DNA of 64,000 nucleotides. It comes from a virus. Lineage: Duplodnaviria > Caudoviricetes. Every line of letters starts with the position of its first letter. Positions within the stretch are counted from its first letter, which is position 1. Both the position numbers and the translations under genes were made by a program. The DNA lies in the IMG/VR virus record IMGVR_UViG_3300050500_000423, positions 1-64,000 of that record; one strand, written 5' to 3'. This document shows positions 1-64,000 of the stretch, piece by piece. The notes under the pieces are model-generated. The model was not told where the DNA came from and made no database searches. It saw only the letters and a program-made list of their open reading frames with translations.

Positions 1-1
1 C

Positions 2-157
2 CTTGCGGAACGTCTCGGTGGGAACGACGCCGGATGGTCGCAGGCGATCGTCACGAACCTCGAGACTGCCCGTACCCACTGCCGGGTCGAGCAGTTGCTC
101 GAACTCGCGCAGGCGCTCGACGTAGACGCCTGCGACCTCCTCCCGGAGCCGTCATGA
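2..157 (+). CDS. XRE-family helix-turn-helix protein, C-terminal part (5' truncated by window)
   Basis: Manual translation of frame 2: LAERLGGNDAGWSQAIVTNLETARTHCRVEQLLELAQALDVDACDLLPEPS*; stop overlaps the next ATG (ATGA). Confidence 0.7.
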   Translation, partial: LAERLGGNDAGWSQAIVTNLETARTHCRVEQLLELAQALDVDACDLLPEPS

Positions 158-900
158 CGCACGCCATCGCCATCGTCGACTGCGAGACCACAGGTCTCGA
201 TCCGGACCGGCACGAAGTCTGGGAAGTCGCCGTGATCATCGCGGGCGTCGAGGACGAGGAGGGGAAAGCACCCGCGGACTGCGAGTACCTCTGGCAGCTT
301 CCGGTCCAGAACCTCGATGACGCCGAACCAGCGGCGCTCTCACTCTCCCGGTTCTACGAGAGGCGATGGCCGACCATCGAGCCGTCCGAGCTCGATGGTT
401 CCGCCGCGGGGAAGGCACTCGACGGGTACCGCGACGGCCCCGACGCGATCGAGCGCGTCCTCACCGTGGCGCAGATGCCCGCGTGGGCTTGGCGGTTCGC
501 GGAACTCACGGCAGGGCTGCCCCTGGTCGGGGCGAACCCGAGCTTCGACGCTCGCCGGCTCGATGACCTCATCCGTCGGTACGACGCGTCGCCGGCGTGG
601 CACTACCGGCTGCTCGACATCGAGTCGATGGCCGCGGGCTACGTCCTCGGCCGCCGGTCACTGCTCGAGCAGGAGGACATCGCGCACCTGATCAAGAGCC
701 GCCCGACTCCGGCGACCGTGCCGCGACACCCGGTCTCTGCTCCCCCGCTGAACACGGGAGCGTTCCCGCTGCCCTGGGCGTCGCTACGGACCGTCGCCGG
801 TCTCGTCGGCGTCTCTCGGGCGTCTAGGGGGCGCCACACGGCGCTCGAGGACTGTCGATGGGTTCGGGACATCTGGCGGCGTATTGTCCATGCGTCCTGA
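154..900 (+). CDS. DEDDh 3'-5' exonuclease (DnaQ-like)
   Basis: IVDCETTGLDP (ExoI), GANPSFD (ExoII), HTALEDC (ExoIII); start taken at ATG 154. Confidence 0.85.
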   Translation: MTHAIAIVDCETTGLDPDRHEVWEVAVIIAGVEDEEGKAPADCEYLWQLPVQNLDDAEPAALSLSRFYERRWPTIEPSELDGSAAGKALDGYRDGPDAIERVLTVAQMPAWAWRFAELTAGLPLVGANPSFDARRLDDLIRRYDASPAWHYRLLDIESMAAGYVLGRRSLLEQEDIAHLIKSRPTPATVPRHPVSAPPLNTGAFPLPWASLRTVAGLVGVSRASRGRHTALEDCRWVRDIWRRIVHAS

Positions 901-1264
901 GCTCCGCACCCTGGAGGTCGTCTCGCCCGATTCTCCCGCCCGGATCATCCTCCGGACGTGTGACCCCGAGTTCCTCGACTCTCTGATCGAAGCGAACGAC
1001 GGAGGTCACGGCCGGCCGTTCGTCGTGATCCCGTGGCCGGACCCGGTTCCGATCATCGACAGCGCGCTCGTGTGGGACGCGCAGGTCGGGTGGTTCATAC
1101 GGAACGAGGTCGAGGTCCGCGACGCTCTCCGGACGGCGTTGCTGCACGCGCGTGCCGAGGGGCACTCGTGGCAGGAGTTGTCCCGCCGGTTGCGGCTCGC
1201 GCACCCGTTCGCTGCCCGGTATTACGCCGGGATCACCGGCCGGCAGCACCGGAGGGTGGCGTAG
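890..1264 (+). CDS. hypothetical protein
   Basis: In-operon ORF with overlapping start and stop. Confidence 0.55.
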   Translation: MRPELRTLEVVSPDSPARIILRTCDPEFLDSLIEANDGGHGRPFVVIPWPDPVPIIDSALVWDAQVGWFIRNEVEVRDALRTALLHARAEGHSWQELSRRLRLAHPFAARYYAGITGRQHRRVA

Positions 1265-1602
1265 TGCCCGGCGCCGAGCTACCCGACGAGTCGATTCCCG
1301 GCGAACTCGTCCGGAAGCTCGATGGTCTCGCCGCGAACTGGCGGGTACGAGAGACAGAGGGGATAGCCGACGCGGCTGGTCGTGCCGTCGCGTACGAGCA
1401 TGCTGCCGCGTTGATCCGGCAGACGTTCGTGCTCGCCCCGGGAGAGGGTGTCGCCGTGACATGCCGGGACTGCTCCGCGACGGCGACGCTGACGTTCGTG
1501 GACGTGACTCGTGTGCCGGTCCTCGCGGACGAACTCGTCGGGTGGACGTTCGCGCCGGCGCGGTGCCCACGCTGTTCGATCGCGGCGCGCGCGACGGGTT
1601 AG
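1264..1602 (+). CDS. hypothetical protein with CxxC...CxxC zinc ribbon
   Basis: GTG overlaps the upstream TAG; CRDC and CPRC motifs. Confidence 0.55.
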   Translation: MPGAELPDESIPGELVRKLDGLAANWRVRETEGIADAAGRAVAYEHAAALIRQTFVLAPGEGVAVTCRDCSATATLTFVDVTRVPVLADELVGWTFAPARCPRCSIAARATG

Positions 1603-2159
1603 CCCTGCTCCAAGTCCGCGAGTCGGTCGCGGGTCGCCTTGATCCGTCCGGAGAGGTTCGACAGGGCGTACGCGGGGAACGCCCCACCGGCACGCAGTTG
1701 GTACGGGGCGCTTCCCGCGATCCTGAGTAGGTCAGCGCGTTGGGTCTCATCGAGGATCGAGGTATCGGCTGCGTCCTTCCGGCACGTCGCGTTGTACCGC
1801 TTGATCCGGTCGCGTTGCCCCTCGAGGTCAGCGAGCTTCGCCGTGAGGCGCTCGCGTGCGTCGGGGTCGTCTCGGTAGATCGCACGGTCCGCGGCAGCGT
1901 CGATCGAGTCGGCACGCCGCCGTTGCTCGCGCGCCTTGTCGCTGGTCTCGATCGAGCGACTCATCGTCCGACCGATCCGGGACCGGTAACGCCGATCGCG
2001 TCCCTCCGAGTGATGCCCCACCAGGATCGGTTGCCCGAACGGAATCGCGTCGGCCATCGCGCGTGCTGTCTCGCCCGCCGCCGCCGCCTTCGCATCGTTC
2101 TTCTCTGCCCACCCGCGAAGCCGTTCGGCTCGTGCTCGTCGTCGATCGCGGTACGTCAT
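1599..2159 (-). CDS. DUF3560 domain protein
   Basis: Hallmark IPFGQPILVGHHSEGRDRRYR; RBS GGAGG upstream of ATG 2159. Confidence 0.85.
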   Translation of the reverse strand: MTYRDRRRARAERLRGWAEKNDAKAAAAGETARAMADAIPFGQPILVGHHSEGRDRRYRSRIGRTMSRSIETSDKAREQRRRADSIDAAADRAIYRDDPDARERLTAKLADLEGQRDRIKRYNATCRKDAADTSILDETQRADLLRIAGSAPYQLRAGGAFPAYALSNLSGRIKATRDRLADLEQG

Positions 2160-2183
2160 CTCGCCCTCCACCCCTGTCGCCGC

Positions 2184-2204
2184 ACTGGATACGCCAACTA
2201 TACA
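2184..2204 (-). promoter_or_regulatory. Repeated phage promoter motif, copy 1 (TGTATAGTTGGCGTATCCAGT)
   Basis: Extended -10-like TGTATAGT followed by a conserved tail; identical copies at 6214-6234 and 41684-41704; RBS and start codon downstream. Confidence 0.7.
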
Positions 2205-2263
2205 GGAGAGGTGGGGAGGGGGGGTACGCCGCCGGGGTCGAACGAGCGGCTAGGGTCTCGTCC

Positions 2264-2349
2264 GACCCCGAACCTACTTAGTAGGTACGGGGTCGCCTCG
2301 CGCTCGGGAACAGACGGGGGACGTTCCATTCCCGAGCGAAGAGGCGACC
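2264..2349. promoter_or_regulatory. Overlapping inverted repeats in the leader of the Rpf genes
   Basis: GACCCCG/CGGGGTC enclosing ACCTACTTAGTAGGT (2264-2294); GGTCGCCTC..CGCTCGGGAA/TTCCCGAGCG..GAGGCGACC (2291-2349). Confidence 0.35.
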
Positions 2350-2374
2350 TATCGCCGGACACGGAGCTGACCCG

Positions 2375-3004
2375 ATGCCACGACGACGCCGTAGGAATCT
2401 ATCTCTCGTCGCCGCGCTCTGCGCGGCGTTTGTCGTTCTAGGAGCCGCTCTCGAGGCGGGGTCCTTACCGCCGTCCGATCCACGACCGCGCGCCGTGCAG
2501 GAGGAGTCGCAACCGGCGCCACCACCGATCCTGTCGGGTCCCGGCCCGATGTCTCTGTCCTTCGTCGGGATGCAAGCGCACTACGAGCATCTCGAACAGG
2601 AACGGCTCGCTGCTATCGCGGCCGAGGAAGCCGCCGCACGCGAGGCGTCCGCCCGCGCCGAAGCCGAAGCGGCCGCCGCCGCGGCTGCCGCGACGGCTCG
2701 AGTGCAGCCAGCACCATCGAACGCGACGCCGGTCATCACGTCCGGCAGCGTCGGGGACTTCCTCGCCTGTACCCGCGCGCATGAGTCCGACTCGGCCGGC
2801 GGCTACAGCGCCGTCTCTCCGGGCGGCACCTACCGCGGTGCTTACCAGTTCGTGCAGTCGACGTGGGATGGCGTCGCCGCAGGCAGTAATCGGCCTGATC
2901 TCGTCGGGGTCGACCCGGCGACGGCGAGTCCCGCAGACCAGGACGCGATGGCAGCGAGCCTCTACGCGGCGGCAGGGAACCGCCCGTGGGGTGGACGGTG
3001 TTAG
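2375..3004 (+). CDS. rpf: Secreted Rpf-like lytic transglycosylase
   Basis: N-terminal signal/TM, Ala-rich linker, then FLACTRAHES...YRGAYQFVQSTW...ASPADQDAMA...PWGGRC. Confidence 0.85.
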   Translation: MPRRRRRNLSLVAALCAAFVVLGAALEAGSLPPSDPRPRAVQEESQPAPPPILSGPGPMSLSFVGMQAHYEHLEQERLAAIAAEEAAAREASARAEAEAAAAAAAATARVQPAPSNATPVITSGSVGDFLACTRAHESDSAGGYSAVSPGGTYRGAYQFVQSTWDGVAAGSNRPDLVGVDPATASPADQDAMAASLYAAAGNRPWGGRC

Positions 3005-3567
3005 CCCGCCGGCTCGGTGCCGTCCTCGTTGCTCTCGCAGCCGTGGTCGTTGGCGTCGCGACGACGGACTCGGCAGCCGAGCGGCCGTCCCGCGTACCGA
3101 TCGTCGACGCTCCCGCGCGTGCCGTACGGCCGCTCGCGCCCGAGCGCGGGACGGAGCTCGACCTCGATGACCTCATCCTGGCGTCGTACGAGCAGCAACG
3201 CATGACCGAGGAAGCCGCGGCGTATGTCGCGGCACTCGCGGCGGCTCAGGCAGCCGAGGAGTACCGGAATCGCATCCCGACCGATTGGGCGCTCTGGGAA
3301 GCCGTTCACGACTGCGAGCAGCCACCCGGCACGGGCGGTCCTGCGGGGCCGTGGTACGCGAACGGTGGGAACGCGGCGGACCCCGCGGGGCAGACCTTCC
3401 AAGGCGGTCTCGGGATGAGCACCGTCGCATGGCAGATGGCCGTCGCTGCTGCTCGCGCGCGCGGGGTCGAACTTCCCCTATCGGCACTCGCCGCGACGCC
3501 GGAACAGCAGATGATCGGCGCGCAGGCGTTCTATGACGCCCACGGCGACGGGTGGGGTTGCCTCTAG
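2998..3567 (+). CDS. Second, divergent Rpf-like transglycosylase
   Basis: Signal peptide; WEAVHDCEQ...FQGGLGMS..AW...ATPEQQM..AQ.....GWGC matches the Rpf domain pattern. Confidence 0.68.
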   Translation: MLARRLGAVLVALAAVVVGVATTDSAAERPSRVPIVDAPARAVRPLAPERGTELDLDDLILASYEQQRMTEEAAAYVAALAAAQAAEEYRNRIPTDWALWEAVHDCEQPPGTGGPAGPWYANGGNAADPAGQTFQGGLGMSTVAWQMAVAAARARGVELPLSALAATPEQQMIGAQAFYDAHGDGWGCL

Positions 3568-3863
3568 AGGACTAGGCGGACCGTCATCCCCGGAGAGGCG
3601 AGACCCGGCTCCCCAAGCGTGAGCGACGCGTACGCCCCCGCGCTGTCGCGGCGGGAGCGGATCGACACGTACTGCGGTCCAGACTGGAAGCCGAACGAGC
3701 AGCACCGGCACCACGCGTACTCGTCGGAGCCGGGGTCGAGGACCCCGACGCCGCGGGGGTTGCGGAGAAGTGGTTCCCGACACCACGGGCAGACGCCTTC
3801 CCCTACGAGCGCCTGCACGTCCCGGGGCGCACGCTCAGAGAGCGAGTGCTCGCACGAGCTCAT
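3564..3863 (-). CDS. hypothetical Cys-rich protein
   Basis: ATG 3863 overlaps the upstream stop; CPWC and CRCC motifs. Confidence 0.5.
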   Translation of the reverse strand: MSSCEHSLSERAPRDVQALVGEGVCPWCREPLLRNPRGVGVLDPGSDEYAWCRCCSFGFQSGPQYVSIRSRRDSAGAYASLTLGEPGLASPGMTVRLVL

Positions 3864-4261
3864 CGGCGGGGTCCTCGCGCGATCCTCGGTCCGAGTTTCT
3901 CGATCATCGCCCGAGCCTCGGGACCCGGGTTGTCCACATCGCGCTCGCCGTGATCTGCCGCGGCGTGACCGGTCGGCCAGAGTTCGACGGCGACGTCGTC
4001 GTAGCGATCCTCGTCGCGGACGCGTCCCTCGAGGACGGCGATACGCGCAGCGGCGCTTTCCCGAGCTACGGAGAGCCATCCGCGGCAGACGGTCTCCTCG
4101 CCGGTCACGAGCTGCTGGTGGCAGTGGAACGGGGCGAAGGACTCTTGCGGGTCGTCGTAACCCCGGAGCTTCTCGTACTCGTCGCGGGTCCAGACGCCGG
4201 AGGGCACGTCGCGACGGTAGGGACACGAGGGGCACGGGACGGGTGGGACACGGAGCGTCAC
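3860..4261 (-). CDS. DUF6283-like Cys/His protein
   Basis: PCPSCPYRRDVPSGVW...EYEKL..YD...FHCH...CRGW. Confidence 0.62.
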   Translation of the reverse strand: MTLRVPPVPCPSCPYRRDVPSGVWTRDEYEKLRGYDDPQESFAPFHCHQQLVTGEETVCRGWLSVARESAAARIAVLEGRVRDEDRYDDVAVELWPTGHAAADHGERDVDNPGPEARAMIEKLGPRIARGPRR

Positions 4262-4851
4262 CCGTCGTCCTCGGAGCACATGAGGCAGTTTCCGTCCTCG
4301 TCGGCGCAGTTCGAGCAGAGACTCTCCCCGCACGTCGCGCACTCGCCATCCGCGGCGACGGTCCCGGCGACGACGCTTCCACCGATGCCGAGGTACCCGG
4401 CCGGAGCGAGACACCCGGCGTTCACGGTCGAGCAGGTCGCGACCTCGGCGTCCTCTTCCTCGTTGGGGTCCCACGTCGCCGCGGTTCCCCCCTCGGGTAC
4501 GAGCGGCCAGACGGAGAGCGACCAGACGGCCGGTCCTTTCGACGCGAGCTCATCGAGATCGGCGCCGCCGAACCGGGCGGCACCACGAAGCCAGTTCGTC
4601 GTGCCGCCCGCAGCGAGGACCGCCTTCGCTGCGCCGGCGCACATCGGCCCGGTGTGGACGACGACGTACTCGCCCACCTCGTCGGGTGCGTCGTCGCTGT
4701 ATTCGACCTGCTCGTGGCAGTGGAACACCTCGTCTCGGAGGACGAGGGCGTCCACGATCTCGCGACGCCGGTCGGCACGGAGGTAGATCGGTACGTCGCT
4801 ACGGAACGGGCACTTTCGGCACGCCGCCTTCGCGACCATGAGGTCAGGCAC
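4258..4851 (-). CDS. Cys/His-rich protein related to the neighbouring DUF6283-like gene, with C-terminal zinc finger
   Basis: CRKCPFRSDVP...FHCH...CAG, plus CATCGESLCSNC. Confidence 0.58.
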   Translation of the reverse strand: MPDLMVAKAACRKCPFRSDVPIYLRADRRREIVDALVLRDEVFHCHEQVEYSDDAPDEVGEYVVVHTGPMCAGAAKAVLAAGGTTNWLRGAARFGGADLDELASKGPAVWSLSVWPLVPEGGTAATWDPNEEEDAEVATCSTVNAGCLAPAGYLGIGGSVVAGTVAADGECATCGESLCSNCADEDGNCLMCSEDDG

Positions 4852-5317
4852 GAGCGGTCTCCTCTGCGAGGACCGCGGCGACGAGCGCGCGGCCACCTTC
4901 GGTGTACGCCTGCTGCGACCAGTCGATCGGCCATCGTCGCATCGCTTCGTGAACGAGTCGCCGGCCGATCCCGCGTCGTCGCCGGTTTGGCCGGACGAAC
5001 ACGTTCACGTTCCCGGCACGCTCGAGGATCATGCCGTTGAGTTCGTGCTCGTCGTTCGGGTAGTGGTTCAGCACGCCGACGAGGTGCCCCTTCCGGTTCC
5101 GGTAGAGGATGCAGTCGACCTCCGAGTGGTAGGTGCCCTTCCCGACGCGGATCGCGCCCGTGAGATCGCGACCGAGGACGGGACCCGTCCCGATCGTGAT
5201 GGCGAACCGCTCGTAGTGGAATCCGTGCGGCCCTACCTTCGGGTACTGCCGGACTTGCGATTCCCACGTGAGGAACCCCTCGCCGGGGACGGTTACCTCG
5301 GGAAGCTCGACCGTCAT
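4844..5317 (-). CDS. GNAT-family acetyltransferase
   Basis: Motif A VFVRPNRRRRGIGRRLV; ATG 5317 overlaps the upstream TGA. Confidence 0.7.
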   Translation of the reverse strand: MTVELPEVTVPGEGFLTWESQVRQYPKVGPHGFHYERFAITIGTGPVLGRDLTGAIRVGKGTYHSEVDCILYRNRKGHLVGVLNHYPNDEHELNGMILERAGNVNVFVRPNRRRRGIGRRLVHEAMRRWPIDWSQQAYTEGGRALVAAVLAEETARA

Positions 5318-5652
5318 CGGAAGGTGTCCTTCGTGGTCTCCCACCGTGTGATCGCCTTCGGGTAGGGACACGCTGCGGGGTCGGCTCCGAGTAGGAGCGC
5401 AGCGACAGCGAGGTCCTCCCGGGTGGAACGGTCGGCACCGGTGGCGAACTTCTCGGTCGTCATCCGCTCGAGCGCGTTGTGTGCGTCCGCGATGAGACGG
5501 AGAACCTCCAGCCGTGCTGACCGTCGCCGTTGGAGACCGGCCGCGATGAGGTCGATGACCCGCGCGATCTGGTCTCGGCTGGCTGCGTCTGCGAGTTCGT
5601 CGTAGTCGGTAGTCGTCGCGCTCGCGACGTAGCGGATCGTCTCGTTGTTCAT
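5314..5652 (-). CDS. hypothetical protein
   Basis: In-operon ORF starting MNNETIRY. Confidence 0.55.
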   Translation of the reverse strand: MNNETIRYVASATTTDYDELADAASRDQIARVIDLIAAGLQRRRSARLEVLRLIADAHNALERMTTEKFATGADRSTREDLAVAALLLGADPAACPYPKAITRWETTKDTFR

Positions 5653-5663
5653 TCGGCAGCCTT

Positions 5664-6011
5664 CTAGCTCGGGTTCCGGCCGTGCCGGAACGGACAGGTC
5701 TCGTAGTCGGTAGGGAGGTCGTGGCCGCGTTCGCGGTCCCACGCGATCGCCCACGGCGCGTGCGACGGGTAGGGGCACCACTCGACGCCGGGGTTCGCGT
5801 CGCGTTCCGCTCGCCGCGCCGCGGCGCGCGCGAGGGCGTCGAGGCGGCGCTTCCCGTAGTCGATCGCGTGGTTGGTCGAGAGGAACGACTGCCGGACGTG
5901 CCGGTCTCCGATGACGAGATAGACCGCGCCGTGCTCGCCGGAGGCTTCCAGCGTGACGCCGCGGTACTCGTGCGTCGAGGTCCGGACCGCCGTCGCGTAT
6001 CGGGCGCTCAC
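5664..6011 (-). CDS. hypothetical protein
   Basis: In-operon ORF overlapping the upstream stop. Confidence 0.55.
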   Translation of the reverse strand: MSARYATAVRTSTHEYRGVTLEASGEHGAVYLVIGDRHVRQSFLSTNHAIDYGKRRLDALARAAARRAERDANPGVEWCPYPSHAPWAIAWDRERGHDLPTDYETCPFRHGRNPS

Positions 6012-6193
6012 CACGCACGAACGATCGTGACGTGGAACTCCGATCCGTCGCTGAGCTTGACGACGAGCCCCTCGTTCCTCGTCAAGACGCCGTACTCCTT
6101 GAAGGTCGAGATGTTCGACACGTGCTCCCCGAGGGGTTCGTCCGTCGACTGGACGGCCTCGCGGAGGGCTTCGCAGAACTCGGTCTCGGTCAT
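6008..6193 (-). CDS. small hypothetical phage protein (first gene behind promoter copy 2)
   Basis: RBS GAGGAG; MTETEFCEAL...STFKEYGVLTRNEGLVV. Confidence 0.62.
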   Translation of the reverse strand: MTETEFCEALREAVQSTDEPLGEHVSNISTFKEYGVLTRNEGLVVKLSDGSEFHVTIVRAW

Positions 6194-6213
6194 CTCATGC
6201 TCCTCATCGCCGT

Positions 6214-6234
6214 ACTGGATACGCCAACTATACA
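6214..6234 (-). promoter_or_regulatory. Repeated promoter motif, copy 2
   Basis: TGTATAGTTGGCGTATCCAGT, identical to copy 1; heads the 6193->3564 operon. Confidence 0.7.
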
Positions 6235-6267
6235 CGGGCGGCTCCGCGGAGTCGAGTACGGGGTAGC

Positions 6268-6696
6268 GTGGATGGTGTGGGAACGTCCGTTCTGACCGGT
6301 CCCCGGGCGGTGCTCTGGGTCGATCCTGCCGACTGCTCCCTCGCCTACGGCCCGAACGAGGACGGCCGCTGCGAGTGGGACGGCCGGCAGGTTCCCCGCG
6401 GGCGAGCTCGCTGGTGCTCGCCCGCCTGCGAGCAGGCATTCGATGAGGCGCACCTCTGGCCCCTCGCCCGTCCCGCCGCTGTTCGCCGCGCCGCCGGGCG
6501 GTGTATCCGCTGCTCCTCACGAGCGGATATCGAGGTTCACCACGACCCCCCTGTCCCCGCTGTCGGAGGGTACGAGGCGTCCTGCGCCCATCACCCCGAC
6601 CGGCTGCACGTTCTGTGCCGGAAGGATCACCAGGCGGCGCACCGGAACCTCCGGGCGAAGCCGGGAACGCAACTGACGCTGTTCCGGGCTGCCTGA
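6268..6696 (+). CDS. HNH endonuclease-like protein
   Basis: CIRC..RADIEVHH...LHVLCRKDH zinc/HNH pattern. Confidence 0.62.
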   Translation: MDGVGTSVLTGPRAVLWVDPADCSLAYGPNEDGRCEWDGRQVPRGRARWCSPACEQAFDEAHLWPLARPAAVRRAAGRCIRCSSRADIEVHHDPPVPAVGGYEASCAHHPDRLHVLCRKDHQAAHRNLRAKPGTQLTLFRAA

Positions 6697-6706
6697 TCGG
6701 ATGGGC

Positions 6707-6748
6707 TAGCAACCCGCTCCCCCGCCGTGTATAGTTCGCGTATCCAGT
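6707..6748 (+). promoter_or_regulatory. Repeated promoter motif, copy 3 (TAGCAA-N17-TATAGT + TCGCGTATCCAGT)
   Basis: 17-bp spacing; 6728-6770 nearly identical to 30708-30750; RBS GGAGG then ATG 6776. Confidence 0.72.
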
Positions 6749-6775
6749 ACGGCGAACGACTTGACGGAGGAAGCG

Positions 6776-7060
6776 ATGACCGACCCGATGATCGACCACG
6801 CACAGACGACGACGGATCTCTACCTCTCCCGCGGTGGACGCGTCTCCTGCGGAAAGCTCGGCTGTATCGGCTCGTCCGCGTTCGCCGCACTCGCGGCGGA
6901 CCCGACGGCCAACCTTGTCGAGACCTCGCTCGACGCGTGGGTCCGCGCGACGGAGGGCGACAACGACGCGTGGCGCGAAGTGATGGACGGAGCGGACCTC
7001 GCCTGCGAGACCTGCGGTGAGACGTTCCGCACCGCTGCCGATGCCGGAAAGGACGCCTGA
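6776..7060 (+). CDS. hypothetical protein
   Basis: RBS and ATG directly behind the promoter. Confidence 0.6.
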   Translation: MTDPMIDHAQTTTDLYLSRGGRVSCGKLGCIGSSAFAALAADPTANLVETSLDAWVRATEGDNDAWREVMDGADLACETCGETFRTAADAGKDA

Positions 7061-7485
7061 TGGGCAACCACCACATCTCGTCGGATGACTCACTGAACCC
7101 CGCGCTCGCGGACGAGGTCGCGTCGCTTCGCGGCACGATGCTCGACGCTGCCGAGACCGCGCCGCTCTCGGATCGGTACCTGACGCGACCGCACCCGGAC
7201 CGAGCGGCGATGGTGCTCACGGACCGAGTGACCGGCCGGACGACAACCGTCGGTCTCTACGCATACAGCGAGGTCCGCGAGGCGCTTACGGACCTCTTCG
7301 GTGAGGAACCGAAGCTCACGGCCGACCTGTTCTCGGTACTCGTTCGTGGTGCTCGAGCGCACCACCAGCGGCTCGAGGACGGCGAGTGCGCCCTCGCGTA
7401 CGAGGGCGAAGAACTCGATCTCGCAGCGGCGCTCGCGGTCGTCGCGTACGTCCCTGATGTCGACTGCTACGGCAACCCGACGTGA
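7060..7485 (+). CDS. hypothetical protein
   Basis: TGATG overlap with the upstream gene. Confidence 0.6.
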   Translation: MGNHHISSDDSLNPALADEVASLRGTMLDAAETAPLSDRYLTRPHPDRAAMVLTDRVTGRTTTVGLYAYSEVREALTDLFGEEPKLTADLFSVLVRGARAHHQRLEDGECALAYEGEELDLAAALAVVAYVPDVDCYGNPT

Positions 7486-7829
7486 GTCTCCTGCCCTGTC
7501 GGAACTGCGATGAGGCGTCCGTCGTGGATGAGCACGGCTGCTGTATCCACTGCGGAGCGCCACGATCCGAGCCGCGCACGCCGGAGACGGACTTCCTGAC
7601 GGTCGCGGTCCTGACCGCGGCGATCGACGGCGGCGACGACGCTCTTGCGTCTGTCGCTCCGTTGCTCCCCGAGGACTTCTACGACTCCGCCCTCATCCGG
7701 GGGATTGTCGCTCTCTCCGGTGCGATGCTCCGCTCAGCCCGCGACGCCGGGTACCCGGTCGTGACGATCATGAGCGAGTGGGCGATGATCGAAGTCGAGC
7801 AGCATCGCCGGGAGACCGACGGTGACTGA
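7482..7829 (+). CDS. hypothetical protein with N-terminal zinc ribbon
   Basis: CRNC...CIHC; GTGA overlap. Confidence 0.55.
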   Translation: MSLLPCRNCDEASVVDEHGCCIHCGAPRSEPRTPETDFLTVAVLTAAIDGGDDALASVAPLLPEDFYDSALIRGIVALSGAMLRSARDAGYPVVTIMSEWAMIEVEQHRRETDGD

Positions 7830-7871
7830 CCGACCGGCGGTAGGCTCCGTCCCGATCCTCGGGGCGTTCGG

Positions 7872-8037
7872 CTGGCAGCCTTCCGCCTGTCGAGGGATCT
7901 CTCCGCCCGTGGACCCGCTGGGCCCCCTCCGAGTTCGTCGTACTGGAGTCGGCGCTCATCGGTGGCCCTCGGGTCCGCGGCGGGGAGGAATCGTTAGCGT
8001 CGTACCCCGGTCGTATCGTCACCGTCGAGGCTGCCAG
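7872..8037 (+). ncRNA. Candidate structured RNA/leader
   Basis: Nested complementary arms CTGGCAGCC (7872-7880)/GGCTGCCAG (8029-8037) and 7901-7917/7970-7987. Confidence 0.28.
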
Positions 8038-8270
8038 TGACGACGGATACCACGATCCCGGAGACGCCGCGACCGGAGCGACCGGTCCGCTTCCTTCACG
8101 GGTCACGCCCGAATGGCTCCCACGTCTGGATGCCGTTCCGTACCCGCGCCGAGTTCCGCACCCACCGGGAACGGACTGTGCCGTTCGCGCCCGACGACAC
8201 GACGTGGGATATCACCACGACCGACCAGCCAGCCGCGCCCGAGCGCGCGGAGGAGGAACCTGTCTCGTGA
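8037..8270 (+). CDS. hypothetical protein
   Basis: In-operon ORF. Confidence 0.5.
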   Translation: MTTDTTIPETPRPERPVRFLHGSRPNGSHVWMPFRTRAEFRTHRERTVPFAPDDTTWDITTTDQPAAPERAEEEPVS

Positions 8271-8695
8271 CGCACCGACCGATGCCGCGCCGGAACGCCT
8301 ACTGCGACCCGCTGAGCATGTCGCAGGACGGCTCCGGCGACGGAACCCCGCTCACGGACCCGCCGCCCGGGACCATCCCGAACGTCGTCACGTCGCTGAT
8401 GCCCGACGGTCTCCACGCCCCGGTTCTCGACATCGACTTTCCCGCGTTCGTCGTGCCGTCCTCGACCCCCGGGCACTTCCACCTCTATCTCGACAAGCCG
8501 ATCGAGTGGGACGCCTACGAGGCGCTCCTCAAGGCGCTCTGCCGCGCCGGGGTCCTCTCGTTCCACTACACGGAGCACTCGATCCAACGCGAGCAGACCG
8601 TCGTCCGGATGCCTTGGGTCGACAAGGACCCGACGCCTGGACCGCACGCCGCGCCGTCGGTCGCCGCCCTTCCCGATACCAAGGAGCCGTTCTGA
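8267..8695 (+). CDS. hypothetical phage protein
   Basis: RBS GGAGG; HAPVLDIDFP...STPGHFHLYLDKPIEW. Confidence 0.62.
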   Translation: MTHRPMPRRNAYCDPLSMSQDGSGDGTPLTDPPPGTIPNVVTSLMPDGLHAPVLDIDFPAFVVPSSTPGHFHLYLDKPIEWDAYEALLKALCRAGVLSFHYTEHSIQREQTVVRMPWVDKDPTPGPHAAPSVAALPDTKEPF

Positions 8696-8697
8696 CC

Positions 8698-9483
8698 ATG
8701 CCCGACGCAGCTTTCCCCGACGCGCGCGAACCCGACCCGCTCCACGACCTCGATGACGAGCTCATGGGGCCGGAACCCGATTGGGACTCCGAACCCGTCC
8801 CGCCACCCGACGCCGCGAACGCCGAGAAGATGCTGTTCCGTCTCTCCCGCGTCCGGAGCGACCGGGTACGCGTCAAGGACGCTGCCGACCTGAGAATCGC
8901 GCAAGTCGAGGCGTGGCGCTCGCATCGCGACGGCATCCTCGCCGCACAGGAGACGTACATCATCGAGGCGCTCGAGCGGTACCACCGGGCGGTCATCGCG
9001 ATCGCTCCGAAGCAACTCTCCATCAACCTCCCGTCGGGGGACCTCACATCGAAGATGGGGCAACCGGAGTGGACGATCGAGGAGGCGGAAGTCATCGAAT
9101 GGGCTGTTCCCGCCGAGGTCACGGCGACGTTCCTCGCAGCCCGTGAGGCGTACGTCGCCGCGCTCGGGCGCGCGATCGCGGAGTCCGACGACCCCGATCG
9201 AACTCGTGCGGTGCTCGACATCAAGCCGCCGTCGCCGCCCGGGTTCTCCCGGAAGAACTTCAAGGCGTACGCGACGCGACGCGACGAGAAGGACAAGCCG
9301 GTCGCATGGGGGATCGACCCGCAGGGCGAACCGATCCCCGGCGTCACCGTGAAGGACCCGGAGCGGCAGTACGGAGTGAAGCTCACCGCCGAGGACGACG
9401 ACGGCCGCGACGAGATCACGGATCGCGACGACCCGACCCGGCTCGGTCTCGAGCCGACCCCGATCACGGAGGACGACCAGTGA
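8698..9483 (+). CDS. Mu Gam-like host-nuclease inhibitor
   Basis: Coiled coil (IAQVEAWRSHRDGIL) followed by SINLPSGDLTSK; adjacent to RecT-like gene. Confidence 0.58.
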   Translation: MPDAAFPDAREPDPLHDLDDELMGPEPDWDSEPVPPPDAANAEKMLFRLSRVRSDRVRVKDAADLRIAQVEAWRSHRDGILAAQETYIIEALERYHRAVIAIAPKQLSINLPSGDLTSKMGQPEWTIEEAEVIEWAVPAEVTATFLAAREAYVAALGRAIAESDDPDRTRAVLDIKPPSPPGFSRKNFKAYATRRDEKDKPVAWGIDPQGEPIPGVTVKDPERQYGVKLTAEDDDGRDEITDRDDPTRLGLEPTPITEDDQ

Positions 9484-10901
9484 CGAGGACCGACACCCCC
9501 GCAGCGGAGCCGATCGACGACGCCGAGGTCGTTCCGGAACCGACCGAGGCGACGATCCCGACGACGACCGTCGAGGTCGAGGGACTCGGCACGATCGGGG
9601 AGGACCAACTCCCCACGCTGACGAAGGACCTCCTCAAGGACGTGCTCCGGAAGGGTCTCAACGCGGTTCCGCCCCGCAGCGCGACCCGCGACGAACTCGA
9701 GACGCTCGCCCGGAACGGTCTCCGCCTCCGAGCGATGGTCGAGGCCGACACTCCCGTCGTCGCGGTCGATGAGCCGGAGCAGAACGAGGACGAGGTCGCG
9801 GAAGCCGCGCTCGTCGCGTACGAGGCGGCGCAGGAACGACCCCTCGTCGCGCCGCCCTCGGTGTTCGACCAAATCGTCGCGATCTCGCAGGTGATGTCGA
9901 AGTCGAACCTCGTCCCCGACGCGCTGCGTGGTCCCGGGAAGCTGCCCGACCTCCAAGTCGTCCTTCTCCGCGCGTGGGACCTCGGTATCTCGCAGTCGGC
10001 GGCGCTCGAGAACCTCTACGTCGTCCACGGCAAGATCGGGATGGAGGGCAAGCTCATGGCCGCCCTCGTGCGTCGCGCGGGGCACTCCCTCGTCGTTGTC
10101 GAGTCCGACCGCTTCCACGCGATCTGGCGTGGCGTACGCGCCGACAACGGCGACGCGATGGAGGCGGAGTTCGACCTCATCGACGCGAAGAACGCGGGCC
10201 TGATTCAGGACTACGACGAGAACACGTACGAAGTGACGCCGATCCGCGACAAGCCGATGTACAAGTCCTACACGAAGGCGATGCTCAAGTGGCGAGCACT
10301 CGCGATCCTCTGCCGCGACCTGTTCTCCGACTGCCTCGCTGGCGTCTCGTACCTCCCCGAGGAACTCGGCTACATCGACACGGAAGCTGCGGATACCCTC
10401 CCGCCTGGTGCGTCGCAGGCAGGCGGTACCGGGCGTCCCTCGACGGACGAGCAGACGCACACGCTGAACTCGGAGCGGTCCGCGCTCGCCGCGCGCATCA
10501 CGCAACTGCCGAGGGACCTCCGCGTCGACCTCGGTGCCGAGTGGACGAAGCGGAACCTCCCGAAGGTCGACGACCTCCGACCGGCCGCGATCCGCACGGC
10601 ACGGAACCTGATCACCGCGGCAGAGCAGAAGCTCCGGGAACGGACCGAGGCAGAGACCGGTCCCGTCGACGACGCCGAACTCGGAGACGACGACGCACCC
10701 GACGGTGCTCGCCTCCCCGAGACCGACGATTCCGACGACCTCACGGAGTTCTGCGAAGGGTGCGGCGACCCCATCGGAGACGACGAGCATCCCGTGTACG
10801 ACGACCAGGAGAAGCCCTGGCACGTCGCCTGCTCGCCGGACTTCACGGACAACGACGGGTCCGCCGAGGACACGGACGACAGCGCGGAGAGCGACGGGTG
10901 A
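9480..10901 (+). CDS. recT: RecT/Red-beta-like single-strand annealing protein
   Basis: ALENLYVVHGKIGMEGKLMAALVRRAG...YTKAMLKWRALAILCRDLFSDCLAG..YLPEEL; acidic C-terminal tail with zinc ribbon. Confidence 0.68.
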   Translation: MTRTDTPAAEPIDDAEVVPEPTEATIPTTTVEVEGLGTIGEDQLPTLTKDLLKDVLRKGLNAVPPRSATRDELETLARNGLRLRAMVEADTPVVAVDEPEQNEDEVAEAALVAYEAAQERPLVAPPSVFDQIVAISQVMSKSNLVPDALRGPGKLPDLQVVLLRAWDLGISQSAALENLYVVHGKIGMEGKLMAALVRRAGHSLVVVESDRFHAIWRGVRADNGDAMEAEFDLIDAKNAGLIQDYDENTYEVTPIRDKPMYKSYTKAMLKWRALAILCRDLFSDCLAGVSYLPEELGYIDTEAADTLPPGASQAGGTGRPSTDEQTHTLNSERSALAARITQLPRDLRVDLGAEWTKRNLPKVDDLRPAAIRTARNLITAAEQKLRERTEAETGPVDDAELGDDDAPDGARLPETDDSDDLTEFCEGCGDPIGDDEHPVYDDQEKPWHVACSPDFTDNDGSAEDTDDSAESDG

Positions 10902-11698
10902 GCGAGGCGGAAGTCCTCGCCTACTGCCCGATGTGCGGAGCATCCAGCCCACCCGACGCGTTTCGTGAGCATCGCTGCCCGTCCACGATCCCGGCGTCGC
11001 TGACGGACACCGTCGACTGCGTCAGGAGCCGGTACGACGACCCTCTCGCGGTCGGGGTGAACCCGCTACTCGACGCGTGGGAGTCGCTCGAGTCGGCTCG
11101 ACAGTGGCCGAGTTGGAGACAGCGTCCGTCGGGTGTGAACCCGAAGTCTGACGCCGAGTGGAGTGCGATGTTCAGCGAAGAGGCCGCCATCCGCGCGCTC
11201 CGTCGGGAACTCGTCTCTCGGTACTCGTGGGCGATCCCGACAGACGAGGCGCTCGACGCGATCCTCGACACCGGACCCGTTCTCGAAGTCGGGTGCGGCA
11301 CCGGATACTGGTCCGCCCTGCTCCGCGCGCGCGGTGGCGACGTGATCGCGACCGATACCGGCGGCAGCTCGTACCAGCACTACCACAAAGGCATGCCGCG
11401 ATGGACCGCCGTCATCGAAGTCGACGGAGCGGACATCGCCGCGCAGCACCCTGACCGGACGCTGCTCGTCTGCTGGCCCCCGATGGACCGCTTCGCGTAC
11501 GAGTCCGCGCGCTCCTACTTCCGAGCGGGTGGGCAGATCGTCGCGTACGTCGGGGAGCAGTCGTGGGGCTGCACCGCCGATTCCCGCTTCCATCGCTATC
11601 TCGAACTCACGTCCCGGCCGGCCGTATCCGTCGCGATCCCGCAGTGGGCAGGCATCCACGACTCGCTCGTCATCCACACCCGAGGAGGGACCTTGTGA
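10898..11698 (+). CDS. Class I SAM-dependent methyltransferase
   Basis: YSWAIPT...VLEVGCGTGYW...TLLVCWPP...VAYVGE. Confidence 0.7.
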   Translation: MSEAEVLAYCPMCGASSPPDAFREHRCPSTIPASLTDTVDCVRSRYDDPLAVGVNPLLDAWESLESARQWPSWRQRPSGVNPKSDAEWSAMFSEEAAIRALRRELVSRYSWAIPTDEALDAILDTGPVLEVGCGTGYWSALLRARGGDVIATDTGGSSYQHYHKGMPRWTAVIEVDGADIAAQHPDRTLLVCWPPMDRFAYESARSYFRAGGQIVAYVGEQSWGCTADSRFHRYLELTSRPAVSVAIPQWAGIHDSLVIHTRGGTL

Positions 11699-12111
11699 CC
11701 GGACGAAGAGTGCCCGAGTCGTCGTTGCTGCCGGCGACGATCCAAGTCGAGCACGCCACGCCCGACAGCGGCGAGACCGTCTCCGCACGCGACCCGTACG
11801 TCGAGCGGTACTGGCTGCCGGTGCTTGGTCCGACATCGCTCGTGATCGTGCGACGCTTCGCGTTCGACGCGTTGACCGCGCCGATGACCCGGTACGAGAC
11901 CGAGACGCTCGCGAGCGAGCTCGGAGTCTCGGCCCCGACGTTCGCGCGGGCGATGGGTCGTCTCTGTCGCTTCGACCTCGCGTACGCGATCAGGGACTCG
12001 CGGGAGCCGCGGTCCTGGTGGTCCGTCCTCGCGATGATCCCGGTCGTGAACCCGAAGCACTATCGCCGCCTCCCCGATGTCCTCGCGGACGAGTTGGCGA
12101 GCGCCCGGTGA
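11695..12111 (+). CDS. hypothetical protein, possible winged helix
   Basis: YVERYWLPVLGPTS...LASELGVSAPTFARAMGRL. Confidence 0.5.
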   Translation: MTGRRVPESSLLPATIQVEHATPDSGETVSARDPYVERYWLPVLGPTSLVIVRRFAFDALTAPMTRYETETLASELGVSAPTFARAMGRLCRFDLAYAIRDSREPRSWWSVLAMIPVVNPKHYRRLPDVLADELASAR

Positions 12112-12121
12112 GCCGGCGGGG

Positions 12122-13573
12122 GTGTTCCGGGTGAGGCCGACCGATGAGCAGGCGGCCGCCCTGTCGTTGTTCCTCGCGGGTGAGGACATGGTCATCGACG
12201 CGGGAGCCGGGACGGGCAAGACATCGACGCTGCGGTTGCTCGCGTCCTCGACGCGCCGGCGCGGCCGGTACCTCGTGTTCTCCCGCGCGCTCGCGGACGA
12301 GGTCGCGGGGAAGATGCCCGAACGGTGCGCGTCGGGGACGGCGCACTCCCTCGCGTTCCGAGCGGTTGGTCGTCGCTACCGACACAGGCTGAACGCTGAG
12401 CGGATGCGGTCGGAGCAGATCGCGCGCCAACTCGGAATCGACCCGCTGATCGTGAACGGGAAACGACTCGCGCCCGGATGGCAGGCAGGTCACGTCATGC
12501 GCGCTATCGCGACGTTCTGCGCGACAGCACACGAGGAACCGTCGGCACGGCACTTCTCGTACGTGGACGGCATCGATGATCCCGATAACCAGGGGAACCC
12601 GACGTACGGACACAACATCGAACTCGCACGCCATCTCGAGGGGGCGCTCCGCAAGGCGTGGCAGGATCTCGCGTCGCGGCAAGGGCAACTTCGGTTCGGG
12701 CACCACGTCTACCTCAAGCTCTTCCAACTGTCGCACCCGACGATCACCGCCGACTACATCCTCTTCGATGAGGCGCAGGACGCGTCGCCGGTCATGGCCG
12801 CGATTGTCGCGGAGCAGGATCACGCGCAGAAGGTCTACGTCGGAGACGCGAACCAGGCCATCTTCCGGTTCACGGGCGCGGTCGACGCGATGGAGGGCTT
12901 CGACTCTACGAACCGTCGATCCCTGACGCAGTCGTTCCGGTTCGGACCCGCGATCGCGGACCGAGCGAACGGTGTCCTCGCGGCGCTCGACTCGCCGCTT
13001 CGTCTCCGGGGTCTCGACTCGATCGACTCGACCGTCGGGGAACTCCCCGATGATGCTCCTGTCGACGCGCTGCTCTGCCGCACGAACGCGACGGCGATCG
13101 AGGAAGTCCTCCGCTACGTGAACGCCGGCCAACCCGTTCACCTCGTCGGGGGAGGCATCGAGGTCGCCGCGTTCGCTCGTGGAGCGCGCGAGCTCAAAGC
13201 GCAGGGGTACACGTCCTATTGGGAGTTGTCGTGCTTCTCGACCTGGGGGGAGGTCCTCGACTACGTCCAGAAGGACCCGAACGGCAGCGAGCTCGGGTTG
13301 ATGGCGCGCCTCGTTGAGGAGTTCGGGACAGCGACGATTCTCCGAGCGGTGGACTCGTCAGCGCCGGAAGCTCCGGGCGTGATGGCGGTCTCGACGGCGC
13401 ACAGGTCGAAGGGCAAAGAGTGGCCGGTCGTTCGGATCGCGGAGGACATGGTCGATGTCGACCTGACCGTGGATGAGCTCCGGCTCCGGTACGTGGCGTT
13501 CACGCGGGCACGGCTGCACCTGGACGACGGCGTATTCCGTGCCGGTGTCGAACGGACCGAGGGGGCAGCGTGA
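12122..13573 (+). CDS. UvrD/Rep-like superfamily 1 helicase
   Basis: AGAGTGKT, LFDEAQD, YVGDANQAI, LTQSFRF, STAHRSKGKEW, YVAFTRA. Confidence 0.88.
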   Translation: MFRVRPTDEQAAALSLFLAGEDMVIDAGAGTGKTSTLRLLASSTRRRGRYLVFSRALADEVAGKMPERCASGTAHSLAFRAVGRRYRHRLNAERMRSEQIARQLGIDPLIVNGKRLAPGWQAGHVMRAIATFCATAHEEPSARHFSYVDGIDDPDNQGNPTYGHNIELARHLEGALRKAWQDLASRQGQLRFGHHVYLKLFQLSHPTITADYILFDEAQDASPVMAAIVAEQDHAQKVYVGDANQAIFRFTGAVDAMEGFDSTNRRSLTQSFRFGPAIADRANGVLAALDSPLRLRGLDSIDSTVGELPDDAPVDALLCRTNATAIEEVLRYVNAGQPVHLVGGGIEVAAFARGARELKAQGYTSYWELSCFSTWGEVLDYVQKDPNGSELGLMARLVEEFGTATILRAVDSSAPEAPGVMAVSTAHRSKGKEWPVVRIAEDMVDVDLTVDELRLRYVAFTRARLHLDDGVFRAGVERTEGAA

Positions 13574-13932
13574 CCGCGGGATGGCAGGGGTTCTCCCGGC
13601 CGGGTCGCCACGGCGGCGACCCCGTTCCTCGGGCGACGTTCCGTCCCGAGGGTGCTCTCTTCCTGAACGCCGCCGCGCATCGCCTGATCGGCCGTACGAG
13701 CGCCCTCACGCTGCTGTACGACCCCGAACAGCGGGTCCTCGCCCTCCGGCCCGCAGCCGAGTCGGATGAGGCGGCGTACCGATCATCGACGGGCATGGTC
13801 AGTGTCCGTGCGCTGTTCTCGTACTACCGGCTCCTGCATCCCGAGGCACCGACCAGCGTCGATGTCGAGTTACAGGACGGCATGCTCGTCGTGCCCCTCC
13901 CCGGCGAAGTCCGGCGAGAGGACGGCAGATGA
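13570..13932 (+). CDS. hypothetical protein
   Basis: In-operon ORF with overlaps. Confidence 0.55.
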   Translation: MTAGWQGFSRPGRHGGDPVPRATFRPEGALFLNAAAHRLIGRTSALTLLYDPEQRVLALRPAAESDEAAYRSSTGMVSVRALFSYYRLLHPEAPTSVDVELQDGMLVVPLPGEVRREDGR

Positions 13933-14273
13933 GCGATGAGACCAAGGTCATAATCCCGGAAGCAGGCGGTCTCAGTTGGTACGACGCTGACCGGGTCCTC
14001 GCCGGCCGTTGCTACGCCGACGTTCACCTCCGACCCGACGGTCTCTACGAGGCGAACGGGCGGACCGTCTCGGGTCCGATCGTCTACTACGAGGTCGGGG
14101 ACGACGAGCGCGACGAGTGCGAGACGTGCGGGATACCGAGCCTCGTCCCGCCGGCGTTCGTCGCCTGCGTGACGTGCGGCGAGGACATCGACGTGAAAGG
14201 TCGAGACGACCCCGCGGTGCGAGCGTTCATCGACACGCACCGCTGCCCCGAAGAGAACGGAGACCTGCGGTGA
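13929..14273 (+). CDS. hypothetical zinc-binding protein
   Basis: CETC, CVTC...H.C. Confidence 0.55.
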   Translation: MSDETKVIIPEAGGLSWYDADRVLAGRCYADVHLRPDGLYEANGRTVSGPIVYYEVGDDERDECETCGIPSLVPPAFVACVTCGEDIDVKGRDDPAVRAFIDTHRCPEENGDLR

Positions 14274-14737
14274 GTGACCCGTCGCTACCGGTCGAGGCGA
14301 TCGACATCCTCGTCAGTCGCGCGATCCGCGACCCGAAGAACCCGGGGCAGATGCCGGGACGCGCGCACCAAGCGTCGTTCCGTCTCCGGTCGGGGTTCGT
14401 CGCGCTCGCCGCGTTGACGACAGAGCGGTGTTCGTGCCCCGACGTGACTCCCGTGTGGCATGCGTCCGCGTCGATCTGGCATGCCGACGCACACGCGGGG
14501 ATGACCAGCGACTCGCGGCTCGACCGCGAGACCGACGCGCAGGAGATCGCAGAGGTCCTCCTCCGCGGCCGGGGTCGTCCGCAGTCCGTATGGTGGTGGA
14601 ACGCCGATGCACGTATCGGGCACATCTGGGCGCACATGCTCCTCGCGGAGGGACTCGCTGTCCCGCCGTCGCAGCCGTGGACAGATACCCACGATCTCGG
14701 TGAGCTCTACGTCCGTCGCGGAGCACTCGCACGGTGA
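14270..14737 (+). CDS. hypothetical protein
   Basis: GTGA overlaps at both ends. Confidence 0.55.
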   Translation: MSDPSLPVEAIDILVSRAIRDPKNPGQMPGRAHQASFRLRSGFVALAALTTERCSCPDVTPVWHASASIWHADAHAGMTSDSRLDRETDAQEIAEVLLRGRGRPQSVWWWNADARIGHIWAHMLLAEGLAVPPSQPWTDTHDLGELYVRRGALAR

Positions 14738-14883
14738 CGATCCTCGGAGAGGACTGCCCGGTTGGGGGTCTGCACTCGATCGACCGTGACGACGAGTGGG
14801 ACGACCGGGTTCGCTGCTGGAAGTGCGGCGCTTGGTGGGAGGTCTCGACGCTCCCCGTCGCTGTGCTCGAGGACCTCGACTGA
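14734..14883 (+). CDS. small hypothetical protein (not in the ORF track)
   Basis: MTILGEDCPVGGLHSIDRDDEWDDRVRCWKCGAWWEVSTLPVAVLEDLD; overlaps both neighbours. Confidence 0.5.
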   Translation: MTILGEDCPVGGLHSIDRDDEWDDRVRCWKCGAWWEVSTLPVAVLEDLD

Positions 14884-15173
14884 TGAGCGATCTTCCCGCG
14901 ACGTGCAGCCGATGTGGCGCTCCGGTCCTGCTCCGCTTCGGGTTCTGGCTCCCCCGCTGGTGGGACGCCGACGAGTCCGGTCCGCATGACTGTCCGGGAG
15001 GACCGGGCACGGGTGTCGAACCCGTTGTAGAGTCACCCGCAGAACGCGAGACGACCCCGGGGGTGGGTGAGTTCCCGGGGCCGACTCAGAGACCGTGCGA
15101 TGCCGCGCACCGTCGAGCGAGACACTACCCGGTCTCCGCTCCCCGGCAGCGCCGAGAGGGGAGCGTCAGATGA
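14883..15173 (+). CDS. hypothetical zinc-ribbon protein
   Basis: CSRCGAPV...HDC. Confidence 0.5.
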   Translation: MSDLPATCSRCGAPVLLRFGFWLPRWWDADESGPHDCPGGPGTGVEPVVESPAERETTPGVGEFPGPTQRPCDAAHRRARHYPVSAPRQRREGSVR

Positions 15174-15234
15174 CCGAGATGACGGACCCCGGCACTACGC
15201 CGATCGCGAACCCGTCGCGCGAGGTAGCGGTGCG

Positions 15235-16014
15235 GTGACCGGCTCGGCGCTGCTTCTCTCGGAACGACTCGTTCAGGCACAGCCGTCCGTGGTCCGAGCG
15301 TTTGGCCTCCTCCAAGCCGTCGTGCTCCAACAGATCGCGTGGCACCTCGACGCGGCAGAGCACGGCGAATGGCACGACGACGAGGAATGGTTCCCGGTCA
15401 CCTGCTCCGACCTAGCGTCCGAGATCGGTGTCTCCGAGGCCGCTATCGGTCGCGCGACCCGGTCGCTGGAAGAGCGTCGCGTGCTGCTCTCGGTCCAGCC
15501 GGAGGGATGGTCAACGCGGCGGAAGTGGTACCGAATCGACCGCGACCACGAGGACCTCGTTCCTCTCCCCCAATCTACGAAATCGAAGGATCGGAACCGA
15601 CGAAATCGAAGGATCGGAACCGACGATTCCGTAGCTTCCCCCTCTTCAACTGTTGAAGCCTTGGAGACACCGGCTGACGCCGCTCCGGCTCCAAGCGCGC
15701 CGAAGGTCTCCGCGCGGAGACGCACAGCAGCAGAGAAGAGCGAGGACGACACGCGCGCGGACAAGCTCACGCGCGACTGGTGGGAGTCGCGAACCCCGAG
15801 ACCTACCCCCGCCGGCGGATTCGTCGCCGTCCGGAAGATCGTCCTCGCGTTCGTCCGGGCCGGCTGGTCCGACGCGCAACTCGCAGCGGCGCTTACCAGC
15901 GTCGCGACCGTCGCGAACTGGTCGCTCGAGGAAGCTCTTCGTCGTGGCACCCGAGGACGCCCCGGGGTTCCTGAGTACGACCGGTCGGCACCGACGCAGA
16001 GGATCGCGCTGTGA
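15235..16014 (+). CDS. Phage replication initiator (N-terminal wHTH)
   Basis: LQQIAWHL...TCSDLASEIGVSEAAIGRATRSLEERRVL...RRKWYRID; internal direct repeats; immediately upstream of the DnaC-like gene. Confidence 0.62.
   Translation: MTGSALLLSERLVQAQPSVVRAFGLLQAVVLQQIAWHLDAAEHGEWHDDEEWFPVTCSDLASEIGVSEAAIGRATRSLEERRVLLSVQPEGWSTRRKWYRIDRDHEDLVPLPQSTKSKDRNRRNRRIGTDDSVASPSSTVEALETPADAAPAPSAPKVSARRRTAAEKSEDDTRADKLTRDWWESRTPRPTPAGGFVAVRKIVLAFVRAGWSDAQLAAALTSVATVANWSLEEALRRGTRGRPGVPEYDRSAPTQRIAL
15577..15626 (+). repeat. Tandem 23-bp direct repeat (iteron-like) inside the initiator gene
   Basis: ACGAAATCGAAGGATCGGAACCG x2 plus ACGA; palindrome CTTCAACTGTTGAAG at 15643-15657. Confidence 0.7.
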
Positions 16015-16589
16015 CAGCCGACTCAGACGCCGTACGGGAGCATGCCGAGGCACTCGCCGCTATGCGGAACGTCGGATGGCGAGGACGGGTCCCCCGCCGA
16101 TTCAGGGATGCGACCCTCGACAGCATCGCGGACCCGCTCTACACGGACTTGCTCGCCTGGGTCACGCACGACTTCCCGCGGCCGAACCTGATCCTCACGG
16201 GACCACCGGGAGTCGGCAAGACGCACGCGGCGGTTGCCGCAGCGCGAGCACGATGGGATCTCGGAGACGACGTTCGGTTCCGAGCTGTCGCGGCACTGAT
16301 GGAAGGTCTCCGGCCTGACGGCCCCGACTCCCTCGACGTACTCGTCGGGGTCGATGTGCTGGTACTCGATGACCTCGGTGCCGAGAAGCCGACCGACTGG
16401 ACACGGGAACGCCTCGACCTACTCATCGACGCCCGATGGGCAGCGACGCTCCCGACGATCATCACGACGAACCTCCGACCCGACGGACTCGAGCAAGTCC
16501 TTGGACCGCGGGTCTGGTCGCGGGTAGCCGAGCAGTCCGCGACCGCGTACGTCGTCTCCGGTGCCGACCGACGAAGGGACCGCCCGTGA
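16011..16589 (+). CDS. DnaC/IstB-like ATPase (helicase loader)
   Basis: GPPGVGKT, LVLDDLGAE, IITTNL. Confidence 0.85.
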   Translation: MTADSDAVREHAEALAAMRNVGWRGRVPRRFRDATLDSIADPLYTDLLAWVTHDFPRPNLILTGPPGVGKTHAAVAAARARWDLGDDVRFRAVAALMEGLRPDGPDSLDVLVGVDVLVLDDLGAEKPTDWTRERLDLLIDARWAATLPTIITTNLRPDGLEQVLGPRVWSRVAEQSATAYVVSGADRRRDRP

Positions 16590-16897
16590 GTGACGCCGAT
16601 ACCGAACTCATCCGAGCGTGGGAGCAGTGGGACGAACGCCCCGGGCTCATCGAACGCGTCGACGCGTTCGAGAAGGCAACGAAGGCAGTCGCAGCCGAGA
16701 TCGGCTGCTCCGTGAGTCTCCTCCGTGAACTCGTGCTGGTGCTCCGTCGATACGGCTGGTCACGTGCCGACTGTCTCGCCGCCGTGCATCGTGCGCTCGA
16801 TGGTCACCTCCCGGTCCCAACGACGAACGTCCCCGAGGTACTCGCGACGAAGCGTCGTCAAGCGAAGCGAAAGGACCCCGCCGATGTCACTCGGTGA
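16586..16897 (+). CDS. hypothetical protein
   Basis: In-operon ORF. Confidence 0.52.
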   Translation: MSDADTELIRAWEQWDERPGLIERVDAFEKATKAVAAEIGCSVSLLRELVLVLRRYGWSRADCLAAVHRALDGHLPVPTTNVPEVLATKRRQAKRKDPADVTR

Positions 16898-17327
16898 TCC
16901 CGAACACCCGATCTCGTTCCGATTCGAGCCGCGCGTCGAGGGCGCACACGTGAAGGTCTACGTCCGGGCCGGTCTCGCTGGCATGCGCGCCTTCGCGGGG
17001 GAACTCTCCCTCCGCAAGGAAGAGTGGGCCGCGCTCGTGGAAGTCCTCGGCCGGTCCGTCGACGACGGCAAGCTCGCAGCGACGCTCCGCGAGTCAATCC
17101 CGATGGGCCTCCGCGAGAACCCGGAAGGACTCGACTACCACGCGCGGGTCCTTCTCGCGACGCAGTCCGGTGTCGGCACGGAGCACGTGCGACTCGTTCA
17201 CGTCGCGGAGGACCCGATCGAGATCGACGCGATCGTCAGCGACCCGTACCGCGACGAGTCCGACGACTTCTCGCGCGGCTACGCCGCCGGACTCGACGCC
17301 GGCCGCGCCGAAGGACGGCTCGGATGA
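16884..17327 (+). CDS. hypothetical protein
   Basis: In-operon ORF with RBS. Confidence 0.52.
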   Translation: MSLGDPEHPISFRFEPRVEGAHVKVYVRAGLAGMRAFAGELSLRKEEWAALVEVLGRSVDDGKLAATLRESIPMGLRENPEGLDYHARVLLATQSGVGTEHVRLVHVAEDPIEIDAIVSDPYRDESDDFSRGYAAGLDAGRAEGRLG

Positions 17328-17758
17328 GTCGCCGCGGCAGGAAGCGCGCCCGAGCGCGCGCCGACGCGATCCAGAAGGGTGAACCGACCGCCGCCGTGTT
17401 CGGCGTGTTCTGTCCCGGCATCCTCGACGTGCTGTCGATCGGGAAGGGCGACCTCCGCCTCGAGGTAGGCACGTCTCCGGAGGACCGCGACCGCGCCAAG
17501 GACTTGATCGGAGAAATGCTCCGGAAGGGCTACTCCATCTTCGTTGAGACCGACGACGGCCCGGTCCGCGTTCACGGCTTCATCGCGGAGCGGATGGTCT
17601 ACGTGATCGTCGAGGACGACGGCGACCCGGAGGCGGGTCCCGCGAGTCGTCCACCGAAGGCAGGTCCGCCGTCACCTCGGAAGCGTGGCGGCCGGAAGCG
17701 TGAGGTGCCCGTCGCTGGATCGCAGGCGACCGCGGTTGGAAGGACCTCCGGTGGGTGA
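17324..17758 (+). CDS. hypothetical phage protein
   Basis: LDVLSIGKGDLRL...MLRKGYSIFVE. Confidence 0.58.
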   Translation: MSRRGRKRARARADAIQKGEPTAAVFGVFCPGILDVLSIGKGDLRLEVGTSPEDRDRAKDLIGEMLRKGYSIFVETDDGPVRVHGFIAERMVYVIVEDDGDPEAGPASRPPKAGPPSPRKRGGRKREVPVAGSQATAVGRTSGG

Positions 17759-18536
17759 CCGAACCGACGAGCTCTCCCTATCCGGGGCCGAGGACTGGTC
17801 GTACGGCGACTGGCGCGACGCGCTGACGCACCTAAGCGGCGCCGTCGGGGAGTGGCAGGGCATCCCCTTGCCGGTCGACCAGGACGAGATACCAGTCCGA
17901 CTCCACGACCGGCATCCACTCGCGGAGGTATTCGGTACAGGGTCGTCCGAGATCGAGTTACTCGTTGGTGGCCCCGACCTGAACGACGGCGAGGACGAGG
18001 AGATCGTGAACCGCTGGTACGACGGCCGACATAACCGCGACGTGTTCATCATGCGTCGGTTGCCGTCGGGCCGCGCGTTCGCGTTGACCTGTCCACGGTC
18101 GCCGGATCAGTCGATGGACCGGCTGATGTTCTGGGTCCGGACGATCGGCGCGTCGGATGCCTGGTCGCTCGCAGCGGAGACCGCCGCGATGGAGAAGCTC
18201 TTCGGGCTGGTCTCGGAGCGGCAGTTCCGGCACTACTGCCTGACCGGCTCGTTCCTCGAGACATCCCCTCGGTCGCGTCTGACGTACGTGTTCCGTCGTC
18301 TCCGTCCGACGATCGCGCTTACGCCCCGCTGGAAGTACGGCAGCAGCGCCGAGGGGATGCGCTGCCTCGCGGTTCTCTGCCTGCATCCGATCGGCTACTA
18401 CGACCGCACCTGGGGTGGCTGCATGGTCCCGACCGACGATGTCATCGCGCACTTGCTGACGATGCGAGCCGATGAGGCGTACTTCTGGCGCAAGGCGAAC
18501 CAGCACGAGCCGTCCGCACCGGAGGCCGGTCTCTGA
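17751..18536 (+). CDS. hypothetical phage protein
   Basis: CLHPIGYYDRTWGGCMVPTDDVIAHLL...FWRKANQH. Confidence 0.65.
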   Translation: MGDRTDELSLSGAEDWSYGDWRDALTHLSGAVGEWQGIPLPVDQDEIPVRLHDRHPLAEVFGTGSSEIELLVGGPDLNDGEDEEIVNRWYDGRHNRDVFIMRRLPSGRAFALTCPRSPDQSMDRLMFWVRTIGASDAWSLAAETAAMEKLFGLVSERQFRHYCLTGSFLETSPRSRLTYVFRRLRPTIALTPRWKYGSSAEGMRCLAVLCLHPIGYYDRTWGGCMVPTDDVIAHLLTMRADEAYFWRKANQHEPSAPEAGL

Positions 18537-18606
18537 TGCCCACGATTCACGGCCGGAAGAGCGGGATACGTCGCCTCTGCGACGCCCGCGGTTACGAGAG
18601 GACGCT

Positions 18607-19683
18607 ATGAGCGCGACGACAGGCATCGAATGGACGGAACGCACGTGGAATCCCCTCGTCGGCTGCGAGTACGTCTCCGCTGGCTGCGCCGGCTGCTACG
18701 CCGCCCGCGAGGCAGCCGGGCGGCTCTCGGGGACGGCGCTGTACGCGGGGCTGACGTACCGCCCCGAGGGGCGTCTCCCGCGCTTCACGGGCGAGGTCCG
18801 GACAGTCGAGGCACGGGTCGAGCAGCCGCTTCACTGGACGAAACCACGGAAGGTGTTCGTCAACTCCATGAGCGACCTCTTCCACGACGAGGTCCCCGAC
18901 GAGTTCATCGCCCGCGTGTTCGCGGTGATGGGTCTCGCAGAGTGGCACACCTTCCAGGTCCTCACGAAGCGTCCGCAGCGCATGGCGCGACTACTCGCCT
19001 CCCCGGAGTTCCGGGAGGCGTGGCTTGCCGCGCGCGACGAGCTCGCGATGACGGCGCATATCCAGCGCCTCGTGCGCCGCGGTGTCGTCTCCCTCGCAGT
19101 CTCGTATCCGCTCCCGAACGTGTGGCTCGGCACGAGCGTCGAGAACGACCGGTACGCCCGCATCCGGATTGCGCCGCTTCTCGCGACGCCGGCAGCCGTT
19201 CGGTGGGTCTCGGTCGAACCGCTGCTCGGTCCGGTATCGCTCGCCCCGTGGCTTGATCGGGACTGGATCGGCAGCGCGGCCGGCGGGTCAGGTGCTCCGC
19301 ATCCACTCCTCGATTGGGTCGTCGTCGGTGGCGAGTCCGGGCCTCGCGCTCGACCGATGGACCGTGAGTGGGTCCGGACGATCCGCGATGACTGCGCGCG
19401 CGAGGGCGTCCCGTTCCTCTTCAAGCAGTGGGGCGAGTGGCTCCCCTGCTCGTCGCCGGTCTCCGTCGACTGCGACGGCATCGGGGATCTCGTCTATGCA
19501 GGCGACGGGTCGTCCTGGCCCGACGGCCCTCTCGCCGGCCTCGTCCGCTGGTGGGAGTGGAACGGCGAGGACAACGCTCGCGGGGAGCACCGTTGGCCGG
19601 ACGGCTCGACCTCCGTACGAGTCGGCACGAAACCCGCCGGACGGCTTCTCGACGGCGTCGTCCACGACGAGTACCCCGCCTGA
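18607..19683 (+). CDS. DUF5131 (phage Gp37/Gp68) family protein
   Basis: IEWTERTWNPLVGCEYVSAGCAGCYA, FVNSMSDLFH, LTKRP, WLGTSVE, SVEPLLG, WVVVGGESG, FLFKQWG. Confidence 0.9.
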   Translation: MSATTGIEWTERTWNPLVGCEYVSAGCAGCYAAREAAGRLSGTALYAGLTYRPEGRLPRFTGEVRTVEARVEQPLHWTKPRKVFVNSMSDLFHDEVPDEFIARVFAVMGLAEWHTFQVLTKRPQRMARLLASPEFREAWLAARDELAMTAHIQRLVRRGVVSLAVSYPLPNVWLGTSVENDRYARIRIAPLLATPAAVRWVSVEPLLGPVSLAPWLDRDWIGSAAGGSGAPHPLLDWVVVGGESGPRARPMDREWVRTIRDDCAREGVPFLFKQWGEWLPCSSPVSVDCDGIGDLVYAGDGSSWPDGPLAGLVRWWEWNGEDNARGEHRWPDGSTSVRVGTKPAGRLLDGVVHDEYPA

Positions 19684-19865
19684 TGGGCGCCGACGGGACG
19701 ATCTCCGCCTCCGAGCCGCTCGACCAGCAACCGGCGATGGTCTGCTACACGTGCCGCAAGCCGATCCCGACCGGGCGACCGCCGTCGGAGACCCACCCCG
19801 ACTGCATCACGACGGAAGTCCTCCGCGTCGATGTCGAGATGCCCGTCCGGTACCGCGGGCGATGA
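19683..19865 (+). CDS. small zinc-ribbon hypothetical protein
   Basis: CYTC...HPDC; TGATG overlap. Confidence 0.45.
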   Translation: MGADGTISASEPLDQQPAMVCYTCRKPIPTGRPPSETHPDCITTEVLRVDVEMPVRYRGR

Positions 19866-20125
19866 GCGACTACTACGACGCCGCTCTCGAGGGCAGCCGC
19901 CGCGCGGCGTGGGCGCGGTACTACGCCGCGCGCGGCGATCTGATCCAACTCGCCCGGTGGGCGACGGAGTTCGTTGAGCATGCCGAGCAGGAACTCGGGT
20001 CGCTCCCTCCCGAGATGGCCGAGCTCGCCAACCTGATCGTGAAAGGTGTCGATGAGGCAGACCGTCACCTGATCCGCCGGTTCGTGAAGCTCAGTCGGCG
20101 TCGCCGTCACGGGCTAGCGGCGTGA
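19862..20125 (+). CDS. hypothetical protein
   Basis: ATGA overlap; ARRAAWARYYA-type motif. Confidence 0.5.
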   Translation: MSDYYDAALEGSRRAAWARYYAARGDLIQLARWATEFVEHAEQELGSLPPEMAELANLIVKGVDEADRHLIRRFVKLSRRRRHGLAA

Positions 20126-20487
20126 CCCCACCGACGAGGGTCCAGATGAGCCGCAAGGCGGGATGGCGGAAGCCGGAGCACGTGACGTATGTCGGCCGGC
20201 CAAGCCGTTGGGGGAACCCGTTCGTCGTCTCCGAGTTCGGCATCGAGGTCGCGGTCGGTCTCTACGACGACATGGTTCGCGGCTTCTGGAATCCGGGCCG
20301 GGTCGCAGACCTCTCCGATGAGGTCGTCACCGCGATCTACGAGACGCGCAGCGCATGGCTGGCACGCATCGGTAGACACCCGATGGACGTCGCCGTCAGC
20401 GAACTCGCCGGCCGTGATCTTGCCTGCTGGTGTCCGCTCTCCGCACCGTGTCACGCCGACTCGCTTCTCGCTGTAGCGAACCGATGA
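20122..20487 (+). CDS. DUF4326 domain protein
   Basis: YVGRPSRWGNPF...LAGRDLACWCP...CHADSL. Confidence 0.85.
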   Translation: MTPPTRVQMSRKAGWRKPEHVTYVGRPSRWGNPFVVSEFGIEVAVGLYDDMVRGFWNPGRVADLSDEVVTAIYETRSAWLARIGRHPMDVAVSELAGRDLACWCPLSAPCHADSLLAVANR

Positions 20488-20620
20488 TCGTTCCCTACCT
20501 CCGGCCGCGCCCGAGCGCGATGGTCAACGCGATCAGTCCAACCCCGACGAGCACCACGGAGACGATGAATTCTGCCACGGTCCGATCATCGCGAAGGACG
20601 CCTTGGAACGAGGTACCGAG

Positions 20621-21997
20621 ATGACCGCCGGGCCACCGCCGCCTGATGAGCCGCCGCCCGCGTCGCGGAACGCGCCGTGGTCACGCGACGCCGAGGAGTC
20701 CCTTCTCGGCGCCATGTTCCTGAACGAGGACGTACGCGCCCGGGCACTGCGCGAGACCGACGTCTCCGACCTCTGGCTCCCGAACCACCGGACGATCTAC
20801 GAGGCACTCGAATGGCTCCACGCGCACGGCGAAGGCGTCGACCCCGTCACGGTCCACGACCGGATCGCGGCGTCGGGTGCGCCGAACGCTGACCATCGCG
20901 ACTTCACCCGCGGTTGCTTGCAGGAACTCGCCACGTCGACCCCTGCGTCGATGAACGTCCGGTCGTACGCGTCAGTCATCCGCCGCTTCGCTCGCGCTCG
21001 CGCGGCGATCGCGTACGGCAACGAGCTAGCCGAGGCGGGCTACGCCGGCGACGAGGAACACCTCGACCGTCTCACGAACGACGCGACATCCCGACTCGCT
21101 CCCGAAGCCCTCGAGGTTGAGACCATCGACTTGCTCGCGATGTGGGCACTCGCAGATCAGGAAGTCGAGGAACCGACGAAGCCGTTCGTCATCCCGGCGT
21201 GTCTCCGTCAGGGTGAGGTGTTCATCCTCACGGGATCGGAAGGCGGCGGGAAGATGACGCTTCTCCGGCAGGTCGCCGGGTGCATCGCCGCGGGCATTCA
21301 CCCGTTCACGGGCATCGGGGAAGGGATGGAACCCCGACGGGTTCTGTCCCTCGACCTTCAAGAGGACCCGATCGACCAAGCAGCCGAACTCGTGAAGCTC
21401 CGCCGCGCGGTCGGACCGACGTACCAGGAGGGCATGTTCCACGCGGTGTCCTGGCCCGACGGTGTCGATCTGCTCTCTCCCCGTGGGCGCCGCAAGGTAG
21501 AGGGCGCCCTGAACGCGGCTCGTCCTGACCTCGTGATCTGCGGCCCTCTGGTCAAGACCTTCCGGACCCCGGAGGGACGCTCGCGGTACTCGGAGGACGT
21601 GATCGACGAAGTGACCGACATCTGGGACGACTGGATGACCCGGTACGACTTCGCGTTGATGCTCGAAGCGCACTCGGGTAACGACCGCGGCTCCGACGCC
21701 GACTGGCGCGCACGCGGCTCGTCCGTCTGGCGATCATGGCCGGCGTTCTCGCATGGCCTCAAGCTCGTGAGCACCGACCCGCGCGAGGCGGAACTCGTCC
21801 GTGCGCGACCCGACCGGTACGCGAATCGAGCGTGGCCGACGCGGTTGTTCGGGAACCCGGCGTACAAGTTGCCGTGGCAGGCGAGCAATGACGACTTCGC
21901 GCGAGTCTGCCGAGCGATGGGGCTGCACTGGCTCCTCGGTGAGGGCGAGCAGATGCTCATGGACCCGTACGACCCCGACGGCGGGCAGCCGTTCTAA
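20621..21997 (+). CDS. dnaB: Replicative helicase, DnaB-like N-terminus plus RecA-fold ATPase
   Basis: DAEESLLGAM...HRTIYEAL...VDPVTV; GSEGGGK; LMLEAH; RGSSVW. Confidence 0.72.
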   Translation: MTAGPPPPDEPPPASRNAPWSRDAEESLLGAMFLNEDVRARALRETDVSDLWLPNHRTIYEALEWLHAHGEGVDPVTVHDRIAASGAPNADHRDFTRGCLQELATSTPASMNVRSYASVIRRFARARAAIAYGNELAEAGYAGDEEHLDRLTNDATSRLAPEALEVETIDLLAMWALADQEVEEPTKPFVIPACLRQGEVFILTGSEGGGKMTLLRQVAGCIAAGIHPFTGIGEGMEPRRVLSLDLQEDPIDQAAELVKLRRAVGPTYQEGMFHAVSWPDGVDLLSPRGRRKVEGALNAARPDLVICGPLVKTFRTPEGRSRYSEDVIDEVTDIWDDWMTRYDFALMLEAHSGNDRGSDADWRARGSSVWRSWPAFSHGLKLVSTDPREAELVRARPDRYANRAWPTRLFGNPAYKLPWQASNDDFARVCRAMGLHWLLGEGEQMLMDPYDPDGGQPF

Positions 21998-22013
21998 CCC
22001 GAGAGGAGCAACG

Positions 22014-22499
22014 GTGAGCGACGTAGAGCTAGGGACGTTCGAGGGACGCCCGGTCGTTGGTATGGCGATCGTGGTCCGCAGAACCGGCGACGGGTTGTCC
22101 GAGACGGTCAAGGTCGATCCTGTCCGCATCGGTGTCGGCGATGAGGGCTACATCGTGTTCGCCTATAAGTGCGTGGACGTGCATCACCCGGCGGAGAACC
22201 GCCGTGATCCAGCGGCGGGTGGTGTGGTACGGACCCCGATCCTCGACGCGAGTACCGCGACGTTCGTTGACGCGGATGTCGTCGCGACCGCGATCGCGGA
22301 GCAGGCCGAGAGGAACCGCCGGTACATCGAAGAGACCCGGAACCGGCAGTACGAACTCCGCGACGCCGAGTTGATCGAGGCGCACGACAAGGCGGAGCAC
22401 GTCGGGGACGTGTTCCCGGTGCGGCACTGCCCGCGATGCGCGGAGGAAGTCGAGGCAGTCGCCCGTGAGGCAGCAGCGGAAGAGGCGGGGAGCGAGTGA
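22014..22499 (+). CDS. hypothetical protein
   Basis: RBS GAGGAG; in-operon ORF. Confidence 0.58.
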   Translation: MSDVELGTFEGRPVVGMAIVVRRTGDGLSETVKVDPVRIGVGDEGYIVFAYKCVDVHHPAENRRDPAAGGVVRTPILDASTATFVDADVVATAIAEQAERNRRYIEETRNRQYELRDAELIEAHDKAEHVGDVFPVRHCPRCAEEVEAVAREAAAEEAGSE

Positions 22500-23080
22500 G
22501 TTACGCACCCGAACGCGCGGGTCATCGACGCCGGTTCGGGCGTCGACGACCGAGCGTGTCGCACCGACGGTGGTCCGGGCCGTACCACCAGTTCGACCTC
22601 ACCCGCACGGACGACGGGTCGCTCTACCTCCGTCGCTGGTGGCTGTTCTCGACCCCACTCGGCGGAGTCCTACTCCACCGAATGAGCGCGCCGGATGCGC
22701 GCCCGACGCTGCACGACCACCCGTTCTCGTTCGTGTCGATCGTCCTTCGCGGTGGGTACGTCGAGGATCGACTCGACCCGATGACGTTCACCGTCTCGGG
22801 GCATGTGGTCCGCCGCGTGAACGTCGTCCGGAAGCACGACGCGCACACGATCACGAGGCTGCTCCGAAACCCGACGTGGACACTCCTGCTCGTCGGGAAG
22901 CACCACCGAACCTGGGGGTTCTGGGAGCCGGGCGAGGCGCGGAGCTGGAATCACGTCCCGGACGGCGCGGGCGGTACCGAGCGTGACGGCACGTGGTCAG
23001 CGCGCGTGTGGCGGTGGACGAAGCACGATGCGTTCGACTCGGGGCACTACGTTCCGCTCCCCGGAGAGGGGGGATCGTGA
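22496..23080 (+). CDS. Cupin-fold protein
   Basis: YLRRWWLF...LHDHPFSFVSIVLRGGYVE...H.I. Confidence 0.65.
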   Translation: MSYAPERAGHRRRFGRRRPSVSHRRWSGPYHQFDLTRTDDGSLYLRRWWLFSTPLGGVLLHRMSAPDARPTLHDHPFSFVSIVLRGGYVEDRLDPMTFTVSGHVVRRVNVVRKHDAHTITRLLRNPTWTLLLVGKHHRTWGFWEPGEARSWNHVPDGAGGTERDGTWSARVWRWTKHDAFDSGHYVPLPGEGGS

Positions 23081-23730
23081 CGGACGACATCACGAAGGGA
23101 GAACGCGAAGAACTCCGCCGTGTCGTCCGCGGCGACTTCAAGGCGCTTCGCCTCGAGATCGGCGTCCGACGCGCCGAGCTACTCGCGGACATCGAACGAG
23201 CGATCGCGATGCGGTTCCGGGCGAACGAGGACGCGATCGCGGCAGCCGACCTAGAAATCACCGGCATCGTCCGAGAGGCAAACGCCCGTATCTCCCGCGT
23301 CCTCGAGACCGCCGCGCGCTCCGCCGACGGGTACGAGTTGAGATGGCAGCCGCTCGCCACGCCGCTGCTGCGATGGGAACGACAGCAACGCGACGAGCTA
23401 CGTCGGGCGATGATTGCAGACCTCGACGCCCGGATCATCGCGGCGCAGGCGACGATGGCGCGGCAGGAGAACAACCTCCTCAAGGAACTATCGACCGGGG
23501 CGCTGTCGTCCCCGTCAGCGACAGCGTTCCTCGAGCGCATCCCGACCGTCGCTGCACTCGTTCCTGAGTCCCGCCTCGCGGAGTTGGAGGAGGCGTTCGC
23601 GAGCGCGCCGATCTCTCCAGAGGACCGCGACCGCGCCGCCCTGACCGCGTCGTTCATGCCTCCACCCGCACTCGACGACGAGGACGAAGCCGCCGACGGC
23701 GATGACGACGAGGACGAGGACGACCGGTGA
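23077..23730 (+). CDS. hypothetical coiled-coil protein with acidic tail
   Basis: In-operon ORF. Confidence 0.6.
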   Translation: MTDDITKGEREELRRVVRGDFKALRLEIGVRRAELLADIERAIAMRFRANEDAIAAADLEITGIVREANARISRVLETAARSADGYELRWQPLATPLLRWERQQRDELRRAMIADLDARIIAAQATMARQENNLLKELSTGALSSPSATAFLERIPTVAALVPESRLAELEEAFASAPISPEDRDRAALTASFMPPPALDDEDEAADGDDDEDEDDR

Positions 23731-23969
23731 CGTACGGCGCGAACTCGGTCAAGGCGAGCCGCCGCTTCCGCGGTATCGACAAGGACGTACGAGACCTGAT
23801 CCGGAAACTCAGCGCCGTCGGCGTTGAGGTTGACTTCACGGGGAAGGGACATCTCGTCTGGCAACATGCCGACGCCCCGGACCTCGTTACGTCAGGGACC
23901 GCCCGTACCCCGGCGATCACTGTCCGGAAGGTCCGCTCCTGGTGTCGACGGAACGGGATCGAATCGTGA
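23727..23969 (+). CDS. HicA-like small protein
   Basis: Basic 80-aa protein with TGKGHLVWQH and T..TP pattern. Confidence 0.42.
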   Translation: MTYGANSVKASRRFRGIDKDVRDLIRKLSAVGVEVDFTGKGHLVWQHADAPDLVTSGTARTPAITVRKVRSWCRRNGIES

Positions 23970-24190
23970 CGACACGGTGGCCGAACCTGCCCGACGGCGC
24001 GCGGGTCGTCTCCGACAAGGCGGCGCCGAAGGTTCGCCGGCCGCGATCCCGGGGCTGGTTCGTATGCCGGTATCCGGACTGCGACACCGTCGAGCGAAGC
24101 GTCGCCGCGATCGAACGACACATCGACGGTGAGCACCATGCCGCGCGCTACGACGTACTCGACCATGATCCCGAGGAGGACACACCATGA
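23966..24190 (+). CDS. C2H2 zinc-finger small protein
   Basis: CRYPDC...IERHIDGEH. Confidence 0.5.
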   Translation: MTTRWPNLPDGARVVSDKAAPKVRRPRSRGWFVCRYPDCDTVERSVAAIERHIDGEHHAARYDVLDHDPEEDTP

Positions 24191-24816
24191 CGACGAACCC
24201 CGGCCAGGTGCTCGCTGACGCGGCAGGTCCGCTCCACGGGAAGTTGCTCCTCACGGGCTACGAGCTGCCCCAGGGGTTGACCTACGAAGAGTGGGCAGAG
24301 GAGGGCCGGACTCTCGTCGCGATGGCACGAGCGTCGATGTGGTGGGTAGGCGACTGGCTCGCGTACGGGGAGCACCACTTCGGAGATAAGTACGTGCAGG
24401 CCGTCGAAGCGACCGGTCTGGCGCTCTCGACGTTGAAGAACGCTCAGTGGGTCGCGGACCGTATCCCGCCGGCGGAACGCATCGAGGACGTTCCGTACTC
24501 GCACCACCGGGCGGTCGCGTCTCTCGACCCGAAGAACCGGAAGGCGATCCTCGTCGAGGCACGCGACGAGCAACTCGCGGAGTACGAGGTTCGGGCACGG
24601 GTCCGTGAGGTCAAGGAAGCCGAAGCCGGTCCCGGCGTCACGGTGATCGGAGACGCCACCCCCGAGCCGGAGAAGTCCCTCGAGGAACTTCTCGACCTTG
24701 CGCTCGCCACCTTGGACGACGCCCTCGACGGACACGACTGGTCATCCGTCGGGGAGGCACGCGGGTACGTCGACCGCGCCCGAGCGCGCGCCGTCGCCAC
24801 GGAGACGAGCTCGTGA
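24187..24816 (+). CDS. LmbU-like / methylase-associated N-terminal domain protein
   Basis: LTYEEWAEEG...MWWVGDWLAYGEHHFGDKY...LPYSHH-type motif. Confidence 0.55.
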   Translation: MTTNPGQVLADAAGPLHGKLLLTGYELPQGLTYEEWAEEGRTLVAMARASMWWVGDWLAYGEHHFGDKYVQAVEATGLALSTLKNAQWVADRIPPAERIEDVPYSHHRAVASLDPKNRKAILVEARDEQLAEYEVRARVREVKEAEAGPGVTVIGDATPEPEKSLEELLDLALATLDDALDGHDWSSVGEARGYVDRARARAVATETSS

Positions 24817-25022
24817 GCGCCGTCATCTGCGGACTCCCCCGCCCCGACGGCGTCCCTTGCCCCTACGACGTAGAACGCACCCACGGACCTGCCGGGTCGC
24901 TTCACTGCCCGGACCACGGCCACGTCCTCGACGTGTTCCCGACCCCGCGTGCCTCAGGCGTCGTGTTCCTCGACTACACCGACGGCCACAGCGAAGTCGT
25001 CAACCTCGAGGACCTCCGATGA
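24813..25022 (+). CDS. hypothetical protein
   Basis: Overlaps both neighbours. Confidence 0.45.
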   Translation: MSAVICGLPRPDGVPCPYDVERTHGPAGSLHCPDHGHVLDVFPTPRASGVVFLDYTDGHSEVVNLEDLR

Positions 25023-27151
25023 CCGAAGTCGTTGACCTCTGCGGCGGTCCCGGCGGATGGGACGTAGGCGCCGCGCTGCTCGGCATCGAACCCCTCGGCA
25101 TCGAGTGGGACGACGCAGCATGCGCGACGCGCACCGCAGCCGGCCTCCGGACCATGCAGGCAGACATCTCGACCTACGAACACGACGGCCCTCTCGCTGG
25201 TCTGATCGCGTCGCCGCCATGCCCGACGTTCTCTGCTGCCGGGAACCGCGAGGGACTTCTCGAACTCCCGTACCTCATCGCACACGTCCGAGCCTGTAGC
25301 GACGGCGTCTGGCGGCCCTACTCTCCGCCGGAGAACCTCGGCTTCGGTGACGACGCGACCACGATCGTCCCGGACCCCCGTTCCGCGCTCGTACTCGAGC
25401 CGCTGCGCGTCATCCTGACGAACCGTCCGGAGTGGATCGCGATGGAGCAGGTCCCCCCGGTGCTCGTGGTCTGGGAGGCGTACCGAGACCTTCTCGTTGG
25501 TCTCGGCTACTCGGCATGGTGCGGGGTCCTGAATGCGGCGGACTACGGCGTCCCGCAGACCCGGCAACGCGCGATCCTCATGGCGCATCGCTCGCGGCCG
25601 GTTCACCCGCCGGAACCGACGCACTGCAAGGGTGGGGCTATCTCCCTGTTCGGTGAGCTCGCCCCGTGGGTGTCGATGGCCGCGGCGCTCGGGTGGGGTG
25701 CCCGGGATCGACCGACGCCGACAGTCACGGCAGGCGGGACCGGCGCAGGAGGCGGTCCGGAACCGATCGCGCACCCGGAACGCTTCCGGGACTCCGTCAC
25801 GGAGTGGGAGGTCGGGTTCCCGCGCCTCGACGATCGAGGCACGTCCGGGGACGGGTACCGCGAGCGGGACTGGCGACCGATGGACGAACCTGCCTTCTCT
25901 CTCACTGAGAAGGCACGTTCGTGGGTCCTCCGCGAAATCCAGCCGCACGGCGCGATCCGCCGCGGCGACGAACCCGCCATGACAATCCCGGCGTCGGCAG
26001 ACAACGGGAACTACCGATTCGAGCCGGCCGACCCTGACGGCGAGTTCACCGTCGAGGAGATGGCCGACCGTGCCGTCGTCGCCCAGGCGTACCCCCGCGA
26101 TCCCGACGCCCCCAAGCCGCCGCTCGAGGAGGTCGTCGTTCGCACGGGGAACAACTCCGCGACTCTCGGACCCGACCAACGCGTCGGCGTTCCTTGGCGG
26201 GACCGGTCGAAGCCGTACGAGCGGCCCGTGAGCGAGCCTGCTCCGACCTTCGACGCGAAAGTCGGTGGTGCTTGGGAGGTCGGTACCCCTGACGAGCTCG
26301 ATGCAGCGATGAGGGTCCGGACGGACAACTTCGCTGGTCGCGGGCGACTCGTCCCGATGTCGGAGCCCGCGCCGACGCTGTCGTCTCGGGGAGACCTCTG
26401 GCAGGTCGGCGCAGCGGAGGATCTCGACCCCGCACCCGACGAGTTCGTAATGCGGACGGAGAACTTCACGGGCAGTCGAGACGAGAACGGGCAGTCGAGA
26501 CGGTACGAACGCCCTCTCTCGGAGCCGTCTCCGACGGTTACGTCACGCGCCGATCTCTGGGAGGCGGGTGCCCCGACGGAGCATGTAGAGGTCGTCGTGA
26601 ATACGGGGCGGGACTGGAAGTCCGGAGGGTCCCGCGACGACGCCCAGAAGGTCTCTGCGGACGCTCCGGCCCCGTCGATCGACGGTAAGGGCCGCTGGCA
26701 CGCAGAGGTCCTTGTGAACGGCGTCCCGTACGTTCCTCCGGACCCGGCCGACTATCCGGGCGGCTGCCCGGAGTGCGGATGCTCGTGGGACGACCACGGC
26801 GATGAGGGCTGCGAGGGTCCCTGCGGCGGCACGCAATGCCGAGGCCGTCAGTACCTATGGCCGTACGAACGGCCGGCGACGACACTCGCTGGTGACCCGC
26901 GGGCGTTCGCCCCGGGCGGACACCTCGCGAACGACGGCCGCGACAACCGGAAGATGGTCGGCCGGTCGCAGAACACGATCCGCCTCTCGATCATCGACGC
27001 GCTGCTCTTGCAGACCTTCCCACCCGATTACCCGGTGCAGGGCACGAAGAGCAAGCAGTTCGAGCAGGTCGGGAATGCGATCCCACCGCGACTCGCAGCG
27101 CACGTCCTCGCGGCGTTGCTCGGTATCGACCTCCTAGGAGCAGCAGCGTGA
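25019..27151 (+). CDS. DNA (cytosine-5) methyltransferase with internally repeated variable region
   Basis: DLCGGPGG (motif I), SPPCP (IV), MEQV (VI variant), YGVPQTRQRA (VIII), QTFP, QVGNAIPP (X); about 8 EPAPT-like modules. Confidence 0.9.
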   Translation: MTEVVDLCGGPGGWDVGAALLGIEPLGIEWDDAACATRTAAGLRTMQADISTYEHDGPLAGLIASPPCPTFSAAGNREGLLELPYLIAHVRACSDGVWRPYSPPENLGFGDDATTIVPDPRSALVLEPLRVILTNRPEWIAMEQVPPVLVVWEAYRDLLVGLGYSAWCGVLNAADYGVPQTRQRAILMAHRSRPVHPPEPTHCKGGAISLFGELAPWVSMAAALGWGARDRPTPTVTAGGTGAGGGPEPIAHPERFRDSVTEWEVGFPRLDDRGTSGDGYRERDWRPMDEPAFSLTEKARSWVLREIQPHGAIRRGDEPAMTIPASADNGNYRFEPADPDGEFTVEEMADRAVVAQAYPRDPDAPKPPLEEVVVRTGNNSATLGPDQRVGVPWRDRSKPYERPVSEPAPTFDAKVGGAWEVGTPDELDAAMRVRTDNFAGRGRLVPMSEPAPTLSSRGDLWQVGAAEDLDPAPDEFVMRTENFTGSRDENGQSRRYERPLSEPSPTVTSRADLWEAGAPTEHVEVVVNTGRDWKSGGSRDDAQKVSADAPAPSIDGKGRWHAEVLVNGVPYVPPDPADYPGGCPECGCSWDDHGDEGCEGPCGGTQCRGRQYLWPYERPATTLAGDPRAFAPGGHLANDGRDNRKMVGRSQNTIRLSIIDALLLQTFPPDYPVQGTKSKQFEQVGNAIPPRLAAHVLAALLGIDLLGAAA

Positions 27152-27486
27152 GCGCGAACGAGTTCACCGAGGCACGCGAGCTTGTCGCCGTGTGGCTCGA
27201 CAGAGAAACGACGGAGTACGCCGACGGGAAGTGGACCGAGCGCGCCCAAAACGCCGAGCGGCTCATGGCCGAAGGACTGATGCCCGGCACATGGTGGCGG
27301 GACTTCATAGATCAGTACCTCCACCGCGCGGCCGTCCTTGGTCTCGATACCGCGGTGGGGCGCCAGGCGCTCCTCAAGGCGTGCCAGACGATCAAGGAGT
27401 GCTGCGTAGCGATGGCGGTCGAACTCGACGGCGATCTCCCCGCGCCGGGGTACCCGAGCGGAGAGGTCGCCTCGTGGACTCGGTAA
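27148..27486 (+). CDS. hypothetical protein
   Basis: In-operon ORF. Confidence 0.55.
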   Translation: MSANEFTEARELVAVWLDRETTEYADGKWTERAQNAERLMAEGLMPGTWWRDFIDQYLHRAAVLGLDTAVGRQALLKACQTIKECCVAMAVELDGDLPAPGYPSGEVASWTR

Positions 27487-28331
27487 GCGAGGTTCTCTCG
27501 ATCGGGACGTGGCGCGACAACGCCGAGCTCATCGCGGACGTAGCTCGCCTTCCCGGCTACCTCGAGCCGGAGCGCGGCGACCCGTGGTCGGTCCTCGACG
27601 TGACGTACGGCGTCGCGGGCGGCTTCTGGAAGCGGTACCGGCCGGCAACGCTCGTGACGAACGACCTCGCGACCGAGGCGGAGATGGGCAGCCGGGTCGT
27701 CCCTGTCGAGACCGATCACCACTGGTCGTACCTCGCGATCCCGCTCGACGCGAACTCGTTCGATGTCGTCGTGTTCGACCCGCCATACAAGCTCAACGGG
27801 ACCCCCGCGCTCGGGGAGCAGGACGTGAGGTTCGGGACGACGAAGAGGACCTCCCGCGACGAGGTCCTCACCGACATGCGCCTCGGCGCGATCGAGTGCT
27901 ACCGGGTCGCGCGCCGTCGCCTCTTCGTGAAGTGCATGGACCAAGTCGAGGGCGGCGAGATGCGCTGGCAGACCGACCTCATCACGAGGGCGATCGAGGA
28001 CCGGTGTCTCTGCGGCCACGACCGGGAGACCCACGTCACGGGCGTCTGCGAGGACGCGCTCGCCTGCGGGTGCCGCGGGTTCACGGGCGGCCGGAAGATG
28101 GACCGCTTCGATATCCCGCTCGCCGGCCGCGAGCAACCGAAGGACCGGAAGTGCCCGACGTGCGACGGCGACGGTCTCGACCACACCGACGGATGGAGCG
28201 AGCACACGGCGCAACCGTGCCTGACGTGCGGTGGGTCGAAGCGGGTCCCGATCGTGCAGCGGACCTCCCGAGGGAAGCACAGCTCCCTCCTCGTGTTCGC
28301 CAAGCCGTCCCGCTGGAAGGCGGTCCGGTGA
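27474..28331 (+). CDS. DNA amino-methyltransferase (DPPY) with two zinc-finger insertions
   Basis: VLDVTYG..GFW, DVVVFDPPY, LFVKCMD; CLCGH...CGC and CPTCDGDG...CLTCGG inserts. Confidence 0.7.
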   Translation: MDSVSEVLSIGTWRDNAELIADVARLPGYLEPERGDPWSVLDVTYGVAGGFWKRYRPATLVTNDLATEAEMGSRVVPVETDHHWSYLAIPLDANSFDVVVFDPPYKLNGTPALGEQDVRFGTTKRTSRDEVLTDMRLGAIECYRVARRRLFVKCMDQVEGGEMRWQTDLITRAIEDRCLCGHDRETHVTGVCEDALACGCRGFTGGRKMDRFDIPLAGREQPKDRKCPTCDGDGLDHTDGWSEHTAQPCLTCGGSKRVPIVQRTSRGKHSSLLVFAKPSRWKAVR

Positions 28332-29722
28332 GAGACGCCCTCCTCGTTCGTGGCGACACGCGGGCGCTCCCGCTCGCGGACAACTCCGTGGACCTCATCG
28401 TTACGTCCCCGCCGTACTACGCGCAGCGGTCGTACCGCGACGGCGAAGAGCACTACGACGGCCAGGTCGGAGACGAACCTTCCCCCGGCGAGTACGTCGA
28501 GGCGCTTCTCGGGATCGCGCACGAGTGGTGGCGGGTACTCCGGCCGTCGGGGAACTGCTTCGTGAACCTCGGGGATAAGCGGGAGAACGCGGGTGGGCAC
28601 CGTCGCGGGACCCCCGGCGTGAGCGCGCGCGAGGGCCGAGCTTCCGCCGAGGAGTGGGTAGACCGCTCGACCCGCCGGACCGGCTTCGTACGTCTCAAGT
28701 CGAAGATGCTGCTCCCGCACCGCTTCGCGATCGGCTGCGCTGACGGCGACGGCGACCCCGACGGGGTCGGCTGGCTCGTCCGACAGGACATCGTCTGGGA
28801 CAAGCAGAACCCGATGCCCGAGAGCGTCCGAGACCGAGCCCGGGATTCGCACGAATACTGGTTCCACCTCGCGAAGGGCGGCGACCATTACTCCGCCGTC
28901 GACGAAGTCCGCGAGCCGCACGTCTACCCCGACGACCTCACCCGGCATCTCCGAGGCACCCGCAACCGCGACCCCGACGGGTCCCCCGCCGGCGGGTCGA
29001 CTACGAGCCTCAACCCGCTCGGTCGCGCGCCCGGGTCCGTCTGGCGGCTCCCCTCCGAGCCGCTCATCGTCCCCGAGTGGCTCAAGGCGGAGACCCCCGG
29101 CGTCGAGCACTACGCGACGTTCCCGTCCGAGTGGCCGCGTCGTCTAATCCTCGGCTGGTCCCCGCCGGGTATCTGCCTCGAGTGCGGCCAGGGACGCGAG
29201 CCGATCGTCGAGAAGCGCCTTGAGCTAGACCACGTCCAGGGACGGAACAACGGCGGCGGCCGCCGCGACCTCGGAGAGCCGGAGGGGAACGAGCGCGGCA
29301 TGAACGGCGAGCATCCGAACGGCTCGACCGTCGCGACGATCGTCGGCTACTCGTGCGCCTGCACCCCGTACACCGACTATCCCGAACGTCGCCGCGGACG
29401 ACAGGAAGGCACCGCGAGCGACGAACGCGCGACGGGCGGCACGCGCCTCGACCCCGACCAGGACTGGCCGGAGCGTCTCCCCGTCCGCGAATACCACCTC
29501 GACGGCTGGACCCCGCCGCCTACCAGGCCGGCGGTTGTCCTCGACCCGTTCGGCGGGTCCGGTACTACCGCGATGTGCGCCCGCGCGCTCGGCCGCGTCG
29601 GGATCTCGCTCGACCTCTCAGCGAGCTACCTCCGCCTCGCGGAGTGGCGAGTGTTCGAGTCGGGCGGCGCAGCGAAGGTCGCCGCGCGCACGGAACGCTC
29701 CCGGCAGGTCTCCCTCTTCTGA
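28328..29722 (+). CDS. DNA N4-cytosine/N6-adenine methyltransferase (beta arrangement)
   Basis: VDLIVTSPPY, VNLGD, HYATFP, VLDPFGGSGTT. Confidence 0.9.
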   Translation: MRDALLVRGDTRALPLADNSVDLIVTSPPYYAQRSYRDGEEHYDGQVGDEPSPGEYVEALLGIAHEWWRVLRPSGNCFVNLGDKRENAGGHRRGTPGVSAREGRASAEEWVDRSTRRTGFVRLKSKMLLPHRFAIGCADGDGDPDGVGWLVRQDIVWDKQNPMPESVRDRARDSHEYWFHLAKGGDHYSAVDEVREPHVYPDDLTRHLRGTRNRDPDGSPAGGSTTSLNPLGRAPGSVWRLPSEPLIVPEWLKAETPGVEHYATFPSEWPRRLILGWSPPGICLECGQGREPIVEKRLELDHVQGRNNGGGRRDLGEPEGNERGMNGEHPNGSTVATIVGYSCACTPYTDYPERRRGRQEGTASDERATGGTRLDPDQDWPERLPVREYHLDGWTPPPTRPAVVLDPFGGSGTTAMCARALGRVGISLDLSASYLRLAEWRVFESGGAAKVAARTERSRQVSLF

Positions 29723-30228
29723 TGAAACCGGAACCGCTCCCGCAGGCGTTGGTACTCCCCGGGATCGACGACGACACGGTGTGGCAGGTCCGCACGAAGT
29801 TCGACCGTGCGGCGGTCCGCCTCGCGAATCGGCACTACTCGCGAGAGCGACGAGGTTCCGACCAAGTCGCACCGCCCGCACCCAACCTCGTGTTCGTCAC
29901 ACCTTGCGAACGTGCTGTCTGGATCACCGTTCGACATCGACCGGAAGCATCATCGGCACGAGCTACGGCAGACGGACTCGACGCGTGGCGCTGCTCGATG
30001 TTCCGCAACGAAGGAGCAGGGCGCGCGTCCGATCTCATCGTCGCAGCGATGAACCTCACAGCGCGACTCTGGGGTGACGACCTACCGCCGGATGGCTGGG
30101 CGACGTACGTCGAACCCGGCAAGGTCGCATCTGCGAATCCTGGCTACTGCTTCAAGAGCGCCGGGTGGTGGCTCGACCGAACCTTTGAGCATCGGCGGCT
30201 GGTGCGACTCCGTGCTGATATCGCATGA
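29722..30228 (+). CDS. Putative Mom-like GNAT-fold DNA modification protein
   Basis: ANRHYSR...WRCSMFRNE...TYVEPGKV.S.NPGYCFKSAGW; sits directly after three methyltransferases. Confidence 0.48.
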   Translation: MKPEPLPQALVLPGIDDDTVWQVRTKFDRAAVRLANRHYSRERRGSDQVAPPAPNLVFVTPCERAVWITVRHRPEASSARATADGLDAWRCSMFRNEGAGRASDLIVAAMNLTARLWGDDLPPDGWATYVEPGKVASANPGYCFKSAGWWLDRTFEHRRLVRLRADIA

Positions 30229-30689
30229 GCCTCGAACGGAAGAAACCGCTCCGAGCGAACCCGGAGACGACGAAGGCGTGGCAGCGTCGCTCGCAGGACG
30301 CCGCGCGCGAGCGAGCTCGGGAGCAGCCCCGGTCTGTGGTTGCCGCGGCAGCAGCGGCGAAGTCGCGCGCGCGGAAACCGCCGCCCGATCCAGTCCCCGA
30401 CGCGGTGAAGGCAGAGGTCGATGCTCGCTCCGGCGGACGGTGCGAGGTCCGCCTCGAGGGCTGCGGCGACCGGTACGGGTACCAGCGTCACCACCGCTTG
30501 AAGCGCCGCTCGGGTATTCATACGGCAGCGAACCTCGTTGGGGTCTGCGCGAACTGCCACACCGGGTCACCCGCCGCGATCCACCGGAACGTCGCATGGT
30601 CCGAGACGGTCGGTCTCCTGATTCGCAGCACCGACCCGGCACCGACCGAGGCATGGGAACGGCCGCAGGACTTCCCACCCGGGTACTAG
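30225..30689 (+). CDS. HNH endonuclease-like protein
   Basis: RCEVRLEGC...HHRLKRRSG...NLVGVCANCH. Confidence 0.72.
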   Translation: MSLERKKPLRANPETTKAWQRRSQDAARERAREQPRSVVAAAAAAKSRARKPPPDPVPDAVKAEVDARSGGRCEVRLEGCGDRYGYQRHHRLKRRSGIHTAANLVGVCANCHTGSPAAIHRNVAWSETVGLLIRSTDPAPTEAWERPQDFPPGY

Positions 30690-30728
30690 CAACCCACCGC
30701 ACCGTCCTGTATAGTTCGCGTATCCAGT
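30687..30728 (+). promoter_or_regulatory. Repeated promoter motif, copy 4
   Basis: TAGCAA-N17-TATAGT TCGCGTATCCAGT; near-identical to copy 3. Confidence 0.72.
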
Positions 30729-30758
30729 ACGGCGAACGACTCGACGGAGGCACACGAG

Positions 30759-31022
30759 ATGAGCGACCCGACCACGATCGACCGGCACGTACTCCCCGGC
30801 TTCGGACTCCCCTACGCCGCGAGCGACATCGACCCCGACGACGGCCGCTACTTCGTCCGTTGCCCCGTCTGCGGCGAGACGTGCTTCGCTCCCGACGACG
30901 CACGCACCGAGGACGACATCACGAAGGGCGCGACGACCGCGTACGCCGAGCACTTCGACCTCTTCGCCCGCGCCGACACGATGGCTGTCGCGATCCTCGA
31001 CCGGATCGGCTCAGACCGATGA
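30759..31022 (+). CDS. hypothetical protein
   Basis: RBS GGAGG behind the promoter; CPVC. Confidence 0.6.
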   Translation: MSDPTTIDRHVLPGFGLPYAASDIDPDDGRYFVRCPVCGETCFAPDDARTEDDITKGATTAYAEHFDLFARADTMAVAILDRIGSDR

Positions 31023-31579
31023 CCAACGAGCCGCTCGTCGCGACCGACGAGACGATCCTCGACTACTCGGGCTGGTCGTGGAAGTACGCGAACACACCGC
31101 GAGCGGAGCGCCCCGATCCGATCGAGGACTTGTTCGCGATGCTCGCAGAACACCCACTTGACCGTCGGTTCGCGGCGTACGGCAACTTCCGCAGCGGACC
31201 GTACGAGGCACGAGACCTGCTCCGCTCTGACGACGACCGACGCCCCGACGAGCGCGTCGAGGCTGCCGTCGGGAAACTCCACTACCACGGGAACTTCCAC
31301 ACGTACTCGTACGCCTTCTCGCTGTGGACGACCGACCCGGCATTGATCGAACGTCTCGACGCGGCGATCGCGGTGAACATCCGCCGCGATGACTACCTCG
31401 ACCAGCACGACCCGGTCCCCGCCGCGATGCAGGCACTCCGCCGCGAGACCGAGACGCTCAAGCGCGAGGTCGAGTCCTACCGACGTGATCTCGCGGAGGC
31501 GGGGATCACCCGAACGGACCCGGGCACATCGTCGTCTGCCCCGGTGGAGGTACCGGATGAGCACCCTCTCCCGCGCTGA
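31019..31579 (+). CDS. hypothetical protein
   Basis: ATGA overlap. Confidence 0.6.
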   Translation: MTNEPLVATDETILDYSGWSWKYANTPRAERPDPIEDLFAMLAEHPLDRRFAAYGNFRSGPYEARDLLRSDDDRRPDERVEAAVGKLHYHGNFHTYSYAFSLWTTDPALIERLDAAIAVNIRRDDYLDQHDPVPAAMQALRRETETLKREVESYRRDLAEAGITRTDPGTSSSAPVEVPDEHPLPR

Positions 31580-31868
31580 ACTCGAGCACATCTCCGACGA
31601 GTGGCAGGAGGACTACCCGAGCTTCATGGACGCCGTGTTCGCTGTCCTCGACCGGAAGGACGACGAGGGATTCCACCCGCAGTACGACGCGCTGGTCTAC
31701 ATCGACGTGGACGAGTTCGACGCGGCGAAGGCGCTCGTGGAGGACATGGTCGCGTTCGCGAACGCGTCCGGCAGTGAACTCGTGGCGGTCGCCTACGTCG
31801 ACAGCCACGACGACAAGGACGCGACCGCCGAGGACCCCCCGGAGGGGCTCGAGGAGCGGGTCTCGTGA
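31557..31868 (+). CDS. acidic hypothetical protein
   Basis: RBS GGAGG. Confidence 0.55.
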   Translation: MSTLSRAELEHISDEWQEDYPSFMDAVFAVLDRKDDEGFHPQYDALVYIDVDEFDAAKALVEDMVAFANASGSELVAVAYVDSHDDKDATAEDPPEGLEERVS

Positions 31869-32026
31869 AGCCGGGTTGGCTGATCGTTGGGGTCATGGTC
31901 AAGGACGACGCCGACGTTGAGCACGTCGCGTCCGGCCTCTTCGACTTCCTCGCGTCTGATCCCGACGATCGGTTCCCCGACATCGTGACCGTGGACAGCT
32001 ACGAGGGACGGGAGATCGAGCCGTGA
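31865..32026 (+). CDS. small hypothetical protein (not in the ORF track)
   Basis: MKPGWLIVGVMVKDDADVEHVASGLFDFLASDPDDRFPDIVTVDSYEGREIEP. Confidence 0.5.
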   Translation: MKPGWLIVGVMVKDDADVEHVASGLFDFLASDPDDRFPDIVTVDSYEGREIEP

Positions 32027-32199
32027 CGTGCGAGTGCTGCGGCCGCCGGATCGTTCCGTGCCCGTACCCATCTTGCGGGATGGGCTACGTCCACGAGGTA
32101 CCCGTCGGCCCGAACGACCACTACTGCGACAACCCTCCGCAGCACGGAACGAATCCGCCACGGTTCGCGATACCAGCTCGCGTCGAGGTCTCACGGTGA
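32023..32199 (+). CDS. small Cys-rich protein (not in the ORF track)
   Basis: MTCECCGRRIVPCPYPSCGMGYVH...HYC; GTGA overlaps. Confidence 0.45.
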   Translation: MTCECCGRRIVPCPYPSCGMGYVHEVPVGPNDHYCDNPPQHGTNPPRFAIPARVEVSR

Positions 32200-32369
32200 G
32201 GACTTGTCGCCGTTGCGGACACCCCGAGTACCGCCACCGGTCGAACCTTCTCGTCGGCAGCACGAAGGTCGGGGACGCCGTCCCGTGCTGGCATCCCGCC
32301 GAAGGTTCGTCCGTCGAGGACCGGGTCTACTGCGGCTGCACGGCCGACCCCGGTCCGATCAAGGTCTAG
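32196..32369 (+). CDS. Stand-alone CxxCGH...H...C...CGC zinc module
   Basis: MRTCRRCGHPEYRH...PCWH...YCGCT. Confidence 0.5.
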   Translation: MRTCRRCGHPEYRHRSNLLVGSTKVGDAVPCWHPAEGSSVEDRVYCGCTADPGPIKV

Positions 32370-32380
32370 GAGGACCCGAA

Positions 32381-32818
32381 GTGCCGACCACCACCCCAAG
32401 CGACACCCGCGAGGAGTTCTACCGGTTCGTCTGGGACAACCTCGGCCGCCATCTTCTCGTCACGTACGAGGTCCGCGGGGTCGAGGTCACCCGAGAGGGG
32501 CACGCCGTCGTCCACGGGAGCGGCGCCTACCACATCGGTGACGCGCTTCTCGTCCCGAACTCGTCGGAGGAAGGACTCCCGATCCAGTGGGCGGTGTGCT
32601 CGAGCACCGACCCGACAGACCATCAGGGCGGCACCTGCCCGATCCACGAGGAAGCGAGCAGCTCGGAAGCCGTCGCGGCGGCGGACGACCGCGCGCTCGA
32701 CGTGATCGCGGAGGCGCTGAACTCCGGTGCCCCTTGGTGGGCACCGGGAACTGCCCCGGGAACACTCCGGACGATCGTGGGTGCCGTCCGCTCGACAGGA
32801 AGGTTCGTCCGGTGGTGA
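32381..32818 (+). CDS. hypothetical protein
   Basis: RBS GGAGG before GTG. Confidence 0.55.
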   Translation: MPTTTPSDTREEFYRFVWDNLGRHLLVTYEVRGVEVTREGHAVVHGSGAYHIGDALLVPNSSEEGLPIQWAVCSSTDPTDHQGGTCPIHEEASSSEAVAAADDRALDVIAEALNSGAPWWAPGTAPGTLRTIVGAVRSTGRFVRW

Positions 32819-32918
32819 ACGCGTCGGCGCTCTGGGGGCGTCTCTGGCCGTGGCTGGCGGTCGTTGCTGTCCCCGTCGGGTTCGCTGTCCTGAACGGACT
32901 CATTGAGGGCATCAGCGG

Positions 32919-33188
32919 GTGAGGATGCTCGGCTACGCCGCCGTCGGTCTGATCCTCGCCGTTGCCGCGTTCGTCGTGGTCCGCTGGTGGTCCGTCCGAC
33001 GCGAGAGCTCGGCGCTCACGCCGGGGGAACGCGTCCTCGTTCACCGGGTGACGTGGGAGACCTCCGCCTCCGGCCGGATGGTCTGGGTCTGCTGCCACTC
33101 CTGCGGATGGCGGGCCGGCGAACCAGCGACCGATGAGGACCGGCTCGGAACCGCGCTCGTCGCGCATCTCCAACGAGGGTCCCGATGA
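32919..33188 (+). CDS. hypothetical membrane-anchored protein
   Basis: N-terminal TM; CHSC. Confidence 0.48.
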   Translation: MRMLGYAAVGLILAVAAFVVVRWWSVRRESSALTPGERVLVHRVTWETSASGRMVWVCCHSCGWRAGEPATDEDRLGTALVAHLQRGSR

Positions 33189-33421
33189 GGCCGTCACCGG
33201 ACCTTGGTCCCGCCCTGGTGATCTTCGCTCTCGGTGGCGGATGGGGGATCGTCCTCGCCGTCTACTGCCTCCGCCCGCGGCGAGGTCTCCGCGCGGGGCC
33301 GGTCATCGTGCCCGAGCACGACCCGATCGCAGAGCCACGCCATTCCGGTGTCGGCTCCCCGTTCACTCTCTCAGGAAAGGAACCGGCATGGACGCCCGAT
33401 ACACGGCCCGCGGCATCGTGA
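33185..33421 (+). CDS. hypothetical membrane protein
   Basis: Hydrophobic N-terminal stretch. Confidence 0.4.
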   Translation: MRPSPDLGPALVIFALGGGWGIVLAVYCLRPRRGLRAGPVIVPEHDPIAEPRHSGVGSPFTLSGKEPAWTPDTRPAAS

Positions 33422-33582
33422 CGAAGGTCGAACTCCTCGCATCGCCCGAGGCGCGCTGCCGGGTGACCGTCGTCATGGACGGCCACGAGTTCACCGGACC
33501 GTGGGGTCTCGCGGACCCGCCGCAGGTAGGCGACACAGCGGGGATTCAGACCATGACGCCGACCGCGCCGGAGGTCCGCTGA
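33388..33582 (+). CDS. small hypothetical protein
   Basis: RBS AAGGA; TGATG overlap downstream. Confidence 0.48.
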   Translation: MDARYTARGIVTKVELLASPEARCRVTVVMDGHEFTGPWGLADPPQVGDTAGIQTMTPTAPEVR

Positions 33583-35366
33583 TGCCCCTCGACGTGTTCG
33601 ACGGAGTCGAACTCCCGGAGGACTTCGTAACGCAGTCCGCCGGGATCGTCGCGCGTCGCGGTGCGGGCAAGACGTACACGGCGCTCAAGCTCACGGAGGA
33701 ACTCGTCCGAGCGTCGCTGCCTGTCGCTGTCCTCGACCCCCTCGGCGTCTGCTACGGACTCCGCACGAGCGCCGACGGGAAGTCCGCCGGCCTCCCCGTA
33801 ACGATCCTCGGCGGCGACTTCGGAGACCTGCCGCTCGAGCCGACCGACGGCGCTGTCGTCGCCCGGTTCATCGTGGAGCACCCGGGCGCCTACGTCCTCG
33901 ACCTCTCCGGACCCGGGTTCGATTCACTCCGCTCACAGGACCGATTCGCGGAGGACTTCATGGTCGCCCTCTACCGGGCGAAGAACAGCGACCGGACGCC
34001 GCTGCACCTCGTGATGGACGAGGCCGACTCGTTCGCCCCGCAGCGCCCCGGCGAGGATCAGAAGCGCATGCTCGGCGCGGCGGAGGCGATCGTCCGCCGC
34101 GGCCGATCCCGTGGTCTCGGCGTGACGTTGATCACGCAGCGACCGGCCGTGATCAACAAGAACGTCCTCTCACAGGTCGAGCTTCTCGTCGCGTTGCAAG
34201 TCACGGCTCCGCAGGACCGGAAGGCGCTCGAGGAGTGGGCGAAGGGGTTCTCCGAGAAGCCCGACCGCGATCGGTTCCTCGACGGACTCGCCCGGTTGAA
34301 GGTCGGGGAGGCGTGGCTGTGGTCGCCGGCGTGGCTCGGAATCTTCCAGCAGGTCATGGTGAAGCGACGAGTGACGTTCGACTCGTCCTCAACACCGAAG
34401 GCCGGCGAGACGCGCACGATCCCACGAGTGCTCGCTCCGGTCGACCTCGATGCCCTCAAGGCGGAGATGGAGGCGTCGATCGAGAAGGCGAAGGCGGAGG
34501 ACCCGAAGGTTCTTGCCGCGACGATCCGCGAGCAGGCGAAACGCATCCGGGAACTCGAGGCGGTGTCCCCGACCCCTGATGTCGTTGAGGCTGTCGTAGA
34601 GGTCCCTGTCGTCCCGCCTGAGCTCGTCGCGGCGCTTGACTCGTACCGAGGGCTGCATGAGCGGCTGATCCAGACGACCGGCGCTCTCGTGGACGAGATG
34701 GCACCGGTCACGGCGGCCGTCGAGAAGGCGCTCCTCGAGTGCGAGGTCGGGTCGCCGGCCACGAAGGCGAAGCTCCCCGCCGCGCGCCCGATCGCGCGGA
34801 CGGGTACTCCCGCCCCCGCTCCGGCTCCTCGCCCCGCGCGCCCTGCCGCGCGGTCGACTCGGGATTCCCCGGTCGAGAATCCTGAGTCGACCCCGACGTT
34901 CGGACCCGACTCCGCGCCGGCGCGCATCCTCGCCGCCCTCGCGAAGTTCCCCGACGGCCGGACCCGCCGACAGCTCGCCGCGCTGACCGGCCTCGCTGCC
35001 CGGAAGAGCACCATCCGGAACGCTCTCTCGACCCTCCGAGTCGCGGGGCTGATCGAGGAGCAGGGCGACCTCATCCGACTCACGGACGCGGGAGTCGACG
35101 CGGCAGGCGGTGTCGACCCACTCCCGACCGGGCCGGCGCTTCTCGACCACTGGCGCTCCGAGGTCGGCGGTGCCGACTCCGCACCCCGCCGCATCTTCGA
35201 CCTCCTCGTCGACCGCTGGCCCGAGACGCTCTCCCGCGCCGACATCACCGACCAGACCGGCTACGACGGGTCGACGCTCCGGAACGCCCTGTCGAAGTTG
35301 CGGAGCTACGACCTGATCACGGGCGACGTGCGAGCGTCTGACGAACTCATGGAGGCTGTCGGCTGA
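33582..35366 (+). CDS. HerA/FtsK-like ATPase with two C-terminal winged-helix repeats
   Basis: ARRGAGKT, VLDPLG, LVMDEAD, RRGRSRGLG...ITQRP; repeats DSAPARIL...IRNALSTLR / DSAPRRIF...LRNALSKLR. Confidence 0.8.
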   Translation: MPLDVFDGVELPEDFVTQSAGIVARRGAGKTYTALKLTEELVRASLPVAVLDPLGVCYGLRTSADGKSAGLPVTILGGDFGDLPLEPTDGAVVARFIVEHPGAYVLDLSGPGFDSLRSQDRFAEDFMVALYRAKNSDRTPLHLVMDEADSFAPQRPGEDQKRMLGAAEAIVRRGRSRGLGVTLITQRPAVINKNVLSQVELLVALQVTAPQDRKALEEWAKGFSEKPDRDRFLDGLARLKVGEAWLWSPAWLGIFQQVMVKRRVTFDSSSTPKAGETRTIPRVLAPVDLDALKAEMEASIEKAKAEDPKVLAATIREQAKRIRELEAVSPTPDVVEAVVEVPVVPPELVAALDSYRGLHERLIQTTGALVDEMAPVTAAVEKALLECEVGSPATKAKLPAARPIARTGTPAPAPAPRPARPAARSTRDSPVENPESTPTFGPDSAPARILAALAKFPDGRTRRQLAALTGLAARKSTIRNALSTLRVAGLIEEQGDLIRLTDAGVDAAGGVDPLPTGPALLDHWRSEVGGADSAPRRIFDLLVDRWPETLSRADITDQTGYDGSTLRNALSKLRSYDLITGDVRASDELMEAVG

Positions 35367-35569
35367 TGGAGCGGAAGGGCTTCACCTGCGACGGCGGCTG
35401 CGGCGCGACGCTCGTCATCGCACCGCACGAGTCGCTCGCGACGTTCGGCTGGTGGACGACGTACACGGGCGATGGTTCCCCGACGGTCCATGCCTGCTCG
35501 TTCGACTGCCTTCTCTCGGTCCTTCATCGCCGCGCCGAGCGTGTCCTCCCCGAAGGAACCAAGCCATGA
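35366..35569 (+). CDS. small zinc-binding hypothetical protein
   Basis: CDGGC...HACSFDC. Confidence 0.5.
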   Translation: MERKGFTCDGGCGATLVIAPHESLATFGWWTTYTGDGSPTVHACSFDCLLSVLHRRAERVLPEGTKP

Positions 35570-35583
35570 CCAACGAGCGCATC

Positions 35584-35965
35584 GACGGTCTACGTGTTCC
35601 GAAGTTCGCGGTTCGGCACGTTTCTGGTCGCGGCTCCGTGATTTCTCATGGAGGCTGCGTTCCGCACAGATTCGTCATCTTCACCGCGCGGACCCGTTAC
35701 AGGAGTAGGGCTATAGGGGATCGGGATTCGTGCCTCGGTGAACGGGCTTCCCGTTTCGGAGTCCCGTCCAAAAAGTGGTTCCCGAGAGGCGGTTTCTCCA
35801 GGCGCTCTCGGAGAATCGTTTTCGGGCGACCTTCCCGATCACCGATCCCCTATAGCCCTACTCCTGTAACGGGTCCGCGCGGTGAAGATGACGAATCCAC
35901 GCGAATCGCGGCCTCGATGAGAAATCATCTGGCCGCAGGCGATTTCGTGCGGATTCCGCAACTAG
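35584..35965. repeat. Long-hairpin non-coding element, copy A
   Basis: Perfect 56-bp inverted repeat 35669-35724/35842-35897; outer arms TGATTTCTCAT/ATGAGAAATCA; homologous to 47788-48169. Confidence 0.88.
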
Positions 35966-35981
35966 AGGAGGTAGAAGCACG

Positions 35982-36329
35982 ATGAGACGACTACTACTCG
36001 CGGTGCTGCTACTCGTAGCCGTGATGGCGCCGAACGCTGTTCACGCGGAGGAGTTCGATCCGTCAGCGGAGTGCGAAGCGGGTCACCACGTCCACGGGTT
36101 CTGCGGCGGCGACGGTGATGACGGGCAGGAGGACGTGATCGAAGCCGTCCGGCGCTGCCTCGAGGACGGGTCGTGTGGGCAGCCACTCGACCCGAATGCC
36201 CCGCGACTCCCGATCGGCTACGCCGACGACGGCAGCCCGATCTATCCGCCCGCTCCCGACACGGCCGAACCGGACGCTCCGCCGCGTTCGTCCGGGCCGG
36301 CTGGTCCGACACCGAGGTTCACGGGCTGA
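35982..36329 (+). CDS. secreted hypothetical protein
   Basis: RBS GAGGAGG; signal peptide MRRLLLAVLLLVAVMAPNAVHA. Confidence 0.6.
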   Translation: MRRLLLAVLLLVAVMAPNAVHAEEFDPSAECEAGHHVHGFCGGDGDDGQEDVIEAVRRCLEDGSCGQPLDPNAPRLPIGYADDGSPIYPPAPDTAEPDAPPRSSGPAGPTPRFTG

Positions 36330-36934
36330 TGGACGAGTCGAGGTCCGGCATGTATCTCGGTGCGGTCGTCGTCAGCCGCGAGGATCAGCAACGCGGCCAA
36401 GTCGTCTACTGGAAGGGGTACGGCAACCGGGCCGTGCGTATCTTCGCGGACGACGAGTACAGCGTGAAGCTCGGCCCGGGTACCTACCGTGCTGGCACCA
36501 ACGTCGGCGGGTGGGATCTCGTCCCATCGCCGGAGTGGACCGCTCAGGAGCGGGTGCAGTACGTCGCCTTGACGCATCCGGAGGGCGACACGGGGAACGA
36601 GAACGACGAACTCGGGTTCCATCTCGTCGCTGCCCTGTTCGACCCGCAGACCTACGAGGCCGTCCTCGGAGACGACGCCGCAGCGTGGCCCGTGTCCTAT
36701 CACGAGCTCGTCGCCCGAGTGGCTGAATGGATCGACGGTGAACTCGGTCCGGTACTCAGCCTCGCCCGGGAATGGGTGGCGTTGCTCCGGGAGACAGACG
36801 CCCTCCGCTCCGACGACACGACGCCAAGCGACGAGTACGCGGCACGCGCAGGCACCCTCGCCGTTCGCGAGCGCGCCTTGCGCTCCCGGTTCCTCGAGGC
36901 GTTCCCGGACACCGACACAGAGGAGGAACAGTGA
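36329..36934 (+). CDS. hypothetical protein
   Basis: TGATG overlap. Confidence 0.55.
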   Translation: MDESRSGMYLGAVVVSREDQQRGQVVYWKGYGNRAVRIFADDEYSVKLGPGTYRAGTNVGGWDLVPSPEWTAQERVQYVALTHPEGDTGNENDELGFHLVAALFDPQTYEAVLGDDAAAWPVSYHELVARVAEWIDGELGPVLSLAREWVALLRETDALRSDDTTPSDEYAARAGTLAVRERALRSRFLEAFPDTDTEEEQ

Positions 36935-37137
36935 GCGACGAGCGTTCGTACGATGCCGCGGACACCGTGCGAGCTATGACGGGAACGGACTGGACAACCG
37001 CGGCAATCGACGACGCCGCGCGTCGGTGTGGATGGCCGAAGGTATCCCCGCACCCGTTCTTGGTTGCCGAGCTACTCGATAGCGACGGAACCACGGAGGG
37101 CCGAGTCAACGCCCGTTCTGGTGGGGAGGAACAGTGA
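36931..37137 (+). CDS. hypothetical protein
   Basis: RBS GAGGAG. Confidence 0.48.
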   Translation: MSDERSYDAADTVRAMTGTDWTTAAIDDAARRCGWPKVSPHPFLVAELLDSDGTTEGRVNARSGGEEQ

Positions 37138-37343
37138 GCGACGAACCACGCTCAACTCGCGGTCGCCGTCGCGTGCGACGAGCTGAGGCACGCGAGGCCG
37201 CGTTGGAGGCTGAGGTTCAGGTACTCCGCGCCGCGCTGACGGAGATCGTCGCGTGGTGCGACGAGGGCGGAGAGCCGGTGTGTGCGTGGCCCGCCGAACG
37301 TGCTCGTGCCGCGCTTTCTGGTGGGGAACCCACCAATGGGTGA
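37134..37343 (+). CDS. hypothetical protein
   Basis: RBS GGAGG. Confidence 0.48.
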   Translation: MSDEPRSTRGRRRVRRAEAREAALEAEVQVLRAALTEIVAWCDEGGEPVCAWPAERARAALSGGEPTNG

Positions 37344-37617
37344 GCGACTCCGCACGCTGCTGTTCGAGCCTGGTCAGGGGTGGCTCCGATGGGGCTATGA
37401 CTCCCGGGACGACTACCGCTCCTACGACGAGCCGCCGGAGCGGTACCGGGTTGCTCCGCCGGCGCGTCGGCTCGCGCTGTACGTGACGGCGTGGCTTGTG
37501 GTGCCGTGGCTCATGGTCGTCGGCGTGCGGCCGGGACCGGGCGAGCGTCGCTATCGCTACTCGTGGGAGGAAGTTCGCCCGGAATGGCCGAGCTACTTGA
37601 AGGACGAGGACCGGTGA
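37336..37617 (+). CDS. hypothetical protein
   Basis: In-operon ORF. Confidence 0.48.
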   Translation: MGERLRTLLFEPGQGWLRWGYDSRDDYRSYDEPPERYRVAPPARRLALYVTAWLVVPWLMVVGVRPGPGERRYRYSWEEVRPEWPSYLKDEDR

Positions 37618-38375
37618 CCCTCGTTCCTGCGGTCACCGAGAACCAGCCGAAGCCCGCGCTCGTCGCTGCGGGTGTCGTCTCGATGCTCACTCGGTCGTCG
37701 GCGTGTCCTTCGGAGTTGATCGGGGGACGACTCATCCTCCACGCGGGGGAGGCGGAGCCGGTCCTGACGGACTTGCGCGTATGGCTGCCTCTCGACCGCG
37801 CTCGGCGTGCCGTCGAGCCGTGCGCCCGATGCGGGCACGGCGACGGCTCGCATGTGTGCCACTTCAACTCGACACGCTGCGTCGTCTGTGGGTGCAACGG
37901 CTACGAGCTGCCGCCGCTTCCCCGTGGTGCGGTGGTGGCGTCCTGCGTCGTGAGCGAGTGTCTGCCGATCATCGACGCGACCGCGTGGAGTGAAGGCGAA
38001 GGCGACGTGCTCGGTGGTGGCGTTCACTGGCCGCCCGACCGCCGCTCGGTGTGCTCGACCGGCGCGCTGCGTGACCTGCACAACCCGTGGGTGATCGCGG
38101 TCGGAGGCGGGCGCGAGAAGGTCGAGTACCACGAGGGCGCGTTCGGGGACTTCTCGCCTGGGAACTTCGCCTGGATTCTGTCGAGCGTGGAGCCGACGTC
38201 TCGTCGATGCCCCCACTGCTGGGGCGAGGGGTTCGTGATCGACCCGCTCTCGACGATCAGCGAGCCGTCGCAGGTGGGGTGCCCGACCTGTCACACGCGG
38301 AAGTCGTGCCCGCCCGTGCCGATGCGGGGCCACTCCGGTCTCTGGTATCCGAAGTGGGAGGACGACCGTGCCTGA
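37614..38375 (+). CDS. ASCH-like domain protein with two zinc-finger insertions
   Basis: LILHAG, LPRGAVVA, AFGDFSPGNFAWIL, PVPMRGHSGLW; N-terminal QPW/ETRSW signature degenerate. Confidence 0.58.
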   Translation: MTLVPAVTENQPKPALVAAGVVSMLTRSSACPSELIGGRLILHAGEAEPVLTDLRVWLPLDRARRAVEPCARCGHGDGSHVCHFNSTRCVVCGCNGYELPPLPRGAVVASCVVSECLPIIDATAWSEGEGDVLGGGVHWPPDRRSVCSTGALRDLHNPWVIAVGGGREKVEYHEGAFGDFSPGNFAWILSSVEPTSRRCPHCWGEGFVIDPLSTISEPSQVGCPTCHTRKSCPPVPMRGHSGLWYPKWEDDRA

Positions 38376-38577
38376 GCCCCCCGACCGCCAGGAATGGGAG
38401 TACCGCGCCGTCTATGCGGACGGAGTGCCTGCCGCCATCATCCAGTGCAGCACCAATCGCAAGTACGTCGAGAACCACATGGCTCGGCTGGTCGGAACCA
38501 CGATGGCGGCGGAGCACGGCCCGTTGCGAATGCAGCGTCGCATCATCCCTCAGTGGGAGAACGTTCCTGATGCCTGA
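38368..38577 (+). CDS. hypothetical protein
   Basis: In-operon ORF. Confidence 0.48.
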   Translation: MPEPPDRQEWEYRAVYADGVPAAIIQCSTNRKYVENHMARLVGTTMAAEHGPLRMQRRIIPQWENVPDA

Positions 38578-39085
38578 GCACCCCGACAGAGAAGCCATCG
38601 CTGCGCGTGCAGAAGCCGCGACATCAGGGCCGTGGGTCGATGGCGAGATGCCCGACTGGGATTCGGAATCGGTGGTCAGCGCGACTGCTACGGAGCGTTG
38701 GACCGACACCGACGGTGCTGTGTACGAGACACCGTGCCAGATCCTCGATCCGCCGAACCCGGCTCCGTCACCGGCCGACCGTGAGTTCATTATGCACGCT
38801 CGCACCGACGTTCCCGCGCTGCTCGACGCGTTGGGAGCCGCGGAGGCCGAGAACGAGAGATTGCGGCGCGCGCTAGTCGATGCCCTTGACCCCGAGGAAG
38901 AGGTCACCAGCGAGGCGGCGCTTCGCCGAGAACGCGACGAGGCAGCGGAACTGCTACGCCAGAACGTCAAGTTGCTCCGTACGACGTACGCGTGCAAGAG
39001 CGACTTCGCGTATGAAGCGCAGATGGTCGTACTCGCAGACGAAGCCTTCCTCGCGGCTCTGACCCCGACGGGAGACGAGTCGTGA
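38570..39085 (+). CDS. Ead/Ea22-like phage protein
   Basis: AEAATSGPW...ADREFIMHARTDVPALLDAL...ENERLR. Confidence 0.6.
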   Translation: MPEHPDREAIAARAEAATSGPWVDGEMPDWDSESVVSATATERWTDTDGAVYETPCQILDPPNPAPSPADREFIMHARTDVPALLDALGAAEAENERLRRALVDALDPEEEVTSEAALRRERDEAAELLRQNVKLLRTTYACKSDFAYEAQMVVLADEAFLAALTPTGDES

Positions 39086-39128
39086 TCTGGTATCCCACCG
39101 AGAAGGACTGGACGCCAGAGGACGCGGC

Positions 39129-39905
39129 GTGAAGGCGTCTGAGGTCATCGACGTGCTCTGCGGGCACTGGCCGGCGGGAGAGTCGCTCTGTATCCCGGAG
39201 GCGCCGCAGGACGTGATGCGGATGGGTCGGAAGATCGACCTCCTCGTCTGCTCGTTCTGGCGGTCGCGCGGGTACGCCCTCGACGCCGTCGAGGTGAAGG
39301 TCTCGCACTCCGACTGGATGCGCGAGGTCAACAACCCGGAGAAGGCGGACTTCTGGTACGAGCACTCCGACCGCTTCTGGGTCGCGGTGCCGTCCGAACT
39401 CACGGCCCGGGTGCGGGATACCCTTCCGCCGACGTGGGGGCTGCTCGGGATCTCGGGCGGTCGCGCGTCGGAAGTCGTGAAGGCACCGAAGCACGACCGG
39501 ACGCCGCTCACGTGGGGGACAACGCTCGGGATCATCCGCGCGTCGTCCGGCGCCGGGGCGAACGCGGTACAGCGCGCCTACGAGCGGGGTCGGCAGGAAG
39601 GGCACCGGTCGGCGGAGGCGAGCGCGCGAGGATCGACGCAGTACGAGGCGCTCCGCAGTCGCGTCGAGAGCTTCGAGAAGGCGTCGGGTCTCGACCTCGC
39701 GAACTGGCGGGCGGACTTCCGCGGCCAGGACCCCGAGCAACTCGGGGACGCCGTGAAGCGGCTCCTCGAGGTTGAGCACGAAGTCGAGCGTGCGGAGCGC
39801 CGGCTTCGGGATATCACGGACTCGCTCGCTGCCGCGCATCGACGCGCCGCGGCGCTACTCGCAATCCGAGAGGGGGAGAAGGATGCCGGGCGCACCGAGG
39901 GGTGA
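39129..39905 (+). CDS. MmcB-like PD-(D/E)xK nuclease
   Basis: RKIDLL...AVEVKVSHSDW..E...PEKA...DRFWVAVP. Confidence 0.6.
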   Translation: MKASEVIDVLCGHWPAGESLCIPEAPQDVMRMGRKIDLLVCSFWRSRGYALDAVEVKVSHSDWMREVNNPEKADFWYEHSDRFWVAVPSELTARVRDTLPPTWGLLGISGGRASEVVKAPKHDRTPLTWGTTLGIIRASSGAGANAVQRAYERGRQEGHRSAEASARGSTQYEALRSRVESFEKASGLDLANWRADFRGQDPEQLGDAVKRLLEVEHEVERAERRLRDITDSLAAAHRRAAALLAIREGEKDAGRTEG

Positions 39906-40215
39906 GCGATGCCGGGTGTTCCGTTGCGGGACGCCGGCGACGCTCGATGTTCTGTTCCCCGGCGGCGATGTCGCCCCGCAGTGGTGGTCGCCGCTTGAAG
40001 AGGACGATGTGGTCGGGCATCGGACGCGTGTCTGCGCCGCGCACGGGGCGGAACTCGGGTCCGTGTCGATCGCGTTCGTTGAGCTCGATGTCGAGAAGTG
40101 CGCGGGCTGGCAACTCGTCGTCGAGTTCGTGAAGGACCCAGAGAAGTCGAACCCGATCGTGCTGTACCCGCCTGGGACGCGCGACCTAGTCGAAGGAGAG
40201 GAACACGGTGGGTAA
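39883..40215 (+). CDS. hypothetical protein
   Basis: RBS then ATG; C...C...C..H. Confidence 0.48.
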   Translation: MPGAPRGERCRVFRCGTPATLDVLFPGGDVAPQWWSPLEEDDVVGHRTRVCAAHGAELGSVSIAFVELDVEKCAGWQLVVEFVKDPEKSNPIVLYPPGTRDLVEGEEHGG

Positions 40216-40630
40216 CTGGCGGACGGTCCATATCGCGGGGCACTGCAATGCCGACGAGGCCGAGGTACTCCGCGAGTACGTCAACGACCTGCAACAGTGG
40301 GGTCCGTTGCACAACGGCGGTATCTGCGGGCTGCATGAGTGGCCGGCCGAGGTGATCGACGTGACCGGGAACCTCGGGGAACGTGGCTACTCCGTCGAGG
40401 ATGTCGCGGCGACGCTCCGGAAGCTCATCGAGATCGCTCCGTCGCTTCGGGTGCGGATCGACTGCGGCGCCGATGACGAGTCCCTCGACTGCGTCGCGAC
40501 GATCGTCACGGACGAGGACGGCACGGTCGGGGTGCTCCCGCCCGCGGTCGAGACGCTCCCGGCTATCAGCGAGGGGCACATGGCGGCCGGGTTCTTCGAC
40601 CAGCTCGCGAACCCGAGGTACCGTCGATGA
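40208..40630 (+). CDS. hypothetical protein
   Basis: In-operon ORF. Confidence 0.58.
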   Translation: MGNWRTVHIAGHCNADEAEVLREYVNDLQQWGPLHNGGICGLHEWPAEVIDVTGNLGERGYSVEDVAATLRKLIEIAPSLRVRIDCGADDESLDCVATIVTDEDGTVGVLPPAVETLPAISEGHMAAGFFDQLANPRYRR

Positions 40631-40959
40631 CGGCGGCGTGGTCGGCGGCCGCCGATGAACTCCTCGAGGTGTTCGTCGGCGCGACGGAGGATCTCCCCGA
40701 CGACGCCGAGACGGGCATCGTCGCGATCCTGAACCATCCCGACGTGATCCTCGCGGCGCTCGGCGTCGATCGGCTGCTCCTTGAGCTGCGGGACCTCGTC
40801 TACGACGTGTCGAGCGAGGTGCCCGTCGTCGCGCGCGTGAACTCGATCGGGTGGACCCGTCGGCTGACGGCCGCGCTCGGGGTCCTTCGTGAGCTCGGCT
40901 ACGAGGACGACTCGCACCCGTACCGACCGATCGACGATCCCCGTCCTTTCGTCCGATGA
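40627..40959 (+). CDS. hypothetical protein
   Basis: ATGA overlap. Confidence 0.52.
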   Translation: MTAAWSAAADELLEVFVGATEDLPDDAETGIVAILNHPDVILAALGVDRLLLELRDLVYDVSSEVPVVARVNSIGWTRRLTAALGVLRELGYEDDSHPYRPIDDPRPFVR

Positions 40960-41270
40960 GTTACGCCCGGTTCGCTCGGGACTCGTCGGTGTACGTGTTC
41001 CTGAACACGGAGGGCCGGCTTGAGTGCTGCGGCTGCAACCTCCGATCCGATGACGAGGTCAAGGCGCGCGGCCATGCGACGCTTCGTCGGACCACGGTTG
41101 AGATGGTCGAGCATCTCGACGCGCACCGCGCCGCGGGCCAGAAGGTCCCGAAGCGGACGTACGCCGCCCTCCGTGCCGACGCGGAGGAGAACGACCAGTG
41201 GATACGCGACTACGACGAGCGCGCCGGAGGTCTCCGCGCGGAGACTCCGGTGGAGTCGGGCGACGGGTAG
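40956..41270 (+). CDS. hypothetical phage protein
   Basis: MSYARFARDSSVYVF...LECCGC...HLDAHRAAG. Confidence 0.6.
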   Translation: MSYARFARDSSVYVFLNTEGRLECCGCNLRSDDEVKARGHATLRRTTVEMVEHLDAHRAAGQKVPKRTYAALRADAEENDQWIRDYDERAGGLRAETPVESGDG

Positions 41271-41369
41271 GGTCTCGTCTACCGGTCCTCCCCGGGTACA
41301 TCGAGGACGCCTGTTCTTCTCCCGGTTGTCGGGTGAGGGACAGGCGTTTCTCGTTGGCGGGGAGGGGGT

Positions 41370-41657
41370 CTATGCGAGGGCTTCCTCGACGTGGTCGCGG
41401 ACCGCGGCGGCGACGCTCTCGGGGGTGGCGTGTCCGTCGGAGAAGTCGCGGGTGCCGACGCGTTGGACTCGGTAGGTGTTGTCTGCGGGGTCGACCGTCG
41501 CGAGGATGACGACCTCGCGACGGTCCTCGGTGGCGGCTTCGACGCGGATCACTCCGACGGTTTCGTCGGAGCGGACGTGGAGTTCCCAGACGTTCGGGAG
41601 GTCCTCGACTTGGTCGAAGGTCTCTGCTGCGACTTCTCGGATCGTGTGCTCACCCAT
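41370..41657 (-). CDS. hypothetical protein behind promoter copy 5
   Basis: Same TGGAGGGCGAGATG translation start context as the DUF3560 gene. Confidence 0.58.
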   Translation of the reverse strand: MGEHTIREVAAETFDQVEDLPNVWELHVRSDETVGVIRVEAATEDRREVVILATVDPADNTYRVQRVGTRDFSDGHATPESVAAAVRDHVEEALA

Positions 41658-41683
41658 CTCGCCCTCCATCACTCACCCGCCGC

Positions 41684-41704
41684 ACTGGATACGCCAACTA
41701 TACA
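41684..41704 (-). promoter_or_regulatory. Repeated promoter motif, copy 5
   Basis: TGTATAGTTGGCGTATCCAGT, identical to copies 1 and 2. Confidence 0.7.
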
Positions 41705-41773
41705 CCCGATGGTGGCGGGGGGTAGACCCCGCGGCGTACTCTCCCAGGTACTCGATCGAGAGGACCCCTGCCG

Positions 41774-42496
41774 ATGCCCCGCCCTGCTGCTCCCCCCAGA
41801 ACCGGCCCCCGTGCCCTCACCGACGAACGCCGCAAACTTCTCCTCGACAGCCTCGCCGCAGGCGACAGCATCAAAGCAGCAGCCGAAACCGCCCACCTCG
41901 GAGAACGCACCGTCCAGCGATACCTCACCCGAGGCGACACCGCACAAGCCACCCTCGACACCCACATCGACAACCTCACCGACACCCGACGAACCATCCT
42001 CGACCGATGGGACGACACCCGACGCGACCGCTACTACGAACACCACATCCCCCCCACCGAACGCGCGTATTGGCGTTTGTGGCGTGATGCCACTCGGGCG
42101 CGGGCGCGAGCGGAGACGCTTGCTCTGGCTCGTATTCGGGCGGCGGGTGCGGGTGGGGGCGTGTCGTGGAAAGAGGTCCTGAATCCCAAGACGGGGGAGA
42201 AGGTCCGGTTGGAGCAGTCGATCGACCCGGATTGGCGGGCGGAGGCGTGGTTCTTGCAGCACGGGCATGCTCGGGAGCGGTGGTATCGCCGGCCGACGGC
42301 GGTGGAGCTCACGGGGGCGGATGGCGGTCCGATCGCGTTGGCGGGGGTGGATGAGGCGCGGGATCGGGCGGCGGTTGCGCTGTCGAAGTTCGAGCAGCGT
42401 CGGAATCAGGCGTTGGAGGCGGAGCGGCAGGCTGCGGCGGAAGCGGACAGCGCGGGCGACGCTCTCCGGACGGGTTCCGATCCCGGAGGGGTCTAA
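41774..42496 (+). CDS. Terminase small subunit-like HTH protein
   Basis: N-terminal HTH (LLDSLAAGDSIKAAAETAHLGERTVQRYL), DWRAEAWFL, VELTGADGGPI; strong strand-composition switch mid-gene. Confidence 0.62.
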   Translation: MPRPAAPPRTGPRALTDERRKLLLDSLAAGDSIKAAAETAHLGERTVQRYLTRGDTAQATLDTHIDNLTDTRRTILDRWDDTRRDRYYEHHIPPTERAYWRLWRDATRARARAETLALARIRAAGAGGGVSWKEVLNPKTGEKVRLEQSIDPDWRAEAWFLQHGHARERWYRRPTAVELTGADGGPIALAGVDEARDRAAVALSKFEQRRNQALEAERQAAAEADSAGDALRTGSDPGGV

Positions 42497-42924
42497 CCCG
42501 GAGGCTTCATGGGGAATCCGGCCGAACTTCCTCGGAGGCCGTGGATTCCTCGCCGGGCGAGCGCGTGTCGCGGGTCTCTGCCGTGAGCGGCGCACGGGTG
42601 AGGCGGCAGTAGGCGTGTAGGGGAGCGTCACCGGACTGGCGGGCGGGGGAACTCGCCGGGGGAGCTGTCGTCTGGAATCGTCTCGTGGAATCCGAGTTTC
42701 TGGGAGCCGCTCCGGAAAACGGGTTTCGCGGAACGGGTTTCGCGGAGGGCACCCTGCGTCCCTACTGCTAGCTCACGTCACTGGAGGCTTCATGCGGAAT
42801 CTGGAGTTTCGGTCGCCCCGCCGCGAAATTTCGCGGTGGGAGGGCGAAACCGCGTGAGATGGCGTGATGGTCAAGCGTCGATGTCCTCGACGGGGTTAGA
42901 CCCCGCGGTCTAGGGTTAGACCCC
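42488..42924. repeat. Repeat-rich non-coding region after terS
   Basis: Direct repeats GGAGGCTTCATG.GGAATC.GG (42499, 42783); tandem AACGGGTTTCGCGGA; GGGTTAGACCCC x2 with an inverted copy at 42488. Confidence 0.65.
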
Positions 42925-42940
42925 GATCGAGGAGGTTGCT

Positions 42941-44098
42941 GTGGGTCCGGAGAAGGTCACGGATCGGTTGCTCGTCTGGGGTGCCGATCAGATGGAGTCG
43001 GGGACGCTCGAGCAGGCGGCGCGCGCGTCGCGGCTCCCATTCGTCGCCGGTCACGTTGCGTTGATGCCCGACGCGCACGTCGGGAAGGGAGCGACGGTCG
43101 GGTCGGTGCTCCCGACTGTCGGCGCGGTGATCCCCGCGGCGGTCGGCGTCGACATCGGCTGCGGGATGGTCGCGGTCGAGATGTCCGCGACGGCGTCGCA
43201 ACTCCCGGACGACCTCGGCGCGGTCCTCCAGGCGATCGAGGCGGTCGTCCCCGCAGGTGTCGGCCGCGGTCACGACCATGTCGGGTCCACAGCCCGAGCT
43301 TGGCTTGCTGGCCGGCCGAACACGTTGACGGCACGGCAGGAAGCGACGGCGCTCGCACAGTTCGGGACTCTCGGTTCCGGGAACCACTTCCTCGAGGTCT
43401 GCCTCGATGAACGCGACCGAGTCTGGCTGGTTCTCCACTCGGGGTCGCGAGGGATCGGGAACCAACTCGCGTCGGCGCATATCGAACGGGCACAGAAGCT
43501 CGCCTCCCGCTGGTTCCTTGACCTCGAGGACCCGGACCTCGCGTACCTTCCGGAAGGCACTCCCGAGTTCGACGCGTACATCGAGGCGATGCTCTGGTCG
43601 CAGGACTACGCGTACGCGAACCGGCAGTACATGGCGACGGAGGCGATCCGGGTCCTCGCGGCCGTGATGCCCTTCCAAGTGATCCGCTCCGTGAACTGCC
43701 ATCACAACTTCACGCAGCGGGAGCATCATCACCACCGCGATATCTGGGTCACGCGGAAGGGCGCGATCCGGGCACGGACCGGCGACGAAGGCGTCATCCC
43801 CGGGTCGATGGGGACGAGCTCGTACATCGTGCGAGGTCTCGGAAGCTCAGCGTCGTTCTGTTCCTGCTCGCACGGCGCAGGCCGGCGGATGTCCCGCGGT
43901 GTCGCCCGACGGACGTTCACCGCGGACGACCTCGCGGACCGGATGGGCGACCGGGTGTGGAACGCCAACCAGGCGGAGCGACTCATCGACGAGATCCCCG
44001 ACTCGTACAAGGACATCGACGCGGTCATGGCCGCTCAAGCGGACCTCGTCACGATCGAGCACACCTTGCGCCAGGTCCTGAACTACAAGGGCGCCTGA
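42941..44098 (+). CDS. rtcB: RNA ligase RtcB
   Basis: MPDAHVGKG, VGVDIGCG, LGSGNHF, LHSGSRG, HHN, RKGA, PGSMG, SHGAGR, DEIPDSYK. Confidence 0.96.
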   Translation: MGPEKVTDRLLVWGADQMESGTLEQAARASRLPFVAGHVALMPDAHVGKGATVGSVLPTVGAVIPAAVGVDIGCGMVAVEMSATASQLPDDLGAVLQAIEAVVPAGVGRGHDHVGSTARAWLAGRPNTLTARQEATALAQFGTLGSGNHFLEVCLDERDRVWLVLHSGSRGIGNQLASAHIERAQKLASRWFLDLEDPDLAYLPEGTPEFDAYIEAMLWSQDYAYANRQYMATEAIRVLAAVMPFQVIRSVNCHHNFTQREHHHHRDIWVTRKGAIRARTGDEGVIPGSMGTSSYIVRGLGSSASFCSCSHGAGRRMSRGVARRTFTADDLADRMGDRVWNANQAERLIDEIPDSYKDIDAVMAAQADLVTIEHTLRQVLNYKGA

Positions 44099-44100
44099 TC

Positions 44101-44520
44101 GTGGCTGGCGCTCTTCTCTGGACGTACAGCTACGGGTGGCTGTCCGTCACGGCGTGTGACACAGTCGAGACCGCGATCGAGGAAGCCGAGCGCGGGTCAG
44201 ACGCCGGCGAGCATGCCGTGTACGCGATCGAGGAAGAGACCCCCGACGGGAACCACCTCATCAACGAGGAACATCCCGCGTGGGTCGCGTACCAGGCCGC
44301 GGAGCGGGAACGGCAACGAGCGGAGACGGAACGAATCGCGGCGCACCTTGCCCGTCAGGTCGGCAGCGTCGAAGTCAGCGCACCGACCGGCGTCGGCGCT
44401 ACACCCGCGTTGGAGTGGGTGAGTGTCGCTGCTCCGACATCGCAGGCCGACCTCGACGATGCGGTCGCGGTCTGGACCGAACGCGTCGGCGCTGACCGAG
44501 TCCGGGTCGTACCGACGTGA
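44101..44520 (+). CDS. hypothetical protein
   Basis: In-operon ORF. Confidence 0.55.
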   Translation: MAGALLWTYSYGWLSVTACDTVETAIEEAERGSDAGEHAVYAIEEETPDGNHLINEEHPAWVAYQAAERERQRAETERIAAHLARQVGSVEVSAPTGVGATPALEWVSVAAPTSQADLDDAVAVWTERVGADRVRVVPT

Positions 44521-44569
44521 CCTGCCTCACCGAACCGTCGCTACTGCCCGAACCCCGATCGGAGACCGA

Positions 44570-44701
44570 ATGAGCACGGACCAGGAACGCCGGGACTACT
44601 TCTCGGCCCGACAGTTAGCTCTCCGGAACGGCAGCCCGAAGGGGAAGGCGGGTCGTCGTCGTCGACTGCGTCGGAAGCAGGAGACATGGAAGCGGAAGTA
44701 G
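44570..44701 (+). CDS. small basic protein
   Basis: MSTDQERRDYFSARQLALRNGSPKGKAGRRRRLRRKQETWKRK. Confidence 0.38.
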   Translation: MSTDQERRDYFSARQLALRNGSPKGKAGRRRRLRRKQETWKRK

Positions 44702-44997
44702 CTCGGCTGCTGATCAACGAACACGACCGTGCCGTCGACCACGGCATACCCCCGGGGGTAGCGGCGACGCGTGTCGTCGCGGAAGTCCGTCGGATCGCGG
44801 AGGGACCGCCGTCCGAACGGGTCGAGGCGTTCGCGGTCGCGTACGCCTGCTGGCGGCAGAGGATCGACCCTGCCGACTTGCCTCTCCCGGACTCGCATCT
44901 GCTGGCTGGCGTGTACCGAGCGGCGCTCGAGAACGGCCGTGACCTCGCCGCGTATGTCCTTCCGGTACTCGGTGAGCAGGGACCCGAGCGGGCGTGA
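44686..44997 (+). CDS. hypothetical protein
   Basis: RBS AGGAG. Confidence 0.52.
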   Translation: MEAEVARLLINEHDRAVDHGIPPGVAATRVVAEVRRIAEGPPSERVEAFAVAYACWRQRIDPADLPLPDSHLLAGVYRAALENGRDLAAYVLPVLGEQGPERA

Positions 44998-45281
44998 CGA
45001 CCGCGGACCGGCAGATGGTGCCGTTGCCACGCGCGCTGGTCGCCCGGTGGGACGAAGCACGGGGGACGCTGTCGCGTCCGGCGTTCCTCGAGGCACTGTT
45101 GGACGAGTACGACGGGAAACCCCCCGGCCCCGAGCGCGCCGCGCCGGCCGCGCCGGCGCGGGAGCCGGTACGGCAGGGTGGGGTCCGTCCGGGGTCCTGT
45201 CCGCATCCATCGTCTCGTCGGATCGGCGCGGGGTGTGGGATGTGCGGAGACACGACGGCGCACTCGAGCCGGCGGGGCTGA
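44994..45281 (+). CDS. Possible ribbon-helix-helix protein
   Basis: MVPLPRALVARWDEARGTLSRPAFLEALL; C-terminal C..H...CGMC. Confidence 0.42.
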   Translation: MTTADRQMVPLPRALVARWDEARGTLSRPAFLEALLDEYDGKPPGPERAAPAAPAREPVRQGGVRPGSCPHPSSRRIGAGCGMCGDTTAHSSRRG

Positions 45282-45303
45282 ACCGGAGAAGGGGGAGGGA
45301 CTG

Positions 45304-45939
45304 ATGGCGAAGCGACGGAGCCGTCGAGCACGACCGGCGGGGGGATCAGGTCTGGGTCTCCCGGTCGACTACGCGGGGTTACCGGCGATCGACCCGACCG
45401 CGAACGTCACCGCGCAACTCGACGCCGCCGTCGCTCGACTCGATGATCTCCGCGAAGCGTCCGAGCAACGCACGGCCGAGCTCGTCGCAGCGCATACCGA
45501 GATGGACCGCCAGACCGCTCGGCACATCATGGAGACCGCCGAGCTACGCGCCCGGTACGAGGAGATGCTCCGCACCGCGGAGCGAGACCGTATCGACGCG
45601 ATCCGCGCCCTGGACGTGAGCAACGTCGAGCGGGCGCAGGCGGTCTCGCAGGAGCAGGCGGCGACGCTCGCGACGCAGGTCGCGACGTCGGCGGAGGCGC
45701 TCCGTGCTCAGGTCGAAGCGACCAGGGTGCAGACAGCGATCGCGCTTGACGCGGCGTTGCAGCCGATCAAGTTCGATGTCTCGGACTTGCGTCGGGTGCA
45801 GTACGAGCAGCAGGGGCAACGCGCGGCCGTGACGGAGACGAAGTCGAACACGGCGTCACTCTGGGCGGTCCTGATCGGTGCTGGCGGGTTCCTGATCGGT
45901 CTCAGTGGCTTGGTGCTGGCTTTCACGAGAGGAGGGTGA
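45304..45939 (+). CDS. Coiled-coil protein with C-terminal TM helix
   Basis: IDPTANV...helical region...LWAVLIGAGGFLIGLSGLVLAF. Confidence 0.6.
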   Translation: MAKRRSRRARPAGGSGLGLPVDYAGLPAIDPTANVTAQLDAAVARLDDLREASEQRTAELVAAHTEMDRQTARHIMETAELRARYEEMLRTAERDRIDAIRALDVSNVERAQAVSQEQAATLATQVATSAEALRAQVEATRVQTAIALDAALQPIKFDVSDLRRVQYEQQGQRAAVTETKSNTASLWAVLIGAGGFLIGLSGLVLAFTRGG

Positions 45940-45940
45940 G

Positions 45941-46177
45941 GTGGGGACCGGCCGCTACGTCACCGCGGGAGGCGACGACCTCGAGATCGGAACCCGGTAC
46001 GCGGCACGGTTCGATGACTGCTGCGTCGGCGGGTCCTTCACCGCGACACTGACCGAGGTCCTCACGATCGTCGACGGCGACGACCTGGCGTATCCGGTCA
46101 CGCTCGTGTTCGACAATAGCGTCCGGCTGGACGAATGGAACGGCGTCCGGTTCGTACCGGCGCCCGAGGGAGGCTGA
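45941..46177 (+). CDS. hypothetical protein
   Basis: RBS GGAGG. Confidence 0.48.
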   Translation: MGTGRYVTAGGDDLEIGTRYAARFDDCCVGGSFTATLTEVLTIVDGDDLAYPVTLVFDNSVRLDEWNGVRFVPAPEGG

Positions 46178-46181
46178 TCGT

Positions 46182-46934
46182 ATGTTCGACCGGGTAGGCG
46201 ACGAGAAGGTCGTCACGAGACGGGTGCATCGCTGGTGGGGCGGCCGCCGTTGGAAGTGGGAGCTCTGGCGGACGGTCGAGGTCGACACCCGAGGGGGCGT
46301 CCTCACGACGACGGTCGCGAGCACGACAGTCCTCGTCGCGTCGGGGTGGGCGAGGACGAACGACCAGGCCGCAGCGCGCGGTCGAGAGGCGCTCGCGATC
46401 ACCGTCCCGATGCTCCGACCCGCGCCGACCGAGATCCCCGTCGAGGCACTCAACTTCCACGACGGGGAGACGGAGGCGCTCGTACGGCAGGCGATTGAGG
46501 CGTTCCGCCTCACCCGTGAGTACGTCGAGCCGAAGGTGCGGCTCTCGGCGGTCGAGGGCTGGTCGTGGTTCGACGCCGTCGTCGCGCTCCGCCGGTACCT
46601 CTTCGACCGCGGCTACGTCGACGACCTGTCGGAGGTGTGGGCCCCGACGAACGAGGACGCGGCTCCCGACCCAAGCGAGGTCGTCGACGCCATCATCGTG
46701 GAGGACGACACCGAGTACCTCCGCCTCCTCGAGGAGCGGGTGAACCGGACCGTCGAGCGCATCGAACGCGAGCAGGAACGCATCCAGACGATGGACGACT
46801 TCGAGCCGGCCGGCCGCTGGCAGTTCCGGCGCCGCTGGTGGCTCGACGGCATCCGCACGGCGCGCGCCGTCGAGGAAGTCAAGCTCGAGTCGATCCTGCA
46901 CTACCTCGTCTGCGCGCAGTGCGGGAACCGATGA
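46182..46934 (+). CDS. hypothetical protein
   Basis: RBS GGAGG; long ORF with normal codon style. Confidence 0.58.
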   Translation: MFDRVGDEKVVTRRVHRWWGGRRWKWELWRTVEVDTRGGVLTTTVASTTVLVASGWARTNDQAAARGREALAITVPMLRPAPTEIPVEALNFHDGETEALVRQAIEAFRLTREYVEPKVRLSAVEGWSWFDAVVALRRYLFDRGYVDDLSEVWAPTNEDAAPDPSEVVDAIIVEDDTEYLRLLEERVNRTVERIEREQERIQTMDDFEPAGRWQFRRRWWLDGIRTARAVEEVKLESILHYLVCAQCGNR

Positions 46935-47173
46935 TCGGGACGTGCTCAGGCTGCCAGTTCGCCCTCGCGACCGTCGGCGGGTTGGAGTGCCGTCGGTACC
47001 CGCCGACGGTCGAGGATGTCGCCGGCGACCTCGTCGTCGCTGGCTTCCGGTACGTCCGCCCGGAGGACTGGTGCGGCGAGTACCAGCGGAGTGACCGGCA
47101 GTCCTCGTGCGCGCACTCGGGCAAGGTGCGCCGCGCCGACGGCATCTGCTCTCTCTGCGGGACCCGGCCGTGA
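46931..47173 (+). CDS. Cys-rich hypothetical protein
   Basis: CSGC...CRRYPP...DWCGEY. Confidence 0.55.
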   Translation: MIGTCSGCQFALATVGGLECRRYPPTVEDVAGDLVVAGFRYVRPEDWCGEYQRSDRQSSCAHSGKVRRADGICSLCGTRP

Positions 47174-47412
47174 GCAACCTCGAGCGTCCCTGCCCGGTGG
47201 GGTTCCTGACGCACGAGGAGTTGTCCGCGATCGAGGTCACAGCCGACCTCGTTGCCCTGCTCGATGACATCGTCGGTGACGGCGCGACGGCACAGCAGGA
47301 CCGAGCGGAACTCGTCGCGCTCGTCCACAGCATCCAGTACCGGATCATGGGGCAGGCGGCGGCGCGCGCGTACCCCGACCGGTTCCGGCTTCTCGGGGAG
47401 ACCATCGAATGA
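47170..47412 (+). CDS. hypothetical phage protein
   Basis: ELVALVHSIQYRIMGQAAARAYPDRFRL. Confidence 0.55.
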   Translation: MSNLERPCPVGFLTHEELSAIEVTADLVALLDDIVGDGATAQQDRAELVALVHSIQYRIMGQAAARAYPDRFRLLGETIE

Positions 47413-47774
47413 ACCACGGCGACGAGGTCTACGTCACGGTCCGAGGTCAGTCCGTCGCCGCTGTCGTACGCGGGCGGGGAACGCTCGGTGCCGTGTACGT
47501 CGAACTCGTCCAGCCGTTCTACGACCCGGAGGTGTCCCCCGATCCCGTGCGGTTCCTCTACCGGGACCCGTCCGAAGTCGCAGTACGGGTCGAGGACGCC
47601 CCGAATCTCTCCGCACCGCACGACTTCCATCGTCGGGGCTGGCGATGGTGGCTCTGCCGGCACTGCTACGCGCCGAGGGCGCTGCATCCCCGGCAGCGGT
47701 ATGTACGGTCGCGTCCGGTCGATGACAACCTCGTCTTGAGCCGTCGAGCACCGCACTTCCGGGAGGGCTGGTGA
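47409..47774 (+). CDS. hypothetical protein with zinc-binding C-terminus
   Basis: H.F...CRHCYAP...HP. Confidence 0.52.
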   Translation: MNHGDEVYVTVRGQSVAAVVRGRGTLGAVYVELVQPFYDPEVSPDPVRFLYRDPSEVAVRVEDAPNLSAPHDFHRRGWRWWLCRHCYAPRALHPRQRYVRSRPVDDNLVLSRRAPHFREGW

Positions 47775-47787
47775 CGCAGGACGCCGA

Positions 47788-48169
47788 GACGGTCTACGTG
47801 TTCCGAAGTTCGCGGTTCGGCGCGTTTCTGGTCGTCGCCTCGTGATTTCCGTGCGGCTGCGCGATTCGCGTGGTTCTGTCATCTTCGCCGCGCGACCCCG
47901 TTACAGGAGTAGGGCTGTAGGGTGCCGCGTTTCGTGCTTCGGTGAACGGACCTCTTCGTTCGGGGCACTGCTCGAAAAGTGGTTTCCGAGGGGACTCTTT
48001 CCGGGCTGCTCTCGGAGAATCGTTTTCGGGCGACGCTCCCGATCGCGGGTCCCCTACATCCCTACTCCCATAAGGAGGTCGCGGACCGAAGATGACGAAT
48101 CTGTGCGAATCGGGGCCGCGATGAGAAATCACGGGGCGACCCCCGAGTTCATGCAGATTCGTCATCTAG
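47788..48169. repeat. Long-hairpin non-coding element, copy B
   Basis: First 34 nt identical to copy A; same arm and core words; imperfect inverted arms. Confidence 0.85.
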
Positions 48170-48187
48170 CTCTGGGAGGATGCGCGC

Positions 48188-48430
48188 ATGGCCGTTCCTG
48201 CGACTGAAACGAAGCCGGCGCTCCCGACGACGGCCGACGGCGACCACGACCGGTTCTCGCACTACGCCCCGAAGGCCGACGTCGCTCGGGCGTACGCGAT
48301 GGGTGAGCCGATCACGGCGCTGTGCGGGAAGCGGTGGGTTCCGTCTCGCGATCCGGAGCGTTACCCGATCTGCCCGGACTGTGTTCGTATCAAGGCGTCC
48401 CTCGACGCCGGAGGAGAAGAGACCCCGTGA
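48188..48430 (+). CDS. DUF3039 domain protein
   Basis: GDHDRFSHY...GEPITALCGKRWVPSRDPERYPICPDC. Confidence 0.85.
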   Translation: MAVPATETKPALPTTADGDHDRFSHYAPKADVARAYAMGEPITALCGKRWVPSRDPERYPICPDCVRIKASLDAGGEETP

Positions 48431-48972
48431 CCGAACGAAGGACCGCCGGCGTGCTCGCCCTCGCCGGGTTCATAGCCTGCATCTTCCTCGCGAACTACTC
48501 GATCGCGCATTGGGGCACGGTCCCGTTCCCGGGGGGACCACACACCGTGACGCTCCTCGGCTTCACCGGACCGTCGGGCGTGCTCTTCGTCGGCGTGAGC
48601 TTCCTCCTCCGCGACCTCGCGCAGATGGCCCTCGGCCGCTGGCCGGTCGTCGCAGCGATCGGCGTCGGGGCCGTCCTCTCGTACGCGGTCGCGCCGTCGC
48701 TCGCCTGGGCGTCCGCCGCCGCGTTCCTCGTCTCGGAGCTCGCGGACTTCGCCGTCTACACGCCCCTCGCGGAGCGGGGACGCTGGTGGGCGGGCGTCGG
48801 ACTGTCGAACACCGTCGGGTCCGCCGTCGACACGGCGCTGTTCCTCTGGCTGGCGTTCGGGTCCCTCGAGTTCTTCTGGGGGCAGTTCTGGCTCAAGTTC
48901 CTCGTGACGATCCCCGCGCTCGTGGTCCTCGCGCCGATCCGTCTCCGGCAGCGCGCCGCCGCGGCGGCGTAG
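48427..48972 (+). CDS. VUT-family (YhhQ-like) queuosine-precursor transporter
   Basis: Multi-TM; LANY, LLRDLAQ, AFLVSELADFAVY, SNTVGSAVDTALFLWLAFG, GQFWLK. Confidence 0.82.
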   Translation: MTERRTAGVLALAGFIACIFLANYSIAHWGTVPFPGGPHTVTLLGFTGPSGVLFVGVSFLLRDLAQMALGRWPVVAAIGVGAVLSYAVAPSLAWASAAAFLVSELADFAVYTPLAERGRWWAGVGLSNTVGSAVDTALFLWLAFGSLEFFWGQFWLKFLVTIPALVVLAPIRLRQRAAAAA

Positions 48973-48975
48973 CTC

Positions 48976-49653
48976 GTGCTCTACCTCGCGACGTCTCCCT
49001 CGTACTCCGGCGTGGTCGACCTCCTCGACCGCCGCCGCCTCGGACTCATGTGCCAACCGGGGACGAACCATCCGCGGGTCGGCTGGCTGTGGGGAGCGGA
49101 CAACGCGTGCCACCGGGCGGAGTGCTTCGACCGGGGATGCGCGGCGACGGGGTACGCCTGCGTCACGAAGTGGGACGAGGCACGGTGGCTCCGGTGGCTC
49201 CGCTCGGAGAACCTCCCGCGCCCGGGCGCGCTGTTCGCGACGGCTCCCGACACGGTCGGAGACGCCGCCCTCACGATCGACCGCTTCGTCGGCGGGGCGT
49301 ACACGCACCTGATCCGAGCCGCCCGCTACCCCGTCGCTCTCGTCGCGCAGGACGGGATGGAGGACCTCGAGGTCCCCTGGGCTGACCTCGACGTGCTGTT
49401 CATCGGCGGGTCGACGGACTGGAAGCTCGGGGAAGGCGCTCGGGCGGTCGCGGCGGAGGCACGAGCTCGGGGGAAGTGGGTCCACGTCGGCCGGGTGAAC
49501 TCGTCCGGCCGGTACCGCGCATGGGCACCCGACGCCGACTCCGCCGACGGGTCGTTCCTCTCGTTCGGCCCCGACCAGAACCTCCCGCGGCTCATGCGCT
49601 GGCTCGTGGAGCACGAAGGCGCGCCGACGCTCTGGGAAGGCGCGCCGACGTGA
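48976..49653 (+). CDS. TGT/DpdA-like TIM-barrel protein
   Basis: ADN, APDTVGD, VAQDG, FIGG, HVGRVN, SADGS occur in the order of the TGT-family motifs; adjacent to VUT. Confidence 0.55.
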   Translation: MLYLATSPSYSGVVDLLDRRRLGLMCQPGTNHPRVGWLWGADNACHRAECFDRGCAATGYACVTKWDEARWLRWLRSENLPRPGALFATAPDTVGDAALTIDRFVGGAYTHLIRAARYPVALVAQDGMEDLEVPWADLDVLFIGGSTDWKLGEGARAVAAEARARGKWVHVGRVNSSGRYRAWAPDADSADGSFLSFGPDQNLPRLMRWLVEHEGAPTLWEGAPT

Positions 49654-49910
49654 CCGAGCGACTCCTCGCCCTGCCCCCGGTCGAGAAGGTCGTCCGGTCG
49701 AAGTGCCGAGACCTCGTACCCCTCGCTCCGGGTCGCTGCGCTCGTTGCGGCGCAGCGACGGTCCCCGAGGTACACGGGCTGCTCTCGCTTCTCCGCCACG
49801 GCGGCTATGGGGCCGACCGGGAGACGACCTACGCCGTCTGCTCGTCCCTGACATGCCGGTACACGCGACGCGTCGAGGTCATCGAACGCAGCCCGAGGCG
49901 GCGATCGTGA
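49650..49910 (+). CDS. zinc-ribbon hypothetical protein
   Basis: CARC...CSSLTC. Confidence 0.5.
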   Translation: MTERLLALPPVEKVVRSKCRDLVPLAPGRCARCGAATVPEVHGLLSLLRHGGYGADRETTYAVCSSLTCRYTRRVEVIERSPRRRS

Positions 49911-51379
49911 CCGACTTCCGAGACGCAGACCTCGACACGCTCCGGGAACTCATCGACCAGACAGAGGACCCCGAGGAACTCGAGGCACTTGCTATCGCGC
50001 TCGGGTCCGAGTACCCATGGGAGCCGCAACCGCATCAGCTTCCCCCGCCGGGGGAACCACCGTGGACGTGGTGCTTCCAGGGCGGCCGAGGGACCGGCAA
50101 GACCGACACGGGGGCGCACTACACGGACGAGCACATGAGCGGCCCGCCGTGCGACCATCGCTGGCCGGGAGGGCACAAGGGGCTCCTAATCGGCCCGACC
50201 CACGCTGACGTCGTCGCCTCGACCATCCGAGGGGTCTCCGGGCTGATCGCGCACAACCCGGGTGTCCGACAGGTCGGCCGGAAGGACGGCACGTTCGCGA
50301 TCTGGCCGAACGGAGCGGAGGCGGTCTGCCTCGGGATGCACACCGAGCAGGACGCTGAACGTCTCCGGGCACAGGCGGCGAACACGTGCTTCTGGTGGAT
50401 CGACGAGGCAGCGATCGGCCGGCACCTCTCGACCGCTGTCGACAACCTCCGGTTCGGCGCTCGAGGTGTTCTCGGGGGACGGCAGCCGCACGGCATCGCG
50501 ACAACGACCCCGAAGGCGACGCCCGCCTACAAGTCGTTCCTCCGAATGCCCGGCGTCGCGGTGACGTACGCGTCGAGCTACCAGAACCGGTACCTCACGG
50601 CGGAGCACCGCGAGTTGATCGCGCACTACGAAGGGACACGACTCGGCCGGCAGGAAATCTACGGCGAGCTCGTCGATGACTACGAGGGGGCGCTCTTCGA
50701 TCGGCAGACCCTCGCGGAGGACCGCATCACGGACCCGGCGATTCTCGCCCTCGACGCGGACGGGCAACTCTCCGCGCTCGGCTGTTCCCGCACGTTCACG
50801 GGGATCGACCCATCGACGTGGATTCCGGAGATAGGCGCACCCCCCGCGGACGACGAGTACGAAGGCGGCGCCGGGATCGAGACCGGCATCGTCACTATCG
50901 GGATCGACCGACGGTGGCCGCCGCACATCTACGTGACCGAGGACCGCTCCGGTCGTGTCGCCGCGATCGAGTGGGCACGCCGCGCTGTCGCGCAGCACTA
51001 CCTCTGGCACTCAACGATCGTCCCGGAAACGAACGCAGGGGGCGACCTCGTCCTCGCGACCATCGCGTTGACGGACGCGACCGTGCCGATCTACCGAGAG
51101 TTCGACCCCGAGACAAACAAGCTGTCGAAGAAACCGGGAGTCCGCGCACGGATCGGGAAGCGCGCCCGGGCGGAACCCGTCGGTGCCCTGTCCGACCAAC
51201 ATCGGTTGCACATGGTCGGAGAGTTCCCCGCGTTGGAGTCGACGCTCTGCGGATGGGACCCGACGGAGAACTGGTCCCCGGACCGTCTTGACGCGTTCGT
51301 CTGGGCGGTACACGGCGCGCGGCCGTGGCGGAAGCGCACCACCGCGGGTGTCGGAGGTCGTGGCTCCACCCGACGGTGA
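49907..51379 (+). CDS. terL: Terminase large subunit
   Basis: QGGRGTGKT (Walker A), WWIDEA (Walker B), TTTP, TGIDP...GIETGIV, ETNAGG, SPDRLDAFVWA. Confidence 0.9.
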   Translation: MTDFRDADLDTLRELIDQTEDPEELEALAIALGSEYPWEPQPHQLPPPGEPPWTWCFQGGRGTGKTDTGAHYTDEHMSGPPCDHRWPGGHKGLLIGPTHADVVASTIRGVSGLIAHNPGVRQVGRKDGTFAIWPNGAEAVCLGMHTEQDAERLRAQAANTCFWWIDEAAIGRHLSTAVDNLRFGARGVLGGRQPHGIATTTPKATPAYKSFLRMPGVAVTYASSYQNRYLTAEHRELIAHYEGTRLGRQEIYGELVDDYEGALFDRQTLAEDRITDPAILALDADGQLSALGCSRTFTGIDPSTWIPEIGAPPADDEYEGGAGIETGIVTIGIDRRWPPHIYVTEDRSGRVAAIEWARRAVAQHYLWHSTIVPETNAGGDLVLATIALTDATVPIYREFDPETNKLSKKPGVRARIGKRARAEPVGALSDQHRLHMVGEFPALESTLCGWDPTENWSPDRLDAFVWAVHGARPWRKRTTAGVGGRGSTRR

Positions 51380-51433
51380 ACCTCGGGGAGTACGATCCCG
51401 CCGTCGACACTCCGTACCAGGGAGGCACGCACC

Positions 51434-51766
51434 GTGGGGCTGTACAAGGTCGGGCCGAACCTCGCTCCTGCGGGCGGGAACCGTCTCATGGCAGGTGAGA
51501 CCGTCACGATCAAGGACGAGGATCTCGGCCCGTACGCACACGCGATCGCGGCTGGATACCTCGTCCCGGTCTCCGACGATGACACCCCGACGGCGAACGT
51601 CGAGGATGTCACCTCGTCGGGTGCGTCGCAGCGCGCCGCGGCCGGTCGAGCCGTGACCGCCCCACCCGACGAGGACCCACCCGACGAGGACCCGAACGAC
51701 GCGGTACTCCCGACGGTCGGCAGCGAGACAGACGACGACACCACGAGTGTCGCCAACGCGGACTGA
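51434..51766 (+). CDS. acidic low-complexity protein
   Basis: RBS GGAGG; PPDED repeats. Confidence 0.52.
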   Translation: MGLYKVGPNLAPAGGNRLMAGETVTIKDEDLGPYAHAIAAGYLVPVSDDDTPTANVEDVTSSGASQRAAAGRAVTAPPDEDPPDEDPNDAVLPTVGSETDDDTTSVANAD

Positions 51767-52136
51767 CGCGTTGCCCGACCTCGCGATCCTCGTCGTTCTC
51801 GCGCTCGCGACCTACCGCCTGACTCGCGTCGTCACGACGGACTCCATCTCCGACGGCTTCCGAGCCGCGGTCTACCGGTTCGCCTACGACGACGCCGCGG
51901 CCGTCATCGACGAGCAGACGAAGCAGTTCGTCGCGGCACCGCGCGCACCGTGGCGGACCTGGCTGTACGCCCTGTTCTCCTGTCCGCACTGCCTTGGCGT
52001 CTGGGTCGGGATCGGCGTCTACTGCGCCTGGCGGTGGGGTAGCGACGCAGCTCTCGCGGTCCTTGCCGTCGCCGCGTTGACCGGCGCGCAGTCCGCCCTC
52101 GCGAGCTTCGTCTCCGCCGCGGAGGGCGACGAGTAG
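51747..52136 (+). CDS. DUF1360-family membrane protein
   Basis: LATYRLTRVVTTDSI...LFSCPHCLGVWVG. Confidence 0.72.
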   Translation: MSPTRTDALPDLAILVVLALATYRLTRVVTTDSISDGFRAAVYRFAYDDAAAVIDEQTKQFVAAPRAPWRTWLYALFSCPHCLGVWVGIGVYCAWRWGSDAALAVLAVAALTGAQSALASFVSAAEGDE

Positions 52137-52312
52137 TGCCCGACGTACTCCGCGCTCTCGTGACCTTCGACGTCGAACCCCTCGATGCGACCGGCCGAGT
52201 CGTCGCGGTCTCCGCCGCGCTCAGCGTCGCGGAGGGCGACAGCCATCCGACTGGCGCGAAGCCGCTTCTCCTCGGAGTGATCGACCTCGACGTGGAGGAC
52301 GAGCCGTCGTGA
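52136..52312 (+). CDS. small hypothetical protein (not in the ORF track)
   Basis: MPDVLRALVTFDVEPLDATGRVVAVSAAL...; overlaps both neighbours. Confidence 0.45.
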   Translation: MPDVLRALVTFDVEPLDATGRVVAVSAALSVAEGDSHPTGAKPLLLGVIDLDVEDEPS

Positions 52313-55300
52313 GAGCAGCACCGATCCCCCGCCGAGCTCGCCAAGCAGCCGTTCAGCCCGTCACGAGCGCCCCGTCGAGTGGCGTCATCCTCGCTCGCGG
52401 GAACCGTTCCCGTGGTCTCGCCCTGCGCGAGAACCGGTACTACGCCGACTATCAGTCCTGGCAGTTCCCGGCACGGCACGCCGCCCGCACTGTCGGGGTC
52501 GCGCGCATGGCCGCGAACATGGTCGCTCAGACCGCGTCGCGCGTGCTGCTCCACGTCGAGGAGCAGGACCCGCGCGGCGACTGGGCCGAGACCGAGAAGC
52601 CCGAACTCGCCCGCGAAATGGACGGCTACCGGAACGAGACCCTCGGCCAGGGATCAAGCGAACTCGTCCGCCTGCACACCTGGCAGTACCAAGTCCCCGG
52701 CGAAGGCGCGATCGTGAACCGCGACAACGCGTATGGGCAGGCCGAGTGGCTCGTCGTTGGTCTCCCCGCGATCGAGTGGAACCAGCCTCGCCCCGGGTTC
52801 GCGACGGTGAAGCTCCACCCGACGGGCCGGATCATGGAGGGACTCGCGTTCGAGGTTCCGCTCGAGCAGGTCGTTCACTTCTGGATGCCGGATGAGGACT
52901 TCCTCGGTCTCGCGGTCTCCCCGATGACCGCAGCGATGAACGACCTCGACCGGTACGTGGCGTTCACGCGGTACGCGGGCAGGCAGGCGCACAACTACCT
53001 GGCGATGAACGGTGCGTTCTGGACGCCGGGTGCAGCGCACGTCTCAGAGAACGCGTCCGACGAGGACGTCACCGACGGCGACCGGGAAAAGAAGTCCGAC
53101 CTCCTCCGGCAGTACGAGGAAATGGCTGCCGTGTCCATCTCCGACTTCGATGACGAGATGCTCGAGTCGGTCGTCCCGCCGATGATGTGGTGGGACGGCG
53201 CCAAGCCGGAATGGGTCGAGATCGGCCGGCCACTCGATGAGCAGGGCATCGCGCACCGGGCCGAAGCGATGATGGACTTCGCCCGCGACGTCGATGCTCC
53301 CGCCGCCCTGATCACCTCGGGTGGGTCGTCGGACGAGAACCACTGGAATGCGTGGATGACGAAGGAACGGTTCCTCGGAGCCGTCGCGCCGACCCTCGAC
53401 CGCGTCACGCACCAGGACCTCACGGTCACGTACCTGCATCCCCTCCTCCGGCTCCGTGGCGTCTCCGAGGCGGAACTCGGCCGGTACCGGGTCGGGTACG
53501 ACGCGAACCCGGTCATCAAGCAGCCCGACGAGTCGGAGAAGGCGCTCCGCGCCTGGATGGCGGGTCTCCTCGGAGCGAAGCCCGCGCTCGAGAAGATGGG
53601 TTTCGATCCCGACACGTTGGCGGGACCAGACGACTTGGAACGCCTCGCCGCGATCCTGTCGAACTTCGCCGGGGAGATCCCCACGGCGGACGCCCCCGAC
53701 GTGAACACCCCCGACGGTCCTGCTGGACCGGGGAACGTCAGCGAGGGACCGCCGCCGGGTCCACCGACCCCGGCGAACATGCTCCGGGGTCTGCTCCCGC
53801 ATCTCTACGACCGCCGGCAGCGTGCAGCACCGATCCGTACGAACGGGACAGCCACGGCGCGCGCTGCGGCGTCCTCGACGCTTCTCGCGGAGGCGCTGAA
53901 CCCGACAGACACGGGCGTCATGGTCTCGATCGACGTACCGCTCGAGCTGGCGCAGATGGTCGCCCTCCCCGACGGTGAACCCCCCGAGGGGCTGCACCTG
54001 ACGCTCGCGTTCGTTCTCGGCGAAGCCGCCGAGCTTCCGCAGGCGCTCCACGACGCCCTCATCACCGCGGCGCAGGAAGCGGCCGCCGAGACGGGTCCGA
54101 TTCACGTCTCGCTCTCCCACGTCGAGAGGTTCGCCCCGAACGAGGAGGGGATGCAGCCGGTCACGCTCGTGGACTCCGGCCCTGCCGTCCCTGAGCTCGC
54201 CTCTCGCCTCCGGGTCGCCCTCGACGCTGCGTCGATCCCCTACAGCGACGATCACGGCTTCCGGGCGCATATGACGCTCGGGTACTACCCGGAGGGCGAG
54301 GGACCGGAGTCCGGTCCGCTCGAGACCCCCGTCGAGTTCGACGCCTCCGGCATCGGCGTGCATTGGGGACCCGAGGTACTCGCTGTCCCTTTCGGCGGTA
54401 GCAAGGCGGCGACGGCGTCCGTTCGGGTCGAGCATGCCCCCGAGCAGCCGAGCGTGGCCGCGACAGCAGCCGTCTCGACGGTCGGGTCGCAGGCACGCCG
54501 CGAGGTCACCGCGGCACGCCGGACGCTCTCTCGCCTGGCTCGGGTCCGCCGGGATGTCGCTCGGCAACTACTCGGCGGGGCGGAAGCAGCGTTCGCGGCG
54601 GCGCTCAACCAGGCCGGGGTACGGGCGAGAACGAAGGCAGCGAACAAGCATGGTCGGGGACTCGCCGCGTCCGTGAGAGCAGCGTTCGAGCAGGGCGAGG
54701 GTCTCCGGCCGTTCTTCGGGACGCTCGGCATCACGGAGGCCGAGCTTCTCCGTGGAGCGTTCGATGAGTTCCAGGGGCAGGCAGCGGCATGGCTGGCGTA
54801 CGCCCGTGAGGAGCAACGTCAGGTCGCTCAGGACGCCGGGTACGACCCGTCTGCCCTCGGGGCAGCGTCAGAGGACGACGAGACCTCCGCAGCCGCCGCG
54901 ATGTTCCTCGCTGCCTCACTGCTCGCCCTCGCCCGCGGTCGTATCCTCGCCGGCACCGACGCAGCGAACCCGAACGGCCCCGGCGAGGTCTCCGGCGCGG
55001 TCCCCGCCTCGATCGTCGGCGCGACGCTCGCCGTCGCCGAGGGTTCCGCTCTCGGCGCGCTCGGGGAATCCCCCGACCTTCTGCCCGAACTCCGACCGAC
55101 GAGACGTATCCCGCTCGACGCGTCGATCCGGTCGCAACTCTCGGTCCGTCTCGACGTGATCCTCTCCACCGCGAAGCCTGCCGGGACTCGCGAAGCGGGA
55201 CGCCTCGCGAAGGTCAGCGACCGGCTCGTGCAGGCACCCACGGAGTACGTCTGGGTCCACGGCTTCTACGCGTCGCCCAAGACGACGTTCGACCCGCACC

Positions 55301-55482
55301 TCCGCCTCGAGGGGCACCGGACGAACAACCCGGAGACCGACCCGGCGTACGTGAACCCGGGTCCGTGGCCGGACCCGGGGACGTGGCCGTTCTTCCAGCC
55401 GGCGGATCATCTCGGCTGCACGTGCGCGCAGATAGCGCAGGTCGACTCGACCCTCTCGACCCTCATCGACGCGCTCGCCTGA
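52309..55482 (+). CDS. Portal protein fused to a 2H phosphoesterase and a MuF-like head-morphogenesis domain
   Basis: Follows terL; portal-like N-terminal ~450 aa; HLT (53995) and HMT (54268) 2H motifs; C-terminal PADHLGCTC. Confidence 0.75.
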   Translation: MRAAPIPRRARQAAVQPVTSAPSSGVILARGNRSRGLALRENRYYADYQSWQFPARHAARTVGVARMAANMVAQTASRVLLHVEEQDPRGDWAETEKPELAREMDGYRNETLGQGSSELVRLHTWQYQVPGEGAIVNRDNAYGQAEWLVVGLPAIEWNQPRPGFATVKLHPTGRIMEGLAFEVPLEQVVHFWMPDEDFLGLAVSPMTAAMNDLDRYVAFTRYAGRQAHNYLAMNGAFWTPGAAHVSENASDEDVTDGDREKKSDLLRQYEEMAAVSISDFDDEMLESVVPPMMWWDGAKPEWVEIGRPLDEQGIAHRAEAMMDFARDVDAPAALITSGGSSDENHWNAWMTKERFLGAVAPTLDRVTHQDLTVTYLHPLLRLRGVSEAELGRYRVGYDANPVIKQPDESEKALRAWMAGLLGAKPALEKMGFDPDTLAGPDDLERLAAILSNFAGEIPTADAPDVNTPDGPAGPGNVSEGPPPGPPTPANMLRGLLPHLYDRRQRAAPIRTNGTATARAAASSTLLAEALNPTDTGVMVSIDVPLELAQMVALPDGEPPEGLHLTLAFVLGEAAELPQALHDALITAAQEAAAETGPIHVSLSHVERFAPNEEGMQPVTLVDSGPAVPELASRLRVALDAASIPYSDDHGFRAHMTLGYYPEGEGPESGPLETPVEFDASGIGVHWGPEVLAVPFGGSKAATASVRVEHAPEQPSVAATAAVSTVGSQARREVTAARRTLSRLARVRRDVARQLLGGAEAAFAAALNQAGVRARTKAANKHGRGLAASVRAAFEQGEGLRPFFGTLGITEAELLRGAFDEFQGQAAAWLAYAREEQRQVAQDAGYDPSALGAASEDDETSAAAAMFLAASLLALARGRILAGTDAANPNGPGEVSGAVPASIVGATLAVAEGSALGALGESPDLLPELRPTRRIPLDASIRSQLSVRLDVILSTAKPAGTREAGRLAKVSDRLVQAPTEYVWVHGFYASPKTTFDPHLRLEGHRTNNPETDPAYVNPGPWPDPGTWPFFQPADHLGCTCAQIAQVDSTLSTLIDALA

Positions 55483-55484
55483 GT

Positions 55485-55505
55485 TACGGGCGTACTACGC
55501 CCGTA
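55485..55505. promoter_or_regulatory. Perfect 21-bp palindrome upstream of the AAA ATPase (operator or terminator-like)
   Basis: TACGGGCGTA-C-TACGCCCGTA, followed by TAGACT and an RBS. Confidence 0.45.
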
Positions 55506-55545
55506 GCCCCGTAGACTCGGGCACTCGATCGAGGAGGACGAAAGC

Positions 55546-56967
55546 ATGGCGGCACTCGAGCAAGGCGTCCCGTCCACGAACGCTCCCCTTCCGTGGCTCC
55601 GGGACGCGCTCGGCACGGCACGCTCCCCCCGGGCACGACGCGCAGCCCGTGGGCTGACCGTCGGTCTCGCCGCGTGGGAGATCAGCCGCAAGGCGTACCA
55701 GTGGGGACGAGGGCGAGCGACGTACACGGTCGCGGTCCCGGCGACGGACGAGCTCTACGAGCCGCTCCTCGAGTGGTTCACGGACGAGGTCCGCCCTCGA
55801 TCGCGACGTGCGGTCACGGTCCGCACCCGCCGAGCCGCGACCGCCTCGGGGTCTGACTCGCCCGCGCCTCCGACGCCCGCTCAGGTGTACGACCCGATCC
55901 CTGTCGCAGCGCCGACCATGCTCACGGGGTTCGACGGCGAGACCGCGCATGTCGTCCGTCTCGGTGGTCACCGCGTCACGGTGAAGGTCGACCGGAAATC
56001 GTCGTTCGGGGAGGGACTCTCCCTGACGGTGAACTCGCATGACGAGGGCTGGTCCCGGTCGATGACGAAGCTCACGTTCACGTGCTACGGCGAGGGCGCG
56101 CGCGACGCTGTCCTCAAGTTCCTTCGCGGCCTCTCCGAGACTGTCCTCGCAGGCGAGACCGTCAGACCCCGCATGTGGATCGGTACCCGGTGGGGCGAGT
56201 GGTCCCGCGTCCGCGAACTTGCCCCCCGCACGCTCGACTCCGTGATCCTCCCCGACGCGCAGCGTGACCGGATCGTCGCTGACCTCGCCCGCTTCCTCGC
56301 GTCGGAGGCGCTCTACGCCCGGGTCGGGGTCCCGTGGCATCACGGACTCCTCTTCTACGGAACCCCGGGGTGCGGCAAGACCTCACTCGCGGGGGCGCTC
56401 GCCTCGCACTTCGGCCTCGACGTACACCTCGTGACGCTCTCCGACCTCGACGGCGACGACCGACTCGTGCAACTCCTCGGGACCGTGGACCCTCGCTCCG
56501 TGCTCATCCTCGAGGACATCGACGTGGTGTCGGCCGCCACGGACCGCGACGACAACCGGAAGGGAGCGACGCTCTCCGGGCTACTGAACGCCCTTGACGG
56601 GATGGCGACCCCACACGGGCTGATCACGATCATGACGACGAACGATCTCGACGCGCTCGACCCGGCGCTCATCCGCCCTGGACGTGCCGACTTGATCGAG
56701 GAGTTCCTCCCGCTCGACAACCGTCAGGCGCGCCGCATGGTCGAACTCGTGATCGACTCGCCGTGCCCGTCGGACTTCCCCGACGCCGGCCGTGGTCTCC
56801 TCACCCACGCCGAACTTCTCGACGCAGCGAAGCCGTACCTCGATGACCCCGACCGTGCTGTCGCCGCGATGGCCGACCGAGTTCGTTCCTACCACGGCAG
56901 CGGTCCGCTCGCGGCGGTCCGGAACGCTCCCCGCACGGTCGCGTCGAACGGGGTAGCGTCGTCCTAG
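55546..56967 (+). CDS. BCS1-like AAA+ ATPase
   Basis: GVPWHHGLLFYGTPGCGKTS, ILEDID, TLSGLLNALDG, MTTN, LDPALIRPGR. Confidence 0.87.
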   Translation: MAALEQGVPSTNAPLPWLRDALGTARSPRARRAARGLTVGLAAWEISRKAYQWGRGRATYTVAVPATDELYEPLLEWFTDEVRPRSRRAVTVRTRRAATASGSDSPAPPTPAQVYDPIPVAAPTMLTGFDGETAHVVRLGGHRVTVKVDRKSSFGEGLSLTVNSHDEGWSRSMTKLTFTCYGEGARDAVLKFLRGLSETVLAGETVRPRMWIGTRWGEWSRVRELAPRTLDSVILPDAQRDRIVADLARFLASEALYARVGVPWHHGLLFYGTPGCGKTSLAGALASHFGLDVHLVTLSDLDGDDRLVQLLGTVDPRSVLILEDIDVVSAATDRDDNRKGATLSGLLNALDGMATPHGLITIMTTNDLDALDPALIRPGRADLIEEFLPLDNRQARRMVELVIDSPCPSDFPDAGRGLLTHAELLDAAKPYLDDPDRAVAAMADRVRSYHGSGPLAAVRNAPRTVASNGVASS

Positions 56968-57003
56968 CGACCCGACCCGACCCGCGACACCTCGGGAGGA
57001 ACG

Positions 57004-57201
57004 ATGCCCCGTCAGCAGGCACGCGTCGAGATATGGCAGGACGCGAACGGCCGGTGGTTCGGCCAGAAGGTCAACACGAGCGGGAACGTCGTCGAGGCAG
57101 TCCCCGGCGGGATCGACGGCGGGTACTCGTTCCGTCAGGGCATCCGCCGCGGAGCGAAGCGTGCGTTCCCCGGTCTCCCGATCGTGCTCGTCGCCGCGTA
57201 A
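57004..57201 (+). CDS. small protein, weak DUF1508/YegP-like pattern
   Basis: RBS GGAGG; EIWQDANGRW...GGY. Confidence 0.45.
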   Translation: MPRQQARVEIWQDANGRWFGQKVNTSGNVVEAVPGGIDGGYSFRQGIRRGAKRAFPGLPIVLVAA

Positions 57202-57328
57202 GTGACGGCCACTGTGGGATGCCGGTCCTCCCGTCGCCGCGTCGAGCCGTTCGTCGGGTACCTCGGTTCCTGGTGCATCGCCGTCGCTGTGACCGTGTAC
57301 GAGCACCTACGACCACGAGCATGGCGTC

Positions 57329-57976
57329 GTGACTGACCGCGCTGGACCCGCGATCGACGCCGCACGCTCGTACGTCGGGACGACCCCAACGTCGGGACTC
57401 GCACAACTCGTGCTGCTGCTCCGACAGGGACTTGCCCCGTCAAGCACGATCCTCGAGATCGGCTGCGGCACGCTGCATCTCGCGAAGGCACTGCTCGTCT
57501 ACCTCGACACGGGCACGTACGCCGGCGTGGACCCGAACGCGCATCTCCGCGAGGCAGCCGTCGCGGACGACTCCGTCCTCGACCAACTCGTGCGGCTCAG
57601 CGGAGCGAAGTTCTCGACCGCGACAGACTTCTACGCACGAGACCTCGGCGCGGGCGAGTACGACTTCGTGTTCTCGCACTCGGTCCTGTCGCACGCGTCA
57701 CACGAGCAACTCGGGCAGTTCATGGACTCGATGAGTCGCCGGCTAGATGACGGCTCGTTCGGGATGGCGTCAGTGAACCTCGTTGACAACTTCGCGGACG
57801 AGACCGCGCGAGACGAGTGGGTCTACCCCGGTGCGGTGACCTTCCACGAGATGACGGTCCGCGCCGCGGCGCGCGCTGCGGGTCTCCGAATCATTCGCGA
57901 CCACGAAGCCCGCGACCTCTACCGCTCGTGGTGCCCGATCGAAACCCACGACTGGATCGTCCTTCGCCATGAGTGA
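57329..57976 (+). CDS. Class I SAM-dependent methyltransferase
   Basis: ILEIGCGTL...YAGVDP...YDFVFSHSVLSH. Confidence 0.82.
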   Translation: MTDRAGPAIDAARSYVGTTPTSGLAQLVLLLRQGLAPSSTILEIGCGTLHLAKALLVYLDTGTYAGVDPNAHLREAAVADDSVLDQLVRLSGAKFSTATDFYARDLGAGEYDFVFSHSVLSHASHEQLGQFMDSMSRRLDDGSFGMASVNLVDNFADETARDEWVYPGAVTFHEMTVRAAARAAGLRIIRDHEARDLYRSWCPIETHDWIVLRHE

Positions 57977-58835
57977 GCCGCACGACGGTTCAGACCTCGT
58001 CATCGTGACGCCGGTCTGGCGTCGCACCACGAACCTCGCTCGCGTGCTCACGTCGGCACTCGATACCGTCCCGGCCGCGCACTTCCTGTTCGTCGCGTCC
58101 GTCGAGGACCGCGTCGTCATCGACGCGCTCGACGACCTGCTCGACGTCGACTACCTCCTCCTCCCCGGAGCAGGCGGCGGACAGGGCGACTACGCCCGGA
58201 AGATCAACGCCGGGTATCAGGCGACGACAGAGCCGTTCATCTTCACGGCAGCGGACGACCTTCGCTACACGCCCGGCTGGTACCACGCCGCGCGCGCGTT
58301 GACGGTCTGCCCACACGGCGACGAGACGTGCCCCTGCCAGGACGGCGACGTATGTCACTACGAGGGCGAGCAACCGTTCGCGTGCCCAACGACACGGGCC
58401 GTGGGATGCGTCGAGTGCCGACGCGTCGGCGTCGTCGGCACCGTCGATGACACGAACCCGAGGACGATCGCCGGCGAGCACTCGACGCACTCCCTCGTTG
58501 CCCGCTGGTACGCCGACTGCTGCGCCGTCTCCGATCAGCCCGGCGCCATCTACCACGAGGGCTACTACCACGAATTCTGCGACGATGAATTGGTGAGGAC
58601 GGCGATCCACCGCGGCGCGTACGGCCATGCGTTCGACGCCCACGTCGAGCACCTTCACCCGATGGGGAACAAGGCGCCCGACGACGAGACGTACCGGCGG
58701 GGCCGGTCGAAGTCGATGCTCTCCCGGAAGCTCTTCTCCGACCGAGCGCCGCTCTGGGGGGATCAGCCGCGGTACCAGCGGCGGCAGGTGTTCGCGAAGC
58801 GACCCGGGGTAGCGAAGCAGCGGAAGATGCCGTGA
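57969..58835 (+). CDS. Glycosyltransferase family 2 (GT-A fold)
   Basis: VIVTPV, YARKINAG, FTAADD, HEFCDDE, VEHLHP. Confidence 0.8.
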   Translation: MSEPHDGSDLVIVTPVWRRTTNLARVLTSALDTVPAAHFLFVASVEDRVVIDALDDLLDVDYLLLPGAGGGQGDYARKINAGYQATTEPFIFTAADDLRYTPGWYHAARALTVCPHGDETCPCQDGDVCHYEGEQPFACPTTRAVGCVECRRVGVVGTVDDTNPRTIAGEHSTHSLVARWYADCCAVSDQPGAIYHEGYYHEFCDDELVRTAIHRGAYGHAFDAHVEHLHPMGNKAPDDETYRRGRSKSMLSRKLFSDRAPLWGDQPRYQRRQVFAKRPGVAKQRKMP

Positions 58836-59620
58836 CCGTCCGCGCGTATACGGCGAACTACGGCGGGCGTGACCGAGCGTGGCCGCAGGTCGAACAGTCG
58901 ATCCCTGTCGAGTGGGTCTACTTCACGGACATCGACGAGGTCGCCCCGGCACCGTGGACGACGATCCAGCAGTTCCCGAACCCGGAGTTGCATCGGAACC
59001 TCGCGGCGAAGTGGTACAAGACGCACCCGTTCGGCGTCGGAGAATGGGACGACGACGCGAGGTACGCCATCTGGATCGACGCGTCGATGGAGGTCACGAA
59101 CCCCCGCTTCGCTGCGGAGGCGATCGCGTCCCTCGAGGAGCGTCCCGTCGCAGCTTGGGCGCATCCCCGCCGGGACTGCATCTACGAGGAGGCGAAGGCG
59201 GCGTTGACGTACGAGAGCGTCGACGATCGGTACGCCGACCAACCCGTGCTCGAGCAGGTCGCGTCCTATCGCGCCGAGGGACACCCGGAACACGGCGGGC
59301 TGTACGCGTGCGGCACGATCGTCTGGACCCGCGACGCGATACCGCTCGGGGAGGCATGGTGGGACGAGTGCGTCCGCTGGTCGATGCAGGATCAACTCTC
59401 GTTCCCCGTCGTCGCTCGTCGCCTCGGTATCCGACCGGCCGTGTTCCCCGTCGGGCAGATCGAGCACCGCACCCGCTCGCGAGTCGCGCGAGCGCCGCAG
59501 AACTTCTCCCGGTCGCGCTCGGGCGCGCGGGAAGTCGGCAGCCCGACCGCTGCTGGCGAGGTACTGCTCGGCAACCGGTGGTTGACGATCCACCCTCACG
59601 TCCCCGGCACCGACCGGTAG
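58832..59620 (+). CDS. DUF616-like glycosyltransferase
   Basis: YTANYGGRD, YFTD, KWYK, IWIDAS, HP.RDCIYEE, QDQLSF. Confidence 0.75.
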   Translation: MTVRAYTANYGGRDRAWPQVEQSIPVEWVYFTDIDEVAPAPWTTIQQFPNPELHRNLAAKWYKTHPFGVGEWDDDARYAIWIDASMEVTNPRFAAEAIASLEERPVAAWAHPRRDCIYEEAKAALTYESVDDRYADQPVLEQVASYRAEGHPEHGGLYACGTIVWTRDAIPLGEAWWDECVRWSMQDQLSFPVVARRLGIRPAVFPVGQIEHRTRSRVARAPQNFSRSRSGAREVGSPTAAGEVLLGNRWLTIHPHVPGTDR

Positions 59621-59646
59621 CTATTAGTTCTAATAGGAGAGAGCCC

Positions 59647-60324
59647 GTGGACTTCCGTGCCCCGTTCAGCGACCCCGCCGCGTTCGCCTCGGCGGAGCCG
59701 TTCCCGCACGCGATCGTGGACGACTGGTTCGACCCTGTCGACCTCGATGACGCCCTCGTCTGGTTCCCGCCCCCCAGCGATTCCCGCTGGCACTGGTTCG
59801 ATGCCCCGCACGAGGTCAGGAAGGCGCAGTACGACGACGAGAAGGCGTACGAGGTCCCCGGATGCGGACGACTTCTCCGGGTCCTCACGAGCGCGCCGTT
59901 CGTCGGTGCTCTCTCCGAGTTGACCGGCATCGAGGCGCTGATCCCCGACCTTGTCGGAGGAGGGCTGCACCTGACGCTCGCGGGCGGGTTCCTCGGCGTT
60001 CACACGGACTCCTCGACCGACTTCTCCAACCGGGGTCTCTACCGCCGTCTGAACGTCCTTCTCTTCCTGAACGAGGGCTGGAAGCCAGGCGACGGCGGCG
60101 AGCTCGTGCTCGAGCGAGCAGGTACCCCGACCGGTCTCCGCGTCGATCCGTTGCACAACCGGCTCGTGATCTTCCGGACGGCGCATGACACGCTCCACGG
60201 CCATCCGAACCCGTGGGAACGGCCGGTCGTCCCCCGCCGGTCGCTCGCGGCGTACTACTACACCGAGGACCCCCCGCCGGACTACGTCGGGGACCGGACG
60301 ACAACCTTCGTGGAGGGCAGGTGA
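59647..60324 (+). CDS. 2OG-Fe(II) oxygenase
   Basis: PFPHAIVDD, GGGLH, HTD, RRLNVLLFLN, GGEL, HNRLVIF, HGH, RRSLA. Confidence 0.85.
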   Translation: MDFRAPFSDPAAFASAEPFPHAIVDDWFDPVDLDDALVWFPPPSDSRWHWFDAPHEVRKAQYDDEKAYEVPGCGRLLRVLTSAPFVGALSELTGIEALIPDLVGGGLHLTLAGGFLGVHTDSSTDFSNRGLYRRLNVLLFLNEGWKPGDGGELVLERAGTPTGLRVDPLHNRLVIFRTAHDTLHGHPNPWERPVVPRRSLAAYYYTEDPPPDYVGDRTTTFVEGR

Positions 60325-60896
60325 CCGATCAGCCGACCGTGCAGAACGTCGGAGCGTGGGACGAGCTCTACGCCGACCTCGACCCGAACCGGCCGTTCCT
60401 CTACGGCGACCCCGTCACGTACCGCATGGCCGGCGAGTGGTTCGCGGAAATCGGACCCGGCGCGCTCATCGAGGATTGGGGATGCGGCGGCGGTGCGCTC
60501 CGGCCGTTCGTCCGCGCCGACCAGCAGTACCGCGGCATCGACGGGTCACATACCCCGCACGCCGACATCGTCACGGATCTCGCGGCGTACCAGAGCGACG
60601 CGACGTGCATCCTCCTCCGCCACGTCCTCGAGCACTCCTACGAGTGGGAGACGATCCTCGACAACGCGGTGAAGAGCTTCTCCCGGCGGCTCTGCGTCGT
60701 GCTCTTCACGCCGCTGGTCGAACGGACCGAGGTCCTGATGACGGAGCCGGACTTCCGAGACGTGCCCGTGATCGCGTTCCGGATCGAGGACCTCCTCGAC
60801 CGGCTCGAGCCGGGGATGGACGCCAAGGTCGAGCGCGTCGAAGGGACCCGCTGCGCGTACGACGCAGAGCACATCGTCCGCATCGTCCGCCTGTGA
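60321..60896 (+). CDS. Class I SAM-dependent methyltransferase
   Basis: IEDWGCGGG, YRGIDGS, LLRHVLEH. Confidence 0.75.
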   Translation: MTDQPTVQNVGAWDELYADLDPNRPFLYGDPVTYRMAGEWFAEIGPGALIEDWGCGGGALRPFVRADQQYRGIDGSHTPHADIVTDLAAYQSDATCILLRHVLEHSYEWETILDNAVKSFSRRLCVVLFTPLVERTEVLMTEPDFRDVPVIAFRIEDLLDRLEPGMDAKVERVEGTRCAYDAEHIVRIVRL

Positions 60897-62329
60897 CGGT
60901 CTCGCTCGTCGTTCCCTTCCGGTCAGGTGACCCGCACCGCGACCGCGCCTGGGAGTACGTCCGGAGCCGCTACCAGGCCGAGCACCCCGAGTGGGAACTC
61001 GTCGTTGATGGCGGCACGGACGGTCCCTGGTCGAAGGGTTCCGCTGTCGACGCCGCAGTAGCTCGCGCGACGGGCGACATCTTCGTGATCGCGGACGCCG
61101 ACCTCTACGTCGCTGCGGAAGCCCTCGACCGCTGCGTCTCGGCCGTTGCAGACGGCGCCGCCTGGTCGCAGCCGCACCGAGAGGTGTTCCGTCTCTCCGC
61201 CGAGACGACGGCGTCCCTGTACGCCGGGAAGTTCGACCCGACTCCCCGCCCGGTCCGGTTGCCCCTAGCTGAGCAGAACGGCACCATCGGACCTGCTGGC
61301 GGCGGGATCGTGGTCTGCTCCCGTGCAAGCTTCGATCTCTCCGGCGGGATCGACCCGCGGTTCACCGAGTGGGGCGGCGAGGACATCTCTTTTGCTCGCG
61401 CGCTCGACACGCTGGCCGGCCCGTGCGTCCGGTTCCGTGCCCCGATGATCCACCTCTGGCATCCGCCGATGCCACGACGGACGGGACACCGGGCAAGCCG
61501 CGAGAACGAGCTCGTCGCCGCCGCGTACCTCGACGCGTCGGGTATCCCGGCCGCGATGCGTCGCGTCGTTCGCGACCGGTCCCTCACGCCGCTTGCCCCC
61601 CCGAAGGTCTCAGTCGCGGTGATGGCACACCCACGACGAGCTGCGATGGTCGAGGACCTCCTCGCGTCGATCGGTGGGCACGTCGAGGTCGCCTGGGATC
61701 AGGAGAACCGCGAGTGGGAGACCGGCCGGCGGGCGTTACTCGCGTACGACCCGTCCGCCGAGTGGCACGTCGTCGTACAGGACGACGCGATCGTCTGCGG
61801 CGACTTCCGCGCGTCTGTCGCTCACCTCGCAGCGCGTCACACGGAGAGCGAAGTCATCGGCCTCTATCTCGGAGCCGTTCGACCCTACGGTGCCGCCGTC
61901 GAACGGGCAGTCACGGCAGCGGAACGCGCCGGCGCGTCATGGGTGCTCTCCGAACGGCTGATGTGGGGGGTCGGCACCGCGTTTCCCGTCGCAGCACTCG
62001 ACGCGCTCGTTCACGCCGCTGACCGCGCGCGACCCGCGGAGTACGACTTCCGTCTCTCCGTTGCCATGCGCGTGACCGGCATGACGGCGCGGTACTCGTT
62101 GCCGTCACTGGTGGATCACCGGCAGGGACCGTCGATCCTGAACCATCCCGACAACGCGCGACACGCACGACGATTCATCGGCAGCGACACGTCCGCGCTC
62201 GACCTCGTCTGGTCAACGATGTGCGTCGCGGTCGAGACCCCTCGCCCGGGTCGCGTCACGTACCCGGGTCGCCGCGCGGAACGACCCGAGGTTGTCCGAC
62301 GCGTGGGTCGGAGCGTCCCCACCGAGTAG
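60893..62329 (+). CDS. Two-domain glycosyltransferase (GT2/galactosyltransferase-like plus a second GT-A domain)
   Basis: VVPFR, IADAD, GGIDPRFTEWGGED, HLWH; then VMAHPRR, VVVQDDA, SLVDH. Confidence 0.78.
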   Translation: MTVSLVVPFRSGDPHRDRAWEYVRSRYQAEHPEWELVVDGGTDGPWSKGSAVDAAVARATGDIFVIADADLYVAAEALDRCVSAVADGAAWSQPHREVFRLSAETTASLYAGKFDPTPRPVRLPLAEQNGTIGPAGGGIVVCSRASFDLSGGIDPRFTEWGGEDISFARALDTLAGPCVRFRAPMIHLWHPPMPRRTGHRASRENELVAAAYLDASGIPAAMRRVVRDRSLTPLAPPKVSVAVMAHPRRAAMVEDLLASIGGHVEVAWDQENREWETGRRALLAYDPSAEWHVVVQDDAIVCGDFRASVAHLAARHTESEVIGLYLGAVRPYGAAVERAVTAAERAGASWVLSERLMWGVGTAFPVAALDALVHAADRARPAEYDFRLSVAMRVTGMTARYSLPSLVDHRQGPSILNHPDNARHARRFIGSDTSALDLVWSTMCVAVETPRPGRVTYPGRRAERPEVVRRVGRSVPTE

Positions 62330-62395
62330 CTCGGTCACCACTACGCTCCGCCGTGGATTCACGCGAGCGGAGGTCGAGGGCATGGAGATCGTCCG

Positions 62396-62890
62396 GTGAC
62401 TCACATCGCATGGGTCGACGCAGTCGTCGTCACCGCGCTCGTGGTCGGGTCGCTCTGGACGATCTGGCGGAAGGCGATACGTCCCTCGATCCGAGCCGTG
62501 AACCGACTCGCGGACACGATCACGGTCGCGAACCAGCTTCTCGATGACGCTCCCGTCCTCGCCGCGATCGCGGAAGTCGCCCCCGCCTTGCAGGACATCG
62601 CGGCGGAGTTCCGCCCGAACCACGGCGGGTCGCTCCGGGACGTGGTCGACAGCATCGACCGGAAGGCCGACACCGCGGCGGCGGCAGCGACCGATGCCCG
62701 CACCGAAGCGGTTCACGCTGCGGCGATCGCTGACGAGACCCGGACGCTCGCAGCGTCAGCAGCGACGAACGCCGCGGTCGCGTCGGGTATGGCAGAGGAC
62801 ACGGCGATCGAAGTCATCGCGCTCCGTCAGCGCCTCGACGCGCATCTCGCGGCAGAAGAGGAACGGTCGAACCCGCCTCCCGACGTATGA
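62396..62890 (+). CDS. Membrane-anchored coiled-coil protein (holin/spanin-region type)
   Basis: N-terminal TM; EFRPNHGGSLRDVVD. Confidence 0.55.
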   Translation: MTHIAWVDAVVVTALVVGSLWTIWRKAIRPSIRAVNRLADTITVANQLLDDAPVLAAIAEVAPALQDIAAEFRPNHGGSLRDVVDSIDRKADTAAAAATDARTEAVHAAAIADETRTLAASAATNAAVASGMAEDTAIEVIALRQRLDAHLAAEEERSNPPPDV

Positions 62891-62891
62891 C

Positions 62892-62935
62892 GCGGCGACG
62901 GCTCCGGTGATCAGCCGGAGCCGTCCTGTCGCCGC
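62892..62935. terminator. Strong hairpin between convergent transcription units
   Basis: 11-bp perfect stem GACGGCTCCGG/CCGGAGCCGTC with TGATCAG loop; no clear U-tract. Confidence 0.4.
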
Positions 62936-63021
62936 TGTACGCAGGGCCGGGGTTACCGGCGGGGGTCCACCACCCGACGCGAGGTCGGGACCGTTCCTCT
63001 AGCCCCTAGAGCCTAGAGCGA

Positions 63022-63094
63022 TGGTGGACCGGAGGGGAGTCGAACCCCCGAGGGACTCTTGATCAGGGAGACCCCGGCAACCGTGCCCCGGCCC
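63022..63094 (-). ncRNA. tRNA-like RNA with alanine identity (mini tmRNA-like tRNA domain)
   Basis: GGGCCGG/CCGGTCC acceptor stem with G3.U70, A73 and encoded CCA; T arm GGGGG-TTCGACT-CCCCT; aberrant D arm; no Ala anticodon. Confidence 0.7.
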
Positions 63095-63133
63095 GGTCTC
63101 TGCATCATCGTCCGGGGGTACGACGCTCATCCG

Positions 63134-63154
63134 TGTATAGTTCGCGTACCAACG
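63134..63154 (+). promoter_or_regulatory. Repeated promoter motif, copy 6 (divergent tail)
   Basis: TGTATAGTTCGCGTA matches copies 3 and 4 over 15 nt. Confidence 0.6.
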
Positions 63155-63222
63155 AGAAGCCCCCCGCGACGCTCGAGAACGTCCGGGGGGCGTGGTCGCA
63201 ACCTCGATCGAGGAGGAGCAAC

Positions 63223-64000: not shown

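Follow-up and report, generated by a model that had tools for sequence, protein, structure and literature searches.

A non-coding long-hairpin element present in two copies between the genes of a phage genome

Among the closest described systems are the RNase III sites (R0.3, R0.5, R1 and others) which separate cistrons in the early and late mRNAs of phages T7 and T3. The T7 sites are single hairpins of ~50-60 nt which occur about ten times per genome and are cleaved at an internal loop. The nutL/nutR sites of phage lambda and the putL/putR sites of HK022 measure 30-70 nt, lie directly downstream of promoters and are read as RNA. Their hairpin is invariant because one factor reads it. Longer units are found in the ERIC/IRU and Correia (CREE) families, which are known to influence the stability of mRNAs and their cleavage by RNases. 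Members of these families measure 100-170 bp, end in terminal inverted repeats flanked by target duplications and reach tens to hundreds of copies in cellular genomes. Integron attC sites span 57-141 nt, contain defined R and L boxes and extrahelical bases and need the integron integrase. Finally, the mycobacteriophage elements MPME1 and MPME2 are reportedly ~440 bp long and ~79% identical to each other; they are said to be bounded by terminal inverted repeats of 11 bp, to contain a small ORF that is conserved and not to form long hairpins.

Here we describe a 382-nt element which occurs as two copies, A and B, in a phage genome. The window, that is, the whole stretch of 64 kb that was analyzed, is the first part of an 87,621-bp IMG/VR virus record. 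The genome has a GC content of 68.5% and carries nearly all of its genes on the + strand. A 127-bp terminal repeat is present at 1-127 and 87495-87621. A length of 127 is a common maximum assembler k-mer, and the repeat may reflect a circular assembly instead of physical terminal repeats, in which case coordinate 1 is arbitrary.

Judged from its proteins, the virus is probably a tailed phage of actinobacteria. The large terminase subunit TerL showed a best identity of at most 39% in the phage collection searched, and the weaker matches came mostly from Gordonia, Microbacterium and Arthrobacter phages. The nearest prophage-like genome matches of TerL were found in Streptomyces and Actinotalea (37% identity), and its closest relatives overall share 59-68% identity (P0002-P0010). 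A DpdA-like protein is 41-56% identical to its counterparts in Arthrobacter, Rhodococcus and Mycobacterium phages. The phage also encodes a DUF3039 protein, DnaB-like and UvrD-like helicases and the RNA ligase RtcB, whose gene is separated by 5 kb from copy B and by 7 kb from copy A. Most proteins neighboring the elements have no assigned family. One neighbor, the ATPase gene upstream of A (33585-35366), encodes a HerA/FtsK-like protein with winged-helix domains toward its C-terminal end. This ATPase has more than 3,000 homologues of ~45-50% identity, several of them on contigs of 83-89 kb, and its family appears to be widespread in uncultivated phages. The whole 87.6-kb genome gave no RVT_1 (PF00078) match at E<=1. 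Neither a Y1 transposase (PF01797), a tyrosine integrase (PF00589) nor a serine resolvase (PF00239) is encoded in the phage genome, and the same holds for RNase III and TROVE (Ro60/Rsr) proteins. ARAGORN detected no tRNA-like gene in the window.

The two copies, and the parts of copy B, are located as follows.

35584-35965, + strand: element copy A, whole
47788-48169, + strand: element copy B, whole, with leader hairpin, long stem with branched tip, and tail
47788-47833, + strand: P1, leader hairpin of B with the core CCGAA-GTTCGCGG-TTCGG
47834-47934, + strand: left arm of the long stem of B, pairing with 48040-48140
47944-47961, + strand: P3, small tip hairpin of B, GAACGGA-CCTC-TTCGTTC
47974-48027, + strand: P4, tip hairpin of B (GAAAAGTGGTTTCCGAG...CTCTCGGAGAATCGTTTTC)
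48040-48140, + strand: right arm of the long stem of B
48141-48169, + strand: tail of B, in which the arm word is directly repeated for the third time (CAGATTCGTCATC) ahead of the terminal CTAG

A and B align over 382 nt with 94 substitutions and no gap (77% identity). No further copy exists in the 87.6-kb genome, and both have the same orientation. The first 34 nt had been reported as identical in a sequence-only reading of this DNA, and 47788-47821 of B indeed equals 35584-35617 of A at 34 of 34 positions. All four words quoted there as shared occur in both copies. Further identical blocks comprise a 26-mer in the tip and stretches of 20, 14 and 13 nt, while the remainder is ~75% identical. 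The GC content of the element, 59-61%, is lower than that of the genome. Copy B starts 14 nt past the upstream stop codon (47772-47774) and ends 5 nt before the ribosome-binding site GGGAGG (48174-48179) of the DUF3039 gene (ATG 48188). Copy A starts 15 nt past the stop codon (35567-35569) of a 67-aa gene and ends immediately before GAGGAGG, which is followed by ATG 35982. Both copies are oriented like their flanking genes and exactly fill two intergenic gaps. The genes around A are unrelated to those around B, and the idea that the flanking genes are paralogues was rejected on this ground.

The copies share a common anatomy consisting of the 5' hairpin P1, a stem of ~135 bp, a tip of ~117 nt formed by P3 and the longer, bulged P4, and a tail ending in CTAG. 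The P1 region is the best-conserved block of the element. Of the 62 columns that precede the long stem, 61 are kept, and the P1 helices show zero variation between A and B. As a repeat family this block was detected with 92% identity over 62 nt. The core hairpin P3 pairs in both copies, as had been stated before. Its form in A is AACGGG-CTT-CCCGTT, and the copies differ by one wobble change and one compensatory change, from G-C in A to A-U in B. The base of P4 is conserved on both strands and its distal part is variable. P4 takes in most of the common 26-mer (48009-48034) and lies outside the main palindrome; all five of its one-sided changes yield G.U on the + strand. The right arm of B contains the tandem word GATTCGCACAGATTCG on the - strand (48096-48111), and in the consensus fold the tail of B pairs weakly with the downstream ribosome-binding region. 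In copy A, 35669-35724 and 35842-35897 form an inverted repeat of 56 bp without a mismatch, which looks like the result of recent arm homogenization at the DNA level.

The element is non-coding. One frame is open across both hairpins (35566-35985, 139 codons; 47776-48207, 143 codons) and is a possible trap for gene callers. The 94 differences are distributed over the three codon positions as 32:25:37, and the amino acid identity between A and B amounts to 57-59% in all six frames. The conserved 5' part of the open frame has no start codon in B. When the translated open frame served as the query of a full HMMER search, none of 1.84 billion representative proteins was hit. An ORF on the - strand of B is missing from A, and no ORF is conserved between the copies. 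With no codon-position signal, no start in B and no homologues, the protein-coding reading was rejected. The leader had also been read as a 24-codon frame of B (47771-47845). This frame is present; its GTG overlaps the upstream stop codon (GTGA) and GGGAGGG is found 4 nt before it. In A the matching frame is the frame of the upstream gene continued past its TGA and, in agreement with the same reading, it has no start with a ribosome-binding sequence before it. Since A lacks such a start and three of the four codon differences are non-synonymous, a leader peptide was rejected.

The RNA fold of B has an energy of -213.5 kcal/mol (z = -8.6) and that of A -260 kcal/mol (z = -13). In a GC-corrected 400-nt sliding fold of the genome A and B were the top two outliers. 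In order to obtain a random reference for B, the same 94 substitutions were placed randomly in A. This gave -162.8 +/- 8.1 compared with -206.1 for B (z -5.3), and 0 of 150 randomized sequences reached the energy of B. There are 121 pairs common to A and B, and 11 pairs were changed on both sides and are still paired. These double-changed pairs fell to 0-1 when the partners were slid by 1-3 columns; the shuffle controls are, however, biased, as there are two sequences and the structure was derived from the same two. Coming from only two sequences, the 11 double changes are a count and not a statistical test of covariation. Together, the energy, the 11 compensatory pairs and the absence of indels alongside 94 substitutions support the earlier proposal of selection on structure, in that selection or another force keeps the hairpin. 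The same reading had named pairing disrupted as often as at random as the mark of a decaying duplicate. For the whole fold the disruption stays below this level, whereas in strict register the survival of pairs is barely above random (116 of the 150 pairs of A survive in B, compared with 110 +/- 3.6). B re-pairs partly in shifted registers. The 117-nt tip alone has no significant structure (z -1.4 to -2.0; substitution test p ~0.17). Fold and length of the element were kept through 23% divergence.

It had further been claimed that arm segments are swapped between the copies. GCACAG does occur in the left arm of A (including ACA 35666-35668) and its complement CTGTGC in the right arm of B (including TGT 48102-48104). 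Likewise, the left arm of B contains GCGTGG (GTG 47870-47872) and the right arm of A its complement CCACGC (CAC 35898-35900). A four-way alignment of the arms, in which the left arm and the reverse-complemented right arm of each copy were compared, revealed the swapped pattern at exactly three adjacent positions.

35666-35668 opposite 35898-35900, + strand: triple site of A, ACA opposite CAC, forming A.C/C.A/A.C
47870-47872 opposite 48102-48104, + strand: triple site of B, GTG opposite TGT, forming G.U/U.G/G.U

All other informative stem sites were changed in concert within one copy or are private to one arm. The opposite arm placement therefore stands, but its extent is just three adjacent transition positions and not segments. 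A single crossover between two parental hairpins just inside this site would, if it had made A and B reciprocal chimeras, also account for the flawless inner stem of A. This idea predicted that outer stems pair better between the copies. The prediction failed: leaving out the triple site, outer-stem pairing was 0.72 and 0.71 within the copies and 0.67 and 0.66 between them. With a swap of one 3-nt site and a failed crossover prediction, flipping or arm-to-arm conversion is not supported as the origin of the pattern. The triple site may be explained equally well by a short reciprocal patch exchange or by an exchange of wobble geometry, G.U to A.C, in three stacked pairs.

The earlier description as a family that was not recognized agrees with our searches, in which no Rfam match and no homologue in any collection reached were obtained. 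Rfam 15 (including 6S/Ms1, Y RNA, ribozymes, GOLLD/ROOL and HEARO) gave no match in the window at the gathering threshold, and at E<=10 just chance snoRNA-like hits far below threshold were seen. Blastn (E<=1) yielded no match to the element among 50,697 phage records, and the element was not found in 72,556 plasmids. An exact-word scan of IMG/VR with the 26-mer, two 17-mers and a leader 18-mer revealed no real relative; the 17-mer hits in two loci (L008 and L009) were rejected as unrelated AT-rich coding DNA. A nhmmer profile of A and B found no relative at ~330 loci near homologues of TerL or of the HerA-like ATPase. These loci were drawn from IMG/VR, metagenomes and GTDB genomes, and a scan for long inverted repeats in two of the runs likewise gave no relative. 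Blastn of 5 + 400 + 400 Actinomycetota genomes, a sampled set which may not include the host, gave no copy. Four short Actinomycetota hits were rejected, as they lie in or beside coding sequence and show no extension.

The single word match of note concerns the leader, of which a core of 21 nt is identical in one other IMG/VR phage (L348/L349), with no extension of the match.

L348, 13196-13340, - strand: leader-word match site
L349, 6247-6400, - strand: leader-word match site

In this phage the 21-nt word is followed by GAAGATGAC and lies inside a gene for a 235-aa replication-initiator-like protein. Iteron-like repeats, three copies of GGGGTTCTA(A/C) and two of GGTTTCCCGTC, adjoin it, and the site looks like an origin within an initiator gene. 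No homologue of the initiator-like protein was found in our phage. We regard the match as a lead that is possibly due to chance, the chance expectation for an 18-mer in the collection being ~1-3 by a rough estimate.

The word GATTC[CG] has a density of 0.79 per kb in the genome and is enriched in exactly three 500-nt stretches, which are A, B and a third stretch termed block C. Tandem GATTCS-N4-7-GATTCS words occur three times in 87.6 kb, namely at 35892 (A), 42674 (C) and 48096 (B). All three are on the - strand, and the two words of each tandem are spaced by about one helical turn. Block C is located beside the gene of the small terminase subunit TerS.

41774-42496: terS (phrog_4102)
42497-42940, + strand: block C, structured gap of 444 nt between terS and rtcB, z -3.2
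49703-51379: terL

Block C does not align to A or B. Its tandem is GATTCC-N7-GATTCC at 42674-42692 on the - strand. Block C also contains a direct repeat GGAGGCTTCATG(G/C)GGAATC spaced by 284 nt, a tandem ACGGGTTTCGCGGA and small palindromes of the GGGGTCTAACCC type at both ends, one of which contains the terS stop codon.

The distance between terS and terL is 7.2 kb here. In L090 (positions 1-900), the nearest relative reached (TerL 59.5% identical), both genes are adjacent with a gap of ~160 nt. Thus, C, rtcB and B lie within extra DNA. In the packaging module this extra DNA consists of C, rtcB, genes without known relatives, B and the DUF3039-VUT-DpdA genes (VUT is a VUT/YhhQ-like transporter). 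The terS-terL gap of L090 ends in a tandem GGGGTTACCCC word, and block C ends likewise. A, B and C are all found within or adjoining the accessory DNA which splits terS from terL. In the same region a different word, TCGCCG(C/T)ACTGGATACGCCAACTATACA, precedes terS immediately on its 5' side. This word of 28-31 nt has five occurrences in both orientations and looks like a candidate phage promoter or operator family.

2177-2207, 6207-6237, 6725-6755 (- strand), 30705-30735 (- strand) and 41678-41705: word TCGCCG(C/T)ACTGGATACGCCAACTATACA

A and B approximately frame the most G-skewed block of the genome. Within A, at 35,695, the cumulative GC skew passes through a local minimum, and it peaks globally at 48,338, shortly 3' of B. 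Across the 12.2-kb block between A and B (35966-47787) the + strand skew is ~+0.05 to +0.07 in 4-kb bins, compared with -0.02 to -0.05 in the adjacent DNA. The shift is present at all three codon positions, and at the third position the skew is 0.00 inside and -0.095 outside. With respect to GC skew inside versus flanks the A-B interval belongs to the top 1.3% of 12.2-kb intervals. The sharpest skew steps are at 36.9 and 46.3 kb, that is, 0.9 and 1.5 kb inside the A-B interval, and the coincidence of elements and skew is consequently approximate only.

Taken together, we describe a real, constrained and previously undescribed two-copy element. Our main reading, which we hold at a probability of roughly 35%, is that A and B are a strand-specific non-coding cis-acting RNA module at operon seams, in which a recognition hairpin is joined to a long stem for processing or insulation. 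RNA, not DNA, as the working form is what we infer, and each of the following steps is offered in the same spirit. A and B would be transcribed within rightward polycistronic mRNAs, at the seams between gene blocks. P1 would be the recognition module for one factor, either a protein of phage or host origin or the transcription complex. The imperfect stem of ~135 bp and its three-way tip would form a fold-constrained module separating the upstream from the downstream cistrons. Such a separation could proceed via double-strand-specific cleavage of the RNase III type, via pausing or termination, or via shielding of RNA ends. The stem would perhaps also cover the ribosome-binding site of the next gene transiently.

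This RNA module reading is based on the fact that the elements have the orientation of the flanking genes and are fitted from stop codon to ribosome-binding site between unrelated genes. It is further based on the kept fold, the lack of indels, the lower GC content, the non-coding nature and the modular conservation. P1 is conserved at 34 of 34 and the tip block at 26 of 26 positions and the stem is drifting, a pattern which resembles a recognition site joined to a structural part. RNA of the + strand is favored because the + fold is better than the - fold in both copies (-252.4 vs -240.1 for A, -206.1 vs -180.3 for B) and because the changes in P4 are all G.U on the + strand. Several observations weaken the RNA reading. 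One-sided changes in the long stem gave 22 G.U and 14 A.C, with no clear strand bias. Folds of the + and - strands as single-stranded DNA are equal (-101.8 and -96.9; z -6.65 and -6.68). The lone tip has no significant structure, and the triple site of A reads A.C/C.A/A.C on the + strand. A perfect 56-bp duplex would be unusual for a functional RNA, the genes downstream of A and B are unrelated, and the phage has no RNase III of its own. A separate reading, with an intrinsic terminator or a sigma-70 promoter in or beside the elements, was rejected: no such terminator was found, and a search for sigma-70-type promoters between 34.5 and 49.5 kb, from which phage or actinobacterial promoters may escape, was also negative.

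The best-surviving rival, unlikely in our judgment and yet a serious one, places the function at the DNA level. Here the long inverted repeat with its GATTCG-type arrays would be bound by one phage or host DNA-binding protein and could act in regulation, packaging, replication or partition, or else form a recombination joint. The seams of the accessory DNA would then be marked by A, C and B, and the arms would stay complementary through arm-to-arm correction by template switching or gene conversion. The confinement of the GATTC[CG] enrichment and of the - strand tandems to A, B and C speaks for such a site, as does the arm word repeated directly in the tail of B. The 56-bp perfect repeat of A and the concerted differences between the copies fit arm homogenization, and neither the G.U to A.C ratio nor the equal single-stranded DNA folds of both strands distinguish an RNA. 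The location of C and B within the terS-terL DNA that is extra relative to L090 and the skew of the A-B interval (top 1.3%, turns at 35,695 and 48,338) point the same way. However, the best skew steps lie 0.9 and 1.5 kb away from the elements, and the phage encodes no recombinase, integrase or transposase. With a spacer of 117 nt, duplex DNA is unlikely to extrude a cruciform. Binding of a duplex would also leave unexplained the nested tip hairpins with their compensatory and + strand wobble changes.

Less probable is a selfish palindromic DNA, MITE- or ERIC-like, which would have landed twice in harmless intergenic spots, where it is tolerated and co-transcribed. Its GC content below that of the genome, its palindromic build and its exact stop-to-ribosome-binding-site position, which leaves the genes undamaged between unrelated flanks in accessory regions, would suit a selfish unit. 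Terminal inverted repeats, however, are missing: the hairpin begins ~45 nt inside the left end and ends ~30 nt before the right end. The unit from GACGGTCTACG to CTAG has non-complementary ends, and the inverted repeat is internal. Target-site duplication is equally lacking (flanks of A ...GCGCATC|...|AGGAGG, of B ...GCCGA|...|CTCTGG), and the phage has no transposase. Searches of the phage, plasmid and IMG/VR collections, of the ~330 loci and of ~800 Actinomycetota genomes gave no further copy. A divergence of 23% with no indel and a kept fold indicates constraint.

We consider it improbable that the element is a single-strand DNA signal, in which the hairpin on a displaced or lagging + strand would act in replication priming or initiation like ssi/sso sites and single-strand promoters. 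A and B share one orientation and both fold strongly as single-stranded DNA. The cumulative skew turns inside A and shortly after B, and the 21-nt leader word lies beside iteron-like repeats in the initiator-like gene of the other phage. On the other hand, A lies at a skew minimum and B at the maximum, which is hard to square with one common function, and the - strand folds equally well as DNA. The 21-nt match, moreover, is within coding sequence and could be chance, and the phage has no initiator homologue. Just as improbable in our view is that A, B and C are folded joints of exchangeable accessory modules, that is, recombination or boundary substrates which move blocks between phages. This would cover the 12.2-kb G-skewed segment, with rtcB and genes lacking known relatives wedged into the terS-terL packaging module, and make the triple site a scar of patch exchange; no recombinase is encoded by the phage. 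Least probable of all is a functionless, decaying old duplicate: two copies without relatives, a lone tip without significant structure and the in-register survival barely above random would fit decay, but the folding energy of B lies 5.3 sd below the expectation from random decay, 11 pairs are compensatory, and 382 nt without an indel at 23% divergence include identical blocks of 34 and 26 bases amid 75% identity.

If the element is a functional RNA, it would be among the largest cis-acting hairpin modules described in phage operons, and its two-part logic of an invariant reader hairpin and a stem conserved only in its fold would be directly testable. Should it act as DNA, the element would link a palindromic protein-binding site with the seams at which accessory genes are inserted into a packaging module. 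These genes are the RNA ligase RtcB and a 7-deazaguanine salvage pair, and the element would then bear on the mosaic assembly of phages. At present the element is a single-genome family, and its worth hinges on relatives or transcript data.

Several known systems were rejected as a home for the element. A retron msr-msd does not apply, as there is no reverse transcriptase in the 87.6-kb genome, nor does a PATE derived from IS200/IS605, as there is no PF01797 Y1 (HUH) transposase. Although an rtcB gene is present, a Y RNA (YrlA) of the rsr-rtcB loci was rejected, given that there is no TROVE protein and no tRNA-like gene in the window. Integron attC sites resemble the element as imperfect palindromes at accessory seams, with a fold more conserved than the sequence and function on one strand. 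Assignment to attC was rejected on the 382-nt length and on the lack of a PF00589 or PF00239 match. MPME1 and MPME2 are ultra-small elements of actinobacteriophages with a similar size and a similar divergence between two forms. They were rejected because no ORF is conserved between A and B and because blastn gave no match at E<=1 in the 50,697 phage records, a GenBank-derived collection which we take to hold the MPME-bearing mycobacteriophages. The ERIC/IRU and Correia elements share with A and B the build of imperfect intergenic palindromes inside operons which are co-transcribed into long hairpins. Membership in the MITE, ERIC or Correia families was rejected on terminal repeats, target duplication and copy number, which is two in the phage.

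Likenesses are also found among phage RNA sites. Like lambda nutL/nutR and HK022 putL/putR, which lie in two rightward or leftward transcripts, the element occurs twice per phage genome and contains a short invariant hairpin. It differs by the giant stem that follows the conserved hairpin. The search for sigma-70-type promoters, which may miss phage or actinobacterial ones, gave none nearby, and among the neighboring proteins, most of them without a family, none was recognized as N- or Q-like. With the T7 and T3 RNase III hairpins the element shares the repeated intercistronic hairpins with internal loops in gene orientation, and also the drifting sequence and kept fold in a phage polycistronic RNA. 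Both A and B are intercistronic hairpins on the gene strand, as are the T7-type sites. In contrast to these, the element is about six times as long (382 nt) and combines a ~135-bp stem and a three-way tip with a separate invariant 5' hairpin, in two copies per genome.

Follow-up and report, generated by a model that had tools for sequence, protein, structure and literature searches.

A putative alanine-type tRNA look-alike with a truncated D arm in a phage genome, and its predicted relatives in bacteria and mobile elements

We report a putative 73-nt RNA gene from a phage genome that joins the acceptor end of an alanine tRNA to a rebuilt lower half. Comparison of sequences places it in a predicted, widespread and unannotated family of tRNA-Ala-derived RNAs (68 to 73 nt), of which the phage copy is an orphan. 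The reading that we favour, and that we hold to be moderately probable, is an RNase P-processed, alanine-chargeable tRNA mimic that acts through its anticodon-like arm; the processing, the charging and the cellular role are the parts that we infer. If such RNAs are made and charged, they would represent a class of alanine-accepting tRNA look-alikes that is missed by standard tRNA finders and by Rfam, and that spans phages, integrative islands, CPR bacteria, Planctomycetota and Actinomycetota.

The phage genome and the tRNA-like element

The stretch of DNA analysed here (the window, 64,000 nt) makes up the opening 64 kb of an IMG/VR virus record of 87,621 bp, which has direct terminal repeats and is rated complete. 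The genome has a GC content of 68%, its genes read normally with genetic code 11, and nearly all of them are held on the plus strand. The host is probably an actinobacterium, because relatives of the portal protein (about 25% identity) are found almost only in phages of Actinobacteria. The sole standard tRNA of the phage is a tRNA-Gly(UCC) at genome positions 86609-86683. Domains PF00589 and PF00239 (tyrosine and serine recombinases) are absent from the complete 87.6-kb genome, and a search for relatives of the phage, done with the two genes upstream of the element at 63022-63094, found no close ones.

Two further features of this genome are recorded here as separate observations. The portal protein (window 52309-55482, plus strand) carries a fused 2H phosphoesterase domain (LigT / 2'-5' RNA ligase-like, residues ~520-690), which may point to RNA-end repair, in a genome that has a putative tRNA mimic as well. 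In addition, a run of glycosyltransferase genes lies just upstream of the tRNA-like element (57969-62329, plus strand); it includes a TOD1/MUCI70-like gene and a gene for a 714-aa two-domain glucosyl/galactosyl transferase, and may serve DNA or cell-surface modification.

The minus strand at 63022-63094, when re-read, has exactly the sequence given in a preliminary description of this DNA, and the alanine identity without an alanine anticodon that was claimed there holds: G3.U70 and A73 are both present and the central loop contains CUGAUCA. The parts of the element and its flanks are listed in Table 1. With tRNA-Ala and the alanine minihelix the element shares the 7-bp acceptor stem with G3.U70, the discriminator A73, the CCA end and a 5-bp T arm with a canonical loop (GTTCRANYC-type). 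It departs from tRNA-Ala, and from canonical tRNA in general, in everything below. More specifically, the D hairpin abuts the acceptor stem, so that the U8/N9 linker is absent; the D arm has 4 bp and a loop of 4 nt rather than 7-11 nt; the central stem is longer, with 8 layers including a U.U mismatch in place of a 5-bp anticodon stem; the central loop has 9 nt rather than 7 nt with U33 and a purine at 37, and holds no NGC anticodon; and the variable region is 2 nt rather than 4-5 nt.

Table 1. Coordinates of the tRNA-like element, its parts and its flanking features (window positions)
Feature	Position	Strand	Details and basis
Putative tRNA-like RNA gene, 73 nt including encoded CCA	63022..63094	-	Sequence; model R1 71.7 bits; leave-one-out model R2 69.5 bits
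Acceptor stem, 5' strand, GGGCCGG	63088..63094	-	7 bp with 63026-63032, including G3.U70
Shortened D hairpin, GGCA-CGGU-UGCC	63076..63087	-	4 bp, loop CGGU; sequence and fold
Long central (anticodon-like) hairpin	63052..63075	-	4 bp, U.U mismatch, 3 bp; 9-nt loop including CUGAUCA; folds
Linker, 2 nt	63050..63051	-	
Canonical T arm	63033..63049	-	5 bp, loop UUCGACU; sequence, Rfam match
Acceptor stem, 3' strand	63026..63032	-	Sequence
Discriminator A73	63025	-	Sequence
Encoded CCA	63022..63024	-	Sequence
Small hairpin, starting 10 nt past CCA	62997..63011	-	6 bp, loop GGG; sequence
Palindromic GC-rich terminator-like hairpin, just past the stop of plus-strand gene 62396-62890	62897..62925	.	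Inverted repeat
Phage promoter-like motif, upstream of the divergent tas gene	63133..63144	+	Recurrent motif
tas gene, nuclease-less TIGR-Tas Nop-domain protein	63223..64000, to genome 64041	+	NCBIfam NF052498, E 1.4e-50, 172 bits, cut-off 100

The region is non-coding by GC-frame plot. True tRNA-Ala genes at the Planctomycetota loci L168 and L155 have exactly the last 27 nt of the element, its first 7 nt also match true tRNA-Ala genes, and many organisms have true tRNA-Ala genes with this acceptor stem. Folding of the single sequence yields a cloverleaf whose energy is no better than that of shuffled sequences (z -0.27), as expected at 68% GC. Fold energy is uninformative at this GC content, and significance therefore rests on comparison with relatives.

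The preliminary description had named an ordinary tRNA as an alternative, and this is not what standard finders report. ARAGORN (default, relaxed -ps and mitochondrial settings, tRNA and tmRNA modes) made no call at 63022-63094, its -ps80 output being noise, and Rfam at the gathering score gave no match to the element. In the loose mode of Rfam, partial sub-threshold matches were obtained to mascRNA, beta-tmRNA, permuted tmRNA and a tymovirus tRNA-like element, and any match to the tRNA clan stayed below 17.7 bits. The best of the loose matches was to mascRNA/menRNA (19.6 bits, E 0.21, against a gathering score of 42.5). The element and these RNAs share a small cloverleaf-like shape in which an acceptor stem and a T arm are kept and the other arms are shrunken, and the known mascRNA/menRNA-type elements are cut by RNase P. 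These known elements are, however, eukaryotic and stand at the 3' end of long RNAs, and the sub-threshold match implies no homology. No match to the exact 28-nt 3' end of the element was found in IMG/VR, and blastn of the element against cultured phages returned T-arm matches only.

The element occupies a gap of its own. It lies between the terminator-like hairpin of the preceding plus-strand gene and the promoter-like motif of tas, on the strand opposite to both flanking genes, which favours an independent small RNA gene. Nearly all other genes of the phage have the opposite orientation, and no minus-strand promoter was found for the element. The small hairpin past its CCA could be a 3' processing or stop element. 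The loop of the terminator-like hairpin shares UGAUCA with the central loop of the element, a 7-nt loop match that is at chance level (p 0.47). Six copies of the promoter-like motif were counted in the window, where 1.5 would be expected, and every one of them precedes a gene of the same orientation. The copies, at 2194-2205 (-), 6224-6235 (-), 6727-6738 (+), 30707-30718 (+), 41694-41705 (-) and 63133-63144 (+), are centred on TGTATAGT, followed by about 20 conserved bases.

The head-to-head arrangement with a Nop-domain gene was correctly noted in the preliminary description, and this neighbour is a TIGR-Tas protein (Table 1). A TIGR array with a 37-nt period begins at about genome position 64280, outside the window. 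The phage thus has a complete TIGR-Tas locus, made of the nuclease-less Tas, two tiny ORFs and a dual-repeat array (~genome 64280-64790; L001:2780-3121) with an edge repeat of 10 nt. A link between the element and this gene, which had been left for checking in homologous phages, was not borne out: 80 tas loci from IMG/VR were searched with ARAGORN, a motif scan and the family model, and none of them carries a tRNA or a family member. No tRNA-like RNA is mentioned in the TIGR-Tas papers either. The reading of the element as a TIGR-Tas accessory was ruled out on the count of the 80 loci, and its adjacency to tas is most likely incidental.

A predicted family of relatives with a common fold

When reference genomes were scanned for the 3' end of the element, most of the matches were true tRNA-Ala genes that share its acceptor stem; there were also a few look-alikes of 69-72 nt with the shrunken D hairpin. 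A pattern scan built on these look-alikes gave 29 metagenome loci and one viral locus, and a covariance model (R1) added members with different acceptor stems, including several per genome in Saccharibacteria and Uhrbacteria. The relatives number more than 37 distinct sequences and come from metagenomes, CPR bacteria, Planctomycetota, Actinomycetota and two other viral contigs. Members are present in at least 6 of the 151 Patescibacteria and at least 2 of the 151 Planctomycetota sampled, both frequencies being lower bounds from candidates that were scored in part. Some Actinomycetota carry members as well, and one member lies in the tRNA array of a jumbo phage and keeps a UGC triplet.

These RNAs have a common layout, with no linker at positions 8/9, a 4-bp D hairpin whose loop of 3-6 nt nearly always holds GG, and a central hairpin whose loop of 7-10 nt is not an alanine anticodon. 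The central hairpin is found in every relative, with 5-9 bp and a different sequence each time. In an alignment of 39 rows, which was fitted to the model, 94.8% of the cells pair, compared with 74.2% in shuffles, and none of 500 shuffles reaches 94.8%; double changes are seen in 18 of the 20 pairs and all four helices covary. Covariation scores 0.544, and no more than 0.137 once the partners are slid. Double changes affect all four pairs of the D helix across the family, and four of the five T-arm pairs covary.

A second covariance model (R2) was made from 36 relatives with the phage copy left out. It scores the phage copy at 69.5 bits (E 6.7e-18), within the range of the other members (37-81 bits), and the next score in the 87.6-kb genome is that of the true tRNA-Gly (15.3 bits). 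True tRNAs score 15-50 bits with the family model. Because a model built without it gives the phage element this score, we take the element to be a real member of the predicted family and not a product of chance.

The identity elements for alanine were followed across the family. All members have A73 and 36 of 37 have G3.U70, figures to be read with the way the first 24 members were gathered, as the pattern fixed the acceptor stem and the T loop and the conservation of G3.U70 is partly built in. The models learned G3.U70 from these pattern-fixed seeds and hence favour it; despite this bias, the searches also picked up true tRNAs with G-C at 3:70, at 28-50 bits. Covariation is seen in acceptor pairs 4:69 to 7:66 while G3.U70 stays, and among members with a differing acceptor sequence G3.U70 is kept in 9 of 10. 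The alanine identity looks selected, because G3.U70 and A73 persist while other acceptor pairs change.

Two Actinomycetota genomes hold identical 69-nt tRNA-like genes (L341:1501-1569, minus strand, and L342:1501-1569, plus strand) with a truncated D hairpin and a CAU loop. They have no G3.U70, and truncation of the D arm is therefore not confined to the alanine type.

Alanine-type tRNAs that depart from the standard form are known from several sources. Allo-tRNAs with G3:U70, alanine-charged variants of tRNA-Pro and mitochondrial tRNA-Ala(UAG) are sporadic and often found on mobile DNA. In allo-tRNAs the acceptor/T branch is 8/4 or 9/3 and the variable arm is long, whereas the family has a 7/5 branch and a truncated D arm; unlike allo-tRNAs, many family members also have a dedicated predicted antisense RNA. 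What the family shares with alanine-identity tRNAs bearing other anticodons is the combination of G3.U70 with a non-alanine anticodon (PMC7609411). The mitochondrial tRNAs with a reduced D arm and tRNA-Sec, which has a 4-nt D loop, show that tRNAs can function in translation with a minimal D region (PMC7609411), although their lineages and partners differ from those of the family. Our literature search found no bacterial or phage tRNA of this truncated architecture and no description of such a tRNA-like family.

Surroundings of the relatives and predicted antisense partners

In a Pirellulales integrative island, the element stands between a DUF1580 gene and a primase, and before the DUF1580 gene come a normal tRNA and then an integrase. 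Other relatives adjoin IS5 and IS1595 transposases and primase-helicases, some chromosomal members of Actinomycetota lie beside a HicB-like gene, and the CPR members are stand-alone modules. The ORF upstream of the Actinomycetota-type members is unrelated to the neighbouring gene of the phage, and no family was assigned to it.

For 21 relatives, both cellular and from mobile elements, we predict a neighbouring small RNA that is complementary to the 5' strand and the loop of the central arm. In 13 CPR-type members, a complement of 9-17 nt is located 40-72 nt downstream (at 150 nt in one of them), with p <=0.02 for each. This complement is directly preceded by predicted promoters, and the complementary part is the 5' end of the small RNA; the Actinomycetota member L335 has the same layout. 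In 8 Planctomycete-type members, the same segment is found as a direct copy 38-58 nt downstream (p <=0.005 in 7 of the 8, and marginal in L091, with p 0.095). A terminator on the opposite strand adjoins this copy, and the predicted antisense RNA of the Planctomycete-type members is therefore convergent. The z-scores of the partner duplexes range from -5.6 to -7.8. Because the partners target exactly the central arm, they mark this arm as the active, regulated end of the RNA. The phage copy has no antisense partner within 250 nt on either strand (z ~0) and none genome-wide above chance, and no partner was found for the high-GC Actinomycetota-type members or for the viral locus L264.

In having a short neighbouring RNA directed at a defined arm, the relatives resemble known antisense-RNA pairs, namely type I toxin-antitoxin systems, plasmid counter-transcripts and tRNA-spacer sponges; the length of the predicted complementarity and the presence of an own promoter and terminator are also as in known pairs. 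The family differs from these in that the target is a tRNA-shaped RNA and not an mRNA, and in that the phage copy stands without a partner. A split, two-piece tmRNA was considered for the RNA pairs of the CPR bacteria and was ruled out, as those genomes have a normal tmRNA.

Possible modes of action

AlaRS charges minihelices that bear G3.U70, and RNase P requires only the acceptor/T stack. In the mimic reading, which we favour, the transcript would be cut by RNase P, would keep or receive its CCA and would be charged by AlaRS, which reads only the acceptor stem. The RNA would then act through the exposed anticodon-like arm, possibly as a miscoding or non-decoding Ala-tRNA mimic or as a decoy for factors that read anticodon arms. 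The phage copy, because it has no antisense partner, would be unguarded. What speaks against miscoding is that it would hurt a lytic phage too. The AlaRS identity set, the rebuilt lower half and the antisense RNA of many members point to a regulated RNA that taps translation; if true, this bears on natural mistranslation, on phage-host conflict over tRNA and on RNA-only toxin-antidote or regulatory modules. The family may also offer a compact natural scaffold, a tRNA upper half with a programmable arm, and it suggests that genome annotation misses tRNA-derived genes whose D arm is truncated.

A bolder version, which we regard as quite doubtful, takes the family as an RNA-only effector-antidote module. 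An Ala-charged tRNA with a non-alanine and often enlarged anticodon loop would miscode or frameshift (the CPR triplet being often GUC/AUC, Asp-type), and the antisense RNA would unfold and silence its arm. The pair would serve mobile elements for addiction or for defence, and the phage would carry the unguarded effector for host takeover or counter-defence.

Two alternatives to the mimic reading also give the central arm a function. The RNA might be a decoder tRNA of unusual fold that is charged with alanine and reads a non-alanine codon (an Ile codon with GAU as the anticodon, an Asp codon with AUC, or, by means of the enlarged loop, a codon of four bases), with recoding, deliberate mistranslation or frameshifting as the outcome; we consider this unlikely. 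In known suppressor tRNAs, 8-nt loops lead to +1 frameshifting, and loops of this size are common among the relatives. The loop is anticodon-like, many relatives follow a YU-NNN-A pattern, the CPR-type triplets are mostly GUC/AUC (Asp-type) or GCC/ACC, the jumbo-phage member retains UGC within its tRNA array, and there are natural tRNAs that combine alanine identity with another anticodon (PMC7609411). However, the 9-nt loop of the phage element has G at 33 or C at 37, depending on the register, the element lacks U8, the D-loop core and the variable loop, and the tRNA model score lies below 17.7 bits. Moreover, the phage genes are normal under code 11, and miscoding would damage the phage's own proteins. 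Distinctly unlikely in our judgement is a decoy or sponge that soaks up a tRNA-recognising factor of the host or of a rival element (an anticodon nuclease, a tRNA-sensing defence system or an antisense RNA) and thereby protects the real tRNAs or frees the target. Phage tRNAs that evade anticodon nucleases are known and offer a precedent; relatives are carried by mobile elements, with transposases, a HicB-like antitoxin and primases as neighbours; the antisense partners show the arm to be a pairing surface; and the 2H domain of the portal protein may mean RNA-end repair. The arm is a copy of the primase-gene leader in the Planctomycete islands, where the RNA could thus compete for the counter-transcript. 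Yet a pure decoy gives no cause for the conserved G3.U70 and A73, no complementary RNA or DNA segment is found in the phage beyond chance, and no defence target was identified.

The remaining alternatives take the phage copy as a remnant or as part of another system. That it is a relic, a horizontally acquired family member no longer expressed or used in this phage, appears quite improbable: the lack of a minus-strand promoter and of an antisense partner, the strand opposite to nearly all genes and the failure to find phage relatives that would show its retention are in keeping with decay, but the four helices, the T loop, G3.U70, A73 and the CCA are all intact, the score of 69.5 bits falls within the family range of 37-81 bits, and the element has its own gap between a terminator and a promoter. 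We give very little credit to an origin as an attP site or as a host tRNA-Ala leftover from imprecise excision, the alternative that the preliminary description had framed as the att core of a host tRNA or tmRNA gene. The identity of the last 27 nt and the first 7 nt with true tRNA-Ala genes would fit it, as would the duplicated 3' end of the same tRNA-Ala in the L155 Planctomycetota genome, a typical integration scar. Against it, no tyrosine or serine recombinase exists in the complete 87.6-kb genome with its terminal repeats, the 5' half is conserved and covaries in relatives, which an att core would not need, and the L091 element lies 2.7 kb into an island whose integration site is another, normal tRNA. 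The attP reading was ruled out on the missing integrase and the conserved 5' half. The mini-tmRNA proposed in the preliminary description, a message-less tRNA-like domain that would bind SmpB and EF-Tu and disturb ribosome rescue, fared no better and is very improbable. With the tRNA-like domain of tmRNA the element has in common the alanine identity (G3.U70, A73), the CCA, the T arm, a reduced D region and the lack of a standard anticodon; the Rfam tmRNA models give weak matches of 17.7 bits (gathering score 84) and 14.7 bits (gathering score 47); and the viral contig L204 shows, with an RNA reduced to the tmRNA tRNA-like domain, that RNAs of this kind can exist. The Rfam matches, however, cover only the T arm and the acceptor, as in any tRNA-Ala, and the D region is a covarying 4-bp hairpin, not the stemless D loop of tmRNA. 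The P2 helix, the pseudoknots and the tag reading frame with its resume codon, which belong to tmRNA, are likewise missing from the element, and the four member genomes tested retain a standard, full-length tmRNA (114-168 bits).

Other unusual tRNA-like genes were recorded as side observations. Two 8-kb loci, L141 from a Pirellulaceae MAG and L123 from Stieleria magnilauensis, hold dense arrays of 20-30 tRNA genes, each with an aberrant alanine-type tRNA that has a UGC loop, an odd D region and no Rfam call. The RNA of L204 (1660-1740, plus strand, on a 69.5-kb IMG/VR contig) is 81 nt long. Its 5' end and D loop are of the tmRNA type, and a short P2-like helix, a T arm and an acceptor stem with G3.U70 are present as well; it has no message part. 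Finally, a recurrent tRNA-like group starting with GGGCCGGA was seen in L228, L211, L214, L223, L241, L261 and about 25 other viral loci. Its members, mostly below the Rfam gathering score, continue with CGGTTAYC, a short hairpin and a T arm, and the group is probably an odd class of phage tRNA with an unusual D arm.
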